A DNA stretch of 64,000 nucleotides from Candidatus Multivorans sp. (GTDB lineage Bacteria; Acidobacteriota; Thermoanaerobaculia; Multivoradales; Multivoraceae): positions 2,784,001 to 2,848,000 of the forward strand of contig OZ251997.1 in assembly GCA_965247095.1 (NCBI GenBank). Direction: 5' to 3'. The notes beneath the pieces were generated by a model. That model did no database searches. It worked only from the letters and a program-made list of their open reading frames with translations, and was not told the DNA's origin. Position numbers and translations under genes: made by a program. This document shows positions 1 through 64,000 of the stretch, in pieces; within the stretch, counting starts at the first letter, position 1, and the number at the start of each line of letters is the position of its first letter.

Positions 1-54
1 AGTGCATCCCATCCCGATGATCGCGACCCGATCCTTGATTCCATGACTCGGCAT
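1..54 (-). CDS. Thiolase (SCP-x/acetyl-CoA acetyltransferase type), N-terminus only; runs off the window edge
   Basis: Minus strand reads MPSHGIKDRVAIIGMGCT, a typical thiolase N-terminus, with AAGGAG RBS upstream; directly downstream of the HMGS-like/DUF35 gene. Not in the ORF track. Confidence 0.75.
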   Translation of the reverse strand, partial: MPSHGIKDRVAIIGMGCT

Positions 55-90
55 GACCTTCTCCTTCGCAAGTCCGATCGGCCCTCTTCT

Positions 91-1473
91 TCAGCGCCGC
101 GGTCTGGCCTTCCAGAAGTAGTTGTGAATGCCTTCAGCGGAGTGCAGGCAGCGAAACGTCATCTCGACCCGGTCCCCGATCCGCACGTTGTGCGGGTCGA
201 TGTCGGTGAGTTGGCAGGGTAGCCTGCCGCCTCGATCGAAGTCGAGCATGGCGACGACCACCGGCGGCTGCAGGGAATAGGCGAGATTGTCCTGCGTGTA
301 GGTGGCGATTGAAGCCGCCCTGTCGGCGAAGGACTCGGGCTCGGTCTCGTCGATCGAGTCGCACTCGACGCACACTCTCTGGGGCGGCAGGTTCGCCGTG
401 CCGCAGTTGGCGCAGCGCGATCCGACGAAGCCGAATTTCCAGCGCTTGGCGCGATACGACGGCGGCGCTGCCGGCCGCTTCGGGTCGGGACGGCGAGGCT
501 TCTCGAATGGAAGCACGCCGCGCCACTTGAGGTAGGTGTTGTATTGCAGGTCGTTGCGCTTGGCCTCGATCCATCGTCCCACGCTCCGCTCGGGGCGGTT
601 GGCGGCGATCGCGTCGGTCACCTCGAAGATGATCGCGTCGGCGCCGTCGATGCCGGCGATGACCGCGATCCGGTCGCCGGGCTCGGCCCGGTCGAGAACG
701 TTTGCCAGGGCAAGGCCCACATGCGCGGTGCCGGCCCGCCCGACGGAGGCCGCGAGATCGTCGGCCAGGCGATCGGCGGGAATGCCTGCCTTGGCGACGA
801 AGCTCCGCACCGCGCGCGGGTTCGTGCTGTCCACGATGACCCTGGTCAGGCTTTCCGCGGCAACGCCGGCGCCGGTCAGGGCCTGCTCCAGCGCGCGCAG
901 CATGAGGGGAACGATGATCTGAGTCCCGAACCGCTCCTCCCATTGATTGGCGAAAGGCTCATTCGGCGCCCGCCACACGTCCATGAACTCGTCGGTCGCT
1001 GAGCCGCTGCCCAGAACTTCCGCGCAAGCTTCGACGCTGGGACCGAAGCTGAAGGCCGCGGCCCCGTCGCCGCCGGTCGCTTCACGCGCACCGCCTGGGG
1101 CGCCGACCATCACTTCGCTCAGGCACACGAGCGGCCGTCGTCCGCCGAGGGCCAGGTCATTGCCAAGCGCCAGGGAAGACAGGCCGGCCCGGCTCGAGCC
1201 GCCGAAGTCGTGCCCCCCAACGCCGGGCGGCAAGTCGAGCGCCGCATGGATGGTGGCGGCGTCCAGTTTCTCGGCGTAGGCGGGCGTTGTCGTTGCGAAG
1301 CAGAGAGTGTCGATCCGGGCGCCGCCGCGCAGAGCCTCGCGCGCCGCCTCGACCGCCATCGACACCGAGCTCTCGTCGTAGCTCGCCGCGGCGCGCTCAC
1401 CGCGGCCGCCGAACACGGCGCGGTTGAGGCGGTTGTACGGTACGTAGGCGCCGTAGGTGACGATTCCAGCCAA
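91..1473 (-). CDS. HMG-CoA synthase-like protein fused to DUF35 (Zn-ribbon + OB-fold) domain
   Basis: GIVTYGAYVPYNRL and DESSVSMAVEAA HMGS/KAS-III fold motifs; C-terminal CANC..CVEC zinc ribbon and OB fold ending NYFWKARP. Confidence 0.9.
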   Translation of the reverse strand: MAGIVTYGAYVPYNRLNRAVFGGRGERAAASYDESSVSMAVEAAREALRGGARIDTLCFATTTPAYAEKLDAATIHAALDLPPGVGGHDFGGSSRAGLSSLALGNDLALGGRRPLVCLSEVMVGAPGGAREATGGDGAAAFSFGPSVEACAEVLGSGSATDEFMDVWRAPNEPFANQWEERFGTQIIVPLMLRALEQALTGAGVAAESLTRVIVDSTNPRAVRSFVAKAGIPADRLADDLAASVGRAGTAHVGLALANVLDRAEPGDRIAVIAGIDGADAIIFEVTDAIAANRPERSVGRWIEAKRNDLQYNTYLKWRGVLPFEKPRRPDPKRPAAPPSYRAKRWKFGFVGSRCANCGTANLPPQRVCVECDSIDETEPESFADRAASIATYTQDNLAYSLQPPVVVAMLDFDRGGRLPCQLTDIDPHNVRIGDRVEMTFRCLHSAEGIHNYFWKARPRR

Positions 1474-1496
1474 CTTCGTGCTGCTCCCTGCCGCTG

Positions 1497-4088
1497 CTAG
1501 CGATCCCCGACCCAGAACGGACTCGACCAGGCCCGGCCGCCGTCGAGTTGGGTTACCCGAACATAGTAGTAGTCGCCGTCCGCAACGTCCTCGAAGTCCA
1601 CGAACTGAACCTCCCGGTCGAGGGCGCCGCTTGGATCGACCGCCTGCAGGTGGAGGCGGTCCAGGTGAGGTCCGACCGGCAGCTCATGATGGAGGCGGCC
1701 GGCCTCAAGCTCGCCGAGCCGGACTTCGAAGTCGGCGGCGGCGATCCGGGCGGCGGGCCTGACCGCCGGTGCGAAGCCGAACTCCGTGGTCGCCTCCAGG
1801 CGGAAGCGGAGCCGGGTTTGAGGACCGGCGCCATCGAGTTCGACCAGGAACGAGTCGGCGCGGCCGCGAGTCAGGATGCGGAACCTGGCGCCGTCCCGCG
1901 ACCTCTGGTCGAGCCGCGAGACTTGATCGCGAAGCGGGTTGTCGAGGCCGGTCGGTGCGATGCCGATAACGCGCGCTCCCTCGACTTCGAGGGTACCTTC
2001 CCACTGTCGGTAGCCGCGGGGGTTGTCGAGCTGCTCGCCGAAGACCTCGGAAGAGGATTCGAAGGACACCTGCAGCCAAGTGTGCGGCTTGAGCGGTTCG
2101 GCAAGGTAGTGCTTGCTGAGGATGATGTCGCCGTTGCGCACCACGTCGATTCGATCGATCGGCGAAGTGCCGTTGACCTTCACCCGGATCTCGCGCCGCC
2201 CGGCGCTCTCCTGCCGGCGCCCCATGCCGGCGCCGTTCAGAGTCGCCTCGAGCAGAATGCGTTGCCCGGAAGTGGCGTAGCACGAGAGGTTACGCAGCGC
2301 CGAGAACACGGCGTCTCTGCTGAGTTCGGGGGCCAGCACGGCGGCCAGACCCCCGGGCTGGGAGACGCTCGAGAGGGGTCCCGGCGCCAGTCCCGGCTTG
2401 GCATGGTGGTCGTCCGAGGCGGCCACGAAGCCGAGTTCGAAGCCGTTCTTGAGGTAGCGGTTGGCAAACCACTCGAAGCTGCCGTGAACCGAGTAGAGCT
2501 CGACCAGCTTCTCCAACTCGGGATCGCTGCGGGTCCAGTCGCCGGCGCGATGGGCGTGCGGAATGACCAGGACCTCGTCGGGATCGTAGATCGCATGCAG
2601 TTGGCGATAGAGATCGGGCAGCCGGGTCGCTTCCTGAACGGAGACTCGACGGCTCCAGGGATCGCGAAAAAAGACGTTGTGGTGCCCGCCACGGTTGCTG
2701 AACGCCGTCCATTCGTAGCCCAGGATGCCGATGAAGCGACCCTCTTCGCTGAAGTCGCGGGTCAGCTCCCCGAGGTGAAGCCACTCGCTGTCGTCCATCC
2801 AGATGTCGTGCTCCGAGAGCGTCGCGAAGTCGAGGCGGGCGTCCCGGCTGGCGTACTCGAAGAACGCCCGCGCCGAGCCGGTTCCCTCCGCCAGTCCGGT
2901 GTGGCCGTGGGTGTCGCCCCAGAGAATGCGCTCCGCCGGTTCATGCTCGACGCGAATCGGGTTGCTGGTGGCGCGCAACCGGCCATCGACCGAGCGCACC
3001 TCGAGGCGGTGGACTCCGGGCGCTTCGATCACCAATTGGTCGACCACCGTCAGGGCATCGTGGCCGGCCTCGACCCTCGCCATGGCGTCCCCGTTCAGGA
3101 ACACCTCGTAGGCGGGAATCGCGCCGCTGGCCCGATTGATGGCCCGGTCTTCGCTTCGCACTGTGATCTCGAAGGCTTCGCCGACACCGACGACGGAGGG
3201 CGCCAGGATCCGAACGCCGTGGACTTCGGCCTCGCCGACGACCTCGATTCCCGGCAACTCGGGAGTCAGGTACGTCCCGCTGCCGTCGATGTCCACGTAG
3301 ACCGGTAGCAGCAGCTCGTCACTGCTGAATGCCGGCACCGCGAGACGGCTCGATTCGCCGCCGTAGGTGAACGTGACCGTTTCCCCCGGTTTGAGCGCGG
3401 CCCCCTCAAGCCGGAAGCCGGGCAGCGGACGTTTGCCTGGGACGTGCGAGTGGACACCGTTCCATTCCACCTGGACGGGCTCGAACAGAGCCGAGGGGTT
3501 GGAACTGCGCACCGAGACGAAGTTCTCGGCGGCCGGATCCTGGTTCTGGGGTCGGGTTTCGTTACCGGTCCCCGACTTGCCGACCAGGAATCCTCCGCCG
3601 AGCGCGAGGCCGCGGGCGCCGGCGGTGTACGTCTGCTCGACGATGACCCGGGTGCCGGAGACCAGGGGGCCGGCCGTGGTCATGCGCAACGCGCCCATTG
3701 CCTGCGGATCCGACTCCTTCAACTCGAGTTCCCGCACGTACTGATCGAACCGCTCCACTTGTGTCTGAAGGTACAGATCGATAGCTGGCGGCAGGCGAAC
3801 TTCACCGCCGTCCGCTTCGGCGAAGCGAACCAGGGCCACCGTGAGGGGTAGATCCGCCGGCAAGACGCCTCCGTCGAGGGCGAAGCTGTTGGCCCAGTCC
3901 CACAGCGTGTCGGTGCGGCGGAAGATGTTGTCCGCCGACGTGGGCTCGCGCTCGATGTCCGCGATCAGCTTCTCGACCCGGTCGCGAAGGTCTTCGGCAG
4001 TCTGGACGGACTCGGGCGCGGGAGAGCAGCCAATCCACAGCAGTGCCAGCGCGACCAGCGCGGCCGCGCTTTGACGCCGGGACGGCAT
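1497..4088 (-). CDS. Exported DUF3604/PHP-fold metallohydrolase lipoprotein (paralog A1)
   Basis: Signal peptide with WIGC lipobox-like site; WGDTHGHT, LSEHD, GYEW, GHHNV, IPHAH, SDDH motifs; C-terminal YYYVRVTQLDGGRAWSSPFWV. Confidence 0.8.
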   Translation of the reverse strand: MPSRRQSAAALVALALLWIGCSPAPESVQTAEDLRDRVEKLIADIEREPTSADNIFRRTDTLWDWANSFALDGGVLPADLPLTVALVRFAEADGGEVRLPPAIDLYLQTQVERFDQYVRELELKESDPQAMGALRMTTAGPLVSGTRVIVEQTYTAGARGLALGGGFLVGKSGTGNETRPQNQDPAAENFVSVRSSNPSALFEPVQVEWNGVHSHVPGKRPLPGFRLEGAALKPGETVTFTYGGESSRLAVPAFSSDELLLPVYVDIDGSGTYLTPELPGIEVVGEAEVHGVRILAPSVVGVGEAFEITVRSEDRAINRASGAIPAYEVFLNGDAMARVEAGHDALTVVDQLVIEAPGVHRLEVRSVDGRLRATSNPIRVEHEPAERILWGDTHGHTGLAEGTGSARAFFEYASRDARLDFATLSEHDIWMDDSEWLHLGELTRDFSEEGRFIGILGYEWTAFSNRGGHHNVFFRDPWSRRVSVQEATRLPDLYRQLHAIYDPDEVLVIPHAHRAGDWTRSDPELEKLVELYSVHGSFEWFANRYLKNGFELGFVAASDDHHAKPGLAPGPLSSVSQPGGLAAVLAPELSRDAVFSALRNLSCYATSGQRILLEATLNGAGMGRRQESAGRREIRVKVNGTSPIDRIDVVRNGDIILSKHYLAEPLKPHTWLQVSFESSSEVFGEQLDNPRGYRQWEGTLEVEGARVIGIAPTGLDNPLRDQVSRLDQRSRDGARFRILTRGRADSFLVELDGAGPQTRLRFRLEATTEFGFAPAVRPAARIAAADFEVRLGELEAGRLHHELPVGPHLDRLHLQAVDPSGALDREVQFVDFEDVADGDYYYVRVTQLDGGRAWSSPFWVGDR

Positions 4089-4936
4089 CAGCTATTGATC
4101 ACCTGGTCGATCACGTGCCGGATGGCGGCCGGATCCCAAGGGTCGTCGCTCGTGTACTGCTTGACGCCTACGGTGCTCATCATGCGATAGGCGAAGATGT
4201 GTGTCCCCTCGACTCCCAGCGTCTGACCGGTGATGTGAGCGGCGTCGTCCGATGCCAGGAAGACGACCAGGGGTGAAGCGTGTTGGGGACCGTAGCGAGC
4301 GCCGAAGCTCTCGGTGACGCCCGGATTGTCCGCGGTCATGCGGGTGTAGGCGGTGGGCGAGATCGCGTTGACAGTGATTTCGTAGCGCTGCAGCTCCATG
4401 GCGGCGGTGCGCGTCAGGGCGTAGATGCCGGCCTTGGCGGCGGCGTAGTTGCTCTGCCCGAAGTTCCCCTGCATTCCGGCAACGGATGTCGTATTGATGA
4501 TCCGGCCGCCTCGGCCCTGCTCGCGCATCACGCGCCCGGCCGCCTGCAGGCAACTGAAGGTGCCGCTGAGGTGCACCGCCAGGACCGCCTGCCACTCCGC
4601 TTCGCTCATCTTGAGAGCCGTTCGATCGCGCAGGATGCCGGCGTTGTTGACCAGGACGTCGACGCCGCCGAAGGCATCGACCGCCTGCTGGACGAGTTGG
4701 CCGGCGGCATCGAAGGCGCCGACCGCGAGCTTGCTGGCGACGGCATCCCCGCCATCGGCGCGGATCCGGGCGACGACCTCGTCGGCAACGTCACTCTCGC
4801 CCGAACCGTCGCGCGCGCAGCCCGGGTCGTTGACCAGGACGCGCGCTCCTTCCCTGGCGAGGAGAACGGCGTGGGATCTGCCCAGGCCGTTGCCCGCGCC
4901 TGTGACGATGGCTGTTTTTCCGGCCAGCAGTCCCAT
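4088..4936 (-). CDS. SDR oxidoreductase (3-hydroxyacyl-CoA dehydrogenase/MFE-2-like)
   Basis: TGAGNGLG, NNAGILRD, GNFGQSNYAAAK (YxxxK). Confidence 0.93.
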   Translation of the reverse strand: MGLLAGKTAIVTGAGNGLGRSHAVLLAREGARVLVNDPGCARDGSGESDVADEVVARIRADGGDAVASKLAVGAFDAAGQLVQQAVDAFGGVDVLVNNAGILRDRTALKMSEAEWQAVLAVHLSGTFSCLQAAGRVMREQGRGGRIINTTSVAGMQGNFGQSNYAAAKAGIYALTRTAAMELQRYEITVNAISPTAYTRMTADNPGVTESFGARYGPQHASPLVVFLASDDAAHITGQTLGVEGTHIFAYRMMSTVGVKQYTSDDPWDPAAIRHVIDQVINS

Positions 4937-5067
4937 GGGCCTCCTCTCTTGAGTCTCGATCTCTGGCGGTGCACTCTAGCGCCTCCGTAACTCGTCTCGG
5001 CGCCGCCGTGCTAACTTGACCTCGACCGTCCAGCCGCCGTCCCAGCCTGAAGGAGCGTGGTACGCGA

Positions 5068-7674
5068 ATGCGGAGTGTTCCTCTCAAAAGAGTTCTCCTG
5101 GCTGTGTGCGCCGTCGTTGTCGCCTGCGCGCCGCCGCCGGGTGACGACTATCTGGACGCGGATCTGAGATTGCGGGTGGAGGCGCTCAAGGTGGAGGTCG
5201 AAGCGGCGCCGGCGACCCGGGAGAACGCGGTGCAGCGCGCCCGAGTGTTCTGGGAGTGGTTGAACGCCTACGCGCTCACCGGTCGAACCCTGCCCATGGA
5301 CAGCACCACAACGGTGATGCGGGTCATGAGCCGGAACGAGCTCGGCCGGGGCATCTCGCCAGCAATCCTCAGGACTCTCGACGACAAGATCCACGAACTG
5401 GCGATTCGCGACGCGCGCCCGGACGCCATCGGCGACGTTACGGCCAAGGCCGACGAGCTATTGGTCGCCGGCAGTTGGGCGCAACTCGAACAGACCTATA
5501 CCGTCGGCTCGATGGGGATGGCCACCGGAGGCTCGTTCCTTCTCGGCGCCCAGATCATGGCCGACCAGGCGTCGATGCAGCACGAGGATCCTGCGGCGGA
5601 CAACTACGTTTCGGTCCGTTCGTCGAACGCCGATGCACGTTGGGAGAAGCCCCGCATTCCTCTGTCGGGGAAGCACGGCGGCTTCAAGGACGAAGCGGAG
5701 ATGGTGGTCTTCCGGCTCGCGGAAGCCACGCTCGAGCACGGCGACACGGTGACCTTCACCTACGGTGACAGGTCGCAGGGCTCCTCGGGCCTGAGGTTGC
5801 AGACGCTGACGACCGAGAAGCTGGTGCTGCCGATCTACGTCGACCTTGTGGGCGCCGGGGTCTTCTTTACGCCTCGCTGGCCGCATCACGAGATCGTCGG
5901 CCGGAACGAGGTCGAGTCGTTGGCGGTCTTCGCTCCCTCCGTGGTCGCGGCGAGCGAGGAGATCGACTTGGTGGTGCGCAGCGAGGACCGGCACTTCAAC
6001 CGCTCGCGCGGTGTCACCGTTCAGGAATACGAAGTGTTTCTAGACGGTGAGGCCGTCGCCACGGTACCCGCGGGTTCGGAGTCGGTGGCCGGCGTCGAAG
6101 GCTTGTCCGTGAGCAGCCCGAGGGTCGCCCGCTTCGTCGTCCGTTCGGCGGACGGCCGGCTCGAAGCCCGGAGCAATCCGGTCTGGGTCGAGAGCGCCCC
6201 CGAACAGCGAATCTATTGGGGCGAGTTGCACGGCCACGCCGGCTTCGCGGAAGGTCAGGGCGGCGGCGAGCAGTTCTATCGCTACGCCCGCGACGACGCG
6301 CGGCTCGACTTCGTTGCCCTCACCGATCACGACTCGTCGATGGACGACTTCGAGTGGCGTTACGTGCAGGAGCTCAGCCGGGACTTCAACCGGGAAGGAG
6401 AGTTCCTCGCCATTCTCGGCTACGAGTGGAGCGCCACCCGGGATCTCGGAGGGCACCACAACGTCTTCTTCCGCTCCCGCGATCGTTCGCGGGTGCCGAA
6501 TCAGGAGGCGCCGACCCTGGCCGAGATGTACGAACGCCTGCGGAGCGAGAACCAGCCGTCCGAGGTGCTGGTCATTCCGCATGCCCACCAGGCTGGCGAC
6601 TGGAATCAGAGTCCCGCGGATCTCCAGCCGCTGGTGGAGATCATGTCTCAGCACGGGACCTTCGAGTGGTTCGGCAACCGGTACCTGCAGAACGGTTTCG
6701 AGGTCGGCTTCATCTCGGCCTCGGACGATCATCGCGCCAAGCCGGGCTACAACCCCGGGCTCTTCTTCTCTCCCCACGTTCAGGGCCCCGGCCTGGCGGC
6801 GGCCGTGGCGCCGTCAAAGACCACTGACGCGGTCTTCGACGCTCTACGCTCACGCCGCGCATACGCCACTTCGGGCCAGAGAATCCTGCTCTCGGCCACC
6901 CTGAACGGCGAGCCCATGGGAACCCGGCAGCCGTACACAGAGCGGCGCGAGTTCTCTTGCCGGGTATCGGGTACTTCTCCCATCGACCGCATCGACCTGA
7001 TCAAGAACGGGCGCGTCCTGCGCAGCCGCAGCTACCTGTCGGCGCCGCTCGAATCGAGTGCCTGGGTGCAGATCGGGTTCGAGTCGTCTTCGGAGGTCTT
7101 CGCTCCCGACCGCGACAATCCACGCGTCTACAGAGTCTGGTCGGGCGTACTCGAGGTGGCGGGCGCCCGGCTTCTCGGCGTTGAGTCTCCGGGTCTGAAG
7201 AACCCCTATCTCGAGTGGGCCGAGATCGACCCGGAGCAGCCGCAGCGGGTGCGCTTCTACACCGAGACCCGCGGCCGGATGAACACGCTCTTGCTTCGTC
7301 TGAGCGGCGCCAGCAGCTCAACGCGGGTCACGCTGCATCTGGATGCGGCGCGGGAGAACGGCTTTGCGCCGCCACTGGTTCGGGCGCCGGTGGACATTCC
7401 CGCCGCCGAAGTGGCGTTCCAACTCGACGATCTCGAGAACAGCCGCATCGAGCACGTGCTGCCGGTCGGCCGCCATCTCGATCGTCTCAGCCTGCAGGTG
7501 ATCGACGCGGATGCCGCCCTCGACCGGGAGTTCGACTTCGTCGATCTCGGGTCGACTGCACCGGGCGACTACTACTACTTCCGAGTGACACAGCTCGACG
7601 GTGGTCAGGCATGGTCGAGCCCCTTCTGGGTCGGCCGCCGCGATGCCGGCGACGGCGTGACAGCGGGCGGTTAG
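5068..7674 (+). CDS. Exported DUF3604/PHP-fold metallohydrolase lipoprotein (paralog A2)
   Basis: VVAC lipobox; WGELHGHAG, LTDHD, GYEW, GHHNV, IPHAH, SDDH; ends AWSSPFWV; colinear with A1. Confidence 0.8.
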   Translation: MRSVPLKRVLLAVCAVVVACAPPPGDDYLDADLRLRVEALKVEVEAAPATRENAVQRARVFWEWLNAYALTGRTLPMDSTTTVMRVMSRNELGRGISPAILRTLDDKIHELAIRDARPDAIGDVTAKADELLVAGSWAQLEQTYTVGSMGMATGGSFLLGAQIMADQASMQHEDPAADNYVSVRSSNADARWEKPRIPLSGKHGGFKDEAEMVVFRLAEATLEHGDTVTFTYGDRSQGSSGLRLQTLTTEKLVLPIYVDLVGAGVFFTPRWPHHEIVGRNEVESLAVFAPSVVAASEEIDLVVRSEDRHFNRSRGVTVQEYEVFLDGEAVATVPAGSESVAGVEGLSVSSPRVARFVVRSADGRLEARSNPVWVESAPEQRIYWGELHGHAGFAEGQGGGEQFYRYARDDARLDFVALTDHDSSMDDFEWRYVQELSRDFNREGEFLAILGYEWSATRDLGGHHNVFFRSRDRSRVPNQEAPTLAEMYERLRSENQPSEVLVIPHAHQAGDWNQSPADLQPLVEIMSQHGTFEWFGNRYLQNGFEVGFISASDDHRAKPGYNPGLFFSPHVQGPGLAAAVAPSKTTDAVFDALRSRRAYATSGQRILLSATLNGEPMGTRQPYTERREFSCRVSGTSPIDRIDLIKNGRVLRSRSYLSAPLESSAWVQIGFESSSEVFAPDRDNPRVYRVWSGVLEVAGARLLGVESPGLKNPYLEWAEIDPEQPQRVRFYTETRGRMNTLLLRLSGASSSTRVTLHLDAARENGFAPPLVRAPVDIPAAEVAFQLDDLENSRIEHVLPVGRHLDRLSLQVIDADAALDREFDFVDLGSTAPGDYYYFRVTQLDGGQAWSSPFWVGRRDAGDGVTAGG

Positions 7675-7708
7675 GCGAGGATCGCGAGGCGTTGCGGGCG
7701 GAGAACGG

Positions 7709-9289
7709 ATGTCGCTGAAGGAGTCCTACTGGCCGGCCGATACCAGCCAGCCGGTTCTCGACTGGACCGTCGGAAGACTCTTGGTCGAGGCTGCAGCGGC
7801 GGCCCCCGAAGGAATCGCCCTGGTGGAGGGCGTCCCCGACCGCGAGTCGCGCCGCCGCTGGACGTTCGCGCAACTGCACGCCTGTGCCGAGCGCGTCGCG
7901 CGCCGGCTTCTGCGGTACTTCGAGCCGGGGGAGCGGCTTGCGGTCTGGGCGCCAAACCTGCCGGAGTGGGTGCTGGTCGAACTCGGCGCCGCCCTTGCCG
8001 GGCTCACCCTCGTGACCGTCAACCCCGCCTACCGCGGCAGCGAACTCGAGTACGTCCTCGGCCAGTCGCGCGCCGCCGGTCTGTTCCTGGTGCGCGACCA
8101 TCGCGGCAACTCGATGGCCGCTTCGCTGGACGAGGTGCGCCCGCGGTTGGAACGCCTCAGGCACGTCTTCTTCTTCGAGGAGTGGGACGATTTCATGGGC
8201 GGCGCACCGGGCGACCGCGAGCTACCTCAGGTGAGCCCCGAGGCGCCGGTCCAGATTCAGTACACCTCGGGCACCACCGGCGTTCCCAAGGGCGCGTTGC
8301 TGCACCACCGCGGCATGGTCAACAACGCCCGATTCGTCGCGCAGCGCGGCCGGCTGGGCAAGGTGTGGGTGAACGCGGTACCGCTGTTCCACTCGAGCGG
8401 CGGCGGCCTGGCGATCTTCGGCCCGCTGTTTACGAAGGCGACGGTGGTTCTGGTCGAGCAGTTCGATCCGGGCCTGATCCTGGAGTTGATCGAGAGCGAG
8501 CGGGTGACCTTCCTTCCCGGCGTGCCGACGATGCTGATCAGGATCATCGAGCATCCCGACTTCGAGCGCCGCGACCTCTCGTCGCTGACCAGCGTGTGCT
8601 CGGGCGGCACCTCCGTGCCACCCGAGTTGGTGCGCCGCATCGAGGACTCGCTGGGGGTCAGCTTTTCGATCTCCTACGGTCAGACCGAAGCTTCGCCGGG
8701 AGTGACGCAGAACCATCCGGACGACAGCGTCGAAGACAAGGCGGCGACGGCCGGGCCGCCGCTGCCTCAGACCGAGGTCAAGATCGTCGATTGCGACAGC
8801 GGCAACGTCCTTCCTGTCGGCGAGGCGGGCGAGATCTGCACCCGCGGCTACCTGGTCATGCACGGCTACTTCGAGATGCCGGAGGCGACGGCGGCCGCGA
8901 TCGACGACCAGGGGTGGTTGCACACCGGCGACATCGGATCGATGGACGAGCGCGGCTACTGCAGAATTCGCGGGCGGCTGAAGGAGATGATCATCCGCGG
9001 CGGCGAGAACATCTACCCCAAGGAGATCGAGGATGTGCTCCTCGAACGCCCCGACATCGCCGAGGCGGCGGTGATCGGCGTTCCCGATCCGAAGTGGGGC
9101 GAGCAGGTGGCGGCGGTAATTCGACTGGCCGGGGACGAGCGCCCCAGTGAGGAAGATCTCTTCGACTACGTGAGGGAACGCCTGGCGCCCTACAAGACGC
9201 CGAAGTTGTGGCGCTTCATCGACGAGTTTCCGCTCAACGCCTCGGGCAAGATCCTCAAGACGGATCTGGCCGCGACCCTGTCCTTGTAG
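7709..9289 (+). CDS. Acyl-CoA synthetase (AMP-binding)
   Basis: YTSGTTGVPKG, YGQTE, WLHTGD, IIRGGENIYPKEIE, SGKILK. Confidence 0.95.
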   Translation: MSLKESYWPADTSQPVLDWTVGRLLVEAAAAAPEGIALVEGVPDRESRRRWTFAQLHACAERVARRLLRYFEPGERLAVWAPNLPEWVLVELGAALAGLTLVTVNPAYRGSELEYVLGQSRAAGLFLVRDHRGNSMAASLDEVRPRLERLRHVFFFEEWDDFMGGAPGDRELPQVSPEAPVQIQYTSGTTGVPKGALLHHRGMVNNARFVAQRGRLGKVWVNAVPLFHSSGGGLAIFGPLFTKATVVLVEQFDPGLILELIESERVTFLPGVPTMLIRIIEHPDFERRDLSSLTSVCSGGTSVPPELVRRIEDSLGVSFSISYGQTEASPGVTQNHPDDSVEDKAATAGPPLPQTEVKIVDCDSGNVLPVGEAGEICTRGYLVMHGYFEMPEATAAAIDDQGWLHTGDIGSMDERGYCRIRGRLKEMIIRGGENIYPKEIEDVLLERPDIAEAAVIGVPDPKWGEQVAAVIRLAGDERPSEEDLFDYVRERLAPYKTPKLWRFIDEFPLNASGKILKTDLAATLSL

Positions 9290-10868
9290 CGGCCAGCGCG
9301 GCCTCGGCCGGCCCCACGTGAGCGCGCGCCCGCCAGAGGAAGGCCACCGAGACCGTCCAGAACAGCATGCTGATCATCATCGCGTAGCGCAGGGAGTCGG
9401 CAGGCGACTGGCCGGCCGCGGCCAGGACATCGCTGATCTTGCCGACCGCGAACGGCCCGAGCGCGAAACCGATCAGAGTGTTCAGCAGCAGATAGACCGC
9501 CGACGCCGTCGAGCGCATTCTCGGCGGCACGAGTTCGTTGGCCGCGGCTGCTCCGGGACCGATCCACAGAGATACGAAGGCGACGGTCAGGAGAAAGTAG
9601 ATGAAGGCCGCCGTGAGGCTGGCGGCGGTGAGCATGAGAATCATCGCCGGCACGGACAGGACGACAGTAGCCAGACCGAGAATGACCCGGCCGTTCGGTG
9701 TCCTCTGCTTCAGGCGATCGGACACCAGGCCGCCGGCAGTGACGCCAATCCAGCCGCCGACCGCGACGCCGATGCCCATCAACGCCCCCACCCGGGTCGG
9801 ACTGGCGTCGAAGCTGCGGATCAAGAGCGGCGCTGTCCAGAACGCGAGGCCGTTGGTGACGAAGGACAGGCTGGCGAAGCCCACACTGCTGTACATGAAG
9901 GCGCGGTTGCCAAGAATGCAGCCGAAAGTGGTGGGGTCGCGATAGGCCAGTCCCTGACCCCAGGAGAAGGCGGCGTAGATGCCGATGGCCAGGGCGATCC
10001 ACTGGGCCGGCTCGCCCACCGAGGCGACCATCGCCCATGCCACCAAGGCCAGCGCGGCGGCACAGCCGGCGTGGATCAGCAGCCCCTTCCGGTCACACCC
10101 GGATCGCCACAGACTGATGACCGTGAAGGGCGGTATGACGGCCCCGAACTCCTGGAGCGGCTGCGGACGACCCACGGTTTCGACCGCAACTCCCTCCTGC
10201 TGGCCCTTGGCGGGCTCTCGCAGGGTCCACACCCAGAGGGCCATGATCAGCCCCGGGATACCGACCGCGAGGAAGGCGGCTTGCCAGGCGGCGAGCCCCA
10301 GCGGCGCCGATCCGTCGGGGTACCTGCCGCTCCAGAAATCGACGATCCAGCCGCCGAGGGCGAAGCCGGTGGCGGCGCCGAGATAGATACCGCCGGAGTA
10401 GAGAGCCAGGGCCGTGGCTCGCAATCTCTGAGGAAAGTAGTCGACGATCAACGAGTACGCCGACGGACTGAGGCTGGCTTCTCCGACGCCGACTCCGACG
10501 CGGTACGTGCCCAGCATCGCGAAGCTCCGGGCAGTGCCTGTCAGGGCAGTCATCAGGCTCCAGAAGAAGAGCCCGATGGCGATCAGGTTCTTGCGGATCC
10601 AGGCATCGCCCAGACGACCGAAGGGGATGCCGAAGACGGCGTAGAACACCGCGAAGGCGGTGCCGTAGAGAAAGCCGATCTGGGCGTCCGTGAGACCCAG
10701 ATCGCGCTTCACGTCCTCGGCGAGAATCGAGAGGATGTTGCGATCGACGTAGTTGAAGAGATAGCAGAGGACGAGAACGGCGAGGACGTACCAGGAGTAA
10801 CCGCTGAACGCCCGCCTCTCGCGAGAAGTCGAACGCTTCGGCTCGGCGCCGTTCCCGCTCTCGTGCAT
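9255..10868 (-). CDS. MFS transporter (Spinster-like)
   Basis: FNYVDRNILSILAEDVKRDLGLTDAQIG, GRLGD..RK motif A, many TM segments; ATG at 10868 chosen to avoid overlap with the upstream MaoC gene. Confidence 0.9.
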   Translation of the reverse strand: MHESGNGAEPKRSTSRERRAFSGYSWYVLAVLVLCYLFNYVDRNILSILAEDVKRDLGLTDAQIGFLYGTAFAVFYAVFGIPFGRLGDAWIRKNLIAIGLFFWSLMTALTGTARSFAMLGTYRVGVGVGEASLSPSAYSLIVDYFPQRLRATALALYSGGIYLGAATGFALGGWIVDFWSGRYPDGSAPLGLAAWQAAFLAVGIPGLIMALWVWTLREPAKGQQEGVAVETVGRPQPLQEFGAVIPPFTVISLWRSGCDRKGLLIHAGCAAALALVAWAMVASVGEPAQWIALAIGIYAAFSWGQGLAYRDPTTFGCILGNRAFMYSSVGFASLSFVTNGLAFWTAPLLIRSFDASPTRVGALMGIGVAVGGWIGVTAGGLVSDRLKQRTPNGRVILGLATVVLSVPAMILMLTAASLTAAFIYFLLTVAFVSLWIGPGAAAANELVPPRMRSTASAVYLLLNTLIGFALGPFAVGKISDVLAAAGQSPADSLRYAMMISMLFWTVSVAFLWRARAHVGPAEAALAATRTGSRPDPS

Positions 10869-10875
10869 GGCGGCG

Positions 10876-11364
10876 CTAACTCGCGTCTTCTGCTGTCGAT
10901 GGCATGAAGAGAACCAGGGGCCGGGCGACGAAGACGAGGCGATCCTCCCCGGCCAGGCGTACACGCACTTCCCGCGCCAGCAGGGTTCCGCGGCCTTTTT
11001 TCTGAACGTCGACCAACCGGACGCTGGCCTGCAAGTGGGCGCCGGCCGGCACCGGGGCGAGGAAACGAACCCGGTCGATGCCGTAGTTCGTCGAATTGCC
11101 GAATCCCGTGACCCGGAAGTCGGCGCCGTCCGGGAGGTTGGCGAACAGGCTCAGGGTGAGCATGCCGTGGGCGATAGGCCGTCCGAAGGGACTCTCGCGG
11201 CGCGACCGCTCGACATCGACGTGGATCCAGTTGTGGTCTCCCGAGAGTTCGGCGAACGCGTCGATCATCGCCTGCTTCACTTCAAGGGAGTCGCTCCAGG
11301 GGCCGAACTCCTCGCTGATCTCGCCGCGGAGGGCGTCGATGTCGTCGAAGCGGATCGTCCTCAT
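10876..11364 (-). CDS. MaoC-family dehydratase (hot-dog fold)
   Basis: FAELSGDHNWIHVD..PIAHGMLTLS hydratase motif; NYGIDRVRFLAPV. Confidence 0.92.
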   Translation of the reverse strand: MRTIRFDDIDALRGEISEEFGPWSDSLEVKQAMIDAFAELSGDHNWIHVDVERSRRESPFGRPIAHGMLTLSLFANLPDGADFRVTGFGNSTNYGIDRVRFLAPVPAGAHLQASVRLVDVQKKGRGTLLAREVRVRLAGEDRLVFVARPLVLFMPSTAEDAS

Positions 11365-14021
11365 GGGCGGGCGCCGGCGGCGGACTGCGAGGCGGCGGTT
11401 CTCCTGCCTACCCAGAACGGGCTCGACCAGGCCTGACCGCCGTCGAGCTGGGTGACGCGTACGTAGTAGTAGTCGCCGGGCGCTGCCGGTCCCATGTCCA
11501 GGTACTCGAACTCGCGGTCGAGCGGGGCGTCCGGCTCGACGACTTGCAGGGTCACGCGGTCGATGTGCTCGCCGAACGGAACTTCGCGTTCGAGTCGGTT
11601 GTCCCGAAGGCCGGCGAGCCGGAGCTCGATGCTGGCGCCGGGAATGTCCATCGCCGGCCGCTCGTGTCCCTGGCCTATGCCGTACTCGCGGGTGGGTTCG
11701 AGCTCGATCTCGAGCGTGGTCGATGCGGTGGCGCCGGCGAGTCCCAGCAGAACGGTGTCGCTGCGGCCGCGGGTGCGAATGTCGAAGCGAAACACACCGG
11801 CGTCTTCGGTCTCGATCCAGTCGAGTACCCGGTTGTCGAGGCCTACCGGGACCACGTCCAGAACCCGCGCTCCGCGCACCCGCAGCGTGCCGCGCCAGAC
11901 GCGGAAGGGGCGTGGGTTGTCGACCGCGTCCAGTGTGAAGACCTCGGAGGAGGACTCGAAGCCGAGTTGAAGCCAGGACCGGTCGCTAAGCGGCGCCGAC
12001 AGGTAGCTGCGGCTGAAGGCGACTTCGCCGTTCTTGATCACTTCCATGCGGTCGATGGGGGAGGTGCCGGATACCCGGGCCACGATGCGGCGCTGTTCGG
12101 CCTGCGGCTGGCGGACCCCCATCGGATAACCGTTCAGCTCGGCGTCGAGCAGGATGCGCTGACCGGAGACGGCGTAGACCGAGCGCTCGCGGAGGGCGTC
12201 GAAAATGGCGTCGGGCGTCTTCTCGGCGGCGCTGACCGCGGCGAGGCCGGGAACTCCGATCAAGGAAGCCTGGAAGTGACCCTGGGGAGCTCCGGGCTTG
12301 GCGCGATGGTCGTCGGAGGCGGCCAGGAAGCCGACTTCGAAGCCGTTCTTCAGGAACATGTTGCCGAACCACTCGAAGGTGCCGTGCTCGCTGTAGATCT
12401 CGACGACGCGCTCCAGCTCGCCGTCGCTCTGCGTCCAGTCTCCCGCGGAGTGCGCGTGCGGGATGACCAGGACGTCAGCCGGGTCGTTGGCGGCGCGAAG
12501 CCCCTCCCACAGCAGCGGCAGCCGATGCGCTTCCTGGACCGGCACCCGCTCGCGGTCGGGGCTGCGGAAGAGCACGTTGTGGTGGCCGCCGCGTTTGCGG
12601 GTCGGGGTCCATTCGTAGCCCAGGAAGGCGATCGCCCGGCCCGCCTCCGTGGTGCGGCGGCTGAACTCCTGCAACTGTTGCCACTCGTAGTCGTCGAGCC
12701 AGAAGTCATGCTCCGAGAGGGTCAGGAAGTCGAGGCGCGCGTCCTCTACACCGTAGCGGAAGTACCCCGCAGGCGATCCCTGGCCCTCGGCGAAGCCGGT
12801 GTGGCCGTGGGTTTCTCCCCACAGGATCCTGCGCTCGGGCTCGGCTTCGACCCAGATCGGGTTGCTCGTGGCCTCAAGCGTGCCGTCGGTCGAACGGACC
12901 ACGAAGCGGTAGGTCCCGGGCTCCTGGATCGTCAGCCCGCCGGCGATGGCGACGGCGCTTTCGGGCGCCGCGACCTCAGCCACCACTTCGCCGTTCAGGA
13001 GGATCTCGTAGCCGGGCAGTGGGCCGCTGGCGCGGTTCAGGCCGGCGTCCTCGCTGCGAACCGTCAGGTCGAAGGTCTCCCCGGCCGCGACCACCGACGG
13101 CGCCAGCACTCTCACGCCCGCCACAGCGCCGCCGATCACCGTCAGACTCGGCCACTCGGGAGTCAGCCAGCTGCCGTTGCCCTGAAGATCGATGTAGAGC
13201 GGTAGCAGCAGGGCGTCGGTTTCGAAGGCCTGGACTCCGATTCCGGCCGAGCCGCCGGATCGATCGCCGTACGTGACGGTGATCGTGTCGCCGGGCTCGA
13301 GGGGGGCGCCGACAAGGCGGAAGGCCGGCGTCGGTTTCGGGAAGCGCTGCGAACCGTGCGGCCCCACGAGGGGAACCATGACCGCTTCGAGCCAAGCCTC
13401 GGGCTTTGAGGTTCGGGCAGTGAGGTAGTTGGGGCCTGCCGGATCCTGGTTCTGGAAGTCGTTCGTGTCGGCCAGCCACTGGCGTCCGGCCAGCACGCCG
13501 CCGCCGATCTGCATCGGCATGTTGCCGACCTCATAGACGAGCTCGACGGTCGCCTTCGAACCAGCCAACAGCGGCTCGTCGGGCACCACTCTCAGACTGC
13601 CGAGAGCGTGAGGGTCTTCGTCCTTGATCAGCAGCTCTTCGAGATAGCGATCAATGTACGGAACGTAGTCCTCGACGGTGTTCAACTCGACATCGGCGAC
13701 CAGGCGTACGTCCGGGGGCGAGCCGTCGGCCTCAGCCCAGCGCATGATCGCGGTATCGAGAGCGAAGTTCACCGGCAGAGGACCTCCGGTCAGGGCGTAC
13801 GCGTTCGCCCATTCCCAGAGGATGTCGACACGCTCGTAGACGTTGGCCGAACTGGTCGGCGCCGCCGCGCGGTCGATCTTCAGTTGTTCAACCTTTGCGC
13901 GGAGGTCGGGCGAGAGGTAGTCGCCGCCGACCGTGGGGGCGGCCTCACAGCCCAGCAAGAGGACGGCGACCAACCCGGCCTGCAAGGGGGCCGAGATCCG
14001 GAAGCTTCGGCGTTGGTTCAT
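11361..14021 (-). CDS. Exported DUF3604/PHP-fold metallohydrolase lipoprotein (paralog A3)
   Basis: LLGC lipobox after ATG 14021; WGETHGHT, LSEHD, GYEW, GHHNV, IPHAH, SDDH; ends AWSSPFWV. Confidence 0.8.
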   Translation of the reverse strand: MNQRRSFRISAPLQAGLVAVLLLGCEAAPTVGGDYLSPDLRAKVEQLKIDRAAAPTSSANVYERVDILWEWANAYALTGGPLPVNFALDTAIMRWAEADGSPPDVRLVADVELNTVEDYVPYIDRYLEELLIKDEDPHALGSLRVVPDEPLLAGSKATVELVYEVGNMPMQIGGGVLAGRQWLADTNDFQNQDPAGPNYLTARTSKPEAWLEAVMVPLVGPHGSQRFPKPTPAFRLVGAPLEPGDTITVTYGDRSGGSAGIGVQAFETDALLLPLYIDLQGNGSWLTPEWPSLTVIGGAVAGVRVLAPSVVAAGETFDLTVRSEDAGLNRASGPLPGYEILLNGEVVAEVAAPESAVAIAGGLTIQEPGTYRFVVRSTDGTLEATSNPIWVEAEPERRILWGETHGHTGFAEGQGSPAGYFRYGVEDARLDFLTLSEHDFWLDDYEWQQLQEFSRRTTEAGRAIAFLGYEWTPTRKRGGHHNVLFRSPDRERVPVQEAHRLPLLWEGLRAANDPADVLVIPHAHSAGDWTQSDGELERVVEIYSEHGTFEWFGNMFLKNGFEVGFLAASDDHRAKPGAPQGHFQASLIGVPGLAAVSAAEKTPDAIFDALRERSVYAVSGQRILLDAELNGYPMGVRQPQAEQRRIVARVSGTSPIDRMEVIKNGEVAFSRSYLSAPLSDRSWLQLGFESSSEVFTLDAVDNPRPFRVWRGTLRVRGARVLDVVPVGLDNRVLDWIETEDAGVFRFDIRTRGRSDTVLLGLAGATASTTLEIELEPTREYGIGQGHERPAMDIPGASIELRLAGLRDNRLEREVPFGEHIDRVTLQVVEPDAPLDREFEYLDMGPAAPGDYYYVRVTQLDGGQAWSSPFWVGRRTAASQSAAGARP

Positions 14022-14067
14022 GAGTGGGCATAGTCTAGGAGACTGCATCGGAAAAGGGGGATAGGAG

Positions 14068-15570
14068 ATGTTCCGATCGACGCGACGCGAGTTCCTCACG
14101 GGTTCACTGGCGACCGGAGTTCTGTCCGCGGCCTACGGGTGTCGCCCGTCGGACCCGGCGACGCAGGCGCCTTCGCGGCCCAACATCCTGTTCCTGTTCC
14201 CCGACCAGCATCGTTGGGATTGGATGCCCGGGAACCCGGCTGTCCCTGTGCCGATGCCCCATCTCGAGGCGCTGGCGGCACGGGGGCTGACGTTGGAGCG
14301 GGCCTACTGCGCGGCCCCGGTCTGCGGGCCTTCGCGCGCCTGCCTGGCATTCGGACGCGAGTACGACGATTGCGGTGTGCCGACGAACAGACAGAGCCTG
14401 CCCCTGGACCGGACGACGTTCTACCGCCGGCTTCGGGACGGCGGCTACCACATGATCGGCTGCGGCAAGCTGGACCTGGCTTCGGGCGCGCTATTCGAGA
14501 TTATCGAGAACTCCGGGGCGCCCGGGGCGCCGCTTGGGCTGGGCCTCGACGGGCGTCGCTTCGCGGAACAGTGGGGCTTCAGCGACGCGATCAACAACGC
14601 CGGCAAGGGCGCCGGTGCGATGATCTACAGCGCACAGCCGCTGGGCGCCAAGGATCCGTACTATGCCTATCTCGACGCGCTCGACCCGGGTCAGGGGCTG
14701 ATCTGCGCCGAGGACATGCTCGAGCGGCGGACTCCGGAGAAGGTGGAGCAGTGGGGGAAGACCCGCGTCTCACCGCTTGCCGACGCGGACTACTGCGACA
14801 ACTGGATCGGTCGCAACGGCATGTCGCTGCTCGACGCCGTTCCGGCCGGCGAGCCGTGGTTCATGGCTGTCAACTTCGCCGGCCCCCACCCGCCGATGGA
14901 CATCACCGCGCGCATGGAGCGCCTCTACAGGGGGCCGGATCGCGTGATCGACGACTTCCCGCAGCCGCACGGTTACGACGGCCCGTGGGACGCGGACCAT
15001 CACATCCGCATTCGCCAGAACTACGCCGCGATGATCGAGAACATCGACCGCTGGATCGGCCTGTTCGTCGAGCGCCTTCAGCAGCGCGGCGAACTCGAGA
15101 ACACGATCGTCGTCTACTCGAGCGACCACGGCGAGATGCTGGGCGACCGCTCGCGCTGGGGCAAGCAGTTGCCCTTCGAGGCTTCGGCGGCGGTACCCCT
15201 GGTGATCGCCGGACCCGGCGTGGCGCCGGGCCGGCGAACCCGCGCCATGGTCAGCCTGATCGATCTCACGGCTACGTTTCTCGACCTCGGCGGCGTCGGC
15301 GTTCCAGAGGACATGGACGGTATCTCGCTGCGTGGGCTCCTTGCCGGGGAGACTGACCGGCATCGAGAGTACGTGCTGTCGGGCCTCTACGACTGGAGGA
15401 TGGTCTACGACGGCCGCTACAAGCTGATTGTGGGCTTCGAGGGCGCGAACCGGCGCCTCTACGATCTCCAGGAAGATCCCCGGGAAGAGGTCGATCTGAG
15501 CGCCGATCATCCACGCCGTTGCGGCGAGCTGGAGGCCATGATGCGCCAGGGCAGCTACCGGGTCGGCTAA
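14068..15570 (+). CDS. Formylglycine-dependent sulfatase, Tat-exported (choline-sulfatase-like)
   Basis: STRREFL twin-arginine motif; PNILFLFPDQH; CGPSRA (CxPxR); SDHGEMLG. Confidence 0.92.
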   Translation: MFRSTRREFLTGSLATGVLSAAYGCRPSDPATQAPSRPNILFLFPDQHRWDWMPGNPAVPVPMPHLEALAARGLTLERAYCAAPVCGPSRACLAFGREYDDCGVPTNRQSLPLDRTTFYRRLRDGGYHMIGCGKLDLASGALFEIIENSGAPGAPLGLGLDGRRFAEQWGFSDAINNAGKGAGAMIYSAQPLGAKDPYYAYLDALDPGQGLICAEDMLERRTPEKVEQWGKTRVSPLADADYCDNWIGRNGMSLLDAVPAGEPWFMAVNFAGPHPPMDITARMERLYRGPDRVIDDFPQPHGYDGPWDADHHIRIRQNYAAMIENIDRWIGLFVERLQQRGELENTIVVYSSDHGEMLGDRSRWGKQLPFEASAAVPLVIAGPGVAPGRRTRAMVSLIDLTATFLDLGGVGVPEDMDGISLRGLLAGETDRHREYVLSGLYDWRMVYDGRYKLIVGFEGANRRLYDLQEDPREEVDLSADHPRRCGELEAMMRQGSYRVG

Positions 15571-15695
15571 GAGCTTGTGCGGCAGAACGGGCCTCCTCCG
15601 TTCCTGGAATCTCCGCCCAATCAGCGTTTGAAATTCTAACTGCGTTGTCGTAGGCTCTGCCGATTCCGCGTCACAAACCAGTTCGGAGGCGAGTC

Positions 15696-18413
15696 ATGAA
15701 GGATCGTACGTTGCACCCGTTGCCTTGGATCTTCGCGATCGCTCTCTGTTGCCCCTTGTCGTTGTGGGCGGACGGTGTTCAGACCGGCACTGTGGACGGC
15801 ATCGTTCGCGACAACGCCGGCGCCGGAGTTCCCGGCGCTACCGTGACACTCGGCGGTGACCGTGGCGACATGGCCGCCATCACTGACGCCGAAGGCGGTT
15901 TCAGATTCCTCCTGGTTGCTCCGGGCTCCTACCGGCTCAGCGCGGACCTCGAGGGCATGGGAACCGCGGAGGCGGCCGTGCAGGTCGAATCCGGCAGTCG
16001 CCGGACCCTCGACATGACCCTGATTGCAGCGACGGAGGAGACGATCACCGTGGTCTCCAATGCGGTGAGAATCGACAGGTATGCGGTCGGCTCGCAGACG
16101 AGTCTGGAGGCCGATCTCGCCGAGCAGTTGAGCTTCAAGGGCCGCAACTACCAGGCGTCGATGGAGGTCCTGCCGGGCGTGGTGCATGACGCCACGTCCC
16201 GCTTTCAGGGCGACATCAAGTTCGCCGTCAACGGGGGCCAGGATGTCGAGATGGCCGGGTTCGTCGACGGCGTCGACATCAGCTTCATGCGCTTCGGAGG
16301 CAGCCCGCGAGCGATGCTGCCATCGAGTTCGCTGGAAGAGGTGCGGCTGGAGGACGCCGGGTTCGGCGCCGAGTACGGCCGGGTGGTCGGCGGCGTCACC
16401 AACGCGGTGATCAAGTCGGGCACCAACGACTTCCACGGTCAGGCCTTGGTGATCCCGCAGAGCCAGAAGTGGAAGGCGACCTCGGATGTGGCGCCCGGAC
16501 ATCCGCGATCGAGTGATGTCGACAACAGCTACGAGGCCAACCTCGGCGGCTACCTGAAGCGCGACAAGGCCTGGTTCTTCGCCGCCCACTCGAAGCAGAA
16601 CACGAACGCTCTCGACATTCTCGGGGACGGCAGCTTTGAGGACATCAGCTTCAAGGCCAACGTGGCGACGCTGAAGCTCAGCTTCCAGCCCAACCAGCGC
16701 CACTACTTCACTGTCACCGGGGTGGACAGCCCGATCGACAAGAACCACGCCAACGTCTCGACGGGCGATCAGTTCGCCGTCTGCAAGTGCGACCTGCCGG
16801 GCGAGTTCTTCTCCGCTACGTGGAGCGCGAGTCTCAGTTCATCGTCCTTCCTGGAGCTCAAGATCGCATCGCAGGAGAACACGGTCAACCGGGGCATCAT
16901 CCGTTCACGAACTCTCAGCCCGGGCGCCGACTCCCACACTCCCCTGGGCAACAACTTCTCGTACGAGGACCGGGGATCGCGCGTTCGTTACAACACGATT
17001 GGCCACCCCGCGGGACAGGGCTACATCACGATTCCGCGCGAGCAGGCGAATCTGTCGATCGGCACGTTCCGCGGCAATCACCAGTTCAAGTTCGGCGCCG
17101 ACTACCAGGACTTTTCGATCGAGGCAGTGAACGAGATCGGCCATCGCTTCTACGGCATCGGCTATGCCCCGAACTTGCCGGGGGGCTTCGCTCGACCGCA
17201 GTTCCTCAACGTCTTCGATCCGCCGAGTCCGACCGTCAACGCCGACGAGATCCTGTCTGTCTATGCCGACGATCGCGTGGCGGCGTCCGACCAGTGGAAC
17301 ATCTACTACGGCCTGCGCCTGGACAGCCAGAAACAGAACAACGATGTCGGTACCAAGATCAATGACTGGAGCGAGGTGGCGCCGCGGCTGGCGGCCAACT
17401 ACGACATCAGGCGTGACGGCACACTGGTCTTCAAGCTGAATGCCGGGCGCTACTACCAGATTCTTCAGGGCGATCTGGTAACCCGGGAGTTCAGCACCCT
17501 GCCCAATGGCCGCAACCTCTACAACCAGTACAACTGGAACCCGGCGAGCCAGCGCTACGACCGCTTCGCGCGGCGGGCAACTCCGGCCAATCCGAACGCC
17601 GTGCAGGCGGTGAACCCCTACTACAAGGACGAGTTCACGGTCGGAATCGCGGCGCAGTTCGGCGACATCTGGCTCTTTGAGGCTACGGGCATCACCTGGG
17701 AGCTGAACGACCTCTACCTGGCAACCCATCAGTACGACGACGCGGGGCGGATCTTCCGTGAAGTGCGGAATCGACCCGACGCCTTCCGCGAGTACGAAGG
17801 CCTGCGCCTGACGCTCCGCCGCGCCATGCGCAACGACTGGACGATGCAGGCGAACTACACCTGGTCGAACAACAACGGCAACAACTTCGGCCGCAACGAC
17901 AACGCCGTTATCTACGACGACGATCTCGGTGAAGGTCTGGGCGGGATCGAACTCGGCACCGGCGCCACCGACGCGACCGTCGTCTTCCGCGAAGGCCACG
18001 GGTTCCTCGATCGCACCCACAACCTGAACGTCGTGGCTCTGCGGAGCTTCGTTCTGGGGAGTCACAACATCTCAGTGGGCGGATACTACGGTTTCCGCAG
18101 CGGCGAGCGCTGGGGGCGCCGGCAGGCGACCCGGCTCGTCCACCCGGTCACCGGCGCCAGGATCAACACGTCGTCCTACCGGGAGCCGCGAGACGTCAAC
18201 CAGCTCGAGGACACCCACACCGTCAACCTGACCGGAATGTGGGACTTTCCTCTCGGAGGCCGGATCCACGGCAGGGTGGGCCTCGAACTGGTGAACATCA
18301 CGAACGCGCAGGAGATCATCGGCATCAACCGCGCCAACGGCCGCCAGCTTCCGGGCACGGCGGCCCTGCAATCGCCGCGCGAGTACCGCATACACGTCGG
18401 CATCCGCTTCTGA
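15696..18413 (+). CDS. TonB-dependent receptor (Oar-like, N-terminal carboxypeptidase-regulatory-like domain)
   Basis: Signal peptide, GTVDGIVRDNAGAGVPGATVTL, AEYGRVVGGVTNAVIKSGTNDFHG plug signature, C-terminal Phe (GIRF). Confidence 0.9.
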   Translation: MKDRTLHPLPWIFAIALCCPLSLWADGVQTGTVDGIVRDNAGAGVPGATVTLGGDRGDMAAITDAEGGFRFLLVAPGSYRLSADLEGMGTAEAAVQVESGSRRTLDMTLIAATEETITVVSNAVRIDRYAVGSQTSLEADLAEQLSFKGRNYQASMEVLPGVVHDATSRFQGDIKFAVNGGQDVEMAGFVDGVDISFMRFGGSPRAMLPSSSLEEVRLEDAGFGAEYGRVVGGVTNAVIKSGTNDFHGQALVIPQSQKWKATSDVAPGHPRSSDVDNSYEANLGGYLKRDKAWFFAAHSKQNTNALDILGDGSFEDISFKANVATLKLSFQPNQRHYFTVTGVDSPIDKNHANVSTGDQFAVCKCDLPGEFFSATWSASLSSSSFLELKIASQENTVNRGIIRSRTLSPGADSHTPLGNNFSYEDRGSRVRYNTIGHPAGQGYITIPREQANLSIGTFRGNHQFKFGADYQDFSIEAVNEIGHRFYGIGYAPNLPGGFARPQFLNVFDPPSPTVNADEILSVYADDRVAASDQWNIYYGLRLDSQKQNNDVGTKINDWSEVAPRLAANYDIRRDGTLVFKLNAGRYYQILQGDLVTREFSTLPNGRNLYNQYNWNPASQRYDRFARRATPANPNAVQAVNPYYKDEFTVGIAAQFGDIWLFEATGITWELNDLYLATHQYDDAGRIFREVRNRPDAFREYEGLRLTLRRAMRNDWTMQANYTWSNNNGNNFGRNDNAVIYDDDLGEGLGGIELGTGATDATVVFREGHGFLDRTHNLNVVALRSFVLGSHNISVGGYYGFRSGERWGRRQATRLVHPVTGARINTSSYREPRDVNQLEDTHTVNLTGMWDFPLGGRIHGRVGLELVNITNAQEIIGINRANGRQLPGTAALQSPREYRIHVGIRF

Positions 18414-18456
18414 GTCGGGGCTACCGCCACTCCGTCCTGGGGCCGCGGAAGCCTGG

Positions 18457-19635
18457 CTAAGCCCAGGGCGGCGCGCCGTAGGGATCCCTGCACAGGCGCC
18501 GCGCCACAACCATGCGGTGGACTTCGTCCGGCCCGTCGTAGATGCGGGCGTAGCGAGCCTCACGGTACATGTGCTCGAGCGGCGTGTCGCCGGTGACGCC
18601 GAGGGCGCCGTGTACCTGGATGGCTCGATCGATCACGTTGTGAAGCATGCGCGCGCCCCAGAACTTGATCAGGGAGACCTCCACCCGAGCTTCCCCTCCC
18701 TGATCGAGAGTCTGGGCCGCTTGCAGGGTCATCAGCCTGGCCGCCTGGATCTCCGCCGCCGACTCGGCGATGAAGCGCTGGATCTCTCCCTTCTCGGAAA
18801 GCAACGAACCGTGGGCGTAGCGGCTCGAGGCCCGCTCGCACATGAGTTCGAAGGCCCTCTGGGCCTGTCCCAGCCATCTCATGCAGTGGAAGATCCGGCC
18901 CGGTCCCAGGCGCTTCTGGGCGATGAGGAACCCCTTGCCGCGCTCGCCGAGAAGGTTGGCCCTGGGTACGCGTACGTTCTCGAGCCGGATCTCGCAGTGA
19001 CCGCTGCGCCGGTTCCCCATGGTCGGGATCACGCGCACGATCTCGTAGCCAGGGGTGTCGGTCGGAACGATGATCGAGGAGAACTTCGCGTACCGATCCG
19101 CCTCGGGCTCGGTGATACAGAAGAGGGTGGTGAATGCGGCGATGTCGGCGCTGGAAGTAAACCACTTGTGGGCGTTGATCACCCATTCGTCGCCGTCGAG
19201 AACCGCGGTCGCCTGCATCAGGGTCGGATCCGAGCCGGCGACCTGTGGCTCAGTCAGGCCGACCGAGGGATAGATGTCGCCCGCCACCAAGGGCTTGAGA
19301 AAACGCTCTCGTTGCTCTTCGCTGGCATAGAGGTCGAACATGATCGAGTCCTGCATCGAGACGCTGCCGACGCAGACCTGACCCCAATAAGACCGGCCGA
19401 TGATCTCGTTCAGATAGACGAAGGGCATGAAGCCGAGACCGCCGCCGCCGAGTTCTCTTGGGTGGCCGATGGCCCACAGGCCTTGACGCTTGGCCTCTTC
19501 CTTCAGACGCGTGAAGGTCGGGCCGGTCGGATCGTACTCCTCGGCCAACGTCGCCTCTTCGGGAATTACGTAGTCGTTGATGAAGGTGCGAAAGAGTTCG
19601 CGGCCCTCGCGCACTTCGTCCGTTAGACCGTACAT
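18457..19635 (-). CDS. Acyl-CoA dehydrogenase
   Basis: LTEPQVAGSD, WVINAHKWFTS, RLGPGRIFHCMR, AIQVHGALG, RIYDGPDEVH. Confidence 0.95.
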   Translation of the reverse strand: MYGLTDEVREGRELFRTFINDYVIPEEATLAEEYDPTGPTFTRLKEEAKRQGLWAIGHPRELGGGGLGFMPFVYLNEIIGRSYWGQVCVGSVSMQDSIMFDLYASEEQRERFLKPLVAGDIYPSVGLTEPQVAGSDPTLMQATAVLDGDEWVINAHKWFTSSADIAAFTTLFCITEPEADRYAKFSSIIVPTDTPGYEIVRVIPTMGNRRSGHCEIRLENVRVPRANLLGERGKGFLIAQKRLGPGRIFHCMRWLGQAQRAFELMCERASSRYAHGSLLSEKGEIQRFIAESAAEIQAARLMTLQAAQTLDQGGEARVEVSLIKFWGARMLHNVIDRAIQVHGALGVTGDTPLEHMYREARYARIYDGPDEVHRMVVARRLCRDPYGAPPWA

Positions 19636-19742
19636 GGGATGGTCTCCTTCATTCCGACTCGGTTTGGGCGCCGAGTGACGGGTTCTCGCGGCGGGCTGTT
19701 ATCGTAGCCGAAGCAAGCAACGCCGCCGCCTTGGAGGAGCAG

Positions 19743-20579
19743 ATGCCGGAACCGGGCCTTGCCGATCTCATCGGTCTGGAGACCGCGCCGAGGTCGGTTG
19801 ACTACGGCTGGAAGGACGTTGTTCTCTACGCCCTTGGCGTGGGAGTACCCGTCGAAGACCTTGGGCTTCTCTATGAGGGCGCCTCGGGCGGACTCCAAGT
19901 GTTGCCGAGCTACTGCGTGATTCCGGAGTACGAGGCGATGAAGGAATTGGAGGGGCGTTTCGATCAGTCGCGGATGCTGCACGGCGAGCAACTGATCCGG
20001 ATGTTCCGACCGATCCCGCCCGAAGGGCCGCTGGTCGTGACCGGAAAAGTCGTCAACATCTTCGACAAGGGCAAGGCGGCGGTCATCCACTCCAGCGCCG
20101 CCGGCTCGACAGCAAGCGGCGAGAAGGTCTTCGAGACGCTGAAAGTCGGCTTCTACCGGGGAGGCGGCGGATTCGGCGGCGACCCCGGGCCCAGGGCCGA
20201 GGTCCTGGATCCGCCTCTGGACGTGCGGCCCGATCTCGACATCACGTACAGGATTCCCAAGGGACAGGCTGCCCTGTACCGCCTCAACGGCGACTACAAC
20301 CCGCTGCACATCGACCCCGAGTTCGCCTTGAAGGCTGGTTTCGAAAGGCCGATCTTGCACGGCCTTTGTACGTACGGTTTCGCTGTGCGAGCAATCGTCG
20401 AGGGCCTCTGCGACGGCGAGGTGGGTCGCTTCCGCGAGTTCAAGGCCCGCTTCTCGGATGTCGTGTTTCCGGGCGAGGAACTCACCACGCGGGGTTGGAA
20501 GGAGAACGGCCGTACCCTGATCCAGGTTTCGACTCCCCGGGGAGTCGTCATCAGCAACGCCTACGCCGTCACCGACTGA
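19743..20579 (+). CDS. Double hot-dog (R)-enoyl-CoA hydratase, MFE-2 hydratase-2-like
   Basis: LYALGVG, LHGEQ, YRLNGDYNPLHIDP, PILHGLCTYG; GGAGGAG RBS before ATG 19743. Confidence 0.92.
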   Translation: MPEPGLADLIGLETAPRSVDYGWKDVVLYALGVGVPVEDLGLLYEGASGGLQVLPSYCVIPEYEAMKELEGRFDQSRMLHGEQLIRMFRPIPPEGPLVVTGKVVNIFDKGKAAVIHSSAAGSTASGEKVFETLKVGFYRGGGGFGGDPGPRAEVLDPPLDVRPDLDITYRIPKGQAALYRLNGDYNPLHIDPEFALKAGFERPILHGLCTYGFAVRAIVEGLCDGEVGRFREFKARFSDVVFPGEELTTRGWKENGRTLIQVSTPRGVVISNAYAVTD

Positions 20580-21430
20580 TGGCGGCGAGGCCTCCCAAGG
20601 CCGATCTCGCGGACATCGGGCGCCAGGCCGGCCCCCAGGTGTTCGCCTATGACCGGCGGGATGTCGGCCTCTACGCTCTGAGCGTCGGCGCGGGCGCCGA
20701 GGATCTCCGCCTCTTCGTTGAGGATCGGAATCGAGGGATGCGCGTTCTGCCGACGTTCTGCTTGGTCGCCATGCACTCTCTGAGCCCGCACTTTGTGGAC
20801 CTGGTGCGGAACTACCATCGGGTGGAGGCCGGCGAGAGCCTGCGCATGCACCGTCCGCTGCCGGTGTCCGGCCGGTTGCACGTGTCGGCGGAGGTGACCG
20901 ATATCTGGGACAAGGGTTCGCTGGCGATCATGCAGACCCGGGTCGAGGGCCGTGCCGACGACGGGCACTTGGTCTTCGAGCTGATTGCCAGCTCCGCGCT
21001 GCTGGGATCGGGCGGATTCGGGGGCGATCCGGGGCCTGCGTCGGTGCCGAAGCGTCGTCCGCCGGATCGTCCGCCGGATCTCCGCTGGTCGACGCCGATT
21101 CCCGAAACCCAGGCGATTCTCTACCAACTCAACGGTGTCGCCGATCCGATCCACGTCGATGAGGAGTTCGCGCGCAGTCGCGGTTTCGAGAGGCCCGTCC
21201 TGCAGGGGCCCGCGACCCTCGGCTACGCGGCTGTTGCCCTCGTTCGCGAGTTCTGCGACGGCAACCCGGAGCGGTTGACGGAGATCGAGGCCCGGTTCTC
21301 CGCGCCGGTTGTGCCGGGCGACACGCTGACCGTCGAGGCATGGCGTGTCGACAACGGGGAGGTGCTGTTCTCTGCCTCCACCGGGGAGGCGACGGTTCTT
21401 ACTCAGGGCCGGGCGTTGATCGATGGTTGA
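20579..21430 (+). CDS. Double hot-dog MaoC hydratase-like paralog (divergent motif)
   Basis: ATG overlaps the upstream TGA; LYALSVG, YQLNGVADPIHVD, PVLQGPATLG. Confidence 0.85.
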   Translation: MAARPPKADLADIGRQAGPQVFAYDRRDVGLYALSVGAGAEDLRLFVEDRNRGMRVLPTFCLVAMHSLSPHFVDLVRNYHRVEAGESLRMHRPLPVSGRLHVSAEVTDIWDKGSLAIMQTRVEGRADDGHLVFELIASSALLGSGGFGGDPGPASVPKRRPPDRPPDLRWSTPIPETQAILYQLNGVADPIHVDEEFARSRGFERPVLQGPATLGYAAVALVREFCDGNPERLTEIEARFSAPVVPGDTLTVEAWRVDNGEVLFSASTGEATVLTQGRALIDG

Positions 21431-23171
21431 CGATCCCGTGCGCCTGGAGGCCGAACTCGCGCGCGACGGCGTGCTCGTCCTCGACAAGCTCGACGAATGG
21501 GCGGTCAGCCGGGGCGATCGCACCTTCATCCACTACGGCGAAGAGGATCGCTCGATCTCGTTCGCGGAGATGGACCGTCTGTGTTCAGGCATCGCCGGCG
21601 GGCTGCGTCAGCTCGGTGTCGGCGCCGGGCACCGGGTTGCTCTCTTCCTCACCAACCCCCTGGTCAGCGCGCTGTCGATGTTCTCCCTGTGGCGTATCGG
21701 CGCCGTCTACTGTCCGATCAACTACAGCCTGACCGGCCGCCTTCTCGGGCATCAATTGCGCGACCTGAAACCCCGCCTCGTGATCTGCGAGGAGAGCCTG
21801 CTGCCCCGGTTGGCGACCGTCGCCGACGTTCTGGCTGGGCCGGATCTCGTGGTGCATCGACCAGCTCGGGACGACCACGACTTCGATCAGGCCGTATCCG
21901 GTACTACGGCCGAAGGCTGCCGAACCGTCTGCGGCTTCGCCGAACTGCTGGCGGCACGCGGCGAGGGATCACGCGCGCCGCAGAAGCCGACCGACCTAGC
22001 GAACATTCTCTACACATCGGGCACTACAGGACCGAGCAAGGGAGTGCTGCATTCCCATCGCTGGATGAACCAGTTCAGCTACAGCCCCCGCGGCCTGATC
22101 GACTGCGACGACGTGGTCTACAACGATCTGCCGCTCTACCACGCCGCGGGCGCGATCAGCAATGTCGTGCGCGCCGCCTGGGTGGGGTGCGAGGTGGCGA
22201 CCTGGGACCGCTTCAGCGCCCGCGACTACTGGCGGCGGATCGCCCGCCGGGGCGCCACGACGGCGATTCTGATCGACGTCATGATCTCCAGGCTTGTAGC
22301 GGCTCCCGAGAGGGCGGACGACGCGCGAAACACGCTCCACTGCGTCAACCTGACGCCGCTGCCGGAGAAACACCACGAACTGGCTCGCCGCTTCGGGTTG
22401 GACATCTGCGCCACCGCCTACGGTCAGACGGAGACGGGACTCGGCGCCCTCGCCCTGATCGATCAGTTCCCGGACGGTGGCGGAACGCCCCCGGATCTCT
22501 ATCGCGGCTGCCCCAAGGAGGAGATGATCGAGTTCGCGCGCCGCTCGGGATACCCGATCTTCCGGGGCGACCGGGAGATCCGCAAGGGCCTGATGGGCGC
22601 GCCTTCCATCTTCGTTGAGGCCGCGATCCTCGGCCCCAATGACGACGTGCTGCCGCCAGAGAGCTATGGCCAGCTCGCGTTCCGACCGCGGCTGCCCGAC
22701 CTCTTTACTTCGGGCTATTGGGGCCGGCCCGAAGCCACCTCCGAGCTTCTCGCCAACGGCTGGCTCCACACCGGTGACGCCGCGGTCATGGACGGCGACG
22801 GGTTGCTCTACTTCGCCGACCGCATGGGGAGTTTCATTCGCTGCAAGGGCGAGAACATCTCATCGTACGAGATCGAGGAACTGGTTGCCGAGCATCCCGA
22901 CATAAGCCTCTGCGCTGCGGTCGGGGTGCCGGCCCGCGAGGGTGATGAGGAGGAGGTCGCCATCTTCGTGGTGACCCGACCGGACGCCGAGGTCAGCGCG
23001 GAGGAGCTCGGAGATTGGCTGCACGGGCGCATGCCGCGCCACATGCGCCCCGGTCATGTCCGTTTGCTAGACGACCTGCCAAGAACGCCCACCAACAAGG
23101 TCGAGAAGTACCGCCTGCGCGACTCGCTGCTCGTCGAGCTCGGGGTGGCGCCCGCCGGAGCGGGGCGATGA
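21423..23171 (+). CDS. CaiC-like (crotonobetaine/carnitine-type) acyl-CoA ligase
   Basis: YTSGTTGPSKG, YGQTE, WLHTGD, GENISSYEIE, PRTPTNKVEK. Confidence 0.9.
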   Translation: MVDDPVRLEAELARDGVLVLDKLDEWAVSRGDRTFIHYGEEDRSISFAEMDRLCSGIAGGLRQLGVGAGHRVALFLTNPLVSALSMFSLWRIGAVYCPINYSLTGRLLGHQLRDLKPRLVICEESLLPRLATVADVLAGPDLVVHRPARDDHDFDQAVSGTTAEGCRTVCGFAELLAARGEGSRAPQKPTDLANILYTSGTTGPSKGVLHSHRWMNQFSYSPRGLIDCDDVVYNDLPLYHAAGAISNVVRAAWVGCEVATWDRFSARDYWRRIARRGATTAILIDVMISRLVAAPERADDARNTLHCVNLTPLPEKHHELARRFGLDICATAYGQTETGLGALALIDQFPDGGGTPPDLYRGCPKEEMIEFARRSGYPIFRGDREIRKGLMGAPSIFVEAAILGPNDDVLPPESYGQLAFRPRLPDLFTSGYWGRPEATSELLANGWLHTGDAAVMDGDGLLYFADRMGSFIRCKGENISSYEIEELVAEHPDISLCAAVGVPAREGDEEEVAIFVVTRPDAEVSAEELGDWLHGRMPRHMRPGHVRLLDDLPRTPTNKVEKYRLRDSLLVELGVAPAGAGR

Positions 23172-24643
23172 AGGGCGCCAGGCCAGGGATCGGCCTGCTG
23201 TCTCTCGCGGTCCTGCTAGCGGCCTGCGAGAGCGGGGATGGAGCGCCGTCGCCGGCTGATCCCCAGCCGCCGCCCAACGTCGTGCTCATCCTCGCTGACG
23301 ATCTCGGCTATGGCGATGTCTGTGCCTACGGTTGCGAGGGCGGACGCACGCCCCATCTGGACGCGTTGTCGGCCGCGGGCATTCGTTTCACCGACGGCTA
23401 CGTCAGCGCACCACTGTGCAGCCCGACCCGAGCCGGTCTGCTCACCGGCCGCTATCAACAGCGTTTCGGCCACGAGTTCGGCGCCGGCGCCATGCAACGC
23501 GTCGAGGAGGCGGGACTCGGCACGCCGACTTCCGAGGTCATGCTGCCGGAGCTGTTCAAGAGCGCCGGCTACGCCACCGGCATGGTGGGGAAGTGGCACC
23601 TCGGCTCGCAGCCGCGGTTTCAGCCGCGGCAACGCGGCTTCGACGAGTTCTTCGGATTCCTGCACGGTGGCAACCTCTACATGGACCCCGCGGATCAACC
23701 GGGAGTCCGCACCGTCGCCTCAGGGTCGATTGCCGGTGGCCGCCGACCCCACGAGTTCCGGCATCGACCCGAGATCAACCCCATTCAACGCGGCAGCGAG
23801 GCGGTCCAGGAGACCGACTACCTGACCGACGCCTTCACCCGTGAGGCGGTTGACTTCATCGACCGCCGCCAGGGTGAGCCCTTCTTTCTGTACGTCGCGT
23901 ACAACGCGCCGCACACGCCTCTGCAGGTGACGGAGGAGTACTACGACCGCTTCCCCGACATCGGCGACGAGCGCAAGCGAGTCTTCGCGGCCATGGTCAG
24001 CGCCCTCGATGACGGCGTCGGCGCGATCATGGCCAAGCTGCGCTCGACAGGGGTGGAGGAGCGCACCCTGGTGCTCTTCCTGTCGGACAACGGGTGCGCC
24101 ACCTATGTGCAGGCCTGCTCCAACGATCCCCTTCTGGGCGGCAAGCTGCTGCACTTCGAGGGCGGCGTGCGAGTGCCGTTCCTGGCGTCGTGGCGCGGCC
24201 GGATCGAGGCCGGACGAGTCGAGTCGACGCCGGTGAGCTCTCTCGACATCCTGCCCACGGTGCTGGGCCTTGCGGGTGTCTCGCTGCCGACCGGCGTGAC
24301 GCTCGATGGCGTCGACCTGACAGCCCTGCTGAGAGACGCCGAGCCGCCTCCGGCAAGGCCGCTCTTCTGGCGCAATGCCGAGAACTTCGCGGTGCGCAGT
24401 GGTTCTTGGAAACTGGTGAGCGTCAACGAGCGCCACCTCTACCTCTTCGATCTCGGGGCATCACCGGGCGAGGTCGAGGACCTTGCACACCGCGAACCAG
24501 CGCGCGTCGAAGCCCTCCTGGAACTCTACCGAGGCTGGGAGGCGGAAATGAAGGAACCCTTGTGGACTCCGGTCAACAGGGGGCCGATCGACATCCTGCT
24601 CCCCTGGCTGGGGGTGAAGGAAACCTTCGATGCGACCGTCTGA
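23168..24643 (+). CDS. Sulfatase (arylsulfatase-type) lipoprotein
   Basis: ATG 23168 overlaps the ligase stop; LAAC lipobox; PNVVLILADDLGYGD; CSPTRAGLLTG; GKWHLG; SDNG. Confidence 0.93.
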   Translation: MKGARPGIGLLSLAVLLAACESGDGAPSPADPQPPPNVVLILADDLGYGDVCAYGCEGGRTPHLDALSAAGIRFTDGYVSAPLCSPTRAGLLTGRYQQRFGHEFGAGAMQRVEEAGLGTPTSEVMLPELFKSAGYATGMVGKWHLGSQPRFQPRQRGFDEFFGFLHGGNLYMDPADQPGVRTVASGSIAGGRRPHEFRHRPEINPIQRGSEAVQETDYLTDAFTREAVDFIDRRQGEPFFLYVAYNAPHTPLQVTEEYYDRFPDIGDERKRVFAAMVSALDDGVGAIMAKLRSTGVEERTLVLFLSDNGCATYVQACSNDPLLGGKLLHFEGGVRVPFLASWRGRIEAGRVESTPVSSLDILPTVLGLAGVSLPTGVTLDGVDLTALLRDAEPPPARPLFWRNAENFAVRSGSWKLVSVNERHLYLFDLGASPGEVEDLAHREPARVEALLELYRGWEAEMKEPLWTPVNRGPIDILLPWLGVKETFDATV

Positions 24644-24649
24644 ACGCGA

Positions 24650-25612
24650 GTGAGCGTGGCAGTCCTCCGCGAGATCACCACCGGGTTGGACTTTCCCGAG
24701 GGGCCGATGGCGATGGACGACGGCAGCGTCATCGTGGTCGAGATCGCCGGCGGCAACCTCACCCGCGTCCGAGCGGACGGCCGCCACCAGGTCCTGGCGC
24801 GTTGCGGCGGCGGGCCGAACGGCGCCGCCTTCGGGCCCGACGGCAGGGTCTACGTCTGCAACAACGGCGGCTTCGACTACCAGCGCCTGAACGTCGGGCC
24901 GCTGCCGGTGGCCGGTTTTCCCGGCGGCCCGTTGCAGGTCCCCGGGCGCCAGCATCCGGACTACATCGGCGGTCGCATCCAGCGCGTCGATATCCACACC
25001 GGCAAGGTCGAGGATCTCTACACCGAGTGCGACGGCAGGCCGCTGCGGGCGCCGAACGACATCGTCTTCGACGACTGCGGTGGATTCTGGTTCAGCGACC
25101 ACGGCCAGACCCGGGAGCGCGACCGGGATCGCACCGGCGTCTTCTATGCCAGGGCGGATGGCGCCTTCATCGAGGAGGTGTTGTTTCCGCTCGACGGGCC
25201 CAACGGCATCGGGCTGTCTCCCGACGGCGCGACGCTGTACGTGGCCGAGACCTATCCGACGCGTCTGTGGAGTTGGCCCATTCCGTCGCCGGGCGCCGTC
25301 ATCCAGGACACGACCATCCTGCCCCTCAGCGGCCGCCTGGTCGTCGATCCGCCCGGCCTCCATCTCTGGGACTCTCTGGCAGTCGAGGCGGGCGGCAACA
25401 TCTGCATCGGCACCCTGATCACCGGCGGCATCACCGTGGTCTCGCCCGAGGGCGAGATCGTCGAGATCGTGCCCGCTACGGACCCTCTGACGACGAACAT
25501 CTGCTTCGGCGGCGCCGATCTGCGCACCGCCTACATCACGCTGTCGGGAACCGGTTCGCTGGTCGCCTGCGACTGGCCGCGGCCGGGGTTACGGCTGAAC
25601 CATCAACAGTGA
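24650..25612 (+). CDS. SMP-30/gluconolactonase-family beta-propeller
   Basis: GLDFPEGP, PNDIVFD, PNGIGLSPDG, TNICFGGADL. Confidence 0.9.
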   Translation: MSVAVLREITTGLDFPEGPMAMDDGSVIVVEIAGGNLTRVRADGRHQVLARCGGGPNGAAFGPDGRVYVCNNGGFDYQRLNVGPLPVAGFPGGPLQVPGRQHPDYIGGRIQRVDIHTGKVEDLYTECDGRPLRAPNDIVFDDCGGFWFSDHGQTRERDRDRTGVFYARADGAFIEEVLFPLDGPNGIGLSPDGATLYVAETYPTRLWSWPIPSPGAVIQDTTILPLSGRLVVDPPGLHLWDSLAVEAGGNICIGTLITGGITVVSPEGEIVEIVPATDPLTTNICFGGADLRTAYITLSGTGSLVACDWPRPGLRLNHQQ

Positions 25613-25620
25613 ACGCGCTG

Positions 25621-25669
25621 CCGGCGCTAGGAGTATCCACAGCGGTGGTCCGCTGCGCATCCGCGCCGG
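25621..25669. terminator. GC-rich hairpin between convergent genes (possible terminator)
   Basis: Outer CCGGCGC/GCGCCGG and inner CAGCGG-TGGT-CCGCTG stems; no U-tract. Confidence 0.3.
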
Positions 25670-25680
25670 TCTGGCCGGCC

Positions 25681-26490
25681 CTAGCGCCCCGTGAACACCG
25701 GCTCGCGCCTCTCGGCGAAGGAGCGCACGCCCTCCTCGCCGTCCTCGCTGGCCTCGCAGACGCTCTGGGCGAAGGCTTCGTAGGCGGTGAGGCTCTCCAT
25801 GCTGTCGCCTTCGAACGTGCGATAGGCAATCTTCTTCATGAACTCGATCGCGAGGGAAGGACCGGCGGCGATGTTGGCGGCGATCTTCCGGCAGGTCGGC
25901 ATCAGCTCGTCGTGGGGAACAACCCGGTTCGCCAGACCGAGTTCGACCGCCTGCCGCGCATCGATGATCTCGCCCGAGTACATGAACTCGAGCGCCGGCC
26001 CTAACCCCATGATCTTGACCAGCATGTAGACGCCGCCGTTGTCGGGGACCCGGCCGCGCTTGACGAAGAGGGCGCCGAACTTCGCGCGTTCCGAGGCGAT
26101 CCGAAAATCCGCCATGAGCCCTGCCGAGAAGGCGCCGCCCAGCATGTGCCCGTTGACCGCGGCGATGATCGGCTTGCGACAGCGCCAGAGGGCGAACTGC
26201 AGACGCCCGCCGAGAGACAGCGGCAGCAGTCGCGTGCCGCGGGGGAACTCGGGGCCGTAGGGCGCCACGCCCGCGAGCTTGGGGTCGGAGAAGTCGCGCC
26301 CCGACGACCAGCCCCTGCCGGCGCCGGTCCAGATGGCGCACTTGATGTCGTCGTCGCGCTCGATTTCCTCGAAGGCGGCGATCAGGGAGTCCATCATGTC
26401 CATCGACTGGGCGTTGAGCTTCTCCGGCCGATTCATGGTCAGAGTGACCACTCCACCGTCGCGCTCCCAAGTCACATCCTTGAGATCCAT
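25681..26490 (-). CDS. Enoyl-CoA hydratase/isomerase (crotonase)
   Basis: MNRPEKLNA, KPIIAAVNG, EGVRSFAERREPVFTGR. Confidence 0.93.
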   Translation of the reverse strand: MDLKDVTWERDGGVVTLTMNRPEKLNAQSMDMMDSLIAAFEEIERDDDIKCAIWTGAGRGWSSGRDFSDPKLAGVAPYGPEFPRGTRLLPLSLGGRLQFALWRCRKPIIAAVNGHMLGGAFSAGLMADFRIASERAKFGALFVKRGRVPDNGGVYMLVKIMGLGPALEFMYSGEIIDARQAVELGLANRVVPHDELMPTCRKIAANIAAGPSLAIEFMKKIAYRTFEGDSMESLTAYEAFAQSVCEASEDGEEGVRSFAERREPVFTGR

Positions 26491-26537
26491 GGACGCTCCT
26501 TTCCCGCCGCTCCGCGGCGTGTCTATCCGCCGGCCGT

Positions 26538-29324
26538 CTACTCGAACTGAACCCAGATCGGCGAACTCCAGGCCATCTGGCCGTCTTCCTGAATCAAGCG
26601 AACATAGTAGTAGTTCAGTCCCGGCGCCGGCGACAGATCCGCATAGCGCAGATCGATCTCGGCGCCGGTGGGAGCACTCTGGTAGATCGAGGTTCCGTTG
26701 CGCAGGATCTCGACGGTCGAGAAGGGTCTGGTGCCTACCGCGACGATCCTCATCTCCGGCAGTTCGTCCGTGCCGCTCAACTCAGCGCCCATGAAGTGCT
26801 CACCCATCCAGAACTCGAGCACGATGTTGTCGGTGGCGCCGTACGTCCGTCGCTGGCGCATCGCCTCGAGGACGGCATGGCGCGAGCGCTCCGGCACGAA
26901 GACCATGGCGTAGGAGATATGGGTCGACAGGTGGTCCGAACTGGCGATGACGCCGAGGCGGTAGCCCTTCTCCCAGGCATTCGAGACGAAGCCCTCGTCG
27001 TGCGGCCGCGTGAGCTCCGACTGCGCCTGCGACGCGCGGTCGGTCAACGGCGCGCCCGGGGCCTCGTAGCTGTGACGATCGCCCTGGTAGATCTCGACCA
27101 GGGGTTCGATTTCGGGATCGTTGTCGCGCCAGTCGGTGCCCATCGTCGTAGCGCTGGTGTGGGGGATGGTGATGCCGCCGGTGCGCCGCACCTCTTCGTA
27201 GAGCATCTTCGTGTCGTCGTCCTGAACGATTCCGGCGCCGTTGTGGTAGCGGATGTTCGGATACTCGACGTAGCCCGTCTTCTGGAAGAAGGGCACCGGC
27301 ATGTGGCCGCGCTCGGCGTGGAGGATGTTGCGGTGCCCCATGGGGAAGTTGATCGAGCGCTCGTAGCCGAAGAGTGCTATGTAACTCTGCGGGGCGTGGA
27401 AGAGATCGGCCAGTTTCTCTTCCAGCCACCACCAGTACTCGAGTTCGCCGCCGTACTGGTGGTCGCTGATGAGCCCGAAGTCCATCGCCGCGGCGTCGAT
27501 CATGTAGCGGTAGAAGTCGAGCACGGAGCCATCCGGAACGCCGCGCAGATCGAGTGACATCTCGGTGTGGCGATGGGTGTCGCCGCGCAGGATCCGCAGG
27601 TCCTCGCCGTCGACTCGAGTCCTCCACCCGCGGATACGCTCGATGTCCTCGGCCTCTCGCTCGTGGCCGGCGGCGCGCTGCGGGAAGGGCGGTGGCCGCG
27701 GGGCCTCAGTCTTGAGCCCGGGCGCGGTCGCCGGCGCCCACCTCGCCGCGTAGACGTTCTCGACCACGGTCTCTTCGGGCAACGTGAGAATGGCCGAGAA
27801 GGTGGGGAAGTTGTCGCGCGGCCAGCCGAGCCACAGGCCGCCGCCCGCCGAGGGCGTCGCCGAGGCCGACATCGACAGGCGGCCGATGCTCCACGGCACG
27901 GCGGCGGGAGCGCTCCAACCGTTCGCGGCCATCGTGGTGACGTAGAGCCTCCAGTACTGGGCGTAGGCGCCGGAGCTCTCCATCGCCCGCACCAGAAGAC
28001 TGACCCGGCCCCGATCGTCGACGGCCAGCTCCGGGCCGCTGAGGGAAGGGTTCGGCGTCTTCGTGTAGTGCAGGCGCCGGCGAGCCGGGAAGAGCGTCCC
28101 GAGTTCGGGAGCGGCGGCGGTGAGCTCGTCGCCATCGAAAACGCGGACCGCCACCGTGCGCTCGCGGTTGAGCATCGAGCCCGGCTGACGCTCCTGGTCG
28201 ATCAGAAGTCCCTGGTCCTTGCCCCAGCCGGCCTCGCCGACCTCGTAGGCGATCCAGACCCGGTCGGCGCCATCGACGGCGACGCTGGGCCTGGCCTCGA
28301 AGAACGGCGTCGCCGCGATCGTCTGCACCGGTCCCAGGCGGTCGCGCTGGAGGCGGCGGAGGAAGACGTCGTAGTCGCCGCGGTCGTAGCTGTCCCAGGC
28401 GATCCAGGCGGCGCCCTCCGAGTCGAGAGCCAGGGCGGGCGTCCAGTCGTTGCGTGGGCTCTCGGATATCCGTCGCTCCGCTGACCACGAAGTACCGTCG
28501 TAGCTCATGTAGAGGATGTCGGCCTGTCCCTCACGGGTTCCCTGCCAGACCAGATGCAGCGAGCCATCCCGGCCGCGCGCCAGGCGGTGGTTGAAGTCGC
28601 TTCCAGGGGCCGAAGTCAGACGCTCCAGACGGCCCCAGTGCTCGCCGTCGAACCAGCGCCCGTAGAGGTCGAAGTTCGGCTCGTCTTCGAACAACCGCTC
28701 CGGCTGCGCCCACACGACCCACAGCCGTTTGTGACTGTCCAAGGCCAGGCTGGGACGCCAGACGTCGCCGGTGACGCCGGGAACCGGATTCCATGGTCCC
28801 CACACACCGGTGGCCGGGTCGCGGCGGGCGAGGTGAAGCCGGTCGCGCCGTCCAGAGTAGCTGGTCCACACCATCCAGACGTCGTCGCGGTCGTCCGGGT
28901 CGGAGAGGATGAAGGGGTAGTCGTCGTTGCGAAAGTCGCCGGACAGACGGATCGGATCGTGGAACCTGGCGTCGACCGGTGGCTCGGGGTCGGTCTGCCG
29001 GGGATGGAGCAGAGGCCCGACCCAGGAGGGCAGGGTCGGATCGACGTGGTTGAGTTCGTGCCATGCAGGTGCATCGCTGCGCACTCTGCCCGGCGCCATG
29101 GGGTGGGCTGCCGACCCCGGGTTCCGCCCCGGCGCGTCGAAGTGCCTGTCTTCCGGGCTCTGTTCCGAACGCAGAGGCGGAAACACCCGTGGCTCGGGCG
29201 CCGGAGCATGGTCGCTGGAAAGCAGGGGCCGCACCGTTTCCTGAACTTGCGCCGGGCTCCAGACCAGGACTGTCGCCAGCACGATCGCCGAGATGAACCC
29301 GGACCAGCGAAGGCGCTTCTTCAT
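26538..29324 (-). CDS. Exported beta-propeller + DUF3604/PHP-fold metallohydrolase (paralog B1)
   Basis: GGAGG RBS and signal peptide at ATG 29324; Trp-rich propeller repeats; RGDTHRHTE, SDHQ, GYE, GHRN, IPHT, SSDH; ends AWSSPIWV. Confidence 0.75.
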   Translation of the reverse strand: MKKRLRWSGFISAIVLATVLVWSPAQVQETVRPLLSSDHAPAPEPRVFPPLRSEQSPEDRHFDAPGRNPGSAAHPMAPGRVRSDAPAWHELNHVDPTLPSWVGPLLHPRQTDPEPPVDARFHDPIRLSGDFRNDDYPFILSDPDDRDDVWMVWTSYSGRRDRLHLARRDPATGVWGPWNPVPGVTGDVWRPSLALDSHKRLWVVWAQPERLFEDEPNFDLYGRWFDGEHWGRLERLTSAPGSDFNHRLARGRDGSLHLVWQGTREGQADILYMSYDGTSWSAERRISESPRNDWTPALALDSEGAAWIAWDSYDRGDYDVFLRRLQRDRLGPVQTIAATPFFEARPSVAVDGADRVWIAYEVGEAGWGKDQGLLIDQERQPGSMLNRERTVAVRVFDGDELTAAAPELGTLFPARRRLHYTKTPNPSLSGPELAVDDRGRVSLLVRAMESSGAYAQYWRLYVTTMAANGWSAPAAVPWSIGRLSMSASATPSAGGGLWLGWPRDNFPTFSAILTLPEETVVENVYAARWAPATAPGLKTEAPRPPPFPQRAAGHEREAEDIERIRGWRTRVDGEDLRILRGDTHRHTEMSLDLRGVPDGSVLDFYRYMIDAAAMDFGLISDHQYGGELEYWWWLEEKLADLFHAPQSYIALFGYERSINFPMGHRNILHAERGHMPVPFFQKTGYVEYPNIRYHNGAGIVQDDDTKMLYEEVRRTGGITIPHTSATTMGTDWRDNDPEIEPLVEIYQGDRHSYEAPGAPLTDRASQAQSELTRPHDEGFVSNAWEKGYRLGVIASSDHLSTHISYAMVFVPERSRHAVLEAMRQRRTYGATDNIVLEFWMGEHFMGAELSGTDELPEMRIVAVGTRPFSTVEILRNGTSIYQSAPTGAEIDLRYADLSPAPGLNYYYVRLIQEDGQMAWSSPIWVQFE

Positions 29325-29452
29325 GGATGGCCCTCCTCCTGCTGCTGCGCGCCGGCTTGCGTGCCGCCGCCGCCGACTCTCTATCTCTACCATGGCCCAG
29401 TGTAGGTGAGAATGGGCCGGGCGATCGTCGATCAGCACGGAGGTCCATCGAG

Positions 29453-30961
29453 TTGAACGCAGCCAATCTGGCCCTGGAGAACATCGAGCAGTTCGGCGAA
29501 TACCCGATCCTCCATTGGCGCGGCGAGATCATCTCGAACGTCGAACTGGACATGCGGGCGCGCAGGCTGGCGAGGGTGCTGCGGGATCGCGGTGTCATGG
29601 CCGGTGATCGCGTTGCCGTGGTGATGCCCAACGGCCCCGAGGTCTTCGAGGCATTCCAGGCGGTGTGGAAGATCGGCGCCGTCATCCTCCCGATCAGGCC
29701 TCAGCTCACGGTCCCTGAGATTGAGCACATGCTGAGGGACTCCAGGGCCCGGGCAGTGATCACCGCCGGCGAACTCGTGCCGCTGATCCGCCGGGCCTGC
29801 CCCGAACTGCAGTTGCTCCTCGCGGCCGACGGTCCGGCTGGGGACGAGGCGGTCGACCTGTCTCTGGAGATGGCCGGCGCCGAGCCCCTGGTGGAGATGA
29901 CCGACCGGGCAGGGGACGATCTGGCGCTGCTGCTCTACACCTCCGGCACCACCGGCAAGCCGAAGGGCGTGATGCTGACGCATGAGAGCGTCGTCTCCAT
30001 TCCGCACCCGAGGATGGTCGACCTGCCGCCCTTCATGCCGACCCTGCACGTACTCCCGCTGTCTCATTCGTTCGGGGTTCTGATGATGAATCTGGGCTTC
30101 ATCAAGGGCATGCAGGCGGGCCTTCTTGTGCACTGGGATACTCGCGGCGTCTTCGAGGCAATTCAGGACTTGCGGGTGGTTCGTTTCTCCATGGTCCCCA
30201 CGATGCTGACCTACATGCTGGAGTTCCCGGAACGGGACCGCTTCGACACCTCGAGCCTGGAGGGCGTGTGGACCGGCGGCGCCCCGCTTCCGGACCCGGT
30301 GCGCCGCGAGTTCGAGCAGGTTTTCTCGTGCCGTGTGCGGGACGGCTACGGCATGACCGAGTCGGGAGGGGCAGGCGCCGCCTACTACGATCAGGATGCG
30401 TTTCGGCCCGGCTCCGTCGGCCGCGCGCAGCCCACCATGTCGATTCGCGTGGTCGACGACAGCGGCGCCGACGTGCCCGCCGGCGTGCGCGGCGAGATCC
30501 TGATGTCCGGGCCGACGCTGATGGCGGGTTACTGGCGCAACCGGAAAGCGACGGACGAGACCCTGGTCGACGGGTCGCTCTACTCGGGAGACATCGGCTA
30601 TCTGGACGAAGACGGCTACCTCTACCTCACCGACCGCAAGAAGGACCTGATCATCAAGGGCGGCGAGAACATCTCGCCGCGCGAGATCGAGGAAGCGCTC
30701 TACCAACACCAGGCCGTCGGCGAAGCGGTCGTCTTCGGCGTACCGGATCCACGGTTCGGCGAGAACATCTGGGCGGCGGTGGCGCTCAGCGGCGACAGCC
30801 AGGCGAGCGAGCAGGATCTCCTGCGGCACCTGGCGAGCTACGTCACCCGCTTCAAGGTTCCGGCACGACTCTTCGTGCTGGACGAGATTCCGAAGAACGC
30901 CACGGGCAAGCTTCAGAAGCGCGCCGTGCGCGACCTTCTTCTGGGAGCAGACGGCGCCTAG
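29453..30961 (+). CDS. Long-chain acyl-CoA ligase
   Basis: YTSGTTGKPKG, GYGMTE, SGDIG, IIKGGENISPREIE; likely TTG start at 29453 after GGAGG. Confidence 0.92.
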   Translation: MNAANLALENIEQFGEYPILHWRGEIISNVELDMRARRLARVLRDRGVMAGDRVAVVMPNGPEVFEAFQAVWKIGAVILPIRPQLTVPEIEHMLRDSRARAVITAGELVPLIRRACPELQLLLAADGPAGDEAVDLSLEMAGAEPLVEMTDRAGDDLALLLYTSGTTGKPKGVMLTHESVVSIPHPRMVDLPPFMPTLHVLPLSHSFGVLMMNLGFIKGMQAGLLVHWDTRGVFEAIQDLRVVRFSMVPTMLTYMLEFPERDRFDTSSLEGVWTGGAPLPDPVRREFEQVFSCRVRDGYGMTESGGAGAAYYDQDAFRPGSVGRAQPTMSIRVVDDSGADVPAGVRGEILMSGPTLMAGYWRNRKATDETLVDGSLYSGDIGYLDEDGYLYLTDRKKDLIIKGGENISPREIEEALYQHQAVGEAVVFGVPDPRFGENIWAAVALSGDSQASEQDLLRHLASYVTRFKVPARLFVLDEIPKNATGKLQKRAVRDLLLGADGA

Positions 30962-30996
30962 CTGCCTGCGCGCATCCCGTCCAGCAGCGTCCGCGA
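30958..30996 (-). pseudogene. 3' remnant of a tetR paralog
   Basis: Reads SRTLLDGMRAGS-stop; TLLDGMR equals the C-terminus of TetR 34329-34943 and CGCATCCCGTCCAG is shared at DNA level. Confidence 0.6.
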
Positions 30997-31007
30997 AGGA
31001 GCGAGGG

Positions 31008-31052
31008 GTGTTGACAACGTCAACACGAGTGTGTATGTTGACGCCGTCAACA
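31008..31052 (+). promoter_or_regulatory. Sigma70-type promoter overlapped by two palindromic operators
   Basis: TTGACA (31011-16), 17 bp, TATGTT (31034-39); GTGTTGAC-AAC-GTCAACAC (31008-26) and TGTTGAC-GCC-GTCAACA (31036-52). Confidence 0.8.
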
Positions 31053-31076
31053 ACCTTTGGAGCAAGGAGAAGCACC

Positions 31077-32678
31077 ATGACGAAGCGACAGACGACCCGC
31101 GGCCGGAGGCGCCATCCATCGAGCCGGATCGCCATGCTCGCTGTTCGAGTGTGTCTGTCGGGATGCATGATGCCGGCCGCCATGCACTCCGGTTCCGAGC
31201 CGGCCGCGGCGTACGCGTTCGAGCGCTACGAAGTCGCTATCGGCGCCGCGGAACGCCAGACGGTGCTGACGGGGTTCCTTGTGGGAGATTCGGTGGCGGA
31301 CCTCGCGGTCGTGCATATCGATGAGAACGACGACCGGCGCTTGCGCATTCTCGCGTTCACGGACGGGGACTGGACGCCGGAAGTCGAAACCACGCTGCGC
31401 CCCGAGGCCTCCTTCGTCGACGTGGCCAACATCGACGGCGGGGACCGGCTGGTCATCTACGGCGACGGCCGCCTGACCTGGTTCGATCCCGAGACCGGAA
31501 CGGAACGCGAACTCGCGGCGGTGACCTCCGACTTCAGTCCGCCTCCGCGGGGCGAAGTTCTCCACGTGGACATCACGCGTGACCTGAACGGCGATGGCCG
31601 CGACGACCTGGTCGTGCCGCGCGGCCACGGCTTCCAGGTGCTGGTCCAGATGAGCGGCGGCGCGTTCGCCGAGCCCGTGGCGGTCGGGCCGTCGACCGGG
31701 CTTGACCGGGCCTACGGCGCCGACGGCTACCGGTACCGGCCTTGGGAGGAGGGCGGCCGCGTCCACGAGATGGACTACGACCTGGACGGACGCAGCGACC
31801 TGGTGTTCTGGAATGACGACCACTTCGTGGTCCATCTCCAGGACGAGCGCGGTCTATTCGCCGCGGAGGCCAGCACGACCTTCACCACCGACGTCGCGTT
31901 CGACTCGGACGAGCTCCGCTCGCTCGCGGCGCCGCAGGAGGTTCGCCGCCGGCGTATTGACGACAGCCTGACCGGAAGCCCGACAGGGAGGGTGCTGCAT
32001 TCATTGACCGACCTGACCGGCGACGGCGTTACCGACCTCGTGGTCTTCTCGCTGGAGATCAGGAGCATGTGGAACGTGCACTCCACGTACGAGGTCCACC
32101 CGGGCGCGCCCACACCCGATGGCGGCACCGCGTTCGCGCCTGATGTCGGCGCCGCGATTCTGTCGGGCGGCCTCCCGTACGGGATCGGGCGGTACGACTT
32201 CGACCACGACGGTCAGGTTGACGTGGTGTACACCACCATGAAGTTCGGCATCTTCAAGACAATGCGCATGATTGGACAAGGGTTGCTGACTCGTTCCGTG
32301 CCGATGCATCTCGACTTCTACCGCATGGAAGGTGGCGTCTACTCCGACAAACCGAGCGCCACCCGCAGAATCAAGGGCCGCGCCCCCGGCGTTTCAGGGG
32401 AAAAGGGCATCTTCCACCCGTCGGTGTTGATCGGAGATGTGAACGGCGACAGCCGCTTGGACCTGCTGGTGCAGAGGGGCCGGAAGGAACTGCGCGTCTT
32501 TCTTGGCGTGCCGGGGCCCGACCTGTTCGCCAGGCGGCCTGAAGAAGTGGCGGTCGCCATGCCCAACGAGGAATACACCTGGCTGGTGGACCTCAACAAG
32601 GACGGCAAGCAGGACATCCTCATGCATCACGCGTTCACTACCGGGCCGCATCGGGTGACGATGCTGATCGCCCGATGA
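31077..32678 (+). CDS. FG-GAP/VCBS repeat protein (paralog 1)
   Basis: Repeated DLNGDGRDDLV / DLTGDGVTDL / DVNGDSRLDL Ca-binding motifs; AAGGAG RBS before ATG 31077; LSGC lipobox-like site. Confidence 0.85.
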   Translation: MTKRQTTRGRRRHPSSRIAMLAVRVCLSGCMMPAAMHSGSEPAAAYAFERYEVAIGAAERQTVLTGFLVGDSVADLAVVHIDENDDRRLRILAFTDGDWTPEVETTLRPEASFVDVANIDGGDRLVIYGDGRLTWFDPETGTERELAAVTSDFSPPPRGEVLHVDITRDLNGDGRDDLVVPRGHGFQVLVQMSGGAFAEPVAVGPSTGLDRAYGADGYRYRPWEEGGRVHEMDYDLDGRSDLVFWNDDHFVVHLQDERGLFAAEASTTFTTDVAFDSDELRSLAAPQEVRRRRIDDSLTGSPTGRVLHSLTDLTGDGVTDLVVFSLEIRSMWNVHSTYEVHPGAPTPDGGTAFAPDVGAAILSGGLPYGIGRYDFDHDGQVDVVYTTMKFGIFKTMRMIGQGLLTRSVPMHLDFYRMEGGVYSDKPSATRRIKGRAPGVSGEKGIFHPSVLIGDVNGDSRLDLLVQRGRKELRVFLGVPGPDLFARRPEEVAVAMPNEEYTWLVDLNKDGKQDILMHHAFTTGPHRVTMLIAR

Positions 32679-34315
32679 ACAAAGTCGGTACTTCGGCAAC
32701 CGACCGCACGATGCAGTGTCGAGGAAGCCTGTCCTCCATACTGTCTCTCGGAGTATTCCTGTCGGGATGCACAGGGTCTGCCGCCGCGCAGTCCACTTCC
32801 GACCAGGCTGCGGAATTCACTTTCACGCAGTACGAGGTCGTCACCGGCGCCGCGAAACGTCAGACCGTCTTGACGGGACTTCTTCTCGGTGGCGCAAGCG
32901 CGGAGCTTGCCGTGGTGAACATCGACGACAGCGACGAACGCCGCCTGCGAATCTACGAGTTCGGCGACGGCGCCTGGGCGCCAGGAGTCGACGCAACGCT
33001 CGGTCCCGAAGTGCTGTTCGTTGACGTCGCCAACATCGGCGGACGCGACCGGCTGGTCACCTACGACCCCGGTCGCCTGAACTGGTTCGATCCCGAATCG
33101 GCGACGGAACGCGCGCTGGTCGCCGTCACTGCCAACTTCAACCCGCCTCGCGCAGGCGAGATCCCCCATGTAGACGTCACTCGGGACGTGAACGGCGACG
33201 GCCGCGACGACTTGGTCGTCCCGGGCGTCGATGGCTTCCGGGTGTTCATCCAGACGGGCGCCGGCGAGTTCGCGGATCCAGTGAAGATCGGCCGGTCCAC
33301 TGAGATGAGCAGGATCTACGGCGCCGATGGATACCGATACAAGCCTTGGGATGAAAGCCGTGTCCACGAGATGGACTACGACCGGGATGGTCTTGGCGAC
33401 CTGGTGTTCTGGAACGAGGACCACTTCGAGGTTCATCACCAGGACGAAGATGGGCTGTTTGCCACAGTGGCCGAAACCTTCACGACCGATGTGGCATTCG
33501 ACTCTGACGAACTCTCCTCGCTCGCCACCGGAGACATGACGGGGAGGGTGCTGCACTCGATAGCCGACCTGAACGGCGACGGTGCCGCGGATCTCGTGGT
33601 TTTCTCGCTGGAGGGCGAGAGAATCTCACGAAAGCGTTCAACCTACGAGGTGCATCTTGGCGCGCCAGCACCCGATGGCGGCACTCTGTTCGCACGGGGC
33701 GTCGACTTCGCCTTCCAGTCGGACGGCAGAATCCAGCTCGGGATGGACCGGCGCGACTTCGATGGCGACGGTCACGTCGACTTGATGTTCACAACGATCG
33801 AGGTCGCGTACCTCAAGAGCAGCCTCTGGAAGAGAATCAAGGGGTTCATGGGCGATGACATCTGGTTGGATCTCGAGTTCCATTCCATGGCAGGGGGCCT
33901 CTATCCCGAGAAACCCAACGCCACCCGCAGAATGCAATTGGATGGCCACCCCAGCATCAGGGAGCTGGGGTGGGCGCCACTGGATGTGGTGCTTCGAGGG
34001 GGGACGCACCAGGAACGGAAGACACAGAAGCGTCACCTGCGGGCGTTCAACACGACCTTGCTCATCGGGGATGTGACCGGCGACGGCCGCTCAGACCTGC
34101 TCATCGAGGAGACGCATAGGCAAATGCTCGTCTTTGTCGGTGTGCCGGGGCCGGACCTGTTCGCCCGGCAGCCTCAAAGGGTGGCGGTCGCCATCCCCAA
34201 CGACGAGGAATACACCTGGCTGGTGGACCTCAACAAGGACGGCAGGCAGGACATCCTGATGCATCACGCGTCCACGACTCAGCCCCATCGGGTGACGATG
34301 CTGATCGCCCGTTGA
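32675..34315 (+). CDS. FG-GAP/VCBS repeat lipoprotein (paralog 2)
   Basis: FLSGC lipobox; same repeats and the same HRVTMLIAR end as paralog 1; ATGA overlap. Confidence 0.85.
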   Translation: MNKVGTSATDRTMQCRGSLSSILSLGVFLSGCTGSAAAQSTSDQAAEFTFTQYEVVTGAAKRQTVLTGLLLGGASAELAVVNIDDSDERRLRIYEFGDGAWAPGVDATLGPEVLFVDVANIGGRDRLVTYDPGRLNWFDPESATERALVAVTANFNPPRAGEIPHVDVTRDVNGDGRDDLVVPGVDGFRVFIQTGAGEFADPVKIGRSTEMSRIYGADGYRYKPWDESRVHEMDYDRDGLGDLVFWNEDHFEVHHQDEDGLFATVAETFTTDVAFDSDELSSLATGDMTGRVLHSIADLNGDGAADLVVFSLEGERISRKRSTYEVHLGAPAPDGGTLFARGVDFAFQSDGRIQLGMDRRDFDGDGHVDLMFTTIEVAYLKSSLWKRIKGFMGDDIWLDLEFHSMAGGLYPEKPNATRRMQLDGHPSIRELGWAPLDVVLRGGTHQERKTQKRHLRAFNTTLLIGDVTGDGRSDLLIEETHRQMLVFVGVPGPDLFARQPQRVAVAIPNDEEYTWLVDLNKDGRQDILMHHASTTQPHRVTMLIAR

Positions 34316-34328
34316 GCACACCGGCCGT

Positions 34329-34943
34329 CTAGACGGCGCTGTGATCTCGCATCCCGTCCAGGAGTGTCTCGGTGGTTTGCCTGATCAGCTCGTCCACATC
34401 GACGCTCGGGCCGATCTGTCTCTCGATCAGCAGGGACGCCAGGCCGTGGACCGCGCTCCAAGCGACGTAGGCTTTCGCCCGCGGATCCCCTCGCTCGATG
34501 TCGCCGCGCTGCTGGTGGACCCGGATTACATCGATCAGGTGTTCGAGTAGGGCGCCACCGGCCTCCCGCAACTCGGGTTGATCTTGTCGCGCAAGGGCCT
34601 CCTTGCCGTACATCAGACGGTAGTGGGCCGGATGCTCCAGAGCGAAGCGCACGTACTCCTCGCCCATGTGCCGGAGCCTCTCGACGCTTGACTGCGGGGC
34701 GCCTTGGCTGGTGGTTTGGAGGCGGTTGTTGAGGCGTTTGAACCCTTCGACCGCGACCGCGACCAGGAGCGCCGTCTTGTCCGGAAAGTGACGGTAGGGC
34801 GCGGCCCGCGATACGCCGAGGCGGCCGCCGATCGCCCTCATCGTCACACTGGCGGCGCCGCCCTGCGAGATCATGGCGGCGGCTTCGTCGACAAGCGACG
34901 CTCGCAGGTCGCCGTGATGGTAGGTGCGGGTCCGTTCGGCCAT
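34329..34943 (-). CDS. TetR/AcrR-family transcriptional regulator
   Basis: YHHGDLR..VTMRAIGGRLGVSRAAPYRHFPDK HTH; WSAVHG C-terminal motif. Confidence 0.95.
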   Translation of the reverse strand: MAERTRTYHHGDLRASLVDEAAAMISQGGAASVTMRAIGGRLGVSRAAPYRHFPDKTALLVAVAVEGFKRLNNRLQTTSQGAPQSSVERLRHMGEEYVRFALEHPAHYRLMYGKEALARQDQPELREAGGALLEHLIDVIRVHQQRGDIERGDPRAKAYVAWSAVHGLASLLIERQIGPSVDVDELIRQTTETLLDGMRDHSAV

Positions 34944-34948
34944 GGGTG

Positions 34949-34957
34949 ATTATGGCA
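34949..34957 (-). promoter_or_regulatory. Extended -10 promoter for a probably leaderless tetR mRNA
   Basis: TGcCATAAT lies 5 nt upstream of the tetR ATG; no SD present. Confidence 0.5.
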
Positions 34958-34961
34958 AGAG

Positions 34962-35038
34962 CCGGTTGATCGCCTACGGCGACGGCCGCCTGACCTGGTT
35001 CGATCCCGAGTCGGCGACGGAGCGCGAACTCGCGGCGG
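34962..35038 (+). pseudogene. Internal fragment of a third FG-GAP/VCBS paralog
   Basis: Reads RLIAYGDGRLTWFDPESATERELAA; CTACGGCGACGGCCGCCTGACCTGGTTCGATCCCGAG is identical to 31457-31493. Confidence 0.85.
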
Positions 35039-35039
35039 G

Positions 35040-37354
35040 CTAGAGCCGGAACAGACGAGTGATCTTGACGACGAGGGCCCGGTTGTTGAGCCTGGAAAGC
35101 CCCGTGTCAGCGTGTCGCGCTGTTCGTTGTAGACGACGAACAGCTCGCTGCCGGGCCGGTACTCCCAGCGCAGCCGCACATTCGTCGCGAACCCGTTGCT
35201 CTCGGAGTTGTACTGCAGCAGCGCGCTCACGAACATGCGCGGCGTCATCGTGTAGATGGCGCGCAGGTCGAGGAGTTCCACCGTGAACTCCCCCTCCGGC
35301 AGCTCCAGTCGGTTCATCGAGACGCTCGGCTCAAGCGAGAAGTGCGGGCTCACGTTCACTCGGCCGAAACCCCAGCCGATCGTCGTCTTGCGGCCGCTGT
35401 AGAAATCGCCGTACTCGAGCAGGAAGCTGCCCGAGATCCGCCGCTGCTGGCCCAGGCTCAAGACTCCGCGCACATAGTCGAACTCGTAGGCGCCGGCGGG
35501 GAGCGTCACGTCTGAGGCGATGGGGAACGGCTGTAGGAGGAACTCGTAGGTTTGCCCATAGGTGAGTTGGACGCGATCGCCGCTGTGAAACTCGATGCCG
35601 AACGCGGCCGCGCCGTCGCGCGTCTCGATCCGGCCGGCGCCGTTCTCGATGTAGGCCAGCGACCCGGTCCAGGAGTATTTGCGAACCAGCCTGCTCGCCG
35701 CTGGCCGGGGGCTGAAGCGGAACAGGCCGAACGACCGGCGCATGTCGTCGCGGCGCAGGAATCCGACTTCCGGGTTGAAGTGGTCGCCCACTCGCAGGCG
35801 CTCCAACTGAACGCCGTAACGGTCGCCGTTGTAGTCCATGTGCAGGCGGTAGCTGGTGTCGTCGCCCACAAGCCCCGGCGTGCGGGTCTGTGCCCAGTAG
35901 GTGTTGAACGTGAGATGTTGGAAGAAGGCGAACGTCCCGTCGACCCCATACGCGTCGTTGAGCCCGCCGCCGTCCTGCGCGACCGAGCGACGGGTGTAGA
36001 TGAGGCCGACGTTGCTGCGGCGCAGGATGTCGCGCTTGAGTCGCACGACGCCGAAGTTGGTGGAGCGCGCGCCGGCCAGCGGCTCTTCGTCCGCTTGGAT
36101 GTCCAGCAGGCCCAGGGTGTAGCGGCCCGTGCGGCCGGTCAGGCGAGCGCCGGCTTCGATGGGGATCGCGCGTCCTCCCTGCAAACCGATGCGCCGGCTG
36201 TAGAACAGGATCGGCGTGTCATTGGACGTCGCAAACACCCCGGTCTGGGCGCCGCCGAAGGCGAAGGTGCCCTGATTCTCGAGGAAGAAGTCCCGCTTCT
36301 CAGGGAAGAAGAGGCTGAAGCGGGTGAGGTCGACCTGCTGCTGGTCGGCTTCGACCTGGGCGAAGTCGGTGTTGTAGGTGAAGTCGGCCGTGAGGTTCTG
36401 GCTGAGACCGTACTTGACATCGATACCGATGTCGGCTGCCACCTCGTTCGAAGTCTCCGGGATGGCGACGAGATCGCTGGTCACGTCGGCGACGAGGTAA
36501 GGCTTGAGCTCGAGGTTTCTCGAGGCCGGCGGGGCCTCCAGGCCGACCAACGTTGCCGCCAGCGACACTTGGAAAAGGCCCATCTGGCCCAACGCTTCCG
36601 GGAGGCGGGTCAATGTCGAGATCTCGTTCTTCCACTGCGTGTAGCGCTGCACGTTGAAGCCCCAGATCTGCGCCCGGCCGGGGCGATAGCGGAGCGACTT
36701 GAACGGGACCGCGGCTTCGACCGTCCAACCTCCCTCGAATCGGCCTACCGCGAGATCCCAGACCGGATTCCAATCCCTGTTGTACTGGCGCTCGTCGGTG
36801 ATCTGGCCGTCGATTCGGCCGCCCGAGGGGTAGATGGTGAAGTCGGCTGCGTTGCGGCGGTCATGGAACGTGTCGAGAATGAAATCGACATAGTCGTCCT
36901 GGCTGTACACGTCGCGCCGCATGTCGTTGGCGGCGATCCGCTCGGGGTCCTGCCAACAGCGAAACGACACATAGACCTTGGCATCGTCGAACGTGACCCA
37001 GACCTCCGTCTTGTCGGTGGCCGGTGAGCCCGGCTGCGGTTCTGTCTGCAGGAAGTCCGAAACCGGCGGCACGGCCGTGTACAGAACCTCGTCGAGTTGG
37101 CCGTCGATCCGGAGCGGCGCGGCGAGGCGCACGGCTCGCACCGTGGCCCGGCCCGAGTCGTCCCGAGTCACCACATCTGGCGGCTCGGGTGGCGGTGGGC
37201 CGTCGAAGGCCGAGGGGAGAACCAGCGGCTCGTCCGACGGCGCCGGCGTGCCGGGCGGCGGCGGCGGCGAGGGGGCCTTAGCCTCCTGGCGTGCCTCGGC
37301 GGCTTGAGTCAGAACGAGGCCGCCGATGAGCAGGCAGCCTGCTGCGCGGTGCAA
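35040..37354 (-). CDS. Carbohydrate-binding-9-like + DUF5916 outer-membrane protein, with an apparent 1-nt frameshift near 35091
   Basis: IDGQLDE, NTDFAQVEAD, RFSLFFPEKRDFFLE, LFYSRRIG; the natural end LNNRALVVKITRLFRL-stop lies in a shifted frame ending at 35040. Confidence 0.8.
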
Positions 37355-37360
37355 TCTTCT

Positions 37361-37382
37361 TAGTCGATCGCTAGTCGATCGC
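37361..37382. repeat. 11-bp tandem duplication TAGTCGATCGC x2 across a stop codon
   Basis: Read directly at 37361-37371 and 37372-37382. Confidence 0.85.
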
Positions 37383-38012
37383 GAAGCAGTAGAAGTAGCC
37401 GTTGCCGCCGGTGCCCTGGAGGTTGGCCTGGCTGCAGCCGCGGCTGCCGTGGGCCGAGTTCCAGGACGACGGGACCGGACCGCCGCCGGTGCGATCGTGG
37501 TGGCCGACCTGGGCGCTGCCCTCGTCGTTGCTCGTCCAGTTGCTGCAGGTGTGGTCGGCGCCGTCGGTGAAGCGGGCGCCGTCGAGCTTCGACCCGGTCA
37601 GGATGTCGTGCTCGTTGGGAGTGTCGCCGCGGCCCTTGACCATCTCGCCCTTCTCGGTGAGTTGCGTCTCCTTGGTCAGCCCGACATTCGAGTAGTGGAG
37701 GGCGTCCAGGTTGCGGGCCACTTCCGCGCCCTTGGCGTTGAGCCACGGGCCCGCACCGATGCGATCCCGGGCGTTCACGCCGTCCTCGCCGTCCGTGCTG
37801 AGGTAGGCGTGCCAGGTCTTGCCCGAACTCCCGGCCGCCTCGGCGAGCGCCGTGCAGTGCTTGTCGGCCCCCTCCAATCCGCCCAGGTTGGCGCCGTCGC
37901 CGGGTCCGGCGCTGGTGATGAAGAAGCTCATCTCGCCGTCCTGGGCCGCAAGCGGCCCGGCGAGGATCAGCAAGGCGACCGCGGTGAACAGAATGCACGC
38001 TCGTGGCTTCAT
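37371..38012 (-). CDS. Secreted Cys-containing lectin/endostatin-like hypothetical protein
   Basis: Signal peptide MKPRACIL..LAAQ; SFFITSAGPGDGANLGGLEGADKHC, HDILTGS, YFYCFA. Confidence 0.7.
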   Translation of the reverse strand: MKPRACILFTAVALLILAGPLAAQDGEMSFFITSAGPGDGANLGGLEGADKHCTALAEAAGSSGKTWHAYLSTDGEDGVNARDRIGAGPWLNAKGAEVARNLDALHYSNVGLTKETQLTEKGEMVKGRGDTPNEHDILTGSKLDGARFTDGADHTCSNWTSNDEGSAQVGHHDRTGGGPVPSSWNSAHGSRGCSQANLQGTGGNGYFYCFAID

Positions 38013-38071
38013 GGCGGAACCTCCGTTGTTCTCTTGTTGCGTCAAGCGATTGAGTATAGGGGCGGCGGCCC

Positions 38072-40402
38072 CTATCCGATCCGATTCTCGCCCGCGTTCT
38101 CGTCCTGGTGCAGGGTCACCGGCCAGCCGGGGAACTGTTCGTTGTCACCCGCGTCGGCCGTGGACAGGAACCGGAACGCCTCGATCCGGTAGGTCTTCGC
38201 CTCCAAGTCGATGGTGACCATGCCGAAGCCGCTGCTCTTCTGGTGAGCGAGCCGGTAGGGATTGCGCTCGGCGCCGACCTCGGGGTTGCCCACCGCGTAG
38301 ACGTAAACCCGGTTGCCCAGGCCGTCGCGGAACTCGCCGGTATCGGCCAGCCCGTGCCGCGGCCGGTTGCGGTGGGGCATGCCCGCCTCGTCGGGCCGCC
38401 ACCAGCGCGGGTAGCCGGCGCTGATCGCCGGCGTGCAGAAGGCCCAACACCCGTCGCGTTGGCGGTCGGCGCCGTACTGGACCAGGGAGGGCAGGTGCTG
38501 ATCGCCGCACACGTGCAGGCACTTCGCCTTGCGCAGGATGCGGACCAGCCGGTTGCGCGGCGTCTGGGGCCAGCCGCCGCAATCGAGATCCGCGGCCAGG
38601 AAGTCGTCGTAGGCGCCGTGGTGGGTGGCTACGCCGGCAAACACGGTCTGACTGAGCAGCACCTTCATCGTGTGGCCGCGCCAGTCGTCGGCCCACTGCT
38701 CCAGGAACTCCTCCTGCCGCTCGCCGAGCAGGGCGAGCCCGGGCTGGTCGAGCGTCGAGGTGTCCAGTCCGATGTCCAGGACGTGGTCGGCGCGCCCGGA
38801 CCCCGTGTCCACGCGCTCGGGGCTGCTCTTGAACTGCCTGTCGCCCAGGATGGCGAAGCCGACGCCGCCGTAGACCATGTCGCCGTAGTAGACGCTGATG
38901 TCCTGCTCGACCGGGGCCGGATCGAAGGGGTCGGGATGGTGAGAGGCGTTCGTGCGATGGACCACGTTGACCATCCGCGCCGGCGCCCGGTACCCGCCGC
39001 GCGTCGAGGTATCGCGGCCGGTCCCCATCGGCTTGCCGCCTTCGCCCCAGATGTTGCCCTGGAACACGTCGTGGTCGTCGGGTATGCACAGCGTCGGCCG
39101 GTCGCGCATCGCTTCGCGGAACGCCCAGCCGAACTGGTAGTACTTGCGCAGGTAGTTCAGGATCGCCGGCCCGGCCGGGTCGCGGATCAGGCCATAGCCG
39201 CCATGGTTCTCGTAGAGCTGGTCGCCGGAGAAGAAGACCAGGTCGGGATCGAGCGCCAGAACGTGCTCCGCGACCGGCGCGTAGGGGAACGAGTAGTCGT
39301 TTTGGCAGGTGAGGGCCCCGAGCCGCAGCGGCCGGCCGGCCGGATTGGCCCGGATCGACCCGAGCCACTCCGACGCCGTCTCGCCGCCGTCCGTGTGCTG
39401 TTCGCGGTAGACGAGCCGGAATGGCGCTGCCACGCGCTCGTTCCAGTTGGACAGCCGGAACGTCGCCGTCCAGGCGTCCGGGTCCAGTTCGGCGAAGCCA
39501 CGGGATCGCCATCCCCCGTCGTGCTGGGTCAGCAGCTCGACCCGCCGGTCGTCGCCCTCTCCCAACGGCGGCAGGAGCGCCGTCATCTTGACCACGAACC
39601 CTTCGTCGCCGCGGGAGTCGCTCATCGAGTACATCGACCACAGGATGGGCCCGAAGCGGCGCTCCTCTTCCACGGCGAAGGCATCCCCGTCCGCCGTCCA
39701 CTCGCTGAACCGGTAGCGGGCCCCCTCACCCTTCGGGATCTCCCGGTCGAAGTTGCTGACGATCGCGACGTTGCCCTCGATGTCCGCGGCGGGCATGGTG
39801 TGGGTGACGGTGCCCAACTCGGTTCCGGAGGCGGTCCGAACTTCAAGGCGGAGCTCACACTCGCCGTCTTCCGTTCGCCCTTGGAGAAGCATCTCGATCC
39901 CTTCCGTTGCGACCGCGTCGCCGTCGCCTACCTCCGCGTTCGCTCCACCCAGCACCAGCCGCCCGCCGACCAACCCGGCATCGACCCCGACGCCGCGCGC
40001 GAAGCAGTTGCTGCGATGGTCATCGATCAGGTTGCGGACGCCGATCCGGAACCCGGCGCCCCCGTCGCGTTTCCCGGCTTCCACCCGCTTGCAACGCACC
40101 GACATCCGAAACCGTCCCCGCTCGCCAGTCAATCGATGCGTGATCAAGTGGACATTCCGGTCGCCGCCGCCCGTCTGCACCTCGGACGCCCCTTCGATAA
40201 CCCGCCAGTCCTCCATCGGATTGGCCCAGAAGGACTCCCCGAGCCACACCCGGTCATGAGTCCGGTGCCACCGGTCGACTTGGGTGCCGGAGGCCCCGTC
40301 TCGCCGCTCCTGCCGAGCCTCGGCGCGTCCGATCCGTTTCGGCAGCGAGACGACCGCGGCCAGCAAACCGAAAAGACCCCGCCGGCTCAAGCGTGACTTC
40401 AC
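38072..40402 (-). CDS. Tat-exported PhoD-like metallophosphoesterase
   Basis: SRRGLF twin-arginine motif; [23 protein letters not shown] motifs. Confidence 0.82.
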
Positions 40403-40588
40403 TGCAGGGTAATCTCCTCGCTGCTCAGAGGCCGCTCAGGCCGGCCCGGAAACAAGTGGTCAGCATAGCCGTATGGACTATTTCAACGGCGTGTTGACGC
40501 CTAGGCAGGTTCTCGGGAACCAGCAGCGAGACCATGCCCTCGCTCGACTTGCTCGTTCCAGCGCTCGCCGGCTACCTCTTCCTTCGCC

Positions 40589-40683
40589 GCAACGACAGGC
40601 TACGAGGCCGAACTGTGGGCGATGGCCGACGCGCTCCCCCGCGGCTCGATGGATGCGGCCGAGTACAAGCATGTCGTGCTCGG
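40589..40683 (+). pseudogene. 5' fragment of an hsdM copy
   Basis: Near-identical to 41432-41523 ([16 protein letters not shown][P][15 protein letters not shown]) with an extra CCC codon; truncated before hicA. Confidence 0.9.
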
Positions 40684-40729
40684 AGCGTTCCCGTTGTTGT
40701 GATCGTAGCCAGCATGCCTTGTCCCGGCG

Positions 40730-40921
40730 ATGCCCAAGGTGCGGGACGCCATTCGTGCCGTGGAGCGGGATGGTTGGCAACGGGTCGCTACGCGCGGAAG
40801 TCACCGACAGTACCGGCATCCCGTGAAACCGGGGAAAGTGACGATCGCTGGTAAACTGAGTCACGACTTGCCACCGGGCACCTGGAACAGCATCGTCAAA
40901 CAGGCCGGACTCGCGAAGTGA
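40730..40921 (+). CDS. hicA: HicA toxin (copy 1)
   Basis: ATRGSHRQYRHPVKPGKVTIAG..DLPPGTWNSIVKQAGL; GSH motif. Confidence 0.93.
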   Translation: MPKVRDAIRAVERDGWQRVATRGSHRQYRHPVKPGKVTIAGKLSHDLPPGTWNSIVKQAGLAK

Positions 40922-40928
40922 GTAGCTC

Positions 40929-41153
40929 GTGAAGTACACGATCGTGATCGAGAAGGCGCCCGGCAACTTCGCGGCGTATGCGCCTGATCTGCCTGGGTGC
41001 GTGGCAACCGCCGAGACGCGTGCCGAGGTGATCCAGCTCATGCGCGAGGGCATCGCTTTCCACCTTGAGGGCTTGCGCGAAGACGGGGAGCCCGTGCCTC
41101 GGCCTCAAGCCACAGCCGCCGAAGTGGATGTAGTGCTGGGCGTGAGCGCCTAG
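40929..41153 (+). CDS. hicB: HicB antitoxin, short form (copy 1)
   Basis: [42 protein letters not shown]. Confidence 0.93.
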
Positions 41154-41404
41154 GGGCTGAACGGGTACGTCGAGCCAGTCCATTTGGCGTCGGTGCATCG
41201 CCTTGTTCCGCGCCACGGACAGATGGGGCTCTCGACTACCAACCGCCGGACTCGGGGTTTCGGCTGGACGGTCACCGCACATGCCGCGACGAGGTGCGCG
41301 CCCGCGTGACACAAGCCATCGTGACACACGTCGCGTTGTGGGGCTACGATGGCGACTCCGGGAGGTCATCCGGACTGACGAGATTGACAAAGACAGTGAC
41401 GAAG

Positions 41405-42952
41405 ATGGCAAGCAGGCAAACCGATAGCGGGGCAACGACAGGCTACGAGGCCGAACTGTGGGCGATGGCCGATGCACTCCGCGGCTCGATGGATGCGGCC
41501 GAGTACAAGCACGTCGTGCTCGGCCTCATCTTCCTGAAGTACATCTCGGACGCCTTCGAGGAGCGCCACGCGGCGGTGCTGGCCGAGTGGGGGGAAGACG
41601 CCGCGGAGGACCGCGACGAGTACATCGCGGAGAACATCTTCTGGGTGCCGCGGGAGGCCCGTTGGGCGCACCTGAAGGCTCAGGCGCGGCAGCCGACGAT
41701 CGGCCAGACCGTCGACAAGGCCATGACCGCGATCGAGCGCGACAACCCGGCGCTGAAGGAGGTGCTGCCCAAGGACTACGCGCGTCCCGCCCTGGACAAG
41801 CAGCGCCTCGGCCAGCTCATCGACATGATGGGCAACATCCGCGTCGGTGACGCCGAAGCCCGCTCCCGAGACGTGCTGGGCCGCGTCTACGAGTACTTCC
41901 TCTCTCAGTTCGCCAGTGCCGAGGGCAAGAGGGGCGGCGAGTTCTACACGCCGCGCTGCGTCGTCAGGCTGCTCGTCGAGATGCTGGAGCCCTATCGGGG
42001 GCGCGTCTACGATCCGTGTTGCGGATCCTCGGGCATGTTCGTTCAATCGATCGAGTTCATCCGCGCCCACGCGAGCGGAAACGGCAACGGCGGCGAAGCG
42101 CGCGGCGACATCTCGATCTACGGCCAGGAGTCGAACTACACGACTTGGCGGCTCGCCAAGATGAACCTGGCCATACGCGGGATCGGGGGACAGATCGCCC
42201 ACGGCGACAGCTTCCACAGCGACCACCACCCGGACTTGAAGGCTGACTTCATCCTCGCCAACCCACCGTTCAACGTCTCGGACTGGGGCGGCGACCGGCT
42301 GGTCGAGGACAAGCGCTGGCGCTACGGGATTCCGCCTAAGGGCAACGCGAACTTCGCCTGGGTGCAGCACATGGTTCACCACCTGGCGCCGAAGGGCGTT
42401 GCGGGGTTCGTGCTCGCCAATGGATCGATGTCGTCGAGTCAGTCCGGCGAGGGAGAGATCCGCAAGAACCTGATCGAGGGCGAGTTGGTCGACTGCATGG
42501 TGGCTCTACCGGGCCAGCTCTTCTACTCGACACAGATTCCCGCCTGCCTGTGGTTTCTGGCGCGCGGGCGCAAGCGGCGCGGAGAGATCCTCTTCGTCGA
42601 CGCAAGGAAGCTCGGCCGGATGGTGGACCGAACACACCGCGAACTGACCGAGGAGGACATTGCCGAGATTGCCGCGACCTACCACGCGTGGCGCGGCGGG
42701 GAAGGCGTCGTCGAGTACGAGGATAGGCCCGGTTTCTGCAAGAGCGCGACGCTTGAAGAGGCCGGCAGACACGGCCACGTGCTGACGCCGGGACGCTACG
42801 TCGGCATGAAGCCGCAGGAGGACGACGGCGAGCCGTTCGAGGAGAAGATGGCCCGGCTCACCGCCGAATGGCGTCGGCAGCGGGCCGAGGTGCGCCAGCT
42901 CGACGCGGTGATCGAGGAGAACCTGGGGTCGCTGGGGTTCGGAGTGGAATGA
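41405..42952 (+). CDS. hsdM: Type I restriction-modification methyltransferase subunit M
   Basis: [16 protein letters not shown] (motif I), ANPPFN (motif IV), [20 protein letters not shown]. Confidence 0.95.
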
Positions 42953-43001
42953 GTGGACGTTCTTGTTCGCGCGACCATCGGCAGCGCGCCCCGGTTCTGC
43001 A

Positions 43002-43193
43002 ATGCCTAAGGTCCGGGACGCCATTCGTGCGGTGGAGCGGGATGGTTGGCGATGGGTCGCGACGCGGGGAAGTCACCGCCAGTACCGGCACGCGACGAAG
43101 CCCGGCAAAGTGACGATCGCTGGTAAACTGAGCCACGACTTGCCGCCGGGCACCTGGAACAGCATCGTCAAACAGGCTGGGCTCGATAAGTGA
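43002..43193 (+). CDS. hicA: HicA toxin (copy 2)
   Basis: Close paralog of 40730-40921; GSH motif retained. Confidence 0.92.
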   Translation: MPKVRDAIRAVERDGWRWVATRGSHRQYRHATKPGKVTIAGKLSHDLPPGTWNSIVKQAGLDK

Positions 43194-43200
43194 GTAGCTC

Positions 43201-43425
43201 GTGAAGTACACGATCGTCATCGAGAAGGCGCCCAACAACTACGCGGCCTATGCGCCCGACCTGCCCGGCTGCGTGGCAACCGCCGAGACGCGTGCGCGAG
43301 TGATTGAGTTGATGCGCGAGGGCATCGCCTTTCACCTTGAGGGGCTGCGGGAAGACGGGGAGCCAGTGCCTCGACCTCAAGCCACGGCTGTCCAGGTGGA
43401 TGTAGCGCAGGCTGTCGGCGCCTGA
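43201..43425 (+). CDS. hicB: HicB antitoxin (copy 2)
   Basis: Close paralog of 40929-41153. Confidence 0.92.
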   Translation: MKYTIVIEKAPNNYAAYAPDLPGCVATAETRARVIELMREGIAFHLEGLREDGEPVPRPQATAVQVDVAQAVGA

Positions 43426-43462
43426 GGTTGTCGGGACGCGCTCGGCCTGGATAGCTTCGGGC

Positions 43463-43515
43463 CTACGCCGTGACGCGCTGATCGCGAAGCACGTGCCGTG
43501 CGGGAGTACGACGTT
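43463..43515 (+). pseudogene. Possible degraded hsdS C-terminal remnant
   Basis: Reads LRRDALIAKHVPCG, resembling the HsdS end LRDxLLPKLxSGE; short, weak match. Confidence 0.35.
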
Positions 43516-43554
43516 TGGCCGGGTGCCGAGTGCGAGGCTGGCCAGCCGCCCACG

Positions 43555-43980
43555 ATGAGCATCGATACAACCTTCTTCAAGGAGTGCCTCGACCGGCTGG
43601 AGGTCTACTGCCAACTCCTGGACCGCGATCGTGAGGACGAAACGGCTCGCCGGCTTGGGCGAGAGATTTGCATCGAGCGGTTCGAGGTTGCTCTCGAACA
43701 GAGCGGCAAGCTGCTGAGAAAGACGTTGCGTCCGTGGTTCGCAAGCAACCGAGCGGCGGACCGGCTGACGTTCCGGGACGTGTTCCGGCACGCGGCCAAA
43801 CGCGGCCTGATCGACATCGAGGCCGCGGAACGCTGGCTGGGTTACCGCGACAGCCTGATCGGCGCGGGCGAACCGGACGGCGCCGACCCGGCCGTCGTGG
43901 CGGCGGTGGAGCGGCTGCCGGCCTTCGTTGCCGACGCCCGGGCGCTGGCCGCGCTTATCGAGCAGGCGCCCGATGACTGA
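43555..43980 (+). CDS. Nucleotidyltransferase substrate-binding (HI0074-like HEPN) protein lacking RxxxxH
   Basis: IERFEVALEQSGKLLRK, RLTFRDVFRHAAKRGLI, ERWLGYRD; paired with the MNT gene. Confidence 0.8.
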   Translation: MSIDTTFFKECLDRLEVYCQLLDRDREDETARRLGREICIERFEVALEQSGKLLRKTLRPWFASNRAADRLTFRDVFRHAAKRGLIDIEAAERWLGYRDSLIGAGEPDGADPAVVAAVERLPAFVADARALAALIEQAPDD

Positions 43981-44341
43981 AAGCCTCCACTTGCTGCCGC
44001 GCCACCGGGAGCGCCTCGAAGCCCTGCTGCGCGAACACCTCCCCGGCGTGGAGGTCTGGGCCTACGGCAGCCGGGTGAACGGCCAGAGCCACGATGGCAG
44101 CGACCTGGATCTCGTGTTGCGGGGCCGCGGCTTGGATGAGATCGAGCTCTCCGCGCTCGCCGACTTCACTCAGGCGCTCCACGATTCGACCATTCCGTTC
44201 CTGGTTGAGGCCCGCGACTGGGCGCGTCTGCCGGAGCGGTTTCATCGGGAGATCGAGAGGGCGTATGTGGTGTTGAGGCCCCGTTCCATCTGCGCCAACC
44301 TTCGGTCACTCGTCGCGGTGCGCCAGGGGACGCTCCGGTGA
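43973..44341 (+). CDS. Minimal nucleotidyltransferase (MNT), C-terminus joined to unrelated sequence
   Basis: VWAYGSRVNG..SDLDLV motif; PFLVEARDW..FHREIERAYVVL. Confidence 0.85.
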   Translation: MTESLHLLPRHRERLEALLREHLPGVEVWAYGSRVNGQSHDGSDLDLVLRGRGLDEIELSALADFTQALHDSTIPFLVEARDWARLPERFHREIERAYVVLRPRSICANLRSLVAVRQGTLR

Positions 44342-44526
44342 CAGCTCGGGAGTTGGCTGAACGCTTGGAACTCAAGGCACAGCAGATCCAGCGCTACGAA
44401 GCGGAGGGATACGCGAGCGCCAGCTATCGGCGGTTGTGCGAAGTCGCGCATGCAGTGGGGCTGGGGTCGAGAACGAAGATCCGACGCCCTACCGCGCCAG
44501 CGGATCCGGCCGGATCTGGAACTTGA
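44338..44526 (+). pseudogene. XRE-family HTH remnant (HigA-like antitoxin C-terminus)
   Basis: TARELAERLELKAQQIQRYEAEGYASASYRRLCEVAHAVG; N-terminal part missing. Confidence 0.65.
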
Positions 44527-46747
44527 CGAACTTGCCGCGGGTGCCCTTGCCGCCTTCGGTGTGCCAGATGTAGTTGGTGCCGTAGTTGGCCCAGAGGGCG
44601 CGGCCCTTCCAGCCTGCGTCGGGGTCGTCGATGCGGCCGTCGAGGCCGCGGGAGAAGAAGCCGAGCGGGTAGGGGACGCGCAGCGTCGTCCATTCGCCGG
44701 TTTCGGGATCGAGCGCGAGCAGGCTGTCGGAGTTCGACCCGGTGGCGATGGGGGTGTTCTCGCCAAGCCCGGCAACGTCGTGCTGATCGACCCAGTTGTA
44801 GTAGTGGAAGTCGGCCGGCACGTCCGTGCCCTTCATCGTGGGGCCCTCGGTCCGGTACAGGGACCAGCCCTCGGGGCACTGGCTGCCGTCGGGGCTGTCG
44901 GGCTCGTCCCGGGGCTCGCACTTGCGAACGTCCAGGCTCGCCAGGTGGCTGCTGCCGGCGAGAGCCGTCCACACCACGCCGTCGCTGGCGATGTCGATCC
45001 CACGCGGGTCGAAACCGGGTTCCGGGACGCGGAAGATCTGCGACCGGCAACTGGTCGGGGGATCCTCCCCGCGCATCAGACGGATGATGTAGCCCGGATA
45101 GGTCTGGGAGGCGCCCCACACCGAATCATCGACCGGGCTTGGAATGACCGAGTAGAGGCCGTATGAAAGCTGCGTGTCGTACCGGGGATCGGGCGCCGGG
45201 GTGGTCTCGGCCTGTCCCGCTGCGGCTCGTTCCTCCTGGGCCCTGACGGCATCGACCCGGTAGGTGAAGCCGCCCGCAGAGGCGACCGCGACGTTCCAGG
45301 GCTTCGTGATCGCGCCGTCGCCGTTCGTGTCGACGACCAGGGGGCACCAGCCCACGGCCTGCCGCTCGTCGCCGGTCTCGTCGAAGACCTTCGCGTCGAC
45401 CCAGGAAAGGCCGGCGCCGCCGCCGTTGAAGTAGACGGTCTCGTTGGGGTCGTTGTCGAACTGGAGGTGGTGGGTGCTGAAGCAGGTCTCGATCAGCGTG
45501 AACTTCTGGGCCACCGGGTCGAAGAACGAAGCGTGACGGCCGCCTGGCCGGGGCGTCCACCAGGCCGCGTACTTGTTCTCCGGATCGCTGCACCAGGCCG
45601 GAGGCCGCCGCGCTCCGTGGAGCTTCGAAGTCAGCCAGACCCGGCCCTTGCTGTCGATCATCGGATTGTGCGGATCGGAAGGGTTGTAGGGGGGATTGGC
45701 CCAGATGTGCTCGTCGCCCCAGAAGAAGGACGGCCGCATCGGCGGCGGGAAGCGAGACGGGACCTCGTTCCTGGGATCCCTGGTGGGGATGTTCCGGGCG
45801 TAGCTCACGTTCAGGACGGGGTCCAGCACCACGAGCTGGCCGTGGCCGGAACTCGCCGCGTAGACGGGTCCGCCGGCGTTGACCCGCGGGTTGTTCTTGT
45901 CGGTCGACACGAGATCGTGCATGAACGTCTTGTCGCTGCCGACATCCCACAGGGTGAGGACGAGGTTGCGCTCGATCCCCCGCGGCCGCGTCGGCGCCTG
46001 CGGCAGTTCTCCCGCCGCGATCCTCTCGGTCCAGTCCGCGTACACGTCCAAGGACGCTTTCATGCCCTGAAGCCGGAGCACGCTGTACATCTGGTTGCCG
46101 CGGACCCCGGTGCCTAGCCGCCACTCCCAGGCTTCCTTGTGGGTGGTGAGCTCCGGCTTCGCTTCGAACACGTGGTCGACGGTGCGAGTCTGGCGGCTCC
46201 CGAGTTGGTGGCAGAAGTTGCAGTCCGACTTCAGCGAGTCGAGCCAGTGGGCCTGGGACAGCATGCGTGTTCCCATGCCGTTGCCGTCATCTCCCGTGCC
46301 GGGAAAGAGGCTCTCGTCGGGCGGGGCCATCAGCGACAGCCAGTAGTCGCCGGGATAGACCTTCGCCGCTTCCTCTGGAGTCGTTGCGGCGGTTGCCTGG
46401 AGCGTCACCGGGTCGGCCGTGGGTCTGATCTCGAGCGGCGCCGAATCGACCAGGCCGTAGCCCCGCACCCACACGTCGTAGCTCGCGTCGGGCAGTTCCG
46501 GCAGCATGAACCGGCCCTCGTCGTCGGTGACGACGATCTTCACGAACTTCGTCGGCAGGTCCTTCGTCTCGGCGATGACCCAGACGCCGGCTTCGGGGCC
46601 CTGGGCGCTTTGGACGCCGCCGGCGATGAAGCCGTCCGGACCCGCTGTGACGGCTTCTGGAGAGCTCCCAGGCTGCGTGCAGGCGGCAACCAGGAGAAGG
46701 CCGGCGCACAGGGCCGGCCCGGTGAGCCTGAGAAGGGAGGTCGTCAT
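44489..46747 (-). CDS. Lipoprotein with carboxypeptidase-regulatory-like domain, CxxCH heme-c site and beta-propeller
   Basis: LVAAC lipobox; VTDDEGRFMLPELPDASYDVWVRGYG; DCNFCHQ; propeller-type repeats. Confidence 0.75.
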   Translation of the reverse strand: MTTSLLRLTGPALCAGLLLVAACTQPGSSPEAVTAGPDGFIAGGVQSAQGPEAGVWVIAETKDLPTKFVKIVVTDDEGRFMLPELPDASYDVWVRGYGLVDSAPLEIRPTADPVTLQATAATTPEEAAKVYPGDYWLSLMAPPDESLFPGTGDDGNGMGTRMLSQAHWLDSLKSDCNFCHQLGSRQTRTVDHVFEAKPELTTHKEAWEWRLGTGVRGNQMYSVLRLQGMKASLDVYADWTERIAAGELPQAPTRPRGIERNLVLTLWDVGSDKTFMHDLVSTDKNNPRVNAGGPVYAASSGHGQLVVLDPVLNVSYARNIPTRDPRNEVPSRFPPPMRPSFFWGDEHIWANPPYNPSDPHNPMIDSKGRVWLTSKLHGARRPPAWCSDPENKYAAWWTPRPGGRHASFFDPVAQKFTLIETCFSTHHLQFDNDPNETVYFNGGGAGLSWVDAKVFDETGDERQAVGWCPLVVDTNGDGAITKPWNVAVASAGGFTYRVDAVRAQEERAAAGQAETTPAPDPRYDTQLSYGLYSVIPSPVDDSVWGASQTYPGYIIRLMRGEDPPTSCRSQIFRVPEPGFDPRGIDIASDGVVWTALAGSSHLASLDVRKCEPRDEPDSPDGSQCPEGWSLYRTEGPTMKGTDVPADFHYYNWVDQHDVAGLGENTPIATGSNSDSLLALDPETGEWTTLRVPYPLGFFSRGLDGRIDDPDAGWKGRALWANYGTNYIWHTEGGKGTRGKFVKFQIRPDPLAR

Positions 46748-46759
46748 CGGAATTCTCCT

Positions 46760-47224
46760 CTAGTCTGGTCCGCTGCGGACCGCGCCATCTTCGGCTCGCC
46801 GCTTCAGCGCCCGGCCGACGTCCGCGAAGCCGCGGTGCATGGCCCGGCCGAAGAGCAGGACGGCGAGCGGCGCCAGCGGGCCCTCAAGCGTATCCGTATT
46901 GAAGTACGCGCAACTGGTCTCGCTCCGTTTCTCGAGCCGCTGTTCCCGCAGCGCCTTCAGCAGAGACTTGTGGACGATCTTCGTGCTCCAGGACAGGAGG
47001 GTCGGCGGCTCGATCGCCACGAACCGTTCGGTCTGCTTCCGGTCGTAGCGGCCCAGCTTGACGTCAAAGTCGACGAAGGAGCCGACGCGTACGTCGGTCT
47101 TCGTGTAGGTCCGGGCGAAGGGATTCCACTCGTGGTAGCGGTCGACATCCACCAGGATGTCCCACACGGTGTCGATCGGGGCGTCGATCTCCACGGGTTC
47201 GGAAGTGGTGGCGTGTTTGAACAT
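46760..47224 (-). CDS. SRPBCC (START-like) domain protein
   Basis: VEIDAPIDTVWDILVDVDRYHEWNPF; ends ALKRRAE. Confidence 0.88.
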   Translation of the reverse strand: MFKHATTSEPVEIDAPIDTVWDILVDVDRYHEWNPFARTYTKTDVRVGSFVDFDVKLGRYDRKQTERFVAIEPPTLLSWSTKIVHKSLLKALREQRLEKRSETSCAYFNTDTLEGPLAPLAVLLFGRAMHRGFADVGRALKRRAEDGAVRSGPD

Positions 47225-47249
47225 CCTGGGCCTCCTGCTACTGACCGGG

Positions 47250-48230
47250 CTAGCAGCCCGGCGGCGCGTGTGTCTGGAGCAGCGCCTCGCTGGCCTCCCA
47301 CAACCTGACGCCCTTGGACGGGTCGGTGGCGTGCTCGGACGGGCGCTTTTCGCGCATCATGTGCAGGTAGATGCCGCTTCGTTTGCCGGCGTCGCCGGCG
47401 CAGCAGAGGTAGCTGACGGGCGCCGCGGCTCTGGCCGGCGGCAGGAAGAAGAGTCTCATCAACGGGTACACGAGAGGCTTCAACAGCAGCGGCGCCTCCC
47501 GCGCGATGGCGGTGCGGACGGGGCCGGGGCAGAGCGAGTGAACCGCGACGTGCCCCTCGCTATCGCGGTTCAAGCGTCGCGAGAGTTCGGTCGCATAGGT
47601 GCAGAGGACGAGCTTGCTCGCGCTGTAGTGCTTGATTCCGTCCCGGACGCCGTAGTCCGCGAAGGCGCCGAAGCGATCGAAGTCGATCGGCTCGGCGGAG
47701 CGGTGGGCATCGGAGGAGACGAGAACGATGCGGGGCGCGTTCTCGATCCTGGTGGTCGGGCGCACCGTCCCGTCCTTCAACCAGCGGTCGACGAGGACGC
47801 GATTGGCGAGGAAGTGGACGGCGAACATCGTCTCGAAACCCTGCGCCGTCCGGCGGGCACGGCGCGGCATCAGGCCCGCGTTGAGAACCGCGATGTCGAT
47901 CCTCGTTCCCCTCTCGTGCAGCTCGTCGCAGAGCCGGTGCACCGAACGCAGGTCGGAGAGGTCGCCCCGCAGCATCTCGACGCGGTCGGCGCCGGAGGCG
48001 GCCTTGACGTCTTCGCCCGCGTCGGGGTGTCCGCCTCGGCAGGCCATCAGGACGTGGCCGCCGCGTGCGGCCAGGTCGATGGCGACGGCTTTGCCGAGGC
48101 CGCTGTTGGCCCCCGTCACCAGGCACGTCTTGCCGTCGATCCGAACGGAGGCCGGCAGAGGCTCGATCGTCGGGCGGATGGCGGCGCGGTCCCCGACCGC
48201 TTTGCGGAGGGCGCCGAAGATTCTGTTCAC
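47250..48230 (-). CDS. SDR oxidoreductase (retinol-dehydrogenase-like)
   Basis: TGANSGLG, LNAG, YSASK, SLCPGPVRT. Confidence 0.92.
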   Translation of the reverse strand: MNRIFGALRKAVGDRAAIRPTIEPLPASVRIDGKTCLVTGANSGLGKAVAIDLAARGGHVLMACRGGHPDAGEDVKAASGADRVEMLRGDLSDLRSVHRLCDELHERGTRIDIAVLNAGLMPRRARRTAQGFETMFAVHFLANRVLVDRWLKDGTVRPTTRIENAPRIVLVSSDAHRSAEPIDFDRFGAFADYGVRDGIKHYSASKLVLCTYATELSRRLNRDSEGHVAVHSLCPGPVRTAIAREAPLLLKPLVYPLMRLFFLPPARAAAPVSYLCCAGDAGKRSGIYLHMMREKRPSEHATDPSKGVRLWEASEALLQTHAPPGC

Positions 48231-48245
48231 GACCAGGCGTCTCCT

Positions 48246-49505
48246 CTACTCATGCGGAATGCCGTGCCTGTGCCGGTAGGGCGCGATGCCGTGCTCGATT
48301 GCCTCCGGGGTCAGGCCGAAACTGTCCGCATCGTAGACGTGCCGGCCGTAGCGGTGCTGGACGTTGCGGCCCGCGGTGCGCTCGGCGGCGCTCACCGCGT
48401 CCGGGCCGAAGGCGATGCCGGCCCGTTCGTAGACCTTCGCCAACTGCGCCATCGGTTCGTTGACGAGGTCGTAGTAGGAGATGTCGACGAAGCGGCGCGG
48501 ATCCGCCGCTTCCCGCGCGCGGGCGGTGCGCTCGACCAGGCGGCATGTCTTGGCGAGCCAGTGCGCGCCGATCTCCCCCGGTTCCACGCGGTCGCTGAAC
48601 ATCCCCCTGCCGTGGGCGACCATGCTGCAGAAGGAAGGGATGGTCTTGACCGGATCCCGGTGCGTTTGCACGATCGTCGCCTTGGGGAACACCTCGAGGA
48701 CGGTGTCGAGGTACTCCATGTGGTGCGGCGTCTTGAGCACCGAGTGACGACGCGGACGTTGCCAGTGCAGCACCTGGAGCAGGGTGCGGAACTCCTCGTA
48801 CGTTCTCGTGTGGTCCTGTTCTTCCAGCCAGCGCGCGTAGGTGGGGACATGCATCGTCGCTTCCGCCGACTGGCTCATGAAAGCCACGTCGAGGAGGAGC
48901 ACGTCCTCCTCGGGGGCGTCGTGTTCGGCGGGATGCACGGCAAAGAAGGCAGGGGCCAGGTAGGCGATTGCGCGTACCCCGATGAGCGCCTGCCTGATCC
49001 GGGCGTGGGGGTCTCCCGGCTCCTCGCGCGGCAGGGGCAGCGGATTCAGTCCCTCCCAGGCCGTGACTGCGCGGATCTCCGGGTGGGAGGCGATCAGCCG
49101 GTGCAGCGTGGTCGTGCCGGTCCGCTGGAGGCCGGCGATCACGACGACGCTGCCGAGGTCGATCTCCCGTATCTCCGGGCGCCTGCGGATCAGTTCCTCG
49201 ACCCGCAGGCGCGTGGCCAGAGCGCCTTCGATCCGCCGCTTCTGGATCCACCGGCCCAGGGTTGTGAGGTCGGCCTCCTCGTTGATCGAACGGACGAGCA
49301 CATGCAGCGCTTCTATGAACCACTCGTCGCCGAAGCTGGCGAGCCCCGTCCTCCTCCGAGCCCTGGCGACCATCTTGCCGACGTCGAGCTTCCCGCGCAG
49401 GCCAAGATGGCCGCCCGCCCGCCCGACCGCGTTCAGGAGCGCTATGGGAAGAGGCCGGTACGGCCGCTCGTAATCCGTCGATGTCTCGGCAACCCGCTTC
49501 GGCAT
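48246..49505 (-). CDS. Sulfotransferase-family protein
   Basis: GLQRTGTTTLH 5'-PSB loop; LKTPHH; THRDP. Confidence 0.9.
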   Translation of the reverse strand: MPKRVAETSTDYERPYRPLPIALLNAVGRAGGHLGLRGKLDVGKMVARARRRTGLASFGDEWFIEALHVLVRSINEEADLTTLGRWIQKRRIEGALATRLRVEELIRRRPEIREIDLGSVVVIAGLQRTGTTTLHRLIASHPEIRAVTAWEGLNPLPLPREEPGDPHARIRQALIGVRAIAYLAPAFFAVHPAEHDAPEEDVLLLDVAFMSQSAEATMHVPTYARWLEEQDHTRTYEEFRTLLQVLHWQRPRRHSVLKTPHHMEYLDTVLEVFPKATIVQTHRDPVKTIPSFCSMVAHGRGMFSDRVEPGEIGAHWLAKTCRLVERTARAREAADPRRFVDISYYDLVNEPMAQLAKVYERAGIAFGPDAVSAAERTAGRNVQHRYGRHVYDADSFGLTPEAIEHGIAPYRHRHGIPHE

Positions 49506-49509
49506 CTAC

Positions 49510-50703
49510 TTACCGGCGAAGCGCTTTGAGCTCGCTCAGCTTGACGACCCGGGTCGCGGGTACCGGGTGCTCTTCGGCCCGGATCCACCGGAAGCACATG
49601 GTGCCGGAGGTGTGACCGGCGGTATCGAGCCAGTTGGGGCGCCCGGGGTCTTCGTGCGCGACGACCAGGCGGACGGAACCGTCGCTCTCGTAGTCGGCGA
49701 GATGCTTGTTGGTGTGGATCGTGTGGTAGCGGTAGTCCAGCGACTCCATCCAGTAGTTGTTGAGCTGGAAGTTCCAGGATTCGCATGCCGGCGGCGTGGC
49801 CTCGATCACCAGCGCCTCGTCCTCGGCCAGCCGCCAGTGGCTGTGGAAGTAGGCGATGTTCGGGTCGCCCCCGGCCTGGTTCGACGTCTCCTGGTCGAAC
49901 CGGGGCAGCGTGTTCGAGTGCTTCTGGAAGTCGCGCGCCCACTTCGCGAACAGGAGGGAGGCGCCCGCGACCAGGGTGCTCGCCGACCGCAGCCCTTCGT
50001 CGACCTGACTTGGGGTCAGCGGTGACGGGCGTTTCTCGTCCGGCGGACAGTTGATCCGTTCGATGGAAAGCTCGGCGGGGATTTCCGTGCGCCGGTCGAG
50101 GAACGTCTGGCGCACGATGAGGACGCCGGTCTTGGGCGTCATCGGGAGCCAGTTCCCGTCCTGCGGCTCGCAACTGAGGACCAGCTCGAAGCGGCCTCCC
50201 GCGTCGATCTCGAGTTCCGAGGCCTCGACGTAGCCGGTCGGGGGCATGCCGCCTCCCTGCCCGTAGTGCCCGGCCTGGGTGCCGAACCCGAGGTAGGCGA
50301 CGGTGTTGCGGCGTCCTGCGATCCGGTACTCGAACGCGCCCGAGATGGCGGCGGTCAGGTAGTGGTTGTCCGGGTTGTCGGAACCGAGCTTGACCGTCTC
50401 GTGGGCGACCCGATGGAGAACCGGCGCTCTCGGGTCGGCGTGCTCGAGGAAGGCCATCAGACCGGCGCGGGTCAGACGGCTCAGGTACCGGTAGCCCTCA
50501 GCCTGGTTGAACGCGTCGCGGGGCGTGCCGGGGAAGTTCAGCGATGCGCCCGCGGCCTTCAACGTGTCGCAGAACTCGTCCCAGGCGCGGCCGCTGACCA
50601 CCCGCTGTGCGGCGACATCGTCCTCGGACTTTCCACGGAGCTTCCGCATCGCCAGCGAGACCCGGCGAAAGAGCGCAAGCAGACCGATCGCGAACCTTCT
50701 CAT
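49510..50703 (-). CDS. DUF1214-domain protein
   Basis: AEGYRYLSRL, DNPDNHY, ESLDYRY, HEDPGRPNWLDTAGH. Confidence 0.82.
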   Translation of the reverse strand: MRRFAIGLLALFRRVSLAMRKLRGKSEDDVAAQRVVSGRAWDEFCDTLKAAGASLNFPGTPRDAFNQAEGYRYLSRLTRAGLMAFLEHADPRAPVLHRVAHETVKLGSDNPDNHYLTAAISGAFEYRIAGRRNTVAYLGFGTQAGHYGQGGGMPPTGYVEASELEIDAGGRFELVLSCEPQDGNWLPMTPKTGVLIVRQTFLDRRTEIPAELSIERINCPPDEKRPSPLTPSQVDEGLRSASTLVAGASLLFAKWARDFQKHSNTLPRFDQETSNQAGGDPNIAYFHSHWRLAEDEALVIEATPPACESWNFQLNNYWMESLDYRYHTIHTNKHLADYESDGSVRLVVAHEDPGRPNWLDTAGHTSGTMCFRWIRAEEHPVPATRVVKLSELKALRR

Positions 50704-50723
50704 CGCTCCCTTCCTCCCCGGCG

Positions 50724-51212
50724 TCAGTCGGTCGGGCCGACCGGTGTGCCGTAGGGGACCGGTGGCTCGCGCTCGCGGGTCGCGCCGACGGCGACGATGC
50801 GCCAGCGCCCCCGTGACGAACGGAGATCGAGGCTCTGGGTCTCGTAGCTCGCCTCCCGCACGTACTCGACCTCGAGCCGCACCTTCCCGCCGAGAACCTC
50901 CTCATCGGTCACCGCGACACCCTTCACCTCGGCGAACCGCTGCCGGAGGTACTGCTCGAACGCGGCGTCTCCCATCTCGTCATGCACCGCTTCCAGTTGC
51001 TCGCGGACCTCACCGGCAAAGAGATCGAGATAGACCGCAACCGCGCCTTCGCGGCTCGCCTCGACCATCTGCCAGAAGACCTCCCGAGGTTCGCCCGCGT
51101 CGGCCGCGTCGCCCGAGCGCTCGGGCAGGCGGTCCCGAAGCGCCACGGCCAGGCCAGCCACCAGCACCAGGACGGTCAGCGCCGTCGCCCCCAGATTGCG
51201 CGTCATCTTCAC
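50724..51212 (-). CDS. Small membrane-anchored hypothetical protein (NTF2-like fold suspected)
   Basis: One N-terminal hydrophobic helix; GTGA overlap with the hflK-like gene; ends in an RGRWRIV beta-strand pattern. Confidence 0.7.
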   Translation of the reverse strand: MKMTRNLGATALTVLVLVAGLAVALRDRLPERSGDAADAGEPREVFWQMVEASREGAVAVYLDLFAGEVREQLEAVHDEMGDAAFEQYLRQRFAEVKGVAVTDEEVLGGKVRLEVEYVREASYETQSLDLRSSRGRWRIVAVGATREREPPVPYGTPVGPTD

Positions 51213-52141
51213 TGCGGTCTGTTCGGTCCGGGGGTCAACTCGCGGCGCAGGAAGTCGATGTCGATCGTGCTCTGGCCGGGCTCCAGGATCGTCTTCTTCA
51301 TGCGGGGGAAGACACGTTCCATCGTCTCTAGAACCATGCGGGTGCGGATCTCGTCGCGCGCGCTCTGGTCGGCGCCGGCGACCCTGCGGAAACGGTCGGC
51401 TTCACCGGTGGCCCGGTCGACCTCTGCGGTCCGGAAGCCCTCGGCCTGCGCTACGAGCGTGCGCGCCTCGCCGCGGGCTACCGGGACCACCTCATTGCCG
51501 TAACTCTCGGCCTCGCGGATCAGGCGGTCCCGGTCCTCGCGCGCGCTGGCCACGTCGTTGAAGGCCTCGCGCACGGGGCTCGGCGGGCTCACGCCTTCCA
51601 GACTCACCGAGAGTACGGTCGCGCCGGTCCCGAAGCGGTCGAACAGCTCCTGCGATGCGGCCTGGACGTTCTGCTGCACGGCCACCTTGCCGGTGGTCAG
51701 CAGTTCGTCGACGCTCATGCCGGCGATCACCTCGAGCAGGGCGCTCCGCCCGCTCGCCTGCAGCAAGGCCTCGACATCGGCGAAGCGCAGCGAGTAGGCG
51801 AGCGGGTCGTGGATCGAGTACAGGATCACCAGCCGGACATGGACCACGTTCCGGTCGCCAGTCAACCAGCGCGCTTCGGCGGCGGAGGAGTCGCCGCCCA
51901 GGACCCGGTCCGCGGCGGCGAAGCCCAGGGTCAGGCGCTTGGCTTCCCGCACCTTCAGCTTGTCGACCCGCCCCACCGGCCGCGGCCAGTTCCAGTGCAG
52001 TCCAGGTCCGGCGGGCGCCACCCTGGCCCGGCCGAGTACCCGCACCACCGCCTCCTCGTCCGGCGCGACGAAGTACACGCCCCAGCCCGCCCACATCAGG
52101 GCCAGGACCAGAGCCGCGGTCGGGAGGCCGCGAAGCCTCAC
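51209..52141 (-). CDS. hflK: HflK-like SPFH protein
   Basis: PGLHWNWPRPV, LTGDRNVV, PPSPVREAFNDVASARED, VPVARGEA. Confidence 0.88.
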   Translation of the reverse strand: MRLRGLPTAALVLALMWAGWGVYFVAPDEEAVVRVLGRARVAPAGPGLHWNWPRPVGRVDKLKVREAKRLTLGFAAADRVLGGDSSAAEARWLTGDRNVVHVRLVILYSIHDPLAYSLRFADVEALLQASGRSALLEVIAGMSVDELLTTGKVAVQQNVQAASQELFDRFGTGATVLSVSLEGVSPPSPVREAFNDVASAREDRDRLIREAESYGNEVVPVARGEARTLVAQAEGFRTAEVDRATGEADRFRRVAGADQSARDEIRTRMVLETMERVFPRMKKTILEPGQSTIDIDFLRRELTPGPNRPQ

Positions 52142-53109
52142 TCGGATCCTCCACCCAGCAGTCGGAAGAGCTCGGAGTCCGCCGACAGGATGAGCGTCGT
52201 CTGGTCGTCCAGGATCGACTCGTAGGACTCGAGGGTGCGCAGGAACCGGTAGAGAGCCGGGTCCTGCCGGTAGGCGTCGCCGTAGATGCCGGCCGCCTCG
52301 GCGTCGCCCTTGCCGCGGAGGATCTCGGCGTCGCGGTAGGCGGCCGCCAGGATCACCTCACGGTCGCGGTCGGCCTCGGCGCGGATGACCATCGCCTGCT
52401 CCTCGCCCTGGGCCCGATACTCCTTGGCGATCCGCTCGCGTTCCGCCCGCATCCGGGCATAGACGGACTCCAGGTTCTGCTCCGGGAAGCTCAGGCGGAC
52501 GAGCTGCACCTCCAGGATCTCGACCCCGAGTTGAGGGCCGGACACGGCGCCCGCGGATTCCCGGACCTCGGCGGAGATTTGTTCGATCCGCAGTTGCCGG
52601 GGCTCGGTCGACACGAGCTGTGAGAGTTCCGTGCGGCCGAGCGCGGCCGCCAGACCGGCCCACACCACGTCGTGCAGGCGCATCTCGGCGCCCGAGATGT
52701 CGCCGATCGTCTCAAGGAACCGGGCCGGGTCGGCGATCCGCCAGACGACCGCGGTATCGACGACCAGGTTCTTCTTGTCCTGGGTCAGGAACTCGACCGG
52801 CGCCGGATCGTAGAGGAGCACCCGGTTGTCGAAGCGGAGCCGGCGGTCGATCGGCAACTTGAACTGAAGCCCCGGCGCTTCGATCGTTCGAACCGGCTTG
52901 CCGAAACGGGTGACGATCGCGCTCTCGGTCTCCGGTACGACGAACACGGAGCGGGCCAGCGCGACGACGGCCAGCACGGCCAGACCGCCGCGCCACCAGG
53001 ACGTGGCCCGGCCGGGCGCGTGCTCCTGCCCGTCACCGTTCCTGGGCACCCGGGCATCCTTGCCCGCATCCGGGTGGTCGTCGTGACTTCCGTGGCTTTG
53101 ATCAATCAT
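52138..53109 (-). CDS. hflC: HflC-like SPFH protein with His-rich N-terminus
   Basis: IVTRFGKP, FLTQDKKNLVVD, RMRAERERIAKEYRAQGEE, YRFLRTLESY; ATG 53109 overlaps the ATPase TGA. Confidence 0.9.
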   Translation of the reverse strand: MIDQSHGSHDDHPDAGKDARVPRNGDGQEHAPGRATSWWRGGLAVLAVVALARSVFVVPETESAIVTRFGKPVRTIEAPGLQFKLPIDRRLRFDNRVLLYDPAPVEFLTQDKKNLVVDTAVVWRIADPARFLETIGDISGAEMRLHDVVWAGLAAALGRTELSQLVSTEPRQLRIEQISAEVRESAGAVSGPQLGVEILEVQLVRLSFPEQNLESVYARMRAERERIAKEYRAQGEEQAMVIRAEADRDREVILAAAYRDAEILRGKGDAEAAGIYGDAYRQDPALYRFLRTLESYESILDDQTTLILSADSELFRLLGGGSE

Positions 53110-56100
53110 TGGTCTACCTCGTTCTGGGCAGTGCCCGGTGGAGGAACGTACACATCGAGAAGGCGGTCGCCCGGCTCGTCCACGAAGACGAAGCGCTTGC
53201 GGCCGGCGTCGGCGTCGGTGATCAGCTTCGGTCTGCCGGCGAGTGAGCTCTCCAGCGTCTCCAGTTGGAGGCGGAAGCGGTGGAGGTTGAGATCGCGCCG
53301 GTACCCTCCGGCGCGCAGTTCGAAGCGCCGGCTCTCGCCGCGACCGGCCTCGACTCGCTCGTTCCGATAGCCCTCGGCCTCGAGGAGTTGCCGTTGCGCT
53401 TCGCCGCGGGCAACGGGCAGGCGTTCCAGGGCGTAACCCTCCGCCTGGTCGATCAGGGTCTCCCGCTCCTCGAGCGCGCTCGCCGCGTCGCGGAACGCAT
53501 CGACCACATCGAGCGGCGGATGAGCGTCCTGAACGGTGGCGCTGACCACTTCGACGCCGATGCCGAGGCGGTCGAGCACGGCGGCGAGGTGCTCGCTCCA
53601 GGCGCGCTCGATCCCCTCCCGCTTGCCGGTCAGCACGTCGTCCAGCGAGTGGCTGGCGAGCACGGTGCGCAGGGAGCGCTCGGCGCTCGCTTCGACCAGG
53701 AGCGCCGGATCGGCTGTGGCGAATGCGAATGCGGCGGGGTCGGCGACGCGGTAGTGGACGCGGGCGGCGACCTCGACAAGGTTCTCGTCCCCGGTCAGCA
53801 TAAGTCGTTCGAGCGGCGGCGTCTCGTCGAAACCGGCGTGGCGCACGTTCCACTCGTAGGTCGCTTCGCCGCCGGTTGCTCCGTAGGCCCCGGTTGGCGC
53901 CGGCGACCTGGGTGAACCGACGGCGGCCACCCGCAGGCGATCCGGCTCGACGCGGGTGACCCGATCAACCGGCCACGGCCAGCGCCAGTGCAGACCCGGA
54001 CCGAGCTCGTCGCCGACGTGGCGGCCGAAGCGCTGCACCAGACCGACTTCCTGCGGTGCGATCGTCCGCACTCCGGCCCCCGCCCAGACCGCGAAGAGCA
54101 CGAACGGCGCCGCGCGCAGCAGCCGCGGCGCCAGCGACCGGAGTCGCGCCGGGCTGGCCTCGAGGGCGTGTTCGAGGCGGTGGACGGCCTCACGCCGGCC
54201 GGCGTTCCACGATCTCCAGCCGGCGGCCATCCCCTCCGCCGCTCCGGCGAGAGCGGGGAAGCGGCCGAGACGGCCGCCTGGCCGTTCGGCCACCGCGCGA
54301 CCCTCGTAGAGCAGACGAACGCAGTTCAGGATGACCAGCAGGGAGGCGGCCTGATGGACGATCGCCGCGGCGGCCGGAGGCAGCCAGCCGAAGGCCGCGA
54401 AGCCGACGGCGACGAAGTTGATGCCGAAGGCGAAGACCAGGATGCTGCTGCGGATCCGCGCCACCACCCGGCGCGAGTACCGCAGCAGCGGCGCCAGGTA
54501 GTCGAGCCGGTCAGGCAGCAGCACGACCTGGGCTGCCTCGGCAGAGAGGTCCGCCGCGCCGTGACCGATCGCGACGCCGACCGTGGCGGCCGCGAGCGAC
54601 GGCGCATCGTTGATCCCGTCGCCCACCATGAGAACGTTGCGGTTGCCGCGCGAGAGGTCCCTGAGCCGGCGCACCTTGTCTTCGGGGAGGACCTCCGCGT
54701 GGACCTGGTCGATGCGGGTTCGGCGGCCGATCGCCCTGGCCGTCGCTTCGGCGTCGCCGGTCAGCATGACGATCGGGTCGACGCCGGCTCGCCGCAGGTC
54801 GGCGACCGCGTCGGTCGCCTCGTCGCGCAGCGGATCGGCAAGCGCGATCGCGCCGGCGAAGGCGCCGTCGACCGCTACGGCGAGCCGCGTCTCGCCGCTG
54901 CCCGGGGTCGGCTGGAGGCTCTCCGCGATGGCGTCGAGGTCGTCCTCGTTCACCACGTCGGCCAGGAGCGCCGGGTTGCCGACCGCGATGTCGTGGCCAA
55001 GGGCGGTGGCGGTCACGCCCCGGCCGGGGTGCAGCTTGAAGCTCTCGGGCTCCGACAGCGCGAGTTGCCGCTCGCGGGCCTCGGTCACCAGCGCCCGGCC
55101 GAGCAGGTGTTCCGAGGTCAACTCGGCGCTGGCCGCGAGTTGGAGCAGTCGATCCTCCGCCACGCCCGGGGCGGGCAGGATCGCGGCCAGGGCCGGACGC
55201 CCGCAGGTCAAAGTACCCGTCTTGTCGAGCACGCAGGCATCGATCCGCGACAGCGACTCGATCACGTCCCCGCCCTTGACCAGGGCGCCCTCGCGCGCCA
55301 GCCGGGCGATTGCGGAAGCCATCGCCGCCGGCGTCGCCAGCACCAGCGCGCACGGGCAGGCGACGATCAGGGCCGCCACCGTGCGCATCATCTCGCCGGT
55401 GAAGAAGTAGATGGCGGCGGCGGCCACGAGCACGGCAGGCAGGAAGTACCGGGCGAGCTTGTCCGCGGTGCGTACGACCCGCGCCCGCCGGCTCTGCGCG
55501 TCCTCGATCAGGTTGGCGATGCGGGCGACCGTGGTGTCGCTGCCGGTGCGTTCGGAGCGGATGTCGAGGACGCCGTACTCGTTCAGGCTGCCGCTCCACA
55601 CCGCATCGCCGACGCCGAGTTCGGCGGGCAACGGTTCGCCGGTCACGCTGCTCTGGTCGACCGACGACTCGCCGCGTTCGATCGTGCCGTCGACCGCCAC
55701 CCGCTCGCCGGCGAGCACCCGCACCAGGTCGCCGACTTCGACCTGGTCCAGGCCGACGAATTCCTCGCCGCCGTCGCGCAGCACCCGCACCTGGTCCGGC
55801 TGGCTGGCGACGAAGCCGGCGATCGCCCCCTTGGCGCGGTCGACCGTCCAGTGCTCGATCCCCTCGCCGATCAGCATGATGAACATGACCTCGGCGGCAG
55901 CGAAGTACTCGCCGATCGCGACCGCCGCGCCGGCCGCGATGGCAATCGTCAGGTGCGACGAGAAGTGCCCGCGCAGCAGGTCGAGGATCGCGTGGCGGAT
56001 GAGCGGATAGCCCGCGACCAGGGTCAGGATCAGCGCCAGGTCGATGCCGGCGACGTTGCGCAGCGCGCCGGTCAGGTACAGCAGGAGCAGCACGCCGACC

Positions 56101-56183
56101 GCGCCGCAGAGCGCGATGTAGCCGATCCGCTGCAGCAGGCCGTGGCTATGGCCGTGCCCGTCGTCGTGGAAGTGTGCGCCCAT
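53106..56183 (-). CDS. P1B-type heavy-metal ATPase fused to a C-terminal HflK/SPFH domain
   Basis: His-rich N-terminus, VTGEP, ACPCAL, DKTGT, GDGINDAP; then in frame PGLHWRWPWP, LTGDENLV, PPLDVVDAF, LPVARGEA. Confidence 0.92.
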   Translation of the reverse strand: MGAHFHDDGHGHSHGLLQRIGYIALCGAVGVLLLLYLTGALRNVAGIDLALILTLVAGYPLIRHAILDLLRGHFSSHLTIAIAAGAAVAIGEYFAAAEVMFIMLIGEGIEHWTVDRAKGAIAGFVASQPDQVRVLRDGGEEFVGLDQVEVGDLVRVLAGERVAVDGTIERGESSVDQSSVTGEPLPAELGVGDAVWSGSLNEYGVLDIRSERTGSDTTVARIANLIEDAQSRRARVVRTADKLARYFLPAVLVAAAAIYFFTGEMMRTVAALIVACPCALVLATPAAMASAIARLAREGALVKGGDVIESLSRIDACVLDKTGTLTCGRPALAAILPAPGVAEDRLLQLAASAELTSEHLLGRALVTEARERQLALSEPESFKLHPGRGVTATALGHDIAVGNPALLADVVNEDDLDAIAESLQPTPGSGETRLAVAVDGAFAGAIALADPLRDEATDAVADLRRAGVDPIVMLTGDAEATARAIGRRTRIDQVHAEVLPEDKVRRLRDLSRGNRNVLMVGDGINDAPSLAAATVGVAIGHGAADLSAEAAQVVLLPDRLDYLAPLLRYSRRVVARIRSSILVFAFGINFVAVGFAAFGWLPPAAAAIVHQAASLLVILNCVRLLYEGRAVAERPGGRLGRFPALAGAAEGMAAGWRSWNAGRREAVHRLEHALEASPARLRSLAPRLLRAAPFVLFAVWAGAGVRTIAPQEVGLVQRFGRHVGDELGPGLHWRWPWPVDRVTRVEPDRLRVAAVGSPRSPAPTGAYGATGGEATYEWNVRHAGFDETPPLERLMLTGDENLVEVAARVHYRVADPAAFAFATADPALLVEASAERSLRTVLASHSLDDVLTGKREGIERAWSEHLAAVLDRLGIGVEVVSATVQDAHPPLDVVDAFRDAASALEERETLIDQAEGYALERLPVARGEAQRQLLEAEGYRNERVEAGRGESRRFELRAGGYRRDLNLHRFRLQLETLESSLAGRPKLITDADAGRKRFVFVDEPGDRLLDVYVPPPGTAQNEVDQ

Positions 56184-56199
56184 CAGGAGGGTGCGCCGC

Positions 56200-56955
56200 T
56201 CACACCGCGAACAGCAACATGGCCAGCCCCGAACTCGCGATCGCGAGGCCGCTCAGCGTGTGCGCGTAGGCCCGCAGGCCGGGGAATCGCACGAAGTCGA
56301 GGCCCCGGTAGGCGAGGGCCACGACCGCCGCCATCGTCGCGATCGTCGTCACCCCGAAAGCCACGGTCACCGGCACCACCGCCCACAGGCCGACCTGGAA
56401 GGCGGGCACCATCAGGATGGGGATCAGCGGCTCGCAGGGCCCGAGCACGAAGATGACGAACAGGCTCCAGGCGGTGACGCCGGCGACCCCGGCGGCTTTG
56501 CCGGACGGGTGCTCGTGGCCGCCGGCCGTGGGATGGTCATGCGAGTGGACGAGCCCGCCGGCGTGCTCATGAACGTGCCGCTGCGACCTGCGTCGACGCG
56601 CCAGCGACCAGGCGGCGTAGGTCAGCCCGAAGACGACGAGCGCCCAGGCCGCCAGGTCCCCGCGCACCGCTTCGATCGACTCGAAACTGCCGACGCGGCC
56701 CTGCATCCAGTGGTAACCCTCGCGGGTGTCGAGACCGGTAGCGAAGATCGCCAGCCCGATGCCGGCGCCGCCGAGCAGGATCGACGACGCGACGTGGCCG
56801 CCGCCGCACAGCCCGGTGATCCACAGTGTCCGGCGCAGCGACCATCCGCGCGCCTTGCCCAGGACCACGAACGGCAGCGTGTGATCGATGCCGATCACCG
56901 TGTGAACGAAGCCGATGCCGACCGCGGCCGAGACCAGGACCCAGACTGTGTCCAT
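56200..56955 (-). CDS. His-rich NiCoT/UreH/RcnA-like metal permease
   Basis: HTVIGIDH (HxxxxxDH), GGGH, HVHEH..HSHDH loop, GPCEP, about 6 TM segments. Confidence 0.78.
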   Translation of the reverse strand: MDTVWVLVSAAVGIGFVHTVIGIDHTLPFVVLGKARGWSLRRTLWITGLCGGGHVASSILLGGAGIGLAIFATGLDTREGYHWMQGRVGSFESIEAVRGDLAAWALVVFGLTYAAWSLARRRRSQRHVHEHAGGLVHSHDHPTAGGHEHPSGKAAGVAGVTAWSLFVIFVLGPCEPLIPILMVPAFQVGLWAVVPVTVAFGVTTIATMAAVVALAYRGLDFVRFPGLRAYAHTLSGLAIASSGLAMLLFAV

Positions 56956-56993
56956 GAAGCGCCGAGGGTACCAGCGCGGTGACCCTGGGAACC

Positions 56994-57096
56994 CGGGTGG
57001 CGCGATGCGCGCCACCCGCGACCCACTCGTGCGCCCGTCATGGGGCGCACGGAGTGGCACGCGGGCATCTTGCCCGCATCCGGCGCGAAGCGCCGG
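56994..57096. repeat. Four consecutive GC-rich hairpins (REP-like cluster or structured leader)
   Basis: CGGGTGGCGCG/CGCGCCACCCG; CCACTC-GTGCGCCC/GGGCGCAC-G-GAGTGG; GCGGGCA/TGCCCGC; CCGGCGC/GCGCCGG. Confidence 0.75.
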
Positions 57097-57097
57097 C

Positions 57098-59944
57098 CTA
57101 CTCGACCGTCACCCAGATCGGCGACGACCAGGCGATCTCCCGATTCTTCTGGATCACCCGCACATAGTAGTAGTGCTCGCCGGGCTCGACGTCGCTGTCG
57201 ACGAAGGTCAGGCTGACCTCCTGTTCGAGGTTCTGGCGGTTGTAGAGGAAGGTCTGGTCGCGGATGATGTCGATCTGCTCGATGCGGGCGGTGCCGATCA
57301 CGTTGACCACAAGCTCGAAGCGGCCCGAAACCTCGGCGATGTCGCCCTGCAGGTACTCGCGACCGTTCGCGCGCATCCGGTAGTCGAGGACGATGTTGTC
57401 GGTCGCTGCATAGGAGTGGCGCTTCTTCATCGCGTCCAGGAGGCCCCCGGCGGTGAAGTCCTCGGCGATCGTGGCGGCGTAGGAGATGTGGGTCGAGATG
57501 TGGTCCGACGCGGCCTGCACGCCGAGCTTGTAGCCCTTGGCCCATGCGTTCCAGACGAACCCGGCGGGCTCGAAGCCGCCCTGCTGGCCGATCGGTTTCT
57601 CCGCGGTCGCGGCGCGGGGAGCGCCCTCGTACTCGGCCGACGTGCGGTCGCCCTGGTAGATCTCGACCAGCGGTTCGACGTCGGGATCGTTGTCGCGCCA
57701 GTCGGTGCCCATGCCGGTGGCCGAGGTGTGGGGGATCGAGATCGCGTCGTGCTCCCGGAGGTAAGCGAACAGCCTCGCCGCACCTTCTTCGTGTTCTTGC
57801 TCCGCCTCGGTGATCGGCAGGGTCGGGATGCCGCGCTTGGCCGAGAGGATGTTGCGGTGGCCGTCCGGATAGCTGATGCTGCGCTCGTAGGTGTAGACGG
57901 GCACGAAGCTCCCCGGCAGACGGAAGATGTCGGCGATCTGCGGGTGTAGCCAGTTCACGTATTCGATGTCCTGGCCGCCCAGGTTGTTGTGCTCGCTGAC
58001 GCCCAGGAAGTCGAGTTCGGCGGCGTCGAGGGCGTAGCGGTAAGCCTCCATCAACGAACCGTCGTTCAGACCGTCGTGCGAGAACTCCGTGTGGCGGTGG
58101 GTGTCGCCGCGGTAGATGCGGTAGGTGCGGCCTTCCGATTCGATCGTGTAGGCGCGGATGCGGGCCACGTCTTCGGCCTCGTTGGGGTGGACCGGGTAGG
58201 TGTGGTATTCGCGCACGTCCGGGTCGACGAGCCGCGGCGGCGTGGCCTCGCCGGTCAGCGCGGGGAGCTTCGCCGCGTTGATCGAGGAGTGGTCGAACAG
58301 GTACTCCTCGGAGTCCCGGTTGTCCGTCGGCCAAGCCGCGAACAGGTTGCCCCGGCCGTCCGAGGCCAGCTCCCAGCGCACGTCCTGGCGGCCGCGACTG
58401 AACGGCAAGTGGAGCGGCCGCGTCCATGCGCCGCCGACGTAGGCGGTGCCGTGGAGCTGCCAGACCGCGCGGTGGGCCGGCGTGAAGTCCGGCGTGTCGC
58501 GCGCCCGGATCGTGCGGTGGCGGAAGAACAGCCACATCCGGCCGTCGGCGTCGGTCTGGAGCACGGGCAGGTCGTTGAAGCCCGTGATGTACTCGGGGAG
58601 TTCCTGTTCGAGCAGCTCGTTCACGTCGGCTGCGGGAACCTGCCAGCGGACGCCGTCCCACACCGCGACCGCCAGGGAGCGCCACTCGTAGATACGGGTG
58701 GCTTCCTTGTAGATCTCGAAGCCCGAGTCCTTGCCCCACTGGAAGCCGCTCTCGTTCCAGGCCGCCCAGAGTCGGTTCTGCCGATCGCAGGCGATCGAGA
58801 CGTGGGCCTCGAACTTCGGCGTGTCGGCGACCGGGGCCGTGTCGCCCCAGCGCTCGCCGGAGAAGCGGCGCAGCAGGATGTCGTAGTTGCCCTGGTCGTA
58901 GGTGTCCCAGGCGACGTAGACGGAACCGTCACCGCAGGCCGCGACAGCCGGCGTCCAGTCGTTGGCGGGCGAGGCCGAGACCGTCTCCTCGGCCGACCAG
59001 CCCGAGCCGTCGTGGCGCCGGGCGAGGATGTCGGAGCGGCCGTCGCGGAAGCCCTGCCACACGAGCCACAGATTGCCGCTCGAGTCCGTGACGAGCTCGT
59101 GTTCGATATCCGCCTGGGGCGCGGAGGTCAGGCGCTCGGTTGCCGACCAGTCGCCGGTGTCCGCGTCCTCGAGATAGCGGCCGTAGAGGTCGAAGTTGGC
59201 GTCGACCTGCTCGGACCAGACCAACCAGGGCCTACCCTGGCCGTCGCGGCCCAGTTTCGGCATCAGCCGGTCGCCCGGCTCGTCGGTCACGGGGACCGCC
59301 GGCTGCCAGGTCGAGCCGTCGAAGCGGCGCGCCATGATCGAGACGCCGCCGTCCCGGTAGGCGGTCCAGGCGGCCCAGACCTCACCGTTCTCGCCGCTTG
59401 CCAAGGTCGCGAAGTCGTTCTCGTCGTCCGGCGACGACAGCGGCTCGGCCGGCGCGACCCGGTCGGCCAGCACAGCGCCGTCGAGGAAGGAGAGCTCCTC
59501 GTCAACGTCGAGGTCCGCCGGCCGCAAGTCGAAGTCGCCCCGCGGCGTCGTGAACGCAAGCCGCGTCCCACCGCCGCCCGCCACGTCGACGACGATGCCG
59601 GGCTGATGCAGGTAGGTCACCGTTCCCAGCGGGTCCTCCCACTGGTACACCCGCCGCGGGTAGTTCATGCCCTCCCGCGTCGCCATCGTCCAGGCGAGAC
59701 CGTCGACCGTCTCGGTCGGATGCACACTCCAGTTGCGGACGGCCAGCACCTCGCCGCCCGTGGCCTCGACCGAACCATCCCACGTCTGCGTTTCCGTGTC
59801 CGTGATGCCGAACCGGACTCTGACCGAGACGACGTCGTCGCCCGCAAGCGGCGGAATCGCCTGTGCGGTGAGGGAACCTGCCGCGAGGACCAGGGCAGGA
59901 AGGCAGCAGAGAGCGGCGGCGCGCAGGACGAATTGTCGAGCCAT
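57098..59944 (-). CDS. Exported beta-propeller + DUF3604/PHP-fold metallohydrolase (paralog B2)
   Basis: Signal peptide; RGDTHRHTE, SEHN, GHRN, IPHTSATGMGTDWRDND, ASDH; ends AWSSPIWV. Confidence 0.75.
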   Translation of the reverse strand: MARQFVLRAAALCCLPALVLAAGSLTAQAIPPLAGDDVVSVRVRFGITDTETQTWDGSVEATGGEVLAVRNWSVHPTETVDGLAWTMATREGMNYPRRVYQWEDPLGTVTYLHQPGIVVDVAGGGGTRLAFTTPRGDFDLRPADLDVDEELSFLDGAVLADRVAPAEPLSSPDDENDFATLASGENGEVWAAWTAYRDGGVSIMARRFDGSTWQPAVPVTDEPGDRLMPKLGRDGQGRPWLVWSEQVDANFDLYGRYLEDADTGDWSATERLTSAPQADIEHELVTDSSGNLWLVWQGFRDGRSDILARRHDGSGWSAEETVSASPANDWTPAVAACGDGSVYVAWDTYDQGNYDILLRRFSGERWGDTAPVADTPKFEAHVSIACDRQNRLWAAWNESGFQWGKDSGFEIYKEATRIYEWRSLAVAVWDGVRWQVPAADVNELLEQELPEYITGFNDLPVLQTDADGRMWLFFRHRTIRARDTPDFTPAHRAVWQLHGTAYVGGAWTRPLHLPFSRGRQDVRWELASDGRGNLFAAWPTDNRDSEEYLFDHSSINAAKLPALTGEATPPRLVDPDVREYHTYPVHPNEAEDVARIRAYTIESEGRTYRIYRGDTHRHTEFSHDGLNDGSLMEAYRYALDAAELDFLGVSEHNNLGGQDIEYVNWLHPQIADIFRLPGSFVPVYTYERSISYPDGHRNILSAKRGIPTLPITEAEQEHEEGAARLFAYLREHDAISIPHTSATGMGTDWRDNDPDVEPLVEIYQGDRTSAEYEGAPRAATAEKPIGQQGGFEPAGFVWNAWAKGYKLGVQAASDHISTHISYAATIAEDFTAGGLLDAMKKRHSYAATDNIVLDYRMRANGREYLQGDIAEVSGRFELVVNVIGTARIEQIDIIRDQTFLYNRQNLEQEVSLTFVDSDVEPGEHYYYVRVIQKNREIAWSSPIWVTVE

Positions 59945-60061
59945 GGCTCCTCCAAACGAGGCGAACAGGAACGGGGTGAGCGGTTCATCCTAGCCCCTGC
60001 ATCTCTTGGCACGCGGGTACAGTGTGATTCAGTCACGCTGCCCTGGAAGGAGCACCCGACC

Positions 60062-60298
60062 ATGTCCAACGTGGTAAGGAAGACAATCTCTCTGCCGCCG
60101 GATCTTGCCCGCGCCGCCGAACAGATCGCGGAAGCGGAGGGGAAGACCCTGAGCGCCGTTGTTCAAGAGGCACTTCGAAAGGCCTGCGCCCACTACTTCG
60201 AAGCGGAGCTTGAAGCGCTGCAGGGCTACTGGAGTCGCCGAGCGCAGGAGGGAGGTGTACTGACGGAGGAAGATCTTGATCAGTGTCTCCAAGAGTGA
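60062..60298 (+). CDS. Ribbon-helix-helix (CopG-like) antitoxin
   Basis: AAGGAG RBS; MSNVVRKTISLPPDLARAAEQIAEAEGKTLSAVVQEALR; it is the tail of shadow ORF 57989-60298. Confidence 0.82.
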   Translation: MSNVVRKTISLPPDLARAAEQIAEAEGKTLSAVVQEALRKACAHYFEAELEALQGYWSRRAQEGGVLTEEDLDQCLQE

Positions 60299-60356
60299 GG
60301 GTCGTCTTCGTGTCCCTCGGCGAGTATCTGCGCTGATCTTGGCGGCGCTACACTGA
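60295..60356 (+). pseudogene. Eroded PIN-toxin 5' remnant
   Basis: GTGA overlap with the RHH gene; MRVVF then frameshifted VSALI, compared with the family N-terminus MRVVFDTNVLVSALI. Confidence 0.6.
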
Positions 60357-60385
60357 TTCATTCATTTGCTCGAGGGAGGTTCGCC

Positions 60386-62329
60386 GTGCGCCGAATAGTC
60401 GTTTTGATCCTGAGCCTGACCGTACTTCTGTTCCTCGGTTGCGCCGCCGGCGACTCCGACTCATCCGACCCCTCCGCGGCCGCTGCCGGCGCGTCCGCTG
60501 CCGCCGGACCGCCCGCGGACCGCCAGGCCTTCTTCGGCGACCTGCACGTCCACACGCGCTACTCCTACGACGCCTTCGTGTTCGCCACCCGCGCCGGTCC
60601 CGACGAGGCCTACGAGTTCGCCAAGGGGAACCCGATCCAGCACCCCGCCGGCTTCGATCTCCAGCTCGACCGGCCGCTGGACTTCCAGGGCGTCGCGGAC
60701 CATGCGAACTACCTCGGGATGCTGCCGGCGATGATGGACCCCGGCTCTCCGGCCTACAACCACCCGGCGGCCGAAACCGTGCGCACCGCGCAGACCGTGA
60801 CCGAGCGGCGGGGCATCTTCCGCGCCATGCAGCCCTACGTGCGTTACATGGAGGACGCCGATCCGAGCATTCGCGAGCACCTCAACAAGGATGTCGTGCG
60901 TTCCGCCTGGAGCGAGATCGCGGCCTCGGCGAACCGCCACTACGAGCCCGGCGTGTTCACGACCTTCATCGCCTACGAGTACACGTCCGCCGGCGCCGGA
61001 GGCATCTACGAGAACCTGCACCGCAACGTCGTCTTCCGCGGCGCCGAGGCGCCCGACATCCCCTTCTCACGGCTCGACTCCTACAACCCGGAGGACCTGT
61101 GGGCCCGGATGGACGAGTGGCGCGCCGACGGCTTCGAGGCGATCGCGATCCCCCACAACACGAACGGCTCCGGCGGACGCATGTTCGAGTACGAGTACTT
61201 CGAGGGCGGCGCCATCGATCAGGCCTACTCGGATCTCCGCAGCCGCAACGAGCCCGTCGTCGAAATCACCCAGACCAAGGGAACCTCGGAGACCCACCCC
61301 GCGCTGTCGCCGAACGACGAATGGGCTGGTTTCGAGATCATGCCCTACCGGGTCTCGACCAGCATTGCGAGCGAGCCGCCGGGCAGCTACGTGCGCGACG
61401 CCTTCCGCCGCGGCCTCACGATCGAGGCCGGCGGCGTGTCGAACCCGTACAAGGTCGGCGTGATCGGCTCGTCCGACACTCACGTCGCCGCCGGCGCCTT
61501 CGACGAGGAGACCTACTGGGGCGCCTCGGGCCTCATGCAGCAGACCGCCGAGCAGCGCGGCTCGGTGCCCAGCGAGCCCGCCGGGGCGGGAGCGAGCTTG
61601 CAGGAGCCCAGCGCCGCCGCGCAGCCGGTCGACGACGGCACTGGCCGCATCTACCCCTTCACGACGGCGATCACCAACGGCGCCTCGGGCCTCGCCGCTG
61701 TCTGGGCCAACGAGAACACCCGCGAGTCGATCTTCGACGCCATGCGCCGCAAGGAGACCTTTGGCACCAGCGGTACCCGGATCCAGGTCCGTTTCTTCGG
61801 TGGCGCCGCACTCTCGGGCCTCGATCTCGACGACCCGGACCTCGTCGCGGCCGCGTACGAGGCTGGCGTCGCGATGGGCGGCGACCTCACCGATGAGAGC
61901 GGTGGCGAAGCACCGAGCTTCCTCGTTTGGGCGATGCAGGACACCATGGCGGCACCGCTACAGCGCGTCCAGATCGTCAAGGGCTGGGAATCAGACGGCG
62001 AGACAGCCGAACAGGTCTACGACGTCGCCTGCTCCGACGGCCTCGAGGTCGACCCGGCCACTCACCGTTGCCCCGACAACGGCGCCACCGTCGATCTCAC
62101 CGACTGCTCAATCAGCACCGATGTCGGCGCCGGCGAACTCAAGACCCTCTGGACAGACCCCGACTTCGACCCGGGCCAGCGCGCCTTCTACTACGCCCGG
62201 GTCCTCGAGAACCCCACCTGCCGCTGGTCGTCCTGGGATGCGATCCGAGCCGGTACAACTCCCCGCCAGGACTTCCCGGCAATCATCCAGGAACGCGCCT
62301 GGTCGTCGCCGATCTGGTACACGCCGTAG
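60386..62329 (+). CDS. Canonical DUF3604 lipoprotein (paralog C)
   Basis: FLGC lipobox; FFGDLHVHTRYSYDA, NLHRNV, IPHN, QTKGTSETHP, SSDTH, IQERAWSSPIWY. Confidence 0.9.
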   Translation: MRRIVVLILSLTVLLFLGCAAGDSDSSDPSAAAAGASAAAGPPADRQAFFGDLHVHTRYSYDAFVFATRAGPDEAYEFAKGNPIQHPAGFDLQLDRPLDFQGVADHANYLGMLPAMMDPGSPAYNHPAAETVRTAQTVTERRGIFRAMQPYVRYMEDADPSIREHLNKDVVRSAWSEIAASANRHYEPGVFTTFIAYEYTSAGAGGIYENLHRNVVFRGAEAPDIPFSRLDSYNPEDLWARMDEWRADGFEAIAIPHNTNGSGGRMFEYEYFEGGAIDQAYSDLRSRNEPVVEITQTKGTSETHPALSPNDEWAGFEIMPYRVSTSIASEPPGSYVRDAFRRGLTIEAGGVSNPYKVGVIGSSDTHVAAGAFDEETYWGASGLMQQTAEQRGSVPSEPAGAGASLQEPSAAAQPVDDGTGRIYPFTTAITNGASGLAAVWANENTRESIFDAMRRKETFGTSGTRIQVRFFGGAALSGLDLDDPDLVAAAYEAGVAMGGDLTDESGGEAPSFLVWAMQDTMAAPLQRVQIVKGWESDGETAEQVYDVACSDGLEVDPATHRCPDNGATVDLTDCSISTDVGAGELKTLWTDPDFDPGQRAFYYARVLENPTCRWSSWDAIRAGTTPRQDFPAIIQERAWSSPIWYTP

Positions 62330-62442
62330 CTAGGGCACGCCCGCTGCGGCACTCGACCGCCCGCTGAGACAAGAGCCGCGATAGGCTGCGCGCCGGGTAC
62401 CGACTAACGACCGCCAAAGTGCCCCGGGCCCAGAGCGACGAC

Positions 62443-63315
62443 ATGATCCACCGTCTTCCCACCGTCCGCAGTGACTGCGGGGGCTTTGAGCATCTCGGCC
62501 ATCTAGCCGCTGCGACAAGCGACCTCTTCGCGGAGAAGTTGACCCTGGATATGTCCCGCGTGAGGTTCTTCGATGCGAACATGGCCGCCCCGTTGGGCGC
62601 GATACTCTCTCGCGTTGCGGACAATCTCAACCACGTGGAAGTCGTGGCCATGCGAGATGATGTCGGGCGAATCCTCCGCAAGAATGGGTTTCTCACGCAC
62701 TACTGGTACGAATCCCTAGAAGACAGTTTCTGCACCACGATGCCTTTCCGGCGTTTTCGTCTGCTCGACGAAGGCGCCTTCGAGGACTACGTGCATCGAC
62801 AACTCCGCGACAAGGGAATGCCCATGATGACCGGCGCTGCTAGTAGGGTCTTCAGGCAGAAAGTATTTGAGGTCTATCAGAATGCGGTCATCCACTCCGA
62901 ATCGGATATCGGCGTCTTCGCATGTGGTCAGTTCTTCCCTAACAGGAACCGGCTCGACTTCACGGTAGCCGACGGGGGGATGGGGATTCGTGACTCCGTC
63001 CGGCGCTACTTCGGGCAGCCCCGAATTGACTCTATTCCGGCTCTCGAGTGGGCTCTGAAGCCGAATCACACGACGAAGCGTGGTCCGCAGCCAGGAGGCC
63101 TTGGACTTGGGTTCCTTCAGGAGTTTTCGAGACTCAACCGGGGCAAGATACAGATTGCGTCTCGGTTTGCGTTCTACGAGTTTACAGGAGGCCAAGAGCA
63201 CTTCCGCAAGATGTCGGCGGACTTCCCAGGAACCGCCGTCACAATCGAAGTAAACACCGCAGATGAGACGACATACTCGTTGACCAGCGAGACGGCGTCG
63301 GAAGACATATTTTGA
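62443..63315 (+). CDS. STAS-like + HATPase_c (GHKL) ATP-binding protein
   Basis: EVYQNAVIHS (N box), DGGMGI (G1), GGLGL (G2), FPGT; no H-box; alternative GTG start at 62419. Confidence 0.82.
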   Translation: MIHRLPTVRSDCGGFEHLGHLAAATSDLFAEKLTLDMSRVRFFDANMAAPLGAILSRVADNLNHVEVVAMRDDVGRILRKNGFLTHYWYESLEDSFCTTMPFRRFRLLDEGAFEDYVHRQLRDKGMPMMTGAASRVFRQKVFEVYQNAVIHSESDIGVFACGQFFPNRNRLDFTVADGGMGIRDSVRRYFGQPRIDSIPALEWALKPNHTTKRGPQPGGLGLGFLQEFSRLNRGKIQIASRFAFYEFTGGQEHFRKMSADFPGTAVTIEVNTADETTYSLTSETASEDIF

Positions 63316-63337
63316 GCTTGAGAGGCGAGGTGACGAG

Positions 63338-63703
63338 ATGAATGCACCAGTGGTCGTTCGCGTCTACGACATCATAGGAGGGCCGCTCTGCGTGTCCGCC
63401 GAAGATGGTCAACGGCTGTACGACAAGATAGCACCCCTGCTGGAGACCGGGAGGCCCGTGATTCTCTCATTCAAGAGAGTAGAGACGATGATCTCTGCTT
63501 TCTTGAACGCTGCGGTGGGTCAGCTCTATCAGGGTTTTCCGGAGGAGAGGATCAGAGAGCTTCTTCAGGTGGAGGACATGGATTCCGATGATAGGGAGGT
63601 GCTTAGGCGCGTGGTCCGGAATGCGAAGCTCTACTTCGAGAACGCGGAGGACTTCGATCGGGCATGGGAGGAGGAGTTGGCGGATGCCGGGGACGAGGAA
63701 TAG
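63338..63703 (+). CDS. STAS-like domain protein (DUF4325 type)
   Basis: CVSAEDGQRLYDKI..VILSFKRVETMISAFLNAAVGQLY; GAGG RBS. Confidence 0.85.
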   Translation: MNAPVVVRVYDIIGGPLCVSAEDGQRLYDKIAPLLETGRPVILSFKRVETMISAFLNAAVGQLYQGFPEERIRELLQVEDMDSDDREVLRRVVRNAKLYFENAEDFDRAWEEELADAGDEE

Positions 63704-64000
63704 AGCTCACGACGTATCGCAGTACACGTTCTCTGGAGGCGAGGTCATACTTATCGACGCAAACGTCTGGCTTCATCTGTACCCCGCCCCGTCGGATAGA
63801 CGACGGCAGTATGTGGTTGAGTACAGTCGGGCACTGAAGTCGATGCTGTCGGCAGGCGTAGAGGTGGTGATGGACCCTATTGTCTTGGGAGAGTACTTGA
63901 GGGCTTATTGCGGAATAGAGTGGCGAGCTCTTCATCGGCAAAGACACCCGAACTTCAAGAAGTTCCGGAACTCGACGGACTTCTCGACCGTTGGTGGGCA
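63684..64000 (+). CDS. PIN-domain protein (partial, runs off the window)
   Basis: Open frame from ATG 63684: EVILIDANVWLHLY..PIVLGEYL..FKKFRNS; GGAGGAG RBS; not in the ORF track. Confidence 0.8.
   Translation, partial: MPGTRNRAHDVSQYTFSGGEVILIDANVWLHLYPAPSDRRRQYVVEYSRALKSMLSAGVEVVMDPIVLGEYLRAYCGIEWRALHRQRHPNFKKFRNSTDFSTVGG

Follow-up and report, generated by a model that had tools for sequence, protein, structure and literature searches.

The membrane scaffold proteins HflK and HflC of Escherichia coli, known from structures with the protease FtsH (PDB 7vhp, 7wi3, 9cz1 and 9cz2), share a topology with the N-terminus inside the cell, one transmembrane (TM) helix, a periplasmic SPFH domain, a coiled coil and a C-terminal region. 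In the solved cage, HflK residues 79-355 were modelled, according to the available part of PMC12048511. Among metal pumps, the closest structures are those of the P1B-type ATPases sCoaT (P1B-4; 7qbz), CopA (3rfu) and ZntA (4umv), with a full P1B core, eight helices and the motifs DKTGT, TGE and GDGxNDxP. Stomatin-family proteins regulate channels, and their association with channels and transporters is non-covalent and involves homo-oligomeric stomatins. A locus of Candidatus Multivorans sp. resembles the stomatin family in physically coupling an SPFH protein to a membrane transporter, which the SPFH protein presumably modulates or organises, but here the link is a gene fusion within an HflK/HflC-type set that would form a hetero-oligomer. 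It resembles the E. coli system in topology and in encoding HflK- and HflC-type paralogs that score above curated NCBIfam cut-offs. However, it has three paralogs rather than two, one HflK has an entire metal pump attached to its cytoplasmic N-terminus and contains an extra loop with Trp and His, and the genes form an additional set beside a canonical hflKC pair.

The window, a stretch of 64,000 nucleotides (C1:2784001-2848000 of genome G000), contains five genes of this locus, all on the minus strand (Table 1). The five-gene unit described in the initial annotation was borne out by the open reading frame listing and by reading of the junctions: 16 nt lie between the permease stop and the ATPase start, the hflC ATG overlaps the fusion TGA (ATGA), and GTGA overlaps join hflK2 to hflC and the small-protein gene to hflK2. 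The translations likewise bear out His-rich tracts in the N-termini of the ATPase and HflC and in the central loop of the permease. As had been stated, ftsH and hflX are absent from the window; the sole ftsH of the genome lies at G000:C1:3168363-3168920 and hflX at C1:1704463-1705458.

Table 1. Features of the exporter-scaffold locus, with positions in the window.
Feature	Position	Strand	Description
Permease	56200-56955	-	251 aa, six-helix; ORF listing
ATPase::HflK fusion	53106-56183	-	1025 aa, single open frame; Pfam and NCBIfam
P1B-type ATPase part of fusion	54309-56183	-	residues 1-625
Cytoplasmic linker of fusion	54150-54308	-	residues 626-678; AF2 model
HflK part of fusion	53106-54149	-	residues 679-1025
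HflC paralog	52138-53109	-	323 aa; TIGR01932
HflK2 (second, free HflK paralog)	51209-52141	-	310 aa; TIGR01933
Small anchored protein	50724-51212	-	162 aa; probable NTF2-like periplasmic domain

The observation of an ATPase fused to HflK in one uninterrupted frame is confirmed, with domains above curated cut-offs. Pfam places E1-E2_ATPase at residues 127-297, Hydrolase at 314-533 and Band_7 at 707-917, and the NCBIfam models TIGR01525 and TIGR01933 (hflK) match with 541.5 bits (cut-off 346) and, over residues 705-994, with 182.8 bits (cut-off 159.4), respectively. That two genes were joined by a sequencing or assembly error is virtually impossible; no point in favour of this explanation was found, and it is refuted by relatives from many sources, by the genus and by contigs from independent studies. 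A search for the domain architecture, which the initial annotation had proposed, returned 213 relatives with E<=0.001, and PF00122, PF00702 and PF01145 occur together in 119 of the 120 listed, the sole exception being a 733-aa piece that lacks PF00122. The fusion is present in 9/9 genomes of the genus. Moreover, contigs from four public runs, aligned to the stretch, keep the frame across the ATPase/HflK junction and have no frame-breaking change there of the kind that the initial annotation had named as refuting. Their differences include a -1/+1 pair at 54093/54096 in one run, in which the second change restores the frame, and an in-frame loss of 3 bases at 54277 in another.

The pump part has a His-rich N-terminus and eight predicted TM helices, and invariant columns in an alignment of 18 fusions comprise DKTGT, TGE, GDGxNDxP, a CPC motif in M4, and N589 and H610-Q611-x-x-S614...N620 in M5/M6. 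In a further likeness to the P1B structures, it has no classical ferredoxin-like metal-binding domain, only the His-rich N-terminus. Scores against P1B-4, P1B-1 and P1B-2 structures are nearly equal (7qbz, 316.7 bits; 3rfu, 314.8; 4umv, 291.4), and for M6 the best alignment is to the sCoaT helix that carries HEGxT. Compared with the P1B-4 motif set, as given in the available part of PMC8880997, M4 nevertheless reads CPC and not SPC, and M6 reads H-Q-A-A-S and not H-E-G-x-T. Unlike those of the described P1B ATPases, the C-terminus of this pump is fused to HflK. The combination of CPC with H-Q-A-A-S fits neither the P1B-4 set nor the P1B-1 set, the two motif sets compared. The cargo is most likely a divalent transition metal, for example Zn, Co, Ni or Cd, because the pump is of P1B type with CPC in M4 and H-Q-x-x-S in M6.

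The linker, which connects pump M6 to the HflK membrane helix, varies in length and sequence among aligned fusions, with in-frame length changes in related strains. In the AF2 model of the fusion (moderate, with mean pLDDT 71.9 and pTM 0.50, and silent on oligomers), the linker is partly disordered, with pLDDT<50 at residues 631-653, a long helix spans 643-675, and a ninth TM helix (679-702) is followed by the SPFH domain, the coiled coil and the C-terminal region. The HflK part contains an extra loop at ~756-801 with the motif YEWNxxH, of which Y776, E777, W778, N779 and H782 are invariant in the 18 fusions. A Trp...His loop is present in the fused HflK of all three exporter classes described below and missing from HflK2 and housekeeping HflK: of the seven ATPase-type rows shown, six have YEWNxxH and the remaining one, from Gemmatales, has W-x3-H, as does the CDF type; three of the four SO-type rows shown have QWHS or GWHS.

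HflC and HflK2 contain one Pfam Band_7 domain each and match TIGR01932 (223.3 bits) and TIGR01933 (187 bits), respectively, above the cut-offs. The set is an extra one, as had been supposed, and the separate housekeeping pair sought in consequence of that proposal lies elsewhere in the genome (hflK 272 bits, hflC 247 bits). Fused HflK aligns to E. coli HflK 88-349 and HflK2 to 82-345, covering the cage-building parts. The N-terminal cytoplasmic tail of HflC is His/Asp-rich; it is strongly poly-His in L131 and L132, two relatives from the genus, and other lineages lack it. It is a metal-related feature on a scaffold subunit, gained in this genus. In a tree of 27 rows, housekeeping HflK forms its own clade (SH-aLRT 97), HflK2 groups with housekeeping HflK and not with fused HflK (SH-aLRT 95), and the fused rows fall outside this joint clade. 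The fused HflK of the three exporter classes form an open polytomy (supports of 88-89 are not starred) and not one resolved clade, so the tree fits independent fusions or domain swaps alike. In addition, when a CDF-fused HflK is compared with ordinary unfused HflK of other phyla, the scores are as high as those of fused ones, and fused HflK therefore has no sharp boundary as a sequence family.

Full-length fusions (open frames of ~1000 aa or more, with the query covered from residue 1-3 to ~440 or beyond) were found in 20 of 401 genomes of Acidobacteriota, comprising the nine of the genus and 11 in three further families (39-43% identity); one further genome (G393) has a frameshifted copy. In Planctomycetota, ~1000-aa fusion frames occur in 4/301 genomes. 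The initial annotation had expected similar clusters elsewhere and had suggested examining neighbourhood conservation, and the trio is indeed conserved across phyla: the order fusion-HflC-HflK2 is kept in 13/13 ATPase-type loci examined, while genes beyond the trio differ from locus to locus, so that the function is not bound to any single pathway. A new observation is that the trio also occurs on SO_0444-type Cu/Zn efflux permeases and on CDF transporters in the position of the ATPase, families that are unrelated to the P1B pump and lack an ATPase. The layout is common to all, with the exporter N-terminal to HflK, then HflC (after the fusion in 13/13 ATPase-type and 7/7 other loci) and then a free HflK (in all 20 related loci). 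Two SO-type genes match NF033936 with 358 and 356 bits (cut-off 300) and a third falls below it at 211; the CDF::HflK protein matches Pfam Cation_efflux above cut-off (63 bits) and TIGR01297 just below it (76.8 bits against 82.35). A search of 1.84 billion proteins, represented at 50% identity, gave 150 nearest representatives for the HflK part. They include 43 ATPase fusions (25 full, 18 N-truncated), 33 fusions to CDF, 7 to ArsP_1 and 12 proteins of at least 450 aa with Band_7 only, the domain scan having covered all but the 55 shorter ones. That the trio also occurs on two other metal-exporter families speaks most strongly for a connection between the scaffold and metal export. A literature search found no paper describing a metal exporter fused to HflK with HflC and HflK, and the layout appears to be unstudied.

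On balance, the locus probably encodes a metal exporter with a dedicated SPFH scaffold of HflK/HflC type built around it from three paralogs. The cytoplasmic C-terminus of the pump would run through the ~54-residue linker into the HflK membrane helix, which would therefore place the SPFH domain in the periplasm, as in E. coli HflK; the eight pump helices and the ninth ahead of the SPFH domain in the AF2 model support this topology. Fused HflK, co-translated HflC and free HflK2 may then assemble, as in E. coli, into a large alternating ring or cage, with its HflK positions shared by pump-bearing and free subunits. Exporters would be clustered within one fenced membrane patch, with the periplasmic outlet of the pump under or beside the SPFH wall and the His-rich tails of pump and HflC collecting cytoplasmic metal, and the permease and small anchored protein would be lineage-specific accessories. 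The initial interpretation, of an SPFH cage in which some HflK subunits carry the pump, is supported in part, by the fusion, the extra SPFH set, the conserved trio and its presence on other exporters. Closure of the cage, its stoichiometry with only some HflK subunits bearing pumps, the placing of the pump inside it and a periplasmic metal compartment are proposed from homology to E. coli HflK/C. HflK-type and HflC-type genes stand at 2:1, which does not suit a ring of simple 1:1 alternation except with competing subunits or a ring unlike that of E. coli. The transported metal, a link to FtsH and the physiological purpose, be it detoxification or supply to periplasmic enzymes, we likewise infer.

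The fusion could also serve FtsH-coupled turnover, the HflK part acting as an integral adaptor through which the exporter joins FtsH-HflK/C complexes, where the single FtsH degrades or quality-controls the pump as metal supply shifts and the extra HflC and HflK2 merely complete the ring. HflK/C is a known partner of FtsH, hexamers of which touch the HflK SPFH domains within the chamber (PMC12048511, available part), the genome has one ftsH, and NCBIfam models named 'FtsH protease activity modulator' fit the parts above cut-offs. The position of E. coli HflK Arg193 ('SALRGV') is Arg in fused and housekeeping HflK and Leu in HflK2, although the FtsH contact named in the same part of that paper is Arg191, which may not equal the aligned residue. 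Such an adaptor is nevertheless unlikely: a canonical hflKC pair is already available to FtsH, a permanent protease tether seems costly for the cell's only P-type ATPase, no ftsH was seen among the neighbours listed for the 13 + 7 loci, and FtsH-independent roles of HflK/C are reported in the available part of PMC12005517. Less probable still is a local regulator without a closed cage, in which the SPFH part acts on its own pump by gating it, sensing periplasmic metal through the Trp/His loop or tuning nearby lipids, like stomatin-type channel modulation, and forms only small oligomers with HflC and HflK2. The confinement of the loop to fused HflK and its invariant residues favour this reading, but the loop has pLDDT below 50 and therefore yields no structural argument. 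Furthermore, all three paralogs keep the coiled coil and the C-terminal region, by which the cage is closed in E. coli, and a purely intramolecular regulator would need no two further co-translated scaffold subunits.

As to purpose, it is possible, though rather doubtful, that the exporter serves metal supply and not detoxification, loading periplasmic or secreted metalloenzymes or redistributing scarce metal, with the SPFH patch as hand-over site. The gene directly upstream, both in the genus and in the distant locus L121 (35% identity over full length), encodes a DUF3604-like protein with a signal peptide; a divergent gene for a canonical DUF3604 protein (731 bits) occupies 60299-62326, L121 and L126 are flanked by sulfatase genes, and immediately after the SO-type locus L136 come ABC-3 and ABC-ATPase genes like those for metal uptake. 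However, of the 20 related loci only the three of the genus have canonical DUF3604 as a neighbour, and the small anchored protein is without conserved metal ligands. The nearby metallohydrolases proposed as clients in the initial annotation are weak candidates, since the DUF3604-like gene is adjacent only in the genus and L121 and other neighbours vary. The fused pump is also the sole P-type ATPase of the genome (one match each to PF00122 and TIGR01525), and no Cation_efflux (CDF) match was found in this single-contig genome (98.96% complete), making the pump an obvious detoxification candidate as well.

The permease is probably a divalent-metal transporter of a LysE/DsbD-like kind. Like RcnA/NicO, UreH-like DsbD_2 proteins and CcdA, it has six helices in a two-fold repeat, of which helices 1 and 4 bear motifs, and a central loop rich in His, with HTxxGxDH, CGxxH and GPCEPLIP invariant in the alignment. 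The NiCoT-like label given at first is too specific: some of its 971 relatives are named 'nickel/cobalt exporter' or 'TauE' by JGI and a few have PF13386 (DsbD_2), but the window permease itself matches no family of Pfam or NCBIfam, not even NicO. For the structure model (pLDDT 76), the fold match to CcdA (TM 0.48-0.53, VIA Z 7.0) is tied with unrelated chains and not above background. In L126, L127 and L129 a homolog (44-45% identity) is found upstream in divergent orientation, and in the genus it runs in the same direction; the permease is a lineage-specific accessory that is not in all loci. The small protein has an N-terminal anchor, no conserved His or Cys in the alignment and probably an NTF2-like periplasmic domain, with a match to Rv0361_Cterm below cut-off (23.1 bits), a weak one to SnoaL_3, and atlas neighbours among unnamed Acidobacteriota clusters, then DUF4864 and DUF4878. 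Neither accessory was seen in the SO- and CDF-type loci examined, nor the small protein in L069. Within this phylum the small protein accompanies ATPase-type loci as an accessory, placed after HflK2 in L122, L124-L129 and the loci of the genus and at a different site in L121.

The fusion gene lies within a unit of five genes (table below) in a window of high G+C content, and reading of the ORFs and junctions recovered the same genes, with the same ATGA/GTGA overlaps, that the initial annotation had described. The His-rich tracts it noted are also directly legible in the translations. The P1B-type ATPase and the HflK part share one uninterrupted frame, as had been claimed, and the domains of both halves are detected by Pfam (E1-E2_ATPase at 127-297, HAD hydrolase at 314-533 and Band_7 at 707-917) and by NCBIfam. 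The fusion scores 541.5 bits against the P1B model TIGR01525 (curated cut-off 346.25), and its residues 705-994 score 182.8 bits against the HflK model TIGR01933, over model positions 1-252 of 261 (cut-off 159.4). The free HflK2 reaches 187 bits with this second model and HflC reaches 223.3 bits with TIGR01932 (curated cut-off 134.4); Band_7 is present in both partners.

Features of the fusion gene unit and of the adjoining DUF3604 genes (window coordinates)
Feature	Position	Strand	Basis
Permease, 251 aa	56200-56955	-	ORF reading
ATPase::HflK, single 1025-aa open frame	53106-56183	-	ORF reading
HflC, 323 aa; ATG overlapping the TGA of the fusion	52138-53109	-	ORF and junction reading
HflK2, 310 aa; GTGA overlap	51209-52141	-	ORF and junction reading
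Small protein, 162 aa; GTGA overlap	50724-51212	-	ORF and junction reading
DUF3604-like protein, 948 aa, signal peptide, partial DUF3604 match	57098-59944	-	domain match
Canonical DUF3604 protein (731 bits), divergently transcribed	60299-62326	+	domain match

In a large protein search, the joint architecture of E1-E2 ATPase and Band_7 was found in 119 of the 120 relatives listed (213 at E<=0.001), which carry all three Pfam domains, the remaining one being a 733-aa piece; identity from the junction to the C-terminus goes down to 37% among these 120. The frame across the junction is intact in contigs from four public runs of four studies, with no stop or frameshift between the ATPase and SPFH parts; near the junction, length differs only by a -1/+1 pair that cancels out and by three bases lost in frame. 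The 119 relatives and the in-frame contigs of the four runs rule out a sequencing or assembly error as the source of the fusion. Public annotation calls such proteins either 'HflK' or 'Cu+-exporting ATPase', one-sided names that conceal the fused architecture, and no description of a P-type or P1B ATPase fused to SPFH/HflK was found in the literature covered, which lay mostly outside subscription journals.

The genome is a single contig of 4.62 Mb (98.96% complete) with eight Band_7 matches, and the check for a separate housekeeping set located a canonical, adjacent pair of hflK (272 bits) and hflC (247 bits) genes ~820 kb from the fusion cluster. The fused HflK, HflC and HflK2 are thus a dedicated SPFH set beside canonical hflKC. 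In a quick maximum-likelihood tree of 77 SPFH sequences, HflC and HflK are split with an SH-aLRT of 100 and the housekeeping HflK rows form one clade (SH-aLRT 97), which groups with the free HflK2 of the clusters (27 rows, SH-aLRT 95). The fused HflK rows fall outside this group; the tree gives no order among the three classes of fused HflK and has long branches on several rows.

A full-length fusion, defined as an open frame of ~1000 aa or more covering the query from the pump end to the HflK end, is present in 20 of 401 sampled genomes of the same phylum. The window's genus accounts for nine of them, which are all of its genomes (82-100% identity), and three other families for the remaining 11 (39-43%); a frameshifted copy occurs in one further genome, G393. 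The denominator takes in two unpublished genomes, G152 and G049, in which the matches are to ordinary HflK only. No ATPase-type fusion was seen in the remaining genomes of the same order or class within this sample. Source names of the relatives include Acidobacteriota, Holophagales and Blastocatellia, and a locus from a genome collection, L069, is titled Gemmatales. A profile search with the full-length fusion alignment returned mostly ordinary P-type ATPases, with L069 the one fusion among the 80 loci in the matches listed, and frames of ~1000 aa occur in 4 of 301 sampled Planctomycetota genomes.

The order fusion, HflC, HflK2 is retained in all 13 ATPase-type loci by tblastn, the Gemmatales locus included, and so the conservation of neighbourhood looked for after the initial annotation is present for the trio. 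The small protein was found by tblastn in 9/13 of these loci, to which ORF reading adds two (L122 and L124); it comes after HflK2 in most Acidobacteriota loci, is placed elsewhere in L121 and was not seen in L069. The permease is found in the window's genus, and three loci of one other family (L126, L127 and L129) have it in divergent orientation. Wider neighbours differ between loci and include sulfatases, a DUF3604-like protein, helicases and transposases. Within L129 (G393:C1:1956000-1972000), a frame change at ~7456-8371 falls inside the HflK part of the ATPase::HflK gene, which is recovered as two tblastn pieces in different frames with an open frame of just 391 aa; either this copy is a pseudogene or the sequence is in error. 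Two fusion-containing frames are unusually long, one in L128 (G260; 3933-8945, 1671 aa) and one in G186:C1 near 4459133 (1274 aa). Both extend upstream of the ATPase start, reflecting either an additional N-terminal part or simply a high-GC region that lacks stops.

The same scaffold is also found on other exporters. Among the weaker matches of the 401-genome search, with open frames of ~600 and ~750 aa, four of the scanned frames join a Cu/Zn efflux permease of the SO_0444 family (Pfam ArsP_1) to HflK. NF033936 was applied to three of them; two score above its cut-off of 300 (358 and 356 bits) and the third below it (211 bits). A further scanned frame is a CDF transporter fused to HflK, with a Pfam Cation_efflux score of 63 bits that exceeds the cut-off and a score of 76.8 bits against the NCBIfam CDF model TIGR01297, slightly below the cut-off of 82.35. 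HflC and a free HflK lie directly 3' of the fusion in 7/7 SO- and CDF-type loci. A query of linker plus HflK gave 7957 matches at E<=0.001 among 1.84 billion cluster representatives. Among the best 150 of these, domains were counted for the 95 proteins of at least 450 aa, the other 55 being shorter: all 25 proteins of at least 900 aa are ATPase::HflK, and the 70 of 450-899 aa comprise 33 Cation_efflux::Band_7, 7 ArsP_1::Band_7, 18 N-truncated ATPase fusions and 12 with Band_7 only. How far the CDF and SO fusions extend taxonomically is judged from a few source names and the genome samples of two phyla. The chief reason for thinking that scaffold and metal export act together is that three unrelated exporter families are attached to HflK at the same end, each with HflC and a free HflK as partner genes. 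In one SO_0444::HflK locus (L136, G093:C1:1600000-1614000, at 3260-4849), genes for ABC-3 (PF00950) and ABC-ATPase components of metal-uptake type come immediately after the free HflK, and in another locus, L138, a VWA protein with a CopC domain precedes the fusion and a tyrosinase gene lies nearby.

In an alignment of 18 ATPase::HflK fusions (41-91% identity to the window protein), D320-K-T-G-T324, T181-G-E183 and G521-D-G-x-N-D-x-P528 are invariant, as are the M4 metal motif C276-P277-C278, with the Cys/Pro signature (CPx or xPC) of P1B-type pumps, N589 in M5, and H610, Q611, S614 and N620 in M6. By these motifs and its TIGR01525 score the window pump is a P1B-type (heavy-metal) P-type ATPase. 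Its best solved relatives score nearly equally (sCoaT 316.7, CopA 314.8 and ZntA 291.4 bits), and M5-M6 aligns best to sCoaT, with H-Q-A-A-S of the pump opposite H-E-G-S-T. P1B-1 (Cu+) pumps carry CPC in M4, YN in M5 and MxxSS in M6. The window pump differs from these in M5 (I-N589 rather than Y-N) and in M6 (His for Met, A-S for S-S), and with TIGR01511 it reaches 389.2 bits, short of the cut-off of 397. The P1B-4 group (sCoaT, CzcP and CtpD type) is defined by SPC in M4 and HEGxT in M6 in PMC8880997, which assigns the M6 His of sCoaT the role of an internal counter-ion and the Glu that of a release residue. With CPC in M4 and H610-Q-A-A-S614 in M6, the pump retains only the His and the hydroxyl residue and so falls outside the P1B-4 definition as well as the P1B-1 motifs. 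The portion of PMC11672702 available makes no mention of P1B-5/6/7, SPFH or HflK. The two Cys and the His would suit a soft or borderline divalent ion as cargo. The pump is the sole P-type ATPase match in the genome (one match each to PF00122 and TIGR01525), and no Cation_efflux (CDF) match was found there, the same model matching 14/14 control genomes; the scaffolded pump therefore looks like the main transition-metal exporter of the organism.

An AF2 model of the fusion (mean pLDDT 71.9, pTM 0.50) has eight pump helices, which would leave the C-terminus of the pump cytoplasmic. Next come residues 631-653, modelled at low confidence, and a long helix (643-675). A ninth hydrophobic helix (679-702) precedes the SPFH domain and would place it in the periplasm, as in E. 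coli HflK. Residues 88-349 of E. coli HflK align to the fused part and 82-345 to HflK2, spans that cover nearly all of residues 79-355, the region modelled in the solved cage (PMC12048511). As for FtsH binding, the fused HflK retains, and HflK2 has lost, the Arg that aligns with chain residue 193 of E. coli HflK; the FtsH contact named in PMC12048511 is Arg191, which may not be the same residue. Neither Arg191 nor SPFH1/2 was found in PMC13220708. One loop of the fused HflK, which carries the invariant YEWNxxH, exceeds its counterpart in HflK2 and housekeeping HflK by ~20 residues, and its pLDDT in the model is below 50. The CDF-fused HflK and 3/4 SO-fused HflK shown have a Trp...His pair in the equivalent loop. 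HflC has a cytoplasmic His/Asp-rich tail in the window's genus, much stronger in the relatives L131 and L132 and absent in the other lineages compared.

The best-supported explanation, which we regard as somewhat probable, is that the trio is a dedicated HflK/HflC-type scaffold holding metal exporters. Three other readings were weighed beside it. The trio might serve FtsH-linked turnover of the pump, and the genome does have one ftsH; it is located outside the window, as is hflX, in agreement with the absence of both genes from the window in the initial annotation. The HflK/HflC-FtsH complex is defined by an alternating 24-mer of HflK and HflC and by binding and modulation of FtsH; the fused HflK and HflK2 have homology to its cage-building regions. 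A further reading is that of a local regulator with no cage. The purpose could instead be metal supply to periplasmic enzymes. The nearby metallohydrolases once proposed as clients fared poorly, canonical DUF3604 being confined to 3 loci of the genus among the 20 related loci.

A bolder form of the dedicated scaffold, which we consider improbable on present evidence, is that the three SPFH paralogs form a vault over a patch of inner membrane, enclosing the periplasmic outlets of several covalently tethered exporters in a protein-walled metal compartment. Pumped metal would then be held, buffered or passed to secreted metalloenzymes rather than diffusing freely. If true, this would be a general, previously unrecognised organisation of metal export in several bacterial phyla, the same vault genes being found on P1B ATPases, SO_0444 permeases and CDF transporters, and the first SPFH cage with a client fixed by gene structure. 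The effect of SPFH cages (HflK/C, prohibitins, stomatins and flotillins) on enclosed membrane proteins has been hard to settle, partly because the clients are loosely bound and disputed. A client welded to its scaffold, in three unrelated metal exporters, names the client and fixes the topology, and the fusion offers a clean genetic handle in the form of the pump with and without its scaffold. The fusions suggest a fenced membrane patch as the site of metal export in some Acidobacteriota and Planctomycetota; in this organism, the export so organised would include that by its only P-type ATPase, with no CDF found.

The permease family gave 971 matches, mostly unannotated; PF13386 is present on 10 of the 120 relatives listed, and JGI names vary from Ni/Co exporter to TauE. 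The motifs HTxxGxDH, CGxxH and GPCEPLIP, invariant in the family, and the His-rich loop would fit a metal transporter. The proposal of a NiCoT-like permease was not borne out as NiCoT/NicO membership, since no family in Pfam or NCBIfam matched at E<=0.01; in Pfam, DUF6203 (E=0.41) was the only match up to E=10. For a fold of the LysE/DsbD-like six-helix transporters, Foldseek returned nothing at E<=0.001, the comparison with the CcdA/DsbD-type structure 5vkv giving an E of 2.8 and TM scores of 0.48/0.53. VIA aligned 194 residues to the CcdA/DsbD fold at 18% identity, with a middling Z of 7.0 that unrelated transporters equalled. No curated family in Pfam or NCBIfam matches the small protein; in the protein atlas, the named entries closest to it are DUF4864 and DUF4878. 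A role as a periplasmic metallochaperone is disfavoured, as no His, Cys or Met is conserved in the alignment of its relatives.

A full-length homolog of the 948-aa DUF3604-like protein adjoins the fusion in the distant locus L121 (35% identity). Between the DUF3604-like gene and the permease, upstream of the latter, lies a 24-base perfect palindrome, CGTGCGCCC-N6-GGGCGCACG (window 57028-57051; G000:C1:2841028-2841051). It has 55 sites in the 4.6-Mb genome, with none for a reversed control pattern; it looks like a REP-like repeat family, and as a genome-wide repeat it was dismissed as a metal-regulator operator. Summed contig depth from four metagenome runs rises to 1000-3300 at 56906-57100. 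Elsewhere in the window, two large genes on the reverse strand (44492-46759, 756 aa, and 26541-29528, 996 aa) have coding-like composition and no Pfam match at E<=0.001. On the forward strand, at 41069-44338, a gene for an HsdM-type N6 DNA methylase (353 bits) precedes a small NTase_sub_bind and nucleotidyltransferase pair, which may be a toxin-antitoxin-like module.

Follow-up and report, generated by a model that had tools for sequence, protein, structure and literature searches.

A putative VapKSC-type kinase-STAS-PIN module on a recently inserted islet of Candidatus Multivorans sp.

Gene content and insertion of the islet

The window analyzed here (64,000 nt of contig OZ251997.1 of Candidatus Multivorans sp.) ends within an inserted islet of low GC content. 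The islet carries a vapK-like, a vapS-like, and a vapC-like gene, referred to below as genes A, B, and C, together with a gene for a DUF7387 (HicB-like) protein. The features of the locus are as follows:

62331..64000 in the window and on to about 64617, no strand assigned: inserted low-GC islet, delimited by the GC profile and by empty sites in sister genomes
62443..63315, + strand: vapK-like gene (gene A), 290 aa, with a predicted N-terminal STAS domain (aa 1–89) and a predicted SpoIIAB-like GHKL Ser/Thr kinase domain (aa 96–275)
62881..62883, + strand: codon of the N-box Asn147 in the kinase ATP site, invariant in the kinase alignment
63338..63703, + strand: vapS-like gene (gene B), 121 aa, STAS-like (DUF4325) with an acidic C-terminal tail, assigned by its PF14213 and 9z7o_A matches
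63494..63496, + strand: codon of Ser53, the predicted phospho-acceptor and the Ser of M-I-S-A-F-L, from alignment to 9z7o_A
63684..64000, cut by the window edge (end in the genome at window coordinate 64244), + strand: vapC-like putative PIN toxin gene (gene C), 186 aa, assigned by its PF01850 and 9z7o_C matches
63756..63758, + strand: codon of Asp25, aligned with Escherichia VapC D28 and first among the catalytic acidic residues of the PIN domain

The original prediction had described the three genes as co-oriented and more AT-rich than their flanks. All three open reading frames indeed lie on the + strand, and the GC profile gave values of 0.55–0.58 over 62600–64400 versus 0.66–0.72 in both flanks. 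Horizontal acquisition had been proposed as well, and it was borne out by comparison with sister genomes. In sister genome G024, 2 nt separate the stop codon of the DUF3604 gene (window 62329) from the sequence corresponding to window position 64620, and a similar empty site was found in sister genome G001. The size of the insertion obtained from this comparison was 2.3 kb. The empty site in both sister genomes shows that the islet was gained horizontally, and this before-and-after insertion site points to a recent gain. Searches of 24 other genomes of the same genus detected the flanking DUF3604 gene in all of them and the true kinase in one. No direct repeats of at least 8 nt were found at the two ends of the islet. 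A promoter and terminator scan upstream of vapK on the + strand likewise returned nothing, including no sigma-70-like promoter, a model that may not suit this organism.

Domain architecture of the three predicted proteins

The ATG of gene A at 62443 agrees with the start of all homologues. In Pfam, the encoded protein matched HATPase_c (E 0.0038) and STAS_2 (E 0.007, aa 30–82), both under the curated cut-offs, and a search of NCBIfam gave a faint spoIIAB match (E 0.0084), with none of the module proteins exceeding the cut-offs of that database. Neither the VapK sequence by itself nor a 24-sequence profile produced a meaningful match to a solved structure in PDB sequence searches. The AlphaFold2 model of the protein (pLDDT 87, pTM 0.88) yielded generic GHKL matches alone in Foldseek (E about 1e-4); a VIA-align search was needed to tell SpoIIAB from the CA domains of histidine kinases and to detect the STAS domain. 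With VIA-align, residues 96–275 matched the anti-sigma kinase SpoIIAB (Z 13.1, rmsd 2.7 Å, 135 aa), and residues 1–89 matched an RsbV-type STAS domain (Z 10.1, rmsd 2.0 Å, 86 aa); the STAS matches were of the RsbV/SpoIIAA type, with Z values of 8.7–10.1. At the level of the structural model, this settles the architecture of gene A as a predicted STAS domain joined to a SpoIIAB-like GHKL kinase domain. As no space is left beside them for a DHp/H-box domain, the protein should lack one, in line with the earlier description of a GHKL ATPase with an N-terminal STAS-like region and no H-box. The reading of gene A as a histidine kinase was rejected, as no DHp domain is present.

A word-indexed search recovered 524 homologues of the kinase. 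In the alignment of 39 kinases, residues E143, N147, H151, D177, G179, G219, and G221, which belong to the N, G1, and G2 boxes, were invariant. In the STAS domain of VapK, A45 was also invariant (39/39); from a manual comparison with the phospho-Ser motif of SpoIIAA, this residue presumably sits where the acceptor Ser of SpoIIAA would be, and the STAS domain of VapK may therefore be a sensor or docking domain. Position 42 was occupied by F (25), W (11), S (2), or V (1), and position 43 by F in 32 of the 39 sequences; because this alignment was made without the Escherichia VapK, neither position is assigned as the counterpart of its F54. That residue and W68 of CapK are the conserved aromatics implicated in binding of single-stranded DNA (ssDNA; PMC13373217). 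Asn147 is inferred to be the equivalent of the conserved Asn mutated in CapK N218A, a variant that loses activity (PMC13373217). PADLOC matched gene A to positions 141–274 of one 1750-position DrmA model (E 3e-11); this match was read as a shared GHKL domain, and membership of VapK in DISARM was rejected.

Gene B was assigned to PF14213 (DUF4325, STAS-like) with an E value of 5e-17 and matched the Escherichia VapS (PDB 9z7o_A) with an E value of 4.9e-15 over aa 8–114. The acidic C-terminal tail was conserved in the alignment of homologues, and neither Pfam nor NCBIfam gave a match to a DNA-binding domain. The stand-alone STAS-like protein with a Ser in MISAFL had been recognized in the original prediction; the residue is Ser53, which aligns with S66 of the 9z7o_A chain, equal to native S48 on the assumption that an N-terminal tag accounts for the 18 extra residues. 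At position 53, 32 of the 34 sequences have Ser and the other 2 have Thr, and the corresponding STAS Ser/Thr of VapS (S48 in Escherichia) is described as absolutely conserved (PMC13373217).

Gene C had been noted as an overlapping PIN reading frame cut by the window edge. It starts with the ATG at 63684, overlaps gene B by 20 nt, and was completed from the retrieved downstream sequence (L002:1684-2244 in the fetched locus). At full length, the protein passed the Pfam PIN threshold (PF01850, E 3e-5, 25.0 bits versus a cut-off of 23.6). The Escherichia VapC was the top PDB match of the single sequence (E 0.027), and a profile of 33 PIN homologues matched the same protein (9z7o_C) over the full length with an E value of 6.2e-13. 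Residues D25, E70, D146, T162, D164, and D166 were invariant in 33/33 sequences, so that the acidic catalytic residues expected of a PIN nuclease are all in place. Models for VapS and VapC are absent from PADLOC v2, in which genes B and C gave no match.

A complex of VapS and VapC was predicted with a score of 0.89, versus 0.01 for the best of three controls. Among solved complexes, 116 of 157 attained the mark for this score, compared with 2 of 215 among mismatched pairs, and the score of the present pair may reflect likeness only, as a related complex (9z7o) is already solved. The runs agreed in at least 93% of contacts, with a partner pLDDT of at least 89. The predicted interface involves residues 50, 52–55, and the tail (102–118) of VapS and residues N27, E70, and D164 of VapC; Ser53 lies within it, touching VapC residues 32 and 33. 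As modeled, this interface mirrors the published description of the crystal structure, with the Ser buried and the C-terminus near the active site.

Relationship to VapKSC and other known systems

A PIN toxin system proposed to be gated by phosphorylation, VapKSC, has been described before (Chambers, Rani, Min, Villa, and Corbett, EMBO J 2026, PMC13373217; preprint 10.64898/2026.02.02.703251), and that work includes a crystal structure and an assay of phage protection. In the operon of Escherichia sp. E4736, VapC is toxic and its D28A form is not; VapS neutralizes VapC and leaves the active-site Mg2+ in place, and the S48E and delta-C forms of VapS fail to neutralize (PMC13373217). The operon gives approximately 2-log protection against phage Bas42, which is lost in the VapC D28A, VapS S48A, and VapK F54A mutants (PMC13373217). 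The published VapK was insoluble, and phosphorylation of VapS and activation by ssDNA rest on AlphaFold 3 models and the F54A mutant rather than on direct proof (PMC13373217).

The window locus and VapKSC share the K-S-C gene order, the STAS and GHKL domains of VapK, a PIN protein whose catalytic Asp is the same, homology of all three proteins, and a VapS-VapC interface, predicted for the window locus, in which the Ser is buried in agreement with the crystal structure. They differ in that identity to the Escherichia proteins is low, with VapC on its own reaching only the E value of 0.027 given above. The three genes very probably belong to the VapKSC family and would form a kinase-gated toxin-antitoxin and anti-phage module, with function assigned by homology. 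The toxicity, neutralization, phosphorylation, ssDNA trigger, and phage defense of the window module are inferred from the published homologue.

The order kinase-STAS-PIN on one strand was found in 53/53 related loci, which come from many phyla and were fetched by the kinase alone. The conservation of the triad, a point on which the original prediction depended, indicates that the arrangement is not due to chance, because the same order recurs in every kinase-fetched locus; in addition, the stop and start codons of the STAS and PIN genes often overlap. The DUF7387 gene adjoins the triad in only 1/53 other loci (L003) and was rejected as a fourth component of the module. Kinases of the clade with the 290-aa protein, aligned across several phyla, share 57–82% identity. 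Plasmid P5 of Deinococcus gobiensis I-0 carries a triad annotated as ATP-binding, STAS-like, and PIN proteins, whose kinase shares 34% identity with gene A over 290 aa (E 2e-62). The genome of this strain is among those of the 289 vapKSC operons of the published list, Dataset EV3, and the P5 triad is likely the operon listed there. Five host-taxon names of the clade were checked against Dataset EV3, and none was found (Chlorobium, Cryosericum, Methylomonas, Gemmatimonad-, and Latescibacter-). Judged by sequence, the window module is a divergent member of a tightly conserved VapKSC clade.

In the mechanism that we propose on the model of the published system, VapC, a PIN nuclease, would be the toxin. 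VapS, the STAS-like DUF4325 protein, would be its protein antitoxin and bind VapC through the STAS face that bears Ser53, with its acidic C-terminal helix covering the active site of VapC. Activated VapK, with its STAS and SpoIIAB-like GHKL domains, would phosphorylate Ser53 of VapS; the trigger proposed for the published system is ssDNA arising after DNA damage or phage infection. Phosphorylated VapS would then leave VapC, and the free nuclease would arrest or kill the cell. The role of antitoxin is given to the STAS protein because, in the published system, the output protein is bound by it and not by the kinase; neither a sigma factor nor a PP2C phosphatase takes part in that system. The original prediction of a phosphorylation-gated PIN toxin, plausibly directed against phages, is thus upheld by homology to VapKSC and refined in this one respect: the STAS protein, not the kinase, would restrain the output.

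Among related systems, CapK-CapS, which regulates immune operons, also has a STAS and GHKL kinase that is activated by ssDNA and phosphorylates a conserved Ser of a STAS protein; however, CapK has an extra N-terminal HTH, and CapS has a wHTH and is a transcriptional repressor (PMC13373217). The STAS protein of the window, in contrast, has no DNA-binding domain match, and its proposed target is the PIN toxin. Type II VapBC pairs resemble the locus in having a VapC-like PIN toxin, a small neutralizing protein encoded just upstream, and overlapping genes. Unlike the DNA-binding VapB (RHH, AbrB, PHD/YefM, or similar), the antitoxin of the window has a predicted STAS fold, and release in VapKSC is proposed to occur via phosphorylation and not proteolysis. 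An ordinary VapBC pair was therefore rejected, the upstream protein being of the DUF4325/STAS-like type without a DNA-binding domain match. The pairing of PIN and DUF4325 genes is also known from the PIN.4 subfamily (Matelska et al., 2017; PMC5499597), whose description, in the passages on PIN.4, mentions neither a kinase nor a mechanism.

Alternative roles and association with Hma operons

The same proteins might serve the host as a DNA-damage or general stress toxin-antitoxin system, or as a stabilizer of the islet, and not in phage defense. The neighbors of the window module are consistent with such a role: they are of the toxin-antitoxin type (the DUF7387 HicB-like protein and a RES toxin accompanied by an Xre/MbcA/ParS antitoxin), and no PADLOC defense model was matched among the 12 neighboring proteins tested. 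In the published set, 64% of 289 vapKSC operons have no PADLOC match within 10 kb, and the authors describe the boundary between immune and stress pathways as fuzzy (PMC13373217, Discussion). Against it stand the protection that the Escherichia operon gives against phage Bas42 (PMC13373217) and the surroundings of related loci. hmaA and/or hmaB adjoin vapKSC in 24/53 related loci; in 17 of the 53, the module is embedded between hmaA and hmaB/hmaC, and in 7 more it is partly so. Sister genome G016, moreover, has its own vapKSC, immediately downstream of which lie genes for the restriction enzyme XcyI and a DNA methylase. We consider a role confined to stress or islet maintenance unlikely.

Another reading retains the toxin and antitoxin and changes the action of the kinase: VapK would bind VapS in an ATP-dependent manner without stable phosphorylation, or it would respond to a trigger other than ssDNA, such as a phage protein. 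In partner-switching systems, SpoIIAB and RsbW are both binders and kinases, which is compatible with sequestration, and the invariant A45 of the VapK STAS domain, a putative sensor or docking domain, would suit a different trigger. The published work, in its passages on VapK, also offers no direct proof of VapS phosphorylation or of ssDNA binding by VapK (PMC13373217). On the other side, the phosphomimetic S48E frees VapC and S48A abolishes defense in Escherichia, in vitro activation by ssDNA is documented for the related CapK (PMC13373217), and the ATP-site residues of VapK are all invariant. Sequestration or a trigger other than ssDNA accordingly appears improbable, and phosphorylation of VapS by VapK is preferred.

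The locus also resembles the SpoIIAB-SpoIIAA and RsbW-RsbV partner switches, in that SpoIIAB is the best structural match of the kinase domain and the acceptor Ser lies in a STAS domain; it differs in having neither a sigma factor nor a PP2C phosphatase, in a kinase with its own STAS domain, and in that the output protein is held in VapKSC by the STAS protein and not by the kinase. A classical switch that controls a sigma factor or other target encoded away from the locus, with the PIN gene as a mere neighbor, would agree with the SpoIIAB match, the faint spoIIAB match in NCBIfam, and the anti-sigma antagonists among the STAS matches. It was rejected as hardly credible: in all 53 loci, from many phyla, the STAS gene is followed by a PIN gene, often with overlap of the stop and start codons, no sigma factor or PP2C was found by Pfam among the islet genes and the neighbors scanned, and VapS and VapC are predicted to bind, as their homologues do in the crystallized complex.

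The frequent Hma neighborhood recalls the Hma defense system and the candidates embedded in its operons (Payne et al., 2021, PMC8565338; Payne et al., 2024, preprint 10.1101/2024.01.29.577857), a pattern that the latter study used to find new defenses and that the 17 embedded vapKSC loci fit. In locus L020, hmaA and vapK, as well as vapC and hmaB, share 4 nt each. The window copy differs from such cargo, as no Hma gene lies beside it: tblastn found no trace or remnant of HmaA, HmaB, or HmaC at window 58000–70000, and the module stands alone. The main text of the 2024 preprint contains none of the terms STAS, GHKL, HATPase, histidine kinase, or DUF4325, and the main text of the VapKSC paper (PMC13373217) makes no statement on VapKSC within Hma. 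It is conceivable, if somewhat doubtful, that in the clade of the window vapKSC is primarily cargo of the Hma (helicase-methylase-ATPase) operon, placed between hmaA and hmaB, with the whole block moving between phyla and the window copy being a freed module. If so, the two systems would be functionally coupled: VapK may read ssDNA produced by the SNF2 helicase of Hma on foreign DNA or, alternatively, may fire when a phage disables Hma, and VapKSC would form a second, abortive layer of a DNA-modification-type defense.

In conclusion, the published VapKSC model had been derived correctly by the original prediction from the sequence alone. The present analysis adds a divergent and very well conserved clade, whose checked host-taxon names are missing from the published list, as well as a clean before-and-after insertion site and the association of clade loci with Hma. 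In annotation, the name VapS antitoxin can be applied to DUF4325 proteins whose genes are flanked by those of a STAS-GHKL kinase and a PIN protein. The adjacency to Hma genes in nearly half of the clade loci physically ties a putative ssDNA-sensing abortive module to a helicase-methylase system and suggests a layered defense.

Domain composition of the genes and their relation to VapKSC

The last 1.6 kb of the window are occupied by three genes on the plus strand, the last of which runs past the window edge. The window corresponds to G000:C1:2784001-2848000 of the source genome, and the following 20 kb were taken as a separate region (L002).

62443-63315, + strand: gene A, kinase, 290 aa
63338-63703, + strand: gene B, DUF4325 (STAS-like) protein, 121 aa
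63684 (ATG)-64244, + strand: gene C, PIN protein, 186 aa; past the window edge, end read in L002

Gene C starts 20 nt inside gene B, and the downstream sequence completed it, with the stop codon at window coordinate 64244. The GC content is 0.55–0.58 between approximately 62400 and 64400, compared with 0.68–0.72 before, and it climbs again after the module. The anatomy given in the original prediction, namely three co-oriented genes, an overlapping PIN gene cut by the edge, and a composition more AT-rich than the flanks, was right on every point.

The three genes are a new, divergent, and apparently intact member of VapKSC, a three-gene operon described by Chambers et al. (EMBO J 2026, PMC13373217; preprint February 2026). 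That paper catalogued 289 vapKSC operons, 36% of which have a PADLOC hit at a distance of up to 10 kb, and solved the crystal structure of VapS2-VapC2. The published VapK has STAS and GHKL kinase domains, and VapC is a PIN protein. Escherichia VapC was toxic, its D28A mutant was non-toxic, and the toxin was neutralized by VapS but not by the S48E or C-terminal deletion forms. The operon gave approximately 2-log protection against phage Bas42, which was abolished by VapC D28A, VapS S48A, and VapK F54A. From an AlphaFold 3 model and from the analogy with CapK, whose response to ssDNA they demonstrated, the authors proposed that ssDNA also activates VapK; VapK itself was insoluble. The pairing of PIN and DUF4325 genes had also been noted, for the subfamily PIN.4, when Matelska et al. 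(2017; PMC5499597) classified PIN proteins.

Against Pfam, gene A gave sub-threshold matches to HATPase_c and STAS. Its structure was modeled with AlphaFold2 on an alignment of 39 homologs (pLDDT 87, pTM 0.88) and compared with 48,161 PDB representatives in a Foldseek-independent search. In the model, residues 96–275 best matched the anti-sigma kinase SpoIIAB (Z 13.1, rmsd 2.7 Å over 135 aa), approximately 3 Z units higher than histidine-kinase CA domains, and residues 1–89 resembled anti-sigma antagonists, RsbV among them (Z 10.1, rmsd 2.0 Å over 86 aa). The DHp/H-box domain is absent from gene A. The model bore out the GHKL ATPase with an N-terminal STAS-like region and no H-box that had been proposed from the sequence. 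The ATP-site residues E143, N147, D177, G179, G219, and G221 are invariant in 39/39 kinases. Residue A45 in the kinase's own STAS domain is also invariant, and a manual comparison with the SpoIIAA motif suggests that this Ala occupies the place of the acceptor Ser in antagonists. At position 42, F or W occurs in 36 of the 39 sequences, one candidate place for the counterpart of F54, the putative ssDNA-contacting aromatic residue of Escherichia VapK. A sequence search of the PDB found no solved relative of the kinase.

A side result concerns the PADLOC DrmA model PDLC02567 (1750 positions), positions 141–274 of which match the GHKL region of gene A (aa 138–274; E 3e-11); therefore, some proteins filed as DrmA may have an N-terminal GHKL domain.

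Gene B matched DUF4325 "STAS-like" in Pfam (E 5e-17) and, over nearly its whole length, the Escherichia VapS chain 9z7o_A (E 4.9e-15). Its Ser53 aligned to chain residue 66, which would be native S48 if the 18 extra chain residues, deduced from the two lengths, are an N-terminal tag. Among 34 VapS sequences, the predicted acceptor position carries Ser in 32 and Thr in the other two, which fits the published "absolutely conserved serine or threonine" (Chambers et al., 2026). The full-length gene C product exceeds the Pfam PIN threshold. Its top PDB match when searched alone was Escherichia VapC 9z7o_C, a weak one (E 0.027); a profile of 33 gene C homologs matched the same chain over the full length (E 6.2e-13), and D25 of gene C aligned to D28 of Escherichia VapC. 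The acidic catalytic residues on which the proposed PIN toxin depended are all present: D25, E70, D146, D164, and D166, together with T162, are kept, and each is invariant in 33/33 homologs.

The predicted VapC–VapS complex scored 0.89, whereas none of three controls exceeded 0.01. Of 157 solved complexes, 116 attained this mark, as did 2 of 215 mismatched pairs. Contact agreement between the runs was at least 93%, and the partner pLDDT was at least 89. On the VapS side, the predicted interface comprises positions 50 and 52–55, with Ser53 contacting VapC 32–33, and the VapS tail 102–118 lies against VapC 77–83; N27, E70, and D164 are included on the VapC side. This arrangement is that described for the published crystal (Chambers et al., 2026). 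Since a like complex had already been solved, the score may reflect likeness to it rather than independent support.

By homology, VapS would keep VapC inactive until a trigger, probably ssDNA arising when DNA is damaged or a phage replicates, is sensed by VapK, which would phosphorylate Ser53 in the VapS–VapC interface; phospho-VapS would then depart, and the freed PIN nuclease would arrest the cell. What the analysis shows for the window's copy are its folds and motifs, its homology and synteny, and a predicted interface; every biochemical step is inferred. The kinase-gated PIN toxin of the original prediction matches this model by homology and in that sense appears right. In contrast to classical partner switching, the locus has neither a sigma factor nor a PP2C phosphatase, and in VapKSC the output is held by the STAS protein, not by the kinase. 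The antitoxin also differs from that of VapBC in being a STAS-fold protein without a DNA-binding domain.

Insertion site and neighboring genes

57098-59944, - strand: DUF3604-related gene, divergent from the next DUF3604-related gene
60062-60298: small ribbon-helix-helix gene (CopG/RHH_1, YlcI/YnfO-like), alone between the two DUF3604-family genes
60386-62329, + strand: DUF3604-related gene
64269-64610 (L002:2269-2610): DUF7387 (HicB-like) gene, directly after vapC, within the insertion
65023-65924 (L002:3023-3924): Xre/MbcA/ParS antitoxin (PF09722) and RES-domain toxin, approximately 0.8 kb downstream of vapC
L077:3081-4710 (region of sister genome G016): XcyI restriction endonuclease and N6/N4 DNA methylase, immediately following the vapKSC ortholog

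The upstream DUF3604 gene is present in 24/24 other same-genus genomes (83–95% identity among the 22 best matches listed). Within this set, G016 was the one genome to yield a true kinase ortholog (82% identity, same site), and four others gave weak matches to the GHKL domain alone (E 6e-9 to 4e-4). In the empty site of G024, 2 nt separate the DUF3604 stop codon from the sequence of window 64620; G001 is alike, with approximately 100 nt between the stop codon and the right-hand sequence. Because the DUF3604 stop adjoins the right flank in both genomes, the inserted segment, as judged from these alignments, is window 62331 to approximately 64617, comprising vapKSC and the DUF7387 gene. The empty sites, together with an ortholog in 1/24 genomes, bear out the horizontal acquisition suggested earlier. 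No flanking direct repeats of ≥8 nt were found at the insertion ends.

The GC content of the DUF7387 gene exceeds that of vapKSC, and no toxin partnering it was seen; the gene lies next to the triad in only one of 53 other loci (L003). The site is variable, with differing cargo in G016, G024, and the window's genome: an IS110 transposase and an AAA_14/DUF4143 ATPase lie near it in G024. The right-hand junction in G016 carries a 99-nt duplicated piece of the DUF3604 gene. The Xre/MbcA/ParS-RES genes are a second toxin-antitoxin pair by vapKSC, and no toxin gene was recognized adjacent to the ribbon-helix-helix gene. PADLOC models matched none of the 12 proteins neighboring the window's copy. 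The 647-aa DUF3604 protein matches its family over the full length (E 1e-219), and DUF3604 paralogs are abundant in the genus, with several matches, up to 22, per genome.

Conservation of the triad and its association with Hma genes

A word-indexed protein search gave 524 kinase relatives at E ≤ 0.001, many of them exactly 290 aa long with 57–82% identity, from Gemmatimonadota, Gammaproteobacteria, and Elusimicrobia. A scan that used the kinase alignment as query and a single genome for each species yielded 53 loci. According to the record titles, the hosts include Acidobacteriota, Latescibacterota, Rhodothermales, Elusimicrobia, Planctomycetota, Verrucomicrobiota, Desulfobacterota, Chlorobi, Chloroflexi, Actinobacteria, Synergistota, Spirochaetes, Cloacimonadota, Methylococcaceae, and other groups. 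The triad is conserved: the kinase is followed by B and C homologs on one strand and in fixed order in 53/53 loci; B and C mostly abut or overlap by a few bases. A few copies show visible damage, with a truncated or split PIN gene in L011, L030, L040, and L051; L040, L042, and L053 have a kinase gene that is split, shortened, or missing an internal part. The PIN gene is incomplete only through the contig end in L026 and L036.

A tblastn search of plasmids revealed a full-length kinase match (34%, pairwise E 2e-62) on plasmid P5 of Deinococcus gobiensis I-0, where the annotated order is "ATP-binding protein," "STAS-like domain-containing protein," and "PIN domain-containing protein"; this strain is among the 289 genomes of Dataset EV3 (Chambers et al., 2026). 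Phages or other mobile elements may also carry the module, as one further record suggests:

L057:1456-3183: complete vapK-vapS-vapC triad in MT837343.1, a 7-kb virome scaffold with the unverified label "Bacteriophage sp." (36%, 38%, and 27% identity to the window's VapK, VapS, and VapC-like proteins)

The flanking ORFs of the 53 loci were clustered, and the large recurrent ones were typed with PADLOC. The recurrent neighbors of vapKSC were HmaA (SNF2 helicase), HmaB (DNA methylase), and HmaC (ATPase). L020 (1435-10868) has the gene order hmaA-vapK-vapS-vapC-hmaB-hmaC, in which hmaA and vapK overlap by 4 nt, as do vapC and hmaB; such 4-nt overlaps occur in some of the embedded loci. Besides vapKSC, the hmaA/hmaB slot also holds a Septu PtuA gene in L018 (1423-10866) and a PDC-S32 gene in L008 (1282-10870). 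Searches with the L020 proteins placed HmaA before and HmaB after vapKSC in 17/53 loci; five more have HmaB only, and two have only HmaA pieces. Thus, vapKSC lies beside or within Hma genes in at least 24 of the 53 loci, these counts being lower bounds because several loci have short flanks. Other SNF2 helicases lie downstream of vapKSC in three further loci. No Hma gene or remnant was found beside the window's own copy.

Payne et al. (2021; PMC8565338) proposed Hma, and a later preprint of that group took Hma-embedded genes as a route to new defenses (Payne et al., 2024; 10.1101/2024.01.29.577857). The terms STAS, GHKL, HATPase, histidine kinase, and DUF4325 are absent from the main text of that preprint, as are "Hma" and "embedded" from the main text of the VapKSC paper, whose Dataset EV3 has occurrence counts of 20 for "DMS_other," 32 for "RM_type," 6 for "brex," and 0 for "hma" (PMC13373217). 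A functional tie between the window's VapKSC clade and Hma systems is possible, and the Hma embedding of this clade is an addition by the present analysis to the known VapKSC system.
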